Source: Pedosphaera sp.
Lineage (GTDB): Bacteria; Verrucomicrobiota; Verrucomicrobiia; Limisphaerales; SIBH01
Direction of reading: 5' to 3'
Length of the DNA: 19,508 nt
NCBI GenBank assembly: GCA_031414955.1
Contig: JANOQV010000127.1
Coordinates: forward strand, 1-19,508
A model generated the notes under the pieces. That model had not been told where the DNA came from. It was given only the letters and a program-made list of their open reading frames with translations, and did no database searches. Position numbers and translations under genes: made by a program. Positions 1 through 19,508 of this stretch are shown here, piece after piece. The stretch's first letter is position 1; each line of letters opens with the position of its first letter.

Positions 1-1
1 G

Positions 2-1663
2 AGCTACGGCTGCGCGCTCTGGCTGGAGATCGTCCGCGCGACCAACAATGCCAGCAACGTGGTGGTGACGTTGCACAACACCATTCCCGGCACCAATTAC
101 CAGATTCTCAGCAAGACCAATTTGAGCGACACGAACTGGACGGCGGAGACGAACGTCACCGGCGCGGGCGGACAGGACTGGACGGCCGTGAGCGTGCCGA
201 TGAACGGACGCCCCCAGTTGTTCTTCCTCGGCGCGGCCAGCATTTTCGGCATCACCAAGAGTTTCCCCGGCCTGCAATTCACCAACTCGCAGACCAGTGT
301 GCCCGACGCCATGGGCGCAGTCGGGCCGAACCATTACGTCCAGGTATTGAACGCAGAAAGCAACCAGGTCGGGATCGCGGTCTTCGACAAATGTTCCGGC
401 AACTTGCTTCAGTCGGCCACGAACATGGCTTTTTTCCACGTTCAGTATCAGGGCACAAATTTCCCGCCGGGTCAGACCGTTGACCCGCGCGTATTATATG
501 ACCACGAGGCCCAACGCTGGGTGGCGACCATCCTCGACCGGACGAATCGACAAATCCTGCTCGCCATCAGCAAGTCCAGCTCACCGCTCGATCTGATGAC
601 CAACTGGGACAAGTACCTGCTCCCGGTTGCGGTCAGCGGTTTTCTCTCGGATTTTCCAACCCTGGGCCTGGACAAGAACGGCATCTACGTTTCGGTCGGC
701 CATCGGGAGTCGCGGAAAACACCCATTTCCAGCCACACCATTATGGCGCTGAAGAAGCCGGAGATTTACCAGGGCGTGGTGATTTCCAACCCCATCCCCT
801 TCCTCATCTATTCCAACGAACTGCCGGCCACCTCCATTTTCCCGGCGGTGAACTACGATCCAGAACCGCGCGGCGGCTACGCCTGGTTCGTGGCCAATAA
901 GCGGCCCGATCGCTCCAGCACCAACGGTGGTGCGCTGAGCTACCGGCGCATGATATGGACCGGCACCAACGTGGACTGGGCACCGGCGGACTCGAATTGG
1001 GTGGAAGTGGCAAACAGCCCCGTCTACCGCGACTACTTCGACCTCGACAAATCGTACGTCACTGCGCCGCAAGGGCCCGCCGGACTTGAGCTACGGATTT
1101 ATGACACGGGTAGCCGCATCCATTCACTCGTCATCCAGCACGGCAGCCTCTGGGCCTGTCAGCAGATCGGGCTTTCGGGAACAAACGGCCTCTACCCCGG
1201 GCCGGGCGGGAGCACCAACGTGGACCGTTCCGGTGTGCAGTGGTTGCACATCTCGACCGACACCAACGGCGAGTTCCTTTCCCTCACCAACGGGCGCATT
1301 TTCGACCCGACGAACTCCAACCCTTATTACTACTACTGCCCATCCGCGGCGGTGAATCAGTACGGAGACATGGTCGTTGGCTTCAACGGATCTCGGTCGG
1401 GAGAGTATATCCGCGCCTGTTATTGGTGGCGTTCACACACCGGTGCTCAGGCACCTCAGCCGCTGCTCATTCGTGTCGCACAAGACGTGGCCCCATATGC
1501 TGAGTGGGGTGATTACTCGGCGGCCAGCTTGGATCCGATTGATCGACTCCGAATATGGCTTGTCCTTCCCCTGGTCCCGGCTGATCCCATAGTTGAGGGT
1601 CATCCAGATAATCTCTGGGACACTTGGATTGAGGAAATCATCCCCGGTGCTTCCGGTCCGTAA
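2..1663 (+). CDS. Large putative secreted protein of unknown function, paralog 1 (5' truncated by the window edge)
   Basis: The frame is open from base 2 (SYGCALWLEIVRATNNASNVVVTLHNT) and aligns with SYGCALWLDAARSTNNPSNVVVTLHNT of the 2296..4248 paralog, so the GTG at 59 is not the true start. Shared motifs: PDAMGAVGP, DPRVLYD, SDFxTLGxDKNG, WGDYSAASLDP. Confidence 0.85.
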   Translation, partial: SYGCALWLEIVRATNNASNVVVTLHNTIPGTNYQILSKTNLSDTNWTAETNVTGAGGQDWTAVSVPMNGRPQLFFLGAASIFGITKSFPGLQFTNSQTSVPDAMGAVGPNHYVQVLNAESNQVGIAVFDKCSGNLLQSATNMAFFHVQYQGTNFPPGQTVDPRVLYDHEAQRWVATILDRTNRQILLAISKSSSPLDLMTNWDKYLLPVAVSGFLSDFPTLGLDKNGIYVSVGHRESRKTPISSHTIMALKKPEIYQGVVISNPIPFLIYSNELPATSIFPAVNYDPEPRGGYAWFVANKRPDRSSTNGGALSYRRMIWTGTNVDWAPADSNWVEVANSPVYRDYFDLDKSYVTAPQGPAGLELRIYDTGSRIHSLVIQHGSLWACQQIGLSGTNGLYPGPGGSTNVDRSGVQWLHISTDTNGEFLSLTNGRIFDPTNSNPYYYYCPSAAVNQYGDMVVGFNGSRSGEYIRACYWWRSHTGAQAPQPLLIRVAQDVAPYAEWGDYSAASLDPIDRLRIWLVLPLVPADPIVEGHPDNLWDTWIEEIIPGASGP

Positions 1664-1685
1664 CAAACTTCCAACCACCACTGTT

Positions 1686-2270
1686 ATGAGACGATTATTC
1701 TTCCTCGCTTGTTTCGCCAGTCTGCTCGACTTCGCCCACGCTCAAGGACTACTCATTTTTGCCAACAGCAACGCCACGGCCATCACCAATGGGCTGACGG
1801 GATTGCGTGCTCCGGGCGGTCCGGAGCAGGATGATACCTACGTGGGACTCTATGCTGGCAATGTCGGCGATCCCGTTCCCAGCCTTCAACTCGTCGCCGT
1901 CACCAATTGCTTCTCTCCGGGAAGGTTCTCGAAAGGGACGCTCGCGCTGGCAGGCTGGCCAGGAGGTGCCGTGGTCCAGCTTCAAGTTCGGGTCTGGCTG
2001 GCCTCGATTATCTACGCCACTTACGAAGCGGCGCTCGCCGCAGCGTTGGGCGGAGACACCTCGGTGTTGCTCGGCGCTTCCGTGCCGATGTTTGCTCAAC
2101 TTCAAGGAGCAGGAAATCCACCGTTGCCGGTGTCTATGGACGCTTATGGCTTGAACCCTGTGGTCCTCATGCCCATTCCCGAGCCGTCGGAGTGGGCCTT
2201 GGTGGCGGTGGCGATGGGCGCGGCTGTGCTGGCCGGGCGGCGTAAACGCAACCTTCCCCTTCGGCCATGA
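1686..2270 (+). CDS. PEP-CTERM sorting-domain surface protein (194 aa)
   Basis: ATG at 1686 gives a signal peptide MRRLFFLACFASLLDFAHA-QG. The C-terminus IPEPSEWALVAVAMGAAVLAGRRKR is a PEP motif, a TM helix and a basic cluster. Confidence 0.92.
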   Translation: MRRLFFLACFASLLDFAHAQGLLIFANSNATAITNGLTGLRAPGGPEQDDTYVGLYAGNVGDPVPSLQLVAVTNCFSPGRFSKGTLALAGWPGGAVVQLQVRVWLASIIYATYEAALAAALGGDTSVLLGASVPMFAQLQGAGNPPLPVSMDAYGLNPVVLMPIPEPSEWALVAVAMGAAVLAGRRKRNLPLRP

Positions 2271-2295
2271 AACTCGGGCTTACGAAACTGCATTT

Positions 2296-4248
2296 GTGTC
2301 AAAAGTGAGGGCAAACACCTTTTCCGAAACAGCGGTCGCGCGCGGCCGCTCCCAACTCAAGGTCCAGCGCTGCCTTGTCTTTACCATCCTTGGCCTCGCG
2401 CTGGCTGCCACGAGTTCCTTTCCTGTCCGGGCGGCGGAGCAGGCGAAGGCCGGCCCGCAGGAAGCTCTCCTGCTGCTGCTTTACCAAGCCTGGACGAATG
2501 TGATGGCCAAGGTTGCAAACAAACCCACGGCGGAGCAATTGGCGGCGATGAAATCCGCCCGCCAGAATACCGAAAGCGCCAGCAGCCTGGCCACCGTGAG
2601 CGCGGAGAGCTACGGTTGCGCCCTCTGGCTGGACGCGGCCCGCAGCACCAACAACCCGAGCAACGTGGTGGTGACGTTGCACAACACCGTCCCGGCCCTG
2701 AACTACAAGCTCTGGACCAAGACCGTGCTCATGCCCACCCAGTCTTGGACTTTGGAAACGAACGCGGGGGGAACCAGCGGCCAAAACTGGACGGCAGTGA
2801 CGGTGCCCCGGAACGGGCGCGCGAACCTGTTCTTCCTTGGCGGAGCGGGCGGCTTTGGCACGAACAAGAGCTTCGTAGGCTTGCAGCAATCCAACTCCGT
2901 TGCCTCTTTGCCCGATGCGATGGGCGCGGTGGGGCCGCAACACGTCATGCAAGTGTTGAACGTGCTTTCGGGAAAGGTCGGCGTTGCCGTCTTCGACAAA
3001 TGCACCGGCAACCTCATCCAGTCCGCGACGAATGAGGCATTTTTTTCGGTGCAATTCGGAGGAACGAATTATCCGACGGGCCAGACCTTTGACCCGCGCG
3101 TGTTGTATGACCACGAGTCTCAGCGCTGGGTAGCAACCATCCTCGACCGCACCACTCGCCAACTCGTGCTGGCCGTCAGCAAGTCCAGCACGCCGTTGAA
3201 CTTGCTAACGAACTGGGACAAGCACCTTCTTCCCGTCTCTGTCGGTGGTTCGTCCTCGGATTTTGGAACCTTGGGCGTGGACAAGAACGGCCTCTACATC
3301 TCCGTCGCGCAGCAGGACTTGGTGGCAGGAACCATTTCGAGCAACGTGATCGTTACGCTGAAAAAGCCGGAAATATATCAGGGTAACGTTATCTCGAATT
3401 TCTTCCTGACGCATTCCAACGAACTGCCGGCGAGCGCCATTTTCCCGGCTGTAAATTTTGATGCAGAACCACGCGGTGGCTTCGCTTGGTTCGTGGCCAA
3501 GAAGTGGCCCGATCGCACCAGCACGAATCACGGCGGCGTACTCGCCTACCGGAGAATGACCTGGAGCGGAAGCAACACGGCATGGGCGGACACCAACTGG
3601 GTGGAGGTGCCGAACAGCCCAATCTATCGGGACTACTTCGACCTGGACAAATCGGGAGTGACAGCGCCGCAGGGCGTTGAGGCTCCGGCAATTGAGCTTT
3701 ATGGGACGGGCAGTCGATTGATGAGCGCCGTTATCCAAAATGGCAATCTCTGGACGTGTCAGCATGTGGGGCTTTCGGGTACGAACGGTCACTACCCCGG
3801 GCATGGGGGCAGTACAAATGTGGATCGTTCTGGCATTCAGTGGCTTCGAATTGGCACGGACACGAACGGCCAGTTTCTTACGGTGACGAACGGAAGAATC
3901 TTCGATGCAACAAACTCGAATCCTTTTTATTACTACTGTCCTTCACTCATGGTGAATAAAAATGGAGACGCGATTACGGGCTTCAACAGTTCTCGCTCCG
4001 GAGATTACATCCGCGCACTTTACCTTTGGAGGACCAGCCAGGCCGCTCAACCTTTGCAACCGCTTGTCCTGCGAGAGGGTCAAGATATCGCGCAACATGG
4101 TTCGTGGGGGGACTACTCGGCCGCGAGCTTAGACCCAACGGACCGGCTCCGAATTTGGCTGGTTATCCCGTGTGTGCCCTCATCCTCGCTGGATAACGAA
4201 TGGGATACGTGGATAGGAGAAATTGTCCCTGATGAGGTTGCTCCATAA
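2296..4248 (+). CDS. Large putative secreted protein of unknown function, paralog 2 (650 aa, start uncertain)
   Basis: Long ORF with an N-terminal hydrophobic segment (CLVFTILGLALAATSSFPVRA). Colinear with 2..1663 at a DNA offset of about 2606 bp. Rich in N/T/S/G and aromatic residues, consistent with a beta-rich extracellular fold. Confidence 0.88.
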   Translation: MSKVRANTFSETAVARGRSQLKVQRCLVFTILGLALAATSSFPVRAAEQAKAGPQEALLLLLYQAWTNVMAKVANKPTAEQLAAMKSARQNTESASSLATVSAESYGCALWLDAARSTNNPSNVVVTLHNTVPALNYKLWTKTVLMPTQSWTLETNAGGTSGQNWTAVTVPRNGRANLFFLGGAGGFGTNKSFVGLQQSNSVASLPDAMGAVGPQHVMQVLNVLSGKVGVAVFDKCTGNLIQSATNEAFFSVQFGGTNYPTGQTFDPRVLYDHESQRWVATILDRTTRQLVLAVSKSSTPLNLLTNWDKHLLPVSVGGSSSDFGTLGVDKNGLYISVAQQDLVAGTISSNVIVTLKKPEIYQGNVISNFFLTHSNELPASAIFPAVNFDAEPRGGFAWFVAKKWPDRTSTNHGGVLAYRRMTWSGSNTAWADTNWVEVPNSPIYRDYFDLDKSGVTAPQGVEAPAIELYGTGSRLMSAVIQNGNLWTCQHVGLSGTNGHYPGHGGSTNVDRSGIQWLRIGTDTNGQFLTVTNGRIFDATNSNPFYYYCPSLMVNKNGDAITGFNSSRSGDYIRALYLWRTSQAAQPLQPLVLREGQDIAQHGSWGDYSAASLDPTDRLRIWLVIPCVPSSSLDNEWDTWIGEIVPDEVAP

Positions 4249-4271
4249 TAGAACAAACAATTCCTACTAAA

Positions 4272-4805
4272 ATGAAACGAATACTCCTTACGATCATTTG
4301 TCTCACGGGTTTGATCCAAGCTACGCAAGCTCAAGGAGTCTTCGTTTTCTCGAATCCTGGCGCTCGAACGCGTGTCGGCAGCATTGATGGCCCCTACGCA
4401 GGGCCAGGTATTCTCGCCCAGATGCTGCTCGGCCTGACTACGGACAGTTTAACTCCGGTCGGTCTGCCCGTGGCACATCAGGCGGGGACCGGGGGAGTAG
4501 CAGGAGGGACTCTCACTGTTCCGGGAATTCCCGGAAACACATTTGTCTTTGTGCAGATGGTCGTATGGGACCAAACAATCTGGGGTTCATCGCTGAGTGG
4601 GGTGCCTCAACAGTGGCGCGGGTACACGGACATCATACCGCTCGAGTTGTCGTATGCATTTGACCCTCCGTTGATCCCCTTCTTTAACCAAGCCGCCATC
4701 GTGCCGGTGCCGGAGCCGTCGTCCATCGCATTACTTGCGCTGGCGTGCGGCGGCGCGTTGGTCGGTTTGCGGCGGCGCCATCCTGTCCGTTCCGATATGC
4801 GATGA
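4272..4805 (+). CDS. PEP-CTERM sorting-domain surface protein (177 aa)
   Basis: Signal peptide MKRILLTIICLTGLIQATQA-QG and C-terminal VPEPSSIALLALACGGALVGLRRRH. Distant homolog of 1686..2270 (AQGxxxFxN, PG...VxxQxxVW). Confidence 0.93.
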   Translation: MKRILLTIICLTGLIQATQAQGVFVFSNPGARTRVGSIDGPYAGPGILAQMLLGLTTDSLTPVGLPVAHQAGTGGVAGGTLTVPGIPGNTFVFVQMVVWDQTIWGSSLSGVPQQWRGYTDIIPLELSYAFDPPLIPFFNQAAIVPVPEPSSIALLALACGGALVGLRRRHPVRSDMR

Positions 4806-4942
4806 AAGTGACATCGATCATCTCGCTCGCCGCCCTCTTGTTGTGCCCGGCGCGTATGGTCAGGGACAATTCGTTTCAGCCAAGTGAGACAGGATTAACA
4901 GGACTTGCAGAATTCTTTCCGCGGAATTCGGTCGGTGACTAG
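4802..4942 (+). other. Short ORF (46 aa) starting with a signal-peptide-like segment; possible gene stub
   Basis: The ATG overlaps the upstream stop (ATGA). Reads MKVTSIISLAALLLCPA and then runs into a short acaggatta/acaggactt repeat. Confidence 0.3.
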
Positions 4943-5001
4943 AGACTGCGCGGCCCGTCGCAACCGGAGTCCGGGATTATTTCAGGCTGCCTCTGCCAGC
5001 C

Positions 5002-5749
5002 TCATGGCTCGAAGTAGAGGAGGAAGCGGGTGAGGAAGTAATCGAAGATCAGGATGAGCACGATGGAGTTGACCACGGCCTTGGTCACGGAGCGGCCGAT
5101 GCCGCGCGGGCCGCCGATGGTTTGCAGTCCTTGCGCGCAGGAGATGATGCCGATGGTGAGCGCAAAGATGAAACTCTTGAACAGTCCGTGGGCCACGTCC
5201 CCAAAATCGACCGTCTGCCGCAGGTTCGAGAAAAACGACGAGTAGCCGATGGCGATCTTCTCATTGGCCGCCGCCACCATGGCACCGCCGAACCAGCCGA
5301 CCAGGATCGAGAACAGCGTGAGCATGGGCAGCGCGGCGCTGATGGCGGTGATGCGCGGCAGAACCAGGTAATGGATGGGGGTAGATGTTCATGGTGCGGA
5401 GCGCGTCGATTTCCTGATAAACGCGCATGGAGCCAATCTCCGCGGCCATGGCCGAGCCGATGCGGCCGGCGATGAGGATGGCCATCATCAAGGGGCCGAG
5501 TTCCTTGGCCATGGCCATGCCCACGCCGCCGCCGATGGAGGTGGACAGGCCGTACTTGGCCAGCAGATTGCCGGTCTGGAGCGAGATCACGCCGCCGATG
5601 AAAAGCGAGAGGACGCAGGCCATGAGCAGGCTGGCGTTGCCAATCTCGAAGAGCTGGTCGAAGAATTTTTGCTTCTGGCGCCAGAGTTTGGGCAGCGCCT
5701 GCAACGTGCGCAGGAACAACACCACCATCTCGCCAATGCTTTGGAACAT
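5002..5749 (-). CDS. mlaE: MlaE/Ttg2B-family ABC transporter permease, split by a +1 frameshift (sequence error or pseudogene)
   Basis: The 5' frame has KELGPLMMAILIAGRIGSAMAAEIGSMRVYQEIDALRTMNI and the 3' frame has GGPRGIGRSVTKAVVNS. Removing one G from the G5 run at 5377-5381 joins them as MNIYPIHYLVLPRITAISAALPMLT. Start placed at ATG 5749 (MFQSIGEM); 5812 is an alternative. Confidence 0.88.
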
Positions 5750-5922
5750 ATCGCCCGCCTGACATATCCGCGCAGGGTCGGGAAAGCTCCCGGTGTGGTA
5801 ATTCTTCTGCATGAGGGCGAGGTGAGCACGGGGCGTTGGCGAAACTTTGACTGGTCAGGCGACTTTGCTACGGTGCGCACTCCATGCGAGCGGATTAAAC
5901 CGGAAGGCATGGCACAACCATT

Positions 5923-6387
5923 GTGCTCAAAAAAATCAAAGTCACCGGGGCCAGGGCTACGGGCGGGCGCTTCGCCATTGTCGCCTCGAAGTACAACGCG
6001 CGTTATGTCGAGTCCATGCTGCGGGCGGCCACCACCATTTTGAAGCAGGCCGGTGCCCGGGATATTCAAGTCGTACGGGTGCCGGGTGCGTTTGAGATTC
6101 CAGTGGTCGCGGCGAAACTCGCGGGCGGCCTGCCCGCGCCTTCGGCCATCATCTGTCTCGGCGTCATCCTGCGCGGCGCCACCACCCACGCGCAGACGGT
6201 CAGTGACGTGGTGAGCTTTGCTTTGGGTGAAATCTCCCTGCGCACCCAGGTGCCGGTTATTCACGAGGTCCTACTGTTGGAGGACGAGGCGCAGGCCCGG
6301 AAGCGTTGCTTGAGCAGGACGCATAATCGCGGCGCGGAGGCGGCGCTGACGGCGATCGAGATGAGCCGGGTGCTGGCGCGGCTGTGA
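5923..6387 (+). CDS. ribH: 6,7-dimethyl-8-ribityllumazine synthase
   Basis: 154 aa with RFAIVASKYN, VPGAFEIP, ICLGVILRGATTH and NRGAEAALTAIEM. Confidence 0.93.
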   Translation: MLKKIKVTGARATGGRFAIVASKYNARYVESMLRAATTILKQAGARDIQVVRVPGAFEIPVVAAKLAGGLPAPSAIICLGVILRGATTHAQTVSDVVSFALGEISLRTQVPVIHEVLLLEDEAQARKRCLSRTHNRGAEAALTAIEMSRVLARL

Positions 6388-6403
6388 CGGGGTCGGGAAA
6401 CCG

Positions 6404-7141
6404 TCACTCCGGGGAGGCCACTTTCGCTTCCGACTCCGCCCCTCGCGACACCAGCACCACGAATTCTCCCTTGAGTGATCGCTTCCAGGCAATCTCCAGC
6501 AATTGCGCCGGTGTGCCGCGCAGGAACTCCTCGAACTTCTTGGTCAGTTCCCGCGCGAGCACGACGCTGGAGGCGGGAAAAATCTCGCCCAGTTCACCGA
6601 GCAATTTCTCCACCCGGTAAGGTGATTCGTAAAAGACCAGCGTGCCCGGCACGGCGCGCAGCGTCTCCAGTTGCCGTCGGCGCTGGCCTGATTTGACGGG
6701 CATGAAACCCACGAAATGAAATTCCTCCGTGGGCAGTCCGCTGGCCGTGAGCGCGGCCACCAGCGCGCACGGGCCGGGTACAGATTCCACGCGAAAGCCC
6801 GCCGCCAGGGCGGCTTCCACCACGCGCGCACCAGGATCGCTGATGCCCGGCGTTCCGGCATCAGTGACGAGGGCGACTTTCTCGCCGCGCCCGAGGCGAT
6901 CCAGAATCTCCTCACTTCTTTTTGCCTCATTGAAACGAAAATAACTCAAGAGCGGCTTGGAAATGCCGAAGTGTATTAGCAGTTGGCCGGTTCGACGAGT
7001 GTCCTCCGCCGCGACGACATCGGCTTCGCGCAAGGTGCGAAGCGCCCGCAAGGTGATGTCTTCAAGGTTACCGATCGGCGTCGCGACGAGATAAAGCGTC
7101 GCCGACGCGAGCGGGGGCAGAGTCGATTCAGTCGCAGGCAT
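6404..7141 (-). CDS. rsmI: 16S rRNA (cytidine1402-2'-O)-methyltransferase
   Basis: LYLVATPIGNLEDITLRAL, AAEDTRRT, DAGTPGISDPG, FYESPYR, ARELTKKFEE, KGEFVVLV. Confidence 0.97.
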   Translation of the reverse strand: MPATESTLPPLASATLYLVATPIGNLEDITLRALRTLREADVVAAEDTRRTGQLLIHFGISKPLLSYFRFNEAKRSEEILDRLGRGEKVALVTDAGTPGISDPGARVVEAALAAGFRVESVPGPCALVAALTASGLPTEEFHFVGFMPVKSGQRRRQLETLRAVPGTLVFYESPYRVEKLLGELGEIFPASSVVLARELTKKFEEFLRGTPAQLLEIAWKRSLKGEFVVLVSRGAESEAKVASPE

Positions 7142-7196
7142 GTTGAGGATGGTTCAACAGGCGCGGCACGACGCCAACGAAAAAGAAAGGCAACAC

Positions 7197-8963
7197 ATGT
7201 TGGGCTTGTTTAAGAGAATCTTGTCGAGAACGTCGGCGTCGCGCTCCGTGGCACCGGTGGTCGAAGCGACCCCTGCGGCCAAGCCAGTCCCCCGGGCTGG
7301 GGCCATTCCTCCGCCGCGGATGCCGCCACTGCGGGTCAATACCACTCCGCCCACACCCGCGCCGCGCCCTGTCGCTTCTTCGCCGGATGGCAGCACGCAT
7401 GTGCAAGTGGCGCTGGCGGCGATTGCCGGGAGCCTGCCCGACGCGTTGCGCCACAAGGTGCCGGCCGCAGCGGATCAATATGTTTCCATCCCGGTGGACC
7501 GGGTGCTCTCGCAACTGGCTTATGGCAGCGTGCAATTGAGCGCGGGTGAACTCCGGGCCTGCGCGCCCGAACATTTCAGCGCCCTGGTTGGTTCAGATGA
7601 TGTGCAGGTGAGTCTGCCGCTGGCCGATGTGCTGCCACAGTTGTCGCCGCAACAATATGCGCGCCGGCCTCAGCACAAAGTGGAAATCCCGGAAGATGTA
7701 GCCTCCGTTTTCGCGGCCGGTGGCGGCGGCCCAAGCGGGATCCGACCCACTCCGGCCCAGCCCGTGCCCCAGGTGCGCCCCCAAGCCACGGTCACCATGA
7801 CTACGCCCCAGCAACCGGTGGCACCGTCGGCTCCGACCTCCGGATCGCCGAAGATTTCCATGTCGCCGCAGGCACTGGCGGCGCTGCGGGCCAAGGTTCC
7901 CATGCCTTCGACCGCTCCGCTCCCCGCACGCCCGAACGGTCTCGCGCCTCAGCGTCCGGTGGCCCCTGCTCCGGCGGTCGCCACGCCCTTGCCAGTGGCC
8001 CCAAGCACCCCGGCTCCACGGAAAACAACTCCTGATTTTATCAAGCCGACCGGTCATTTGGCCGTGCCGCTGGGCCAGGTTTGCCCCGAATGGGTGCGGG
8101 AAGTTCGCGCGCAGTTGGAGGACGTGGATGTGGAGAATTCCCAAATCCTCGTCCCGCTTGAATTCCTCGAACCGGCCATGAAAAGCGGCAAGCCGCTCTT
8201 CAGTTGGGCGGAAGTGGCATCGTGGATTCAACCAGCCCTGTCCAGTCCTCCCACGGCCAAGGTCGGCGAAATGCCGGTGGAGCTTCCGCTCAAAGTGGTC
8301 GCACCCTTGTTCATGGCCCTGCATCGCGGTGCGGTGCAGAAAAAGGCGGCGGTGGATCAAACCATCCCCGATGTGTTCGGCAACACCAACGGCAGCGCCA
8401 ACGGTGGCAACGGCCACGCTGCTCCGGCGGCTGCTCCGGCGGCCCCGGCAGCCTTCACGGCCCCGCCCTCGGCCGTTCCATCACGTTCCGTCACGCCGGC
8501 AACTCCGACCAGCCCAGCGCCCAACGTCTCTCGAATGACCTCGCTTTCCGCGCCCACACTGCCGCCGGACGAGCCAGTCATTTCCTTGGAATCCATCATC
8601 GGTGGCGAAGGAGCCAGGTTCTCGGTGAAGGAAATCGTGGTCAACGCCTCGCGCCTGCCTGGCGCGGCGGGCGCGCTCCTCGCCATGAGCGACGGGCTGC
8701 TCGTCACGAGCCAAACCCCGCCGAACGTGAAGGGCGAAACCATCGCCGCGTTCCTGCCCCAGATGTTTGGCCGCATGAATCAATACACCAAGGAACTCGC
8801 GCTGGGACCTCTCCAGCAACTCACGCTCGGCGTGGCCGGCGGCCAGTGGCACGTCATCAAATGCGAGACCATCTATTTTGCCGTGCTCGGCAGGCCCGGC
8901 GAATCACTCCCACTTAACTTGCTCGCTCAAGTTGCCGCTGAATTGAGCAGTCAATCGAACTAG
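7197..8963 (+). CDS. Pro/Ala-rich multidomain protein with two copies of an unknown ~85-aa domain and a C-terminal Roadblock/LC7 (MglB-like) domain
   Basis: ATG 7197 (MLGLFKRIL) follows AAAGAAAGG and avoids overlap with rsmI. The C-terminal LPGAAGALLAMSDGLLVTSQ...ETIAAFLPQMF...ELALGPLQQLTL is a Roadblock pattern. Ends 5 bp before mglA. Confidence 0.82.
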   Translation: MLGLFKRILSRTSASRSVAPVVEATPAAKPVPRAGAIPPPRMPPLRVNTTPPTPAPRPVASSPDGSTHVQVALAAIAGSLPDALRHKVPAAADQYVSIPVDRVLSQLAYGSVQLSAGELRACAPEHFSALVGSDDVQVSLPLADVLPQLSPQQYARRPQHKVEIPEDVASVFAAGGGGPSGIRPTPAQPVPQVRPQATVTMTTPQQPVAPSAPTSGSPKISMSPQALAALRAKVPMPSTAPLPARPNGLAPQRPVAPAPAVATPLPVAPSTPAPRKTTPDFIKPTGHLAVPLGQVCPEWVREVRAQLEDVDVENSQILVPLEFLEPAMKSGKPLFSWAEVASWIQPALSSPPTAKVGEMPVELPLKVVAPLFMALHRGAVQKKAAVDQTIPDVFGNTNGSANGGNGHAAPAAAPAAPAAFTAPPSAVPSRSVTPATPTSPAPNVSRMTSLSAPTLPPDEPVISLESIIGGEGARFSVKEIVVNASRLPGAAGALLAMSDGLLVTSQTPPNVKGETIAAFLPQMFGRMNQYTKELALGPLQQLTLGVAGGQWHVIKCETIYFAVLGRPGESLPLNLLAQVAAELSSQSN

Positions 8964-8968
8964 TTCCT

Positions 8969-9589
8969 ATGGCCATCATTAACCAAGCAACCAAAGAGCT
9001 GCAGGTCAAAGTCGTCTTCTACGGCCCCGCGCTCGGTGGTAAAACCACCAACTTAGTCCAGGTCCACGAACATGTGCAGACCCAGGAAGGGCAGAAGGGC
9101 AAGCTCGTCTCCCTCGCCACCTCCTCGGACCGCACCCTCTTCTTTGACTTCCTCCCCATCGAGGCCGTCGCCATCAAGGGGTTCAAGACCAAGTTCCAGC
9201 TCTACACCGTGCCTGGCCAGGTCATCTACAACACCACGCGGCAACTCGTGCTGCGCGGGGTGGATGGCATCGTCTTCGTGGCCGACTCCCAGTACGACAA
9301 GATGGAGGACAACGTGAAGAGCTTTCAGAACTTGGAGGAGAACCTCAAGACCCTCGACATCGACATGGACGAGATTCCTTACGTGCTCCAGTACAACAAG
9401 CGCGACCTGCCCAACGCGGCGCCCATGGAATACATGGAGTTTCTGCTCAACAACCGCGAGGTCCAGGCTCCGTCTTTCGGGGCCAGCGCCCACAAGTGCA
9501 ACGGCGTGTTCGAGACCCTGAACATGATCACGCGCATGCTCCTCCACAAGTTCATCAACGAGAGCAACCGGGTGAAGCAGCTTGTCTAA
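8969..9589 (+). CDS. mglA: MglA-family small GTPase
   Basis: P-loop YGPALGGKTTN, switch I DRTLFFDFLP, FQLYTVPGQV, DGIVFVADSQ, G4 QYNKRDLP. Confidence 0.96.
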   Translation: MAIINQATKELQVKVVFYGPALGGKTTNLVQVHEHVQTQEGQKGKLVSLATSSDRTLFFDFLPIEAVAIKGFKTKFQLYTVPGQVIYNTTRQLVLRGVDGIVFVADSQYDKMEDNVKSFQNLEENLKTLDIDMDEIPYVLQYNKRDLPNAAPMEYMEFLLNNREVQAPSFGASAHKCNGVFETLNMITRMLLHKFINESNRVKQLV

Positions 9590-9606
9590 ACCCTTGCGCC
9601 AACCTT

Positions 9607-10089
9607 ATGGGCCTGCCCCAATTAATCGCGGAGGACGTGCGGGAACTGGATCGGCTGCTCGGTGATCTGGTGACGCGCAGCGAGGCCATTGCCGCCCTGG
9701 TCATCGACAAGGCCGGCTTCCTCATCAGCCACTCGGGCGACACCAGTAAGTTCGACGCCACCACCCTGGCGGCCCTCGCCGCCGGCTGTTTCGCCGCCAC
9801 GCAGGGCATGGCCTCGGTGGTCAACGAGCCGAACTTCAACAGCGTCTATCAGCAGGGCGAGCTTTACAGCCTGCTCGTGCAAAACGTCGAGTTCGACACG
9901 CTGCTCATGGTCGTCTTCGCCGCCCAGGTCAGCGTGGGCGCGGTAAAATACTTTGCCAACTCCGCCGCGCCGCAGGCCGCGCGACAGTTCGAGAAGGCCC
10001 GATTGCGCGCGCCGGGCAAGACTCTCGATCTGGCCCGGATGAACCTGGAGAACAGCTCCGAGTTCTTCCGCAAGGTGGCCCAGCATTAG
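9607..10089 (+). CDS. mglB: MglB-family Roadblock/LC7 protein (putative GAP for MglA), 160 aa
   Basis: ATG at 9607. ALVIDKAGFLISHSG, DATTLAALAAGCFAATQGMA, EPNFNSVYQQGE, LMVVF and SVGAVK parallel Myxococcus MglB. Adjacent to mglA. Confidence 0.9.
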   Translation: MGLPQLIAEDVRELDRLLGDLVTRSEAIAALVIDKAGFLISHSGDTSKFDATTLAALAAGCFAATQGMASVVNEPNFNSVYQQGELYSLLVQNVEFDTLLMVVFAAQVSVGAVKYFANSAAPQAARQFEKARLRAPGKTLDLARMNLENSSEFFRKVAQH

Positions 10090-10090
10090 C

Positions 10091-10195
10091 CGGTGGTCAG
10101 TGATTCGGTAATCAGTAATCAGTGCACCAGTTGTTGCCACGCGGTCGCTTGTTCCGCTCACCGGCTGATTACTGTTTCACCGGTTACTGATTACT
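10091..10195. repeat. Degenerate 7-bp tandem repeats (gtaatca) followed by their inverted copies (tgattac)
   Basis: tcggtaatcagtaatcagtg near 10105-10124 and ctgattactg...gttactgattact near 10165-10195; fills the mglB-VOC intergenic gap. Confidence 0.65.
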
Positions 10196-10210
10196 TTTAC
10201 CCTCCCCGCC

Positions 10211-10615
10211 ATGAAAGTTGGCCAACTCCTGCACACCCGCTACCGGGTGAACGACCTCGAACAGTCGGTGAATTTCTACCTTCAAGTGCTGGGCCTGGAA
10301 GAAGTGCGCCGCCACAAGTCACCCCGCGGATCGGAACTGGCCTTCCTGAAAGCACCGGGCAGTGAGGAACTGATTGAGCTCTGCTATTTCCCCTCCAGCG
10401 GCCCCGTGCAGGTACAACCCGACCTCACGCACCTCGCCTTCGAGGTCACCAGTCTGGAAGAATTTGGCCGGCACCTCGCCGCGCACGGCCTGAAATACTC
10501 CGACGGCCCAACCTACAAGGAAGACGGCGGCGGTTTTGCCTTCATTGACGCGCCCGAAGGCTATGAGGTCGAATTGATTCAGCGCGGGCTAAAACCAGGC
10601 ACCGGCGGGGCCTAA
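10211..10615 (+). CDS. VOC-family protein (glyoxalase I / lactoylglutathione lyase-like)
   Basis: LLHTRYRVNDLEQSVNFY...LGL, IELCY, HLAFEV, FIDAPEGYEVELI; the H/E/H/E metal-ligand pattern is present. Confidence 0.9.
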   Translation: MKVGQLLHTRYRVNDLEQSVNFYLQVLGLEEVRRHKSPRGSELAFLKAPGSEELIELCYFPSSGPVQVQPDLTHLAFEVTSLEEFGRHLAAHGLKYSDGPTYKEDGGGFAFIDAPEGYEVELIQRGLKPGTGGA

Positions 10616-10664
10616 ACCAAACGAACCAGCGCGCCGCCCGGGCTTTGGTCACTCGCCTCACGGT

Positions 10665-10698
10665 CGAACCGCGCGGGCATTGAGGTTCGCGCGGTTCG
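10665..10698. terminator. GC-rich hairpin between convergent genes (possible terminator or RNA-stabilising stem)
   Basis: cgaaccgcgcg (10665-10675) and cgcgcggttcg (10688-10698) form a perfect 11-bp inverted repeat; there is no U-tract. Confidence 0.45.
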
Positions 10699-10727
10699 TC
10701 AGTCGGCCACGTTCCCCACCGCCGCCG

Positions 10728-11552
10728 CTACGGACGCAACGGCGGCTCCCGGCGGTGAAATGGACGGTAGAGTTTCACCGCGTTGTTCCAGACCTGAGGC
10801 CAGAAATTCCCTTCGCGGGCGAAGACTTCGCGGAGCGGTTGCTGCCGGTAGGCGGCGATGAAGCGCAGCAAATCGCGCCGCGTGAGCCCCGCATCCAGAG
10901 CCGAAAACAACAGCCCGCCCAAATCCTTGACCAGCCAGCGCTCGGGAACCCGGTCCCGCCTTTGCACTCGGTGCAGATCGATGAGCGTGAGATCAACCGC
11001 GTCGCCTGGTTTCCATTTCGACCAGTCCCGATCGCGGACAAGAAAGTGGCACAGATAGAAGTCCCGATGATTGAGTCCCGCGCCGTGCATGCGCCTCGCG
11101 AGGTCCGCGATGTGCCGGAGCAAGGCGCGCTGCAACAACACGCGGTTCCTTCCCGTCGCACCCCGCCAGTCGCTGGTCAGTTCTTCGAGTGAGATCATTC
11201 CCTCCAGCGCGGGCATCACGATGAAGGATTCGAGGTTCGCGGGCGAGAAGCCGCGCAGTCCCTTGCCGGCGACGCCGGCTGTGGCGACGCCGACTGTGTT
11301 CAAAGACTCGATGGCGCGCCATTCCGGCTCGGCACTGACGATGGGGGCGCGACCGTAGAGCAAATTCTTGAACACCTCGCCCCAGCCCACGCCGCGGTGA
11401 GCCTTGATGAAGTAGCGCCGGCCCGCGACCTCGAACTCGATGGTGCGCCGGTTCTTGACCGCGCGATGCACCTGGCCTTCCACGGCCATCAGCTTGTCGA
11501 AGGTGTTTTCCTTCGGCAGATGCGCGCGGAGATGTTCGTCGAGTTCGAGCAC
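10728..11552 (-). CDS. waaP: Lipopolysaccharide core heptose(I) kinase
   Basis: RRYFIKAHRGVGWGEVFKNLL, NHRDFYLCHFL, LIDLHR, KDLGGLLFSALD; directly downstream of waaG. Confidence 0.92.
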   Translation of the reverse strand: MLELDEHLRAHLPKENTFDKLMAVEGQVHRAVKNRRTIEFEVAGRRYFIKAHRGVGWGEVFKNLLYGRAPIVSAEPEWRAIESLNTVGVATAGVAGKGLRGFSPANLESFIVMPALEGMISLEELTSDWRGATGRNRVLLQRALLRHIADLARRMHGAGLNHRDFYLCHFLVRDRDWSKWKPGDAVDLTLIDLHRVQRRDRVPERWLVKDLGGLLFSALDAGLTRRDLLRFIAAYRQQPLREVFAREGNFWPQVWNNAVKLYRPFHRREPPLRP

Positions 11553-11566
11553 GCAGGGAGTTTAGC

Positions 11567-11595
11567 CACGGATGGAATGCGGATGGAACACGGAT
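11567..11595. repeat. 11-bp tandem repeat, about 2.6 copies
   Basis: cacggatggaa tgcggatggaa cacggat in the waaG-waaP gap. Confidence 0.6.
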
Positions 11596-11608
11596 AAGTA
11601 GAAGGCGG

Positions 11609-12745
11609 TCATCGTGCGGCTATTTTTCGCGCGATCACTGATTCGATGACTTCCACCGCGCGCTGGTGGCAACTGTAGAGGTCTTCGCGCGCGGCGTAGC
11701 CGACGCCGTTTGCGCTCCACGCGGCGCGTTCCGTGGAGTCCAACATCTCCCGGACAGCGGTATCGCTGGCCACCTGATCAAATGGCGCGGCGAGCAGACG
11801 TCCGGCCTGAGCACGTTGGAGGTGAAAGGCGTAACCGCAAACATCCGTGGCTAGCACAGGCAGTCCGGCGGTGAGTGCTTCAAGCAGAATCATGCCGGCG
11901 GCTTCGCTGCGGGCCGGATGCACAAGCAGATCCGAGGCGAGCAGCCAGTCGAAGACGTCATCGCGCCCGCCGAGGAAATGCACGCGGTCGCTCACGCCCA
12001 GCTTGCGCGCGAGCAGCTCAAACTCCGTCGGACGGTTTTGTCCGATGACGACCAGTCGCGTTTGACTGCGCTGCGCTTCGGCCAGCGCAGCCAGCGAGCG
12101 AATGGCGCGGTCGAGTCCCTTCACGCGAAAACCCGAACCGGCGAGCAGCAGCAACTTCTCATCATCCGGCCAGCCGTGCTCGCGCCGCAGCCGGGCGCGC
12201 GTCTGCTGCTTCTGCTCCGACGTGAAGGCACGGCGTTCGATGCCAGGCGGCAGGACGTGGAAGCGTGCGCGCTCGGTGCCGTAGAATTCCTGGTAGCGCG
12301 GAATCTCCTGCTCGGTCAGCACCAGCACCTGTGCCTTGCTTCCTTTGGCAAACACGCTTTCCTCCAATTCCTTGAAGTGCCGGTAGCGCGGCAGCCACTT
12401 GTAGTAGAAGGATTTCAACCGCTCCACCTTGGCCGCATAACACGGATCGGAGCCGTAATACACGTCCACGCCGGGCAACTTGTTGAAGCCGATGATGCCG
12501 TCGAGCCCGCGCTGGGGCAGCGCGTCGGCCAGCAGCTTCAGCCAGGCGCGGTTGCGCGCCACATTGCTCGCGCCCTGCCGGCCGAAAAGCTCGACCTGCA
12601 TTCCAGACGGCCGCTCTCCCTGCCAGGTACGCGTGAAGATGGTGACGTCGTGCCCGCGCGCCGCGCAAAGCCGGGCGATCTTCAGACAGTCGCGTTGCAG
12701 CCCGCCGAAGGGGAAGTAGTCGAAGAGCAGGAAACCGAGTTTCAT
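11609..12745 (-). CDS. waaG: GT4 glycosyltransferase, LPS core glucosyltransferase type
   Basis: ATG 12745 overlaps the GT2 stop (ATGA). MKLGFLLFDYFPFGGLQRD, GFNKLPGVDVYY, GSGFRVKGLDR, HPARSEAAGMILLEA. Confidence 0.9.
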   Translation of the reverse strand: MKLGFLLFDYFPFGGLQRDCLKIARLCAARGHDVTIFTRTWQGERPSGMQVELFGRQGASNVARNRAWLKLLADALPQRGLDGIIGFNKLPGVDVYYGSDPCYAAKVERLKSFYYKWLPRYRHFKELEESVFAKGSKAQVLVLTEQEIPRYQEFYGTERARFHVLPPGIERRAFTSEQKQQTRARLRREHGWPDDEKLLLLAGSGFRVKGLDRAIRSLAALAEAQRSQTRLVVIGQNRPTEFELLARKLGVSDRVHFLGGRDDVFDWLLASDLLVHPARSEAAGMILLEALTAGLPVLATDVCGYAFHLQRAQAGRLLAAPFDQVASDTAVREMLDSTERAAWSANGVGYAAREDLYSCHQRAVEVIESVIARKIAAR

Positions 12746-13530
12746 GCGGCGGGAAGTTCCACGGAATAAAGTGACGGTGCGAGCGCGCGGACCCAGCGAA
12801 TCCAGCGGATGCGCTGGCGCATCGCGGCGGGCCAACCAGGATTCGTTTCGGCCAGCAGCGCCTTCTCCCGCTGCCAGCGATCGCTTTGCCGCGCGGCGAC
12901 TGAGATGGACTGCGGATTGCGTGTGTAAAGATAGAGTACCTTGGGAATCAGCCCGACGCGCCGCCCGCCCGACGCCACGCGGCCCCAGAATTCCTTGTCG
13001 CCCGCGATCTGGAAGCGCTCATCGAACCAGCCCGCCGTCGCGCTTAACTCGCGCCGCCAGGCTGCGAACGGCCCGGGCCTTGTGCTCAACGGCAGCCGCG
13101 CGGCGCGCGCCCAGTCGTCCCCATGCTCGTCCATCGGCTGCTTGGCGATGAGCACGGTGCAGGCGTCCCAGCGCTCGCGCTCCATCGCCGTCCCGACTTG
13201 TTCCAACAGTCGCGGATGCATGGCGTCGTCCATGTTCGAGTAGCAGACGAGCGGCGCACGCGCCTCGCGCCAGCCGATGTTCCACGCCTCGTAAAGTGAC
13301 TTGCGTTCGTCGCTCGCGAGCAGGCGGCAGTGGGAATGTTCCCGACAAAAGGGCGCGAAGAGTTCGCGTTCACGTTCGGGTGAGGCTGTTTCGATGAAGA
13401 GAAATTCGGCGCGGTCAAACCACGTTTGCGCCCGGACTTCCGCCAGCTTCTTAGCCACAAAGCGCGCGTTGTTATAGCAACTGATGAGGACTGAGATGCG
13501 CGGCGATGCGGTCACGACGCGAGAGTGCAA
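12742..13530 (-). CDS. GT2-family glycosyltransferase (start uncertain)
   Basis: ISVLISCYN, LYEAWNIG, YSNMDD (DxD-like), FDERFQIAGDKEFWGR. Confidence 0.88.
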   Translation of the reverse strand: MHSRVVTASPRISVLISCYNNARFVAKKLAEVRAQTWFDRAEFLFIETASPERERELFAPFCREHSHCRLLASDERKSLYEAWNIGWREARAPLVCYSNMDDAMHPRLLEQVGTAMERERWDACTVLIAKQPMDEHGDDWARAARLPLSTRPGPFAAWRRELSATAGWFDERFQIAGDKEFWGRVASGGRRVGLIPKVLYLYTRNPQSISVAARQSDRWQREKALLAETNPGWPAAMRQRIRWIRWVRALAPSLYSVELPAA

Positions 13531-13736
13531 GAGTTCGCGCCGGGCGAGTCAATTCCGAATCGTGCTGAAAGCAGGTTAAGGCGCGCTGGGGAAGTGCCAC
13601 CGGACTGCAACCGTCGGCTTAAACCGTGGGGTGTTCTCGGCCGCGACTCCGGCGCTGCACTCGAAAACCGACCGTGGCGAGAAACTGCGGGATGGCACGC
13701 ACGGTTTCGCGATCCTTCTCCTTTTCACGCTCGGGC

Positions 13737-13862
13737 ATGCGCATCGCCCTCGCCGACCTCAAACTCGACGAACTGCGCGTCGTCTATCCCGGCACGAAAC
13801 GCTACGCGCTGGCAAAGAAAGTCGAGGTCGTCCCGCTGGCGGAATTGGTGAAGGCGAACTGA
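13737..13862 (+). pseudogene. Orphan 3' tail of an AAA-ATPase/DUF4143-type protein
   Basis: MRIALADLKLDELRVVYPGTKRYALAKKVEVVPLAEL resembles the C-terminus of that family as I recall it; no upstream ATPase frame is present. Confidence 0.6.
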
Positions 13863-13865
13863 ACA

Positions 13866-13904
13866 GCCCGTTCGGAGTTCGTTGCGGATTTGGCGGACAT
13901 CCTC
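13866..13904 (-). pseudogene. Very short piece resembling the first helix of a bacterial TIR domain
   Basis: Translates EDVRQIRNELRTG, the segment expected just before the GHxPLLFFLKCL stretch found at 14.7 kb and 15.6 kb. Only 13 codons. Confidence 0.4.
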
Positions 13905-13909
13905 CGCGG

Positions 13910-14159
13910 CCAAAGGCCCAGCAACAAGCCAGCCCAAGGCAACGCCCTGGGTCACGGATATTGAAAAAACCCAAGCCCCAACGGGGCGACACAAATCGCG
14001 GTTCACACCGGGCGAACGTCGGGCGTCGGATGGCACGATCGCGGTGCGCACGTTTGAACGTCATCGTATCGGTTGTGCCGCCCTTTCACGGCTTGGCGGT
14101 GTGGCCGGCCATGAACCCCAAGGCGTTGCCCTGAGTTGGCTTGGGGGACGCACCTTTGG
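13910..14159. repeat. Nested-palindrome REP/REPIN-like element
   Basis: Outer arms 13910-13951 and 14117-14159 (inner 27 nt match 23/27; each arm carries its own cccaaggc-NNN-gccct hairpin). Inner arms 13973-13994 and 14073-14094. Confidence 0.8.
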
Positions 14160-14235
14160 CGCTGGGAGAACGGAGGAGCAATGCTGTTCCGGACCGACCG
14201 CTCAGTCGGAGCTATGGCGATGAAAACCTCAATGG

Positions 14236-14367
14236 ACACCGCAGAGGCGGGATGAGCGCAGAGCCGAAAGGCTTTTGTTGCAGCAAGAATCTGCCTCACT
14301 GCTTGGTGAACTTGCCCATCACGCGCCATGCGTCTTTTACTCTGCGCCCGTCCCGCCTCTGCGGTGT
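14236..14367. repeat. Inverted repeat element with 28-bp arms
   Basis: acaccgcagaggcgggatgagcgcagag (14236-14263) vs ctctgcgcccgtcccgcctctgcggtgt (14340-14367): 26/28 complementary. Confidence 0.85.
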
Positions 14368-14421
14368 GAAGTTCCGTCGGCAAATCCCCTTCTTTCGAGG
14401 TTTCATGTCTGACCGGTTTTC

Positions 14422-14487
14422 TGACAAACGAATGGGTGTCAGACGAATCCACGCCGAAAAATTCGACTGACACTCATTCGTTTGTCA
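14422..14487. repeat. Inverted repeat with 27-bp arms and a 12-nt loop
   Basis: tgacaaacgaatgggtgtcagacgaat (14422-14448) vs attcgactgacactcattcgtttgtca (14461-14487): 25/27 complementary. Confidence 0.85.
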
Positions 14488-14718
14488 ATGAACTGGGTAA
14501 GCGAGATCCATCACCGCGACCGTCTGGCGCGGTCGCTGCGTGACTTGTTTGACCAGTTCAATCTCCTGCTTCACCCATTTTGAACGTCGCGAAGCGCGGG
14601 TGTTGCAGAGAACAAAAAATGTTCTGGCTTTGATTTCATCGCGGATGAGTTCGGGCCGGCGCGCGTCGTCCGCTTCCAGGCACTTGAGGAAAAACAGCGG
14701 TGGTTCGTGTCCGCCCTG
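14485..14718 (-). pseudogene. TIR-domain gene fragment, copy 1 (no start codon, 77 codons)
   Basis: Manual translation QGGHEPPLFFLKCLEADDARRPELIRDEIKARTFFVLCNTRASRRSKWVKQEIELVKQVTQRPRQTVAVMDLAYPVH*. Shows the TIR pattern IxxEI...FFVLC.S..S.WV..E. Confidence 0.75.
14539..14691. repeat. Direct repeat, copy 1 (partner 15415..15560)
   Basis: Core 14575-14691 matches 15444-15560 at 115/117 nt; weaker similarity continues on both sides. Confidence 0.95.
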
Positions 14719-14722
14719 AACC

Positions 14723-15142
14723 TCAAACCGCCGTTGCCAACTGACTCAGAAAATCCGCAGGCGTGATGGCGGGCACGGGCGATCCGGCGAAGTCGCCCGC
14801 ATTCCGCGTGATGATGAAAACCGATTCCGTTGCCTTCGCTACAGTCGCCACCACCGCGTCCTCAAAATCCGCGAACGGGAGACGCCTCGCGTCCTGCCAG
14901 CCAGCCGCTTCGAGATTTCCGATTTGAAAATGGCGCAGCACCTGATCCATCGCGGCCTCGGCCTCCGGTTTGGAGGCGTGTTTGCGCACGAGATAGTAGA
15001 GCGTCGTCAGCCCGTGGGCCGGGCATACACCGGCCAGTGTCCCCGCCGTGACCATGCTCACCACTTGCGCGGACGCCGCGTAGTGTGGCTCACGCTTTTG
15101 GAAGACATCCAGAAACACGTTGATGTCCAACGTGACCTTCAC
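14723..15142 (-). CDS. PIN-domain protein (VapC-like toxin)
   Basis: 139 aa with TLDINVFLD, DFEDA and ITRNAGDF; GTG start overlaps the upstream stop by 4 nt. Confidence 0.92.
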   Translation of the reverse strand: MKVTLDINVFLDVFQKREPHYAASAQVVSMVTAGTLAGVCPAHGLTTLYYLVRKHASKPEAEAAMDQVLRHFQIGNLEAAGWQDARRLPFADFEDAVVATVAKATESVFIITRNAGDFAGSPVPAITPADFLSQLATAV

Positions 15143-15369
15143 GCGTGCTTCTTTTCGAGATGTTCACGGTGTATTTCCTCGCCCGCGACCTCCGGCGAGA
15201 TGATGCCGGCGGCCTTCATCACATCGGGTTGCAGCGGCCTCTGCAAATGCTCGCGCAAGTTGCGCGCCTGCCGCGCGAGGAACGCCTCCGCCGAAGTCCC
15301 TTGTGCCGCTGAATAGGCGCGGAGGAAGGTGAAGTCTTCATCTGGCAACGGAATTGTGAGCGTGCTCAT
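15139..15369 (-). CDS. Putative antitoxin (76 aa)
   Basis: Small ORF coupled to the PIN gene. N-terminal STLTIPLPDE...LRAYSAAQGTS is ribbon-helix-helix-like; ends HREHLEKKH. Confidence 0.8.
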   Translation of the reverse strand: MSTLTIPLPDEDFTFLRAYSAAQGTSAEAFLARQARNLREHLQRPLQPDVMKAAGIISPEVAGEEIHREHLEKKHA

Positions 15370-15414
15370 GGCTTAATAATGTCACACGACCGCACCGCTG
15401 CCAAGCCCACGCTT

Positions 15415-15594
15415 CGTGACTTGTTTGACGCGTTCAATTTCGTCCATTTTGAACGGCGCGAAGCGCGGGTGTGGCAGAGAACAAAAAATGTTCTGGCTTT
15501 GATTTCATCGCGGATGAGTTCGGGCCGGCGCGCGTCGTCCGCTTCCAGGCACTTGAGGAACGAACAGGAGCGGATTGTGCCCACCCCGTTTTTC
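15415..15594 (-). pseudogene. TIR-domain gene fragment, copy 2 (two frameshifts); includes direct repeat copy 2 (15415..15560)
   Basis: EKRGGHNPLLF, then one extra base at 15561, then FLKCLEADDARRPELIRDEIKARTFFVLCHTRASRRSKW, then a 7-nt deletion relative to copy 1, then EIERVKQVT. Confidence 0.72.
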
Positions 15595-15602
15595 CCAGTG
15601 CG

Positions 15603-15761
15603 TCAGACGGTGCCCGCGACCTGTCCGCCCGCCGTCTGCGCCAGCTCGGCCAGTTCCTCCAACGAATCCTGCACGTCCCAGGCGGTGCGGTTCTTGAGTT
15701 CCACGCCGATGAGGAAGACCCGTTCGGTCCGGCGATTGGCGGTTTCGATGAGTGCTCTCAA
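15603..15761 (-). pseudogene. hflX: 5' fragment (52 codons) of GTPase HflX
   Basis: TTG start, MRALIETANRRTERVFLIGVELKNRTAWDVQDSLEELAELAQTAGGQVAGTV*. ERxxLxGV...SLEELxxLAxTAG is the HflX N-terminal signature. Too short for the ORF track. Confidence 0.8.
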
Positions 15762-15888
15762 TTATTTCTGTGCAGGGACGAACTGGCCTCCATTCAATTC
15801 TCGTGGCGCGCAGGATAACACAAAGGCGCGGGTGGGGAAGTTTGTTGTGCAGCCGGTGCCCCCTCCGTGACCAAGGTGGCAGCCGCGT

Positions 15889-17079
15889 TTATTTGGGCGT
15901 CAAGCTGATGACGCGATATTCGAAGCGGGGCCGTCCGAGAACGCACTTGGCGGTCGCGGTGGTGGGCCGTCCGACCTTGTGCCATTTGGCATGGGCGGTC
16001 AGTCGCCGCCTTTCCACTTGGTAACGACCACTGCCGCCTTCCCATTGCAGCGTGGTGTGGAAGTGTTGGTGGGTGATGCTGGTGATGATAACGGGAGTAT
16101 AGGCCAGCACTATAGAACCCTCCCAAGTGCCGTAACTAAAGTATCGACCATCCCGCGACACGGCAAAACAAGCGGGGGCGGCGTTAGCGTAGCCATCAAT
16201 GAAGGGGGGCGGGTTAGTGTAGCCGCCGACGTATTTGCCATCGCTCACGCGGAAGATTCTGAATTCATTCTTTTGGAAATCCTCAAAAAGGGTCATCACG
16301 TAGCGACCGTTGAGGAGGAATTTGGCGTGCTGGCCGCTATTGGTGATGGCAAGAACGAGCGCGCCATCAGACACACGCCAAAGCTGTGTTGTTCCGTGCC
16401 AACCCGCAGTAGCGAGCAGCGAACCATCGGGAGAAAAATCGACGGAGGAGGGGTCCGTATCAAGGACGTGGAGGATCTGATCACTTTCAACGTCCCACAA
16501 AACAGCCACCCCATCAGAGAATGCTGATGCAAGCTTAGTGCCATCAGGCGAGAACGTGATTTCATACACGGGGCCGGAAATGTATTCGAGATCGTCATCG
16601 GAACCCAGATAGTCACCGAAACCGGTAAGTGGATCACGGATGATGATTTTGTTATCACTCCAGCTTGCATCGGCGAACCGGACGTCATCTGGCGAAAAGG
16701 CGACGGTGAGAATGAAGTCACCATCGCCGCTTCCAGCTCGCCATAACCGAACCCCATCGCCCACGCGCCACATGTAAGACGCACCGTAGTCGTCACCGAC
16801 CCCAAGCAATGAGCCATCCGATGAAAGTGCAACGGATTGTGCCGAGCCAAAGTCTGTATGCACTTCCCGGACAAGATTCCCACCCGGCACCGACCACACT
16901 TTCGCGAAACGATCTTGCGAGCCGGAGGCAAGAAAATGTGAATCACCCGAGAACGCCACGGACCTCACCAAGTTTCCGTGCGCATTCGTTTTCCACACAA
17001 TCTGCGGCGTGGACTGCGCGAGCAGCGGCAGGGCGTGGACCCAAAGAAACAGCAGGGTGAGGAAGAGGCGGAGCTTCAT
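15889..17079 (-). CDS. Secreted WD40-repeat (beta-propeller) protein
   Basis: ATG 17079 gives signal peptide MKLRLFLTLLFLWVHALPLLAQ. Repeated VAFSxDG...LASGS.D...KVW units; small C-terminal domain LQWEGGSGRYQVE...W..V...FEYRV. Confidence 0.9.
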   Translation of the reverse strand: MKLRLFLTLLFLWVHALPLLAQSTPQIVWKTNAHGNLVRSVAFSGDSHFLASGSQDRFAKVWSVPGGNLVREVHTDFGSAQSVALSSDGSLLGVGDDYGASYMWRVGDGVRLWRAGSGDGDFILTVAFSPDDVRFADASWSDNKIIIRDPLTGFGDYLGSDDDLEYISGPVYEITFSPDGTKLASAFSDGVAVLWDVESDQILHVLDTDPSSVDFSPDGSLLATAGWHGTTQLWRVSDGALVLAITNSGQHAKFLLNGRYVMTLFEDFQKNEFRIFRVSDGKYVGGYTNPPPFIDGYANAAPACFAVSRDGRYFSYGTWEGSIVLAYTPVIITSITHQHFHTTLQWEGGSGRYQVERRRLTAHAKWHKVGRPTTATAKCVLGRPRFEYRVISLTPK

Positions 17080-17145
17080 ACGGCTGGCATTGAACTCCAC
17101 CCCGCGTCGGCTCGCAAGCGTCTGCTTTCCGCCGGGCCTTGCTTT

Positions 17146-17293
17146 GAAAATAGCCCAGCGCTTGAGCGCTGGGTTCGAGGCGCCTTCCAGCCCATCCAGT
17201 CCCGCCGGGACGAAAGAAAAGTCTGTCGTCCCTGACGGGACTGGGCGGGTTCATCGTGGCGTGGACCCAGCCATGAATGGCCGGGCTATTCTC
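17146..17293. repeat. Nested-palindrome REP/REPIN-like element
   Basis: Outer arms gaaaatagcccagcgcttgagcgctggg (17146-17173) and cccagccatgaatggccgggctattctc (17266-17293). Inner arms ccagtcccgccgggacgaaaga (17196-17217) and tctgtcgtccctgacgggactgg (17222-17244). Confidence 0.82.
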
Positions 17294-17418
17294 AGGAGGA
17301 CAGCCCCCGAAACCAGCCCGGCACCGAGGTCATTTACATGGATTTACGCCCATGTTTCCCCAGAGGCACCCCGCAAGCCACTCCGCCACCGACTAATCCT
17401 TAAATGACTGTTTTAATG

Positions 17419-17628
17419 GATGTTACGAGGCTGAATGGGGTACCTAAAAGGTACCCATTGGATGCTTTGAGGTAACCCGTCAATCCTTCGAGGTACCCCG
17501 GCGATACTTTTAGGTGCCAAGCCGAACCTTCGAGGTTCCCGGCCGATGCTTTGAGCTCCCGGCACCCACCTCAAAGCATCCCCGCCGACTCTCAAAGGTT
17601 CGGCGGCGATCCTCTGGGGATCGACGGG
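17419..17628. repeat. Degenerate 21-bp tandem array, 10 units, many with a 15-bp internal palindrome
   Basis: Units start at 17419, 17440, 17461, 17482, 17503, 17524, 17545, 17566, 17587 and 17608. Examples: gtacct-aaa-aggtac, gaacct-tcg-aggttc, gatcct-ctg-gggatc. Confidence 0.75.
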
Positions 17629-17945
17629 GACTGTCGCAGGTGGCGGTGCTCACCTCGGAGCATCCCCAGCGATGCATTTGGGCGGCGGCACCCCGCTCAA
17701 AGAATCGGCCGCGCGGTCCTGTTTTAGTTCGCATCCGGACGGCCATCGGTGCTTGGCCACAGTTGCTTCGGAACCATTGAGCGACGGGCGAACGGCCATC
17801 GTATGTCGCCGGACTGGCGCGACAAATGGCCCAATAAAGGGTCAGCCGAGGGAGCAAATGATCCGTTTGGAGTTCCGTGTTCCCAGGCTGGGGCGCGCGC
17901 CGGGGCTGGACGGGGACACGACGTTGGCGCGTTACGTTCTGGCAG

Positions 17946-19295
17946 CTACTGGGCGCGGCCGAATTTTTTCTCCAGCTCGCGGAAGTTCATCTCGATGAGC
18001 GTGGGCCGGCCGTGCGGACAGGTGTAGGGCATGGCGCAGTGGCGCAGATCGTTGACGAGATTCTCCAACTCCGGGCCGGCGAGCGGGTCGTTGGCTTTGA
18101 CGGAGTGGCGGCACACGGTCTTGGCGATGACGTCCTCGCCGAGGCGCAAGGCATTCACGCCTTCGCCGGCGGCCTTCAACTCGTCGATGAGCGTGACGAC
18201 GAAGTTCCGCGCGTCGGGCGCTTTGACCATCGGCGGCAGCGCGTCGAGCAGGAAGGTGCGCTCGCCGAATTCACTCAGGCCCACGCCCAGGCGGGTCAGG
18301 GTGGGCAACACGCCGCGCACGAAGGCGGCGTCGCGGGGCGCGAGTTCAATCGTCTCGGGCAGGAGCAGCCGCTGGGCGGTGATCTCGTTCCGTTCCAGAC
18401 GCGTGAGCATCTGCTCGAACAGGATGCGCTCGTGCGCCGCGTGCTGATCGAGCAGCACCAGGCCGCGATCCGATTCGAGCACCACGTACAGCTTTCCGAT
18501 CACGCCCACCACGCGGAGCGGCACGGAGAGCAGCGGCGTGGGGGAGAAAGGGGATTGCGTCTGGGGTCTGGGGTCTGGGGGATTGGCGATCGGCGATGGG
18601 TGGTGGGCCGAGGAAGCCTCGCGACCAGAAGGCGCTTCGCGTTGAAATGAGAGCGGCAGCGGCGCGGGCTTGGGCGCAATCGGCACCGTCAGGGGCGCGG
18701 GAAATCCGGGCAGAGCCGGCTCGTTCGAGACCGCTTCTTCACCCACGCCGGGCAAGGGGCGCCTGGCCCCAAGCCACTCGACGGGTGGAAGCGTGGCCGA
18801 GGTCGTGAGCGGCGAGGGTGTCTGCGCTGGAGTCGCCGGAGACCGCGCCTCCCCCGCGCCGTGGTATCCGAGCAAGGCATCCCGCACCGCGCGCGCGACG
18901 AAACCGCGCACGACGCGTTCATCGCGGAACTTCACCTCGCGCTTGGCGGGATGGACGTTTACATCAACCGCCGCCGGATCGATTTCGAGGAACAGGCAGC
19001 AGACGGGGAAGCGGCCCTTCATCATCGCGTTATGATAGCCCTCCAGCAGCGCGAAGTTGATGCCCCGGTTCTCGACTGGACGACGGTTCACAAAAACGTG
19101 CTGCTCGTCGCGCGTGGACCGGGAGACGCCGGGCGCGCCAATCAAACCCCACACCCGGATGGACGATTGCGGATCGTGGACGGAGGAGGGTTCGGCCAAA
19201 TCATCAGTGGCGAGTTGTTCCTGGACCGCCTCGGCGTGCTCGACGGCGATGAGGTGCTGCTGGTCGCCGTGCAGTGCGCGCCAGCGTTCGCGCAG
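17946..19295 (-). CDS. mutL: DNA mismatch repair protein MutL, endonuclease type; transducer domain, linker and C-terminal domain (N-terminal ATPase part not seen)
   Basis: FVNRRPV, DPAAVDVNVHPAKREVKF, LDQHAAHERILFE, clamp motif QRLLLP, CRHSVK, CPHGRP, LEKKFGR. Recognisable similarity stops near LRERWRALHG (19295). Confidence 0.92.
   Translation of the reverse strand: MRERWRALHGDQQHLIAVEHAEAVQEQLATDDLAEPSSVHDPQSSIRVWGLIGAPGVSRSTRDEQHVFVNRRPVENRGINFALLEGYHNAMMKGRFPVCCLFLEIDPAAVDVNVHPAKREVKFRDERVVRGFVARAVRDALLGYHGAGEARSPATPAQTPSPLTTSATLPPVEWLGARRPLPGVGEEAVSNEPALPGFPAPLTVPIAPKPAPLPLSFQREAPSGREASSAHHPSPIANPPDPRPQTQSPFSPTPLLSVPLRVVGVIGKLYVVLESDRGLVLLDQHAAHERILFEQMLTRLERNEITAQRLLLPETIELAPRDAAFVRGVLPTLTRLGVGLSEFGERTFLLDALPPMVKAPDARNFVVTLIDELKAAGEGVNALRLGEDVIAKTVCRHSVKANDPLAGPELENLVNDLRHCAMPYTCPHGRPTLIEMNFRELEKKFGRAQ
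18550..18607. repeat. 7-bp tandem repeats inside the mutL linker
   Basis: ggggatt gcgtctg gggtctg gggtctg ggggatt ggcgatc ggcgatg ggtggtg; encodes HHPSPIANPPDPRPQTQSP. Confidence 0.6.
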
Positions 19296-19508
19296 CGGCC
19301 CGTCGTGGTTTGGACGGCTGGCTCGACTGCGTCGAGCGGGCGCGCAGAGCTCTGGGCGCGGCGTGTCGCACGAGGAATCGAAGCGGGCGGTCTGGTCGTC
19401 TCCGAGTCCCTCGACGAGTGGGCGATGCTCGGGCCTGGTGCAGCTGCGAGCCGGGTCGCCGAGGTCGCCGAGGTCGAGCGCGCGATCGAGGAAGCGCACG
19501 CGCTTGCG
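19296..19508 (+). other. Segment not resembling mutL; open + strand frame running off the window end
   Basis: Reads VVVWTAGSTASSGRAELWARRVARGIEAGGLVVSESLDEWAMLGPGAAASRVAEVAEVERAIEEAHALA; no MutL motifs seen on the minus strand. Confidence 0.4.

Follow-up and report, generated by a model that had tools for sequence, protein, structure and literature searches.

Background

MglA-type polarity control is known from Myxococcus and a few others, in which the link from the GTPase to the pilus motor is scattered. The M. xanthus module comprises MglA, MglB, MglC, RomR/RomX and RomY, with SgmX and PilB as its output. RomR joins its interaction modules by long low-complexity linkers. MglC is a standalone Roadblock protein of about 120 amino acids (PDB 7cy1; PMC10329633). 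According to the relevant part of PMC11580455, MglA-SgmX-PilB is the known route in Myxococcus, although how SgmX acts on PilB is described there as still unknown. Group 1 and Group 5 MglA systems with PATAN neighbors and two Roadblocks were described by Wuichet and Sogaard-Andersen in 2014 (PMC4316618). The only Verrucomicrobia entry in the searchable supplements of that paper is a Group 5 MglA of Methylacidiphilum.

The window analyzed here, a stretch of 19,508 nucleotides, contains a related operon from a non-myxobacterial lineage, as had been suggested from the sequence; the organism belongs to the Limisphaerales/Pedosphaera-type Verrucomicrobiota. The operon resembles the M. xanthus module in several ways. 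It has a Group 1 MglA with an intrinsic arginine finger, a cognate MglB that ends in a tail, another Roadblock besides MglB, and linkers of low complexity; its likely output is PilB together with a TPR protein. It differs in its gene order, which is large gene-mglA-mglB, and in its second Roadblock, which is fused in one chain with an amphipathic helix at the N-terminus and two domains that lack annotation. Other differences are that the scaffold has no receiver domain, that CheW was not found in the genome, and that the operon of relatives also encodes the motor. The open-licence PMC papers and bioRxiv gave no account of such a module, and the accessible sections of PMC4316618 yielded no fusion involving the repeat domain of the large protein. 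Overall, this GTPase module, with its likely membrane-tethered scaffold, probably determines where a PilB-type motor assembles type IV pili, and does so with no Che/Frz pathway.

The operon and its conservation

The three genes lie on the forward strand and are separated by gaps of 5 and 17 bp, confirming the tight operon described in the initial annotation. They are a large adaptor or scaffold gene of 588 amino acids (7197..8963), mglA of 206 amino acids (8969..9589), and mglB of 160 amino acids (9607..10089). The large gene starts at the ATG at 7197, and its homologues start at the equivalent of MLGLFK. The ATG at 7140 proposed by the ORF finder was rejected because that reading frame runs into the start of an opposite-strand gene.

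The large gene is conserved beside mglA. There are 96 distinct loci in the order to which this genome belongs, and 93 of them have at least 400 bp upstream and can be tested for the upstream gene. The large gene is immediately 5' of mglA in 93/93 and was never seen missing, the result for which a gene-neighborhood survey had been proposed. Similarly, mglB is found in 92/92 testable loci of the order. The repeat domain and mglA mark an identical subset of genomes (29/41). The relatives are not independent, and much of the co-occurrence is physical linkage. Within the stretch examined, 3 of 17 distant loci have the large gene without mglA, and standalone repeat-domain proteins, of 130-160 amino acids, exist without mglA nearby. 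One family, f93, retains the large gene and an intact mglA in one operon; mglB was not found in 4/4 of its genomes searched and TPR-MshEN was not found in 7/7, which does not agree with an obligatory role as an adaptor to MglB or PilB.

MglA and MglB

MglA has the full catalytic signature of a Group 1 small GTPase. It aligns to M. xanthus MglA with an E value of 4e-61 and a 2-residue insertion, so that R55 and Q84 correspond to R53 and Q82. Both residues are invariant in 109/109 aligned homologues, which bears out the earlier statement that the catalytic positions are kept. In the accessible sections of PMC4316618, Group 1 is characterized by an intrinsic arginine adjoining the G2 threonine, by TVPGQ with intact G1 and G4, and by an MglB coupled within four genes. 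Here R55 adjoins T56 in 109/109 sequences, and T80-V-P-G-Q84 (G3), G19..G24-K25-T26 and N143-K-R-D146 are invariant. The mglB gene follows 17 bp 3' of mglA. An apparent Roadblock-MglA fusion in another locus (L072) was rejected as a frameshift.

MglB is a Roadblock GAP homologue. It passes the Pfam cut-off for Robl_LC7 (PF03259; E 5e-9), the top 8 matches among PDB sequences are all MglB (best E 4e-14), and its C-terminal extension aligns with the tail of M. xanthus MglB. Its score is below the cut-off of the NCBIfam equivalog NF052242 (64.3 vs 200 bits); the short name of that model suggests a Thermus-centered family, so the shortfall restricts the label and not the likeness to MglB.

Architecture of the large protein

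The large protein is a string of folded beads: two unannotated domains and a Roadblock connected by flexible linkers. These three domains are confidently folded in the predicted model and take up about 60% of the chain. It had been described as Pro-rich, and proline does make up 14.5% of the protein overall, but it is concentrated in three Pro/Ala-rich linkers (22-29% proline, 38% of the chain), the remainder being folded. The idea of a mainly disordered scaffold like RomR was not borne out. The long low-complexity linkers between interaction modules are a likeness to RomR; however, no receiver domain was found by Pfam, NCBIfam or the predicted model, and 60% of the chain lies in folded domains that RomR does not have, including two copies of the repeat domain. 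Robl_LC7 is the sole Pfam family in the protein, and NCBIfam has no match.

The N-terminus is a basic amphipathic helix (aa 1-11; 7197..7229, + strand) that is predicted to act as a membrane tether. Residues 4-9 are helical in the model, and the hydrophobic moment is 0.65 compared to a background median of 0.24. A motif at this position, the pattern of which was defined post hoc from the data, occurs in 80/111 homologues of at least 500 amino acids, compared to 0.9 after shuffling.

The repeat domain is autonomous and about 90-110 amino acids in size. Copy 1 (aa ~66-175; 7392..7721, + strand) consists of four beta-alpha units and a conserved I/V-P-x-x-F tail, with pLDDT of 92-97 across aa 71-150. 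Conserved residues within these limits include Q106/L107/G110, D134 and R156. Copy 2 (aa ~285-396; 8049..8384, + strand) is homologous to it (hhalign probability 98.6, E 5.7e-16). The domain had no match to PDB by sequence profile at E 10, no Pfam family common to more than 3 of 138 members, and no Foldseek match to PDB or viral structures at E 0.001. When copy 2 was modeled alone (pLDDT 82.8), its best VIA match had a Z of 3.0 and an rmsd of 5.5 over 76 aligned residues. Matches in the Atlas are just hypothetical clusters from Verrucomicrobiota, all under 0.9. The missing fold match is not proof of a new fold, as the structure searches covered only copy 2 as a separate model and only the libraries named above.

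The Roadblock domain and its relation to MglC

The C-terminus of the large protein (aa ~474-588; 8616..8960, + strand) is a Roadblock/LC7 domain, as predicted in the initial annotation. Robl_LC7 is over the Pfam cut-off at aa 478-564 (E 6e-7), Foldseek finds the fold at E 1e-7, and VIA gives a Z of 17.2 and an rmsd of 2.1 over 115 aligned residues. This Z is for Asgard Roadblocks; MglB is at Z 15.1, and MglC is at Z 10.1 (rank 26) and is not among the PDB sequence-search matches of the C-terminus. The second Roadblock proposed earlier is supported by its fold; its sequence and structure matches do not establish orthology to MglC. Like MglC, the domain is a second Roadblock beside MglB and plausibly an adaptor rather than a GAP. 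Positions A64 and G68 of MglB, which have a functional role, vary among these MglBs, so they do not discriminate.

The large protein may instead regulate or receive MglA directly, as an alternative GAP or GEF or as a receptor for MglA-GTP, in a way that can do without MglB; this is an unlikely alternative to an MglC-like adaptor working through MglB, though it is more probable than the other alternatives. The closer structural similarity of the Roadblock to MglB than to MglC agrees with it, as does the retention of the large gene in an operon with an intact mglA in family f93, in which mglB was not found. On the other hand, alpha-2 carries a conserved P-Q-x-F-x-R signature, with the bulky residues P521, Q522 and R526 in 116, 113 and 101 of 117 sequences, where MglB has the small residues A/S, G and A, in a register taken from a weak profile alignment (probability 0.8). 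Also against it is the presence of mglB in every testable locus of this order. Direct regulation would be a variant of the wiring only and is compatible with a pilus output.

Probable link to the type IV pilus motor

Gene order in relatives connects the module to a PilB-type ATPase and backs the earlier idea of a role in polarity, here in connection with type IV pili. In the sister order, TPR-MshEN, pilB, the large gene, mglA and mglB are co-directional in 23/39 loci from five families, and pilB adjoins the large gene in 2 further loci. Pilin-like genes are opposite the operon in 6 loci. Among 14 large-gene loci of another class, two have mglA-mglB-pilB and three have an MshEN-tailed gene directly after the large gene. 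The three-component system originally proposed is too small: pilB, TPR-MshEN and REC-PATAN genes are neighbors in relatives. The module extends past the window, and partner genes are found elsewhere in the same genome. No pilB is among the conserved neighbors in this genome and the 96 loci of its order. The TPR-MshEN/pilB pair is retained on another contig (C56), and its PilB clusters with the operon-linked PilBs (bootstrap 99), separate from four paralogues. All of the functional links of the module are guilt by association.

The co-occurrence with type IV pilus genes suggested as a check holds for TPR-MshEN, while pilT is uninformative. In 21 high-quality genomes, TPR-MshEN and mglA are both present in 15, both absent in 4, and TPR-MshEN is present alone in 2; none has mglA alone, and the genes are unlinked in this order. 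This genome has pilM, pilC-type, pilT and mreB genes. pilT is found in 40/41 relatives including those without mglA, showing that pili do not require the module. The linked ATPase has MshEN and T2SSE domains with Walker A and B motifs. Its MshEN c-di-GMP motif is borderline (40.2 and 34.3 bits with a cut-off of 38), so no control by c-di-GMP is claimed.

Candidate signal input and proposed mechanism

REC-PATAN proteins are candidates for the signal input. In this order an operon encoding REC-DUF4388(PATAN) and two small genes faces the large gene in 60/72 loci, and in this genome it is intact on contig C14. The phospho-accepting aspartate is kept in 65/68 rows, and DUF4388 genes neighbor 9/14 loci of other classes. 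PATAN binds PilB1 and PilC in Synechocystis, according to part of bioRxiv 10.1101/2021.06.11.447907. The cyanobacterial PatA-type (PATAN-REC) regulators of PilB1 likewise combine PATAN/DUF4388 and a receiver as input to a pilus motor, but here the arrangement is REC-PATAN-extra C-terminal domain and the gene is tied to an MglA module instead of a chemosensory cluster. An assignment of DUF4388/MshEN domains to SopA was rejected. One small neighbor of 107 amino acids matches LAMTOR5/Roadblock in the Atlas at 0.88-0.89, which is a lead only; hhalign gave no Roadblock likeness for it or for the REC-PATAN C-terminus (probability under 8). Neither CheW (genome 95.9% complete; the control gave a signal in 8/14) nor FliG was found in this genome, nor were flagella and chemotaxis genes.

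Given the full catalytic signature and an MglB that is the nearest-kin Roadblock, MglA would cycle GTP with MglB as its GAP, as in Myxococcus and Thermus. The N-terminal helix may tie the large protein to the inner membrane. Its Roadblock would dimerize and, like MglC, serve as a docking site for the MglA/MglB cycle rather than as another canonical GAP. The repeat domains may bind proteins and so concentrate MglA-GTP or the partners of the motor at a single site. Judging by gene order and co-occurrence, the MshEN-PilB ATPase would be the output, with the TPR-MshEN protein as an adaptor in an SgmX-like role. As neither CheW nor FliG was found, the input in this order is placed, provisionally, in the phosphorylatable REC-PATAN protein and its two small partners rather than Frz. 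A more speculative extension, which we consider rather improbable, is that the large protein marks the pole in Verrucomicrobiota as one membrane-tethered chain, in which a new-fold repeat reads MglA-GTP or grips PilB, forming a multi-Roadblock, Ragulator-like membrane platform with MglB, the LAMTOR5-like neighbor and the REC-PATAN C-terminus. In other classes, on this view, the built-in helix-hairpin-helix would couple the assembly of pili to the nucleoid.

The module is phylum-wide and co-encodes switch and scaffold and, in relatives, motor and TPR adaptor, which narrows reconstitution to a few named proteins. A further product is an autonomous domain of about 90-110 amino acids for which no fold match was found. 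The module also hints that pili are under spatial control in Verrucomicrobiota of soil and freshwater, which are abundant but little studied.

Alternative outputs

The same wiring from GTPase to motor could serve a competence pilus or a type II-like secretion machine, with the module timing DNA uptake or secretion instead of setting front-rear polarity; we regard this as quite improbable. ComEA acts outside the inner membrane. A ComEA-type helix-hairpin-helix (PF12836) is over the cut-off in 10/12 homologues scanned from other classes, but the protein that bears it has cytoplasmic partners, and HHH_3 is missing in the window's protein, in its close homologues (0/120 have it) and in 5/5 distant homologues of the same class. 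The linked ATPase falls between PilB and GspE, under both cut-offs (TIGR02538, 631 vs 675.65 bits; GspE, 615 vs 630.25 bits), which makes a secretion or DNA-uptake machine possible. In addition, the models most like the neighboring pilins are those of the Verru_Chthon cassette and of pseudopilins, and CheW was not found. However, no competence genes are among the conserved neighbors. Least probable of all is a positioning role unrelated to pili (nucleoid-referenced, at the division site or at another structure) with the pilB linkage as a lineage-specific co-option: the DNA-binding-type helix-hairpin-helix in other classes, the absence of an adjacent pilB in this order and the retention of the module without TPR-MshEN in family f93 agree with it, but PilB, MshEN or PATAN neighbors recur in three lineages with differing gene orders, and no division or segregation gene is a conserved neighbor.

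Transcription and codon usage

A promoter scan gave 0 sites, and terminators were no more frequent than chance. Only 5-7% of words are present in the RNA runs. RNA contigs of relatives at 80% identity span the junctions of the large gene with mglA (X4 record 28) and of mglA with mglB (X1 record 5, X4 record 32); these contigs do not demonstrate one single transcript. The strong bias toward C/G-ending codons noticed earlier in mglA is real, with a GC3 of 0.883 compared to a genome median of 0.73. The value for mglB is 0.875, and only 0.24% of 4231 filtered long ORFs in the genome have a GC3 of at least 0.883.

An MglA/MglB operon with a putative multidomain scaffold

The locus at 7197-10089 encodes a genuine MglA/MglB module, passed on by vertical descent and including a multidomain scaffold; the module probably steers type IV pilus assembly. 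Its three forward-strand genes encode a large protein of 588 amino acids (7197-8963), MglA (8969-9589, 206 amino acids), and MglB (9607-10089, 160 amino acids; Pfam Robl_LC7). The tight operon described in the initial annotation holds, with intergenic gaps of 5 and 17 bp, as do the proposed retention of the MglA catalytic residues and the bias toward C/G-ending codons. In the alignment to Myxococcus xanthus MglA (E 4e-61), R55 and Q84 fall on R53 and Q82, and of the 4231 long ORFs kept after filtering, 0.24% attain the GC3 of mglA (0.883). This MglA belongs to Group 1 by the criteria in the available part of PMC4316618. The best solved relatives of the third gene product are MglB proteins, including the C-terminal tail. 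Each gene has one copy in the genome, and the only Pfam-detectable Roadblocks genome-wide are those of the large protein and MglB.

The large protein, first suggested to act as a disordered scaffold, is not mostly disordered. Its predicted model (pTM 0.37) has three confident domains (residues ~66-160, ~285-380, and ~460-588; pLDDT about 95), and the low-confidence linkers that join them are 22-29% proline and account for 38% of the chain. The repeat domain of ~110 amino acids has two homologous copies (hhalign 98.6%, E 5.7e-16). Two copies are found in 108 of 120 homologues, three in eight, and one in four, all of them partial sequences. Searches with copy 2 modelled alone (pLDDT 82.8) gave no family or structural match. 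A single copy of the core also occurs on its own, as a protein of 130-160 amino acids, in six of the 20 loci retrieved for another class, which indicates that the domain is autonomous. In these six loci (L243-L248) mglA is absent from the fetched stretch, and in three the gene diverges head to head from one that resembles a response regulator, confirmed in one case as a sigma-54 activator. The C-terminal end is a Roadblock, as had been proposed: it matches Robl_LC7, and its structure matches Asgard Roadblock 3 (Z 17.2), MglB (15.1), and MglC (10.1). A basic amphipathic N-terminus is kept in 80 of 111 full-length homologues. A ComEA-type HhH precedes the Roadblock in homologues from other classes (10 of 12 scanned exceed the cut-off) and in none of the 120 close homologues.

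Conservation and spread

In this order the large gene is conserved next to mglA. The best 80 of 572 mglA matches and 20 of 28 relatives, minus four duplicates, gave 96 distinct loci, a set skewed to this order because of how it was drawn. Within it the large gene lies directly upstream of mglA in all 93 loci with upstream sequence (broken by frameshifts in three), and mglB lies downstream in 92 of 92. Across 41 genomes, mglA and the repeat domain are found in exactly the same 29. A sample of the phylum, covering 300 other genomes, yielded the domain in 17, and in 14 of these 17 mglA lies on the same stretch; with a broader profile, 34 of the 121 genomes searched in another class were positive. 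The MglA tree (59 rows) mostly follows taxonomy. In one sister-order family (f94), the mglA copies of L227, L228, and L230 are nested within the own-order clade (support 100/99), suggesting transfer of the gene cluster. Locus L041 (genome G022) holds a long-branch degenerate copy.

Gene linkage to a probable pilus motor

Gene order in the sister order, where 40 of 81 genomes have mglA, points to a pilus motor. In 23 of 39 loci a TPR-MshEN gene (putative adaptor), pilB, the large gene, mglA, and mglB follow one another on a single strand, and pilB adjoins the large gene in two more. Six loci (family f93) have the large gene and mglA only, four (f94) have the own-order layout, three are second mglA copies, and one is at a contig edge. 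The adaptor gene and mglA agree in 15 of 16 families, f93 being the exception. In the other class, two of 14 loci have pilB after mglB, and three have a gene with an MshEN tail after the large gene. The present genome carries the adaptor/pilB pair on contig C56, and its PilB clusters with the operon-linked PilBs (bootstrap 99); pilM, pilC-type, pilT, and mreB genes are present, and searches of this genome for CheW and FliG found neither. However, the module-linked ATPase scores between PilB and GspE, and pilT is near-universal; both count against a role in pili.

Two further variants were also seen. Loci L231-L233 (f93) hold a second mglA lineage without mglB or scaffold, with a DUF4388-like gene on one side and, on the other, a pilin-like gene followed by an ATPase-like gene. 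In L234 (genome G392), a degenerate version, mglA lacks the catalytic motifs and the scaffold is down to one repeat, still after the adaptor gene and pilB.

The proposed mechanism draws on established systems. In the parts of the sources available, MglB is the GAP for the MglA GTP cycle (PMC10329633) or is reported as both GAP and GEF (PMC13408092); MglA-GTP recruits SgmX, a TPR protein that takes PilB to the pole along a route described as unknown (PMC11580455); and PATAN, equivalent to DUF4388, binds PilB1 and PilC (bioRxiv 10.1101/2021.06.11.447907). Here MglA would cycle with MglB as GAP, the large protein would be held at the membrane with its Roadblock docking the GTPase cycle, and the repeat domains may collect MglA-GTP or motor partners, placing pili at one site. 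In a weak alignment, alpha-2 of the scaffold Roadblock has conserved P/Q/R at positions that are small residues in MglB; this favors an adaptor role rather than that of another canonical GAP. Family f93 keeps scaffold and mglA, and searches there for mglB and the adaptor gene found neither; a direct scaffold-MglA link thus fits better than an MglC-like one.

A putative REC-PATAN partner operon

A divergent operon faces the large gene in this order. It comprises a REC-PATAN (REC-DUF4388) gene and genes for 107 and 136 amino acids. Of the 72 loci with 2.5 kb or more of upstream sequence, 60 have it and 11 lack every part of it. In the present genome it is intact and unlinked (C14:38808-40594). 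In genomes from outside the own family, presence of the 136-aa gene follows that of mglA (27 genomes: 20 both, six neither, one mglA only). Within the family, six genomes have the gene where mglA was not found, five of them <90% complete. A DUF4388 gene adjoins nine of 14 loci of the other class.

In L227, L228, and L230 the two small genes are fused, giving one protein of ~240 amino acids. Homologues of the 136-aa gene at G012:C341 and G013:C104, from a genus whose genomes (57-85% complete) yielded no mglA, have internal TAG stops, reflecting decay or recoding. The first 250 positions of the REC-PATAN profile are matched by two further proteins of genome G000, encoded at C12:77656-78741 and C301:7982-9193. 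In the window, the operon's place is occupied by a tetrapyrrole-methylase family gene (6404-7141, reverse strand), presumably RsmI-like, head to head with the large gene at 55 bp; seven loci have the same neighbor.

The switch is of a known kind. Searches of the open-licence literature returned no description of this module, and no printed account of the scaffold, its repeat domain, or the lineage. In the available part of PMC4316618, including three supplement files, a Group 5 MglA is the sole entry for Verrucomicrobia, and PATAN neighbors occasionally stand beside MglA systems. A Chthoniobacteraceae genome is predicted, in the available part of PMC11596606, to have twitching pili and no flagella. 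In the part of PMC11135422 available, the phylum appears only regarding GYF domains.

Other genes of the window

The genes at 10211-19499 (glyoxalase, Kdo/WaaP kinase, two glycosyltransferases, a PIN-domain gene, a WD40 protein, and MutL) include no conserved neighbors of the module. An ORF at 5085-5812 (reverse strand), which we take to resemble an MlaE-type permease, has an apparent frame change near its middle. Two long proteins without a Pfam family (59-1663 and 2296-4248, forward strand) are visibly similar, and after each comes a small protein that looks exported (1593-2270 and 4272-4805, forward strand). The second small protein passes the PEP-CTERM model, and the end of the first has a similar motif; the paired genes within 59-4805 look like a tandem duplication.
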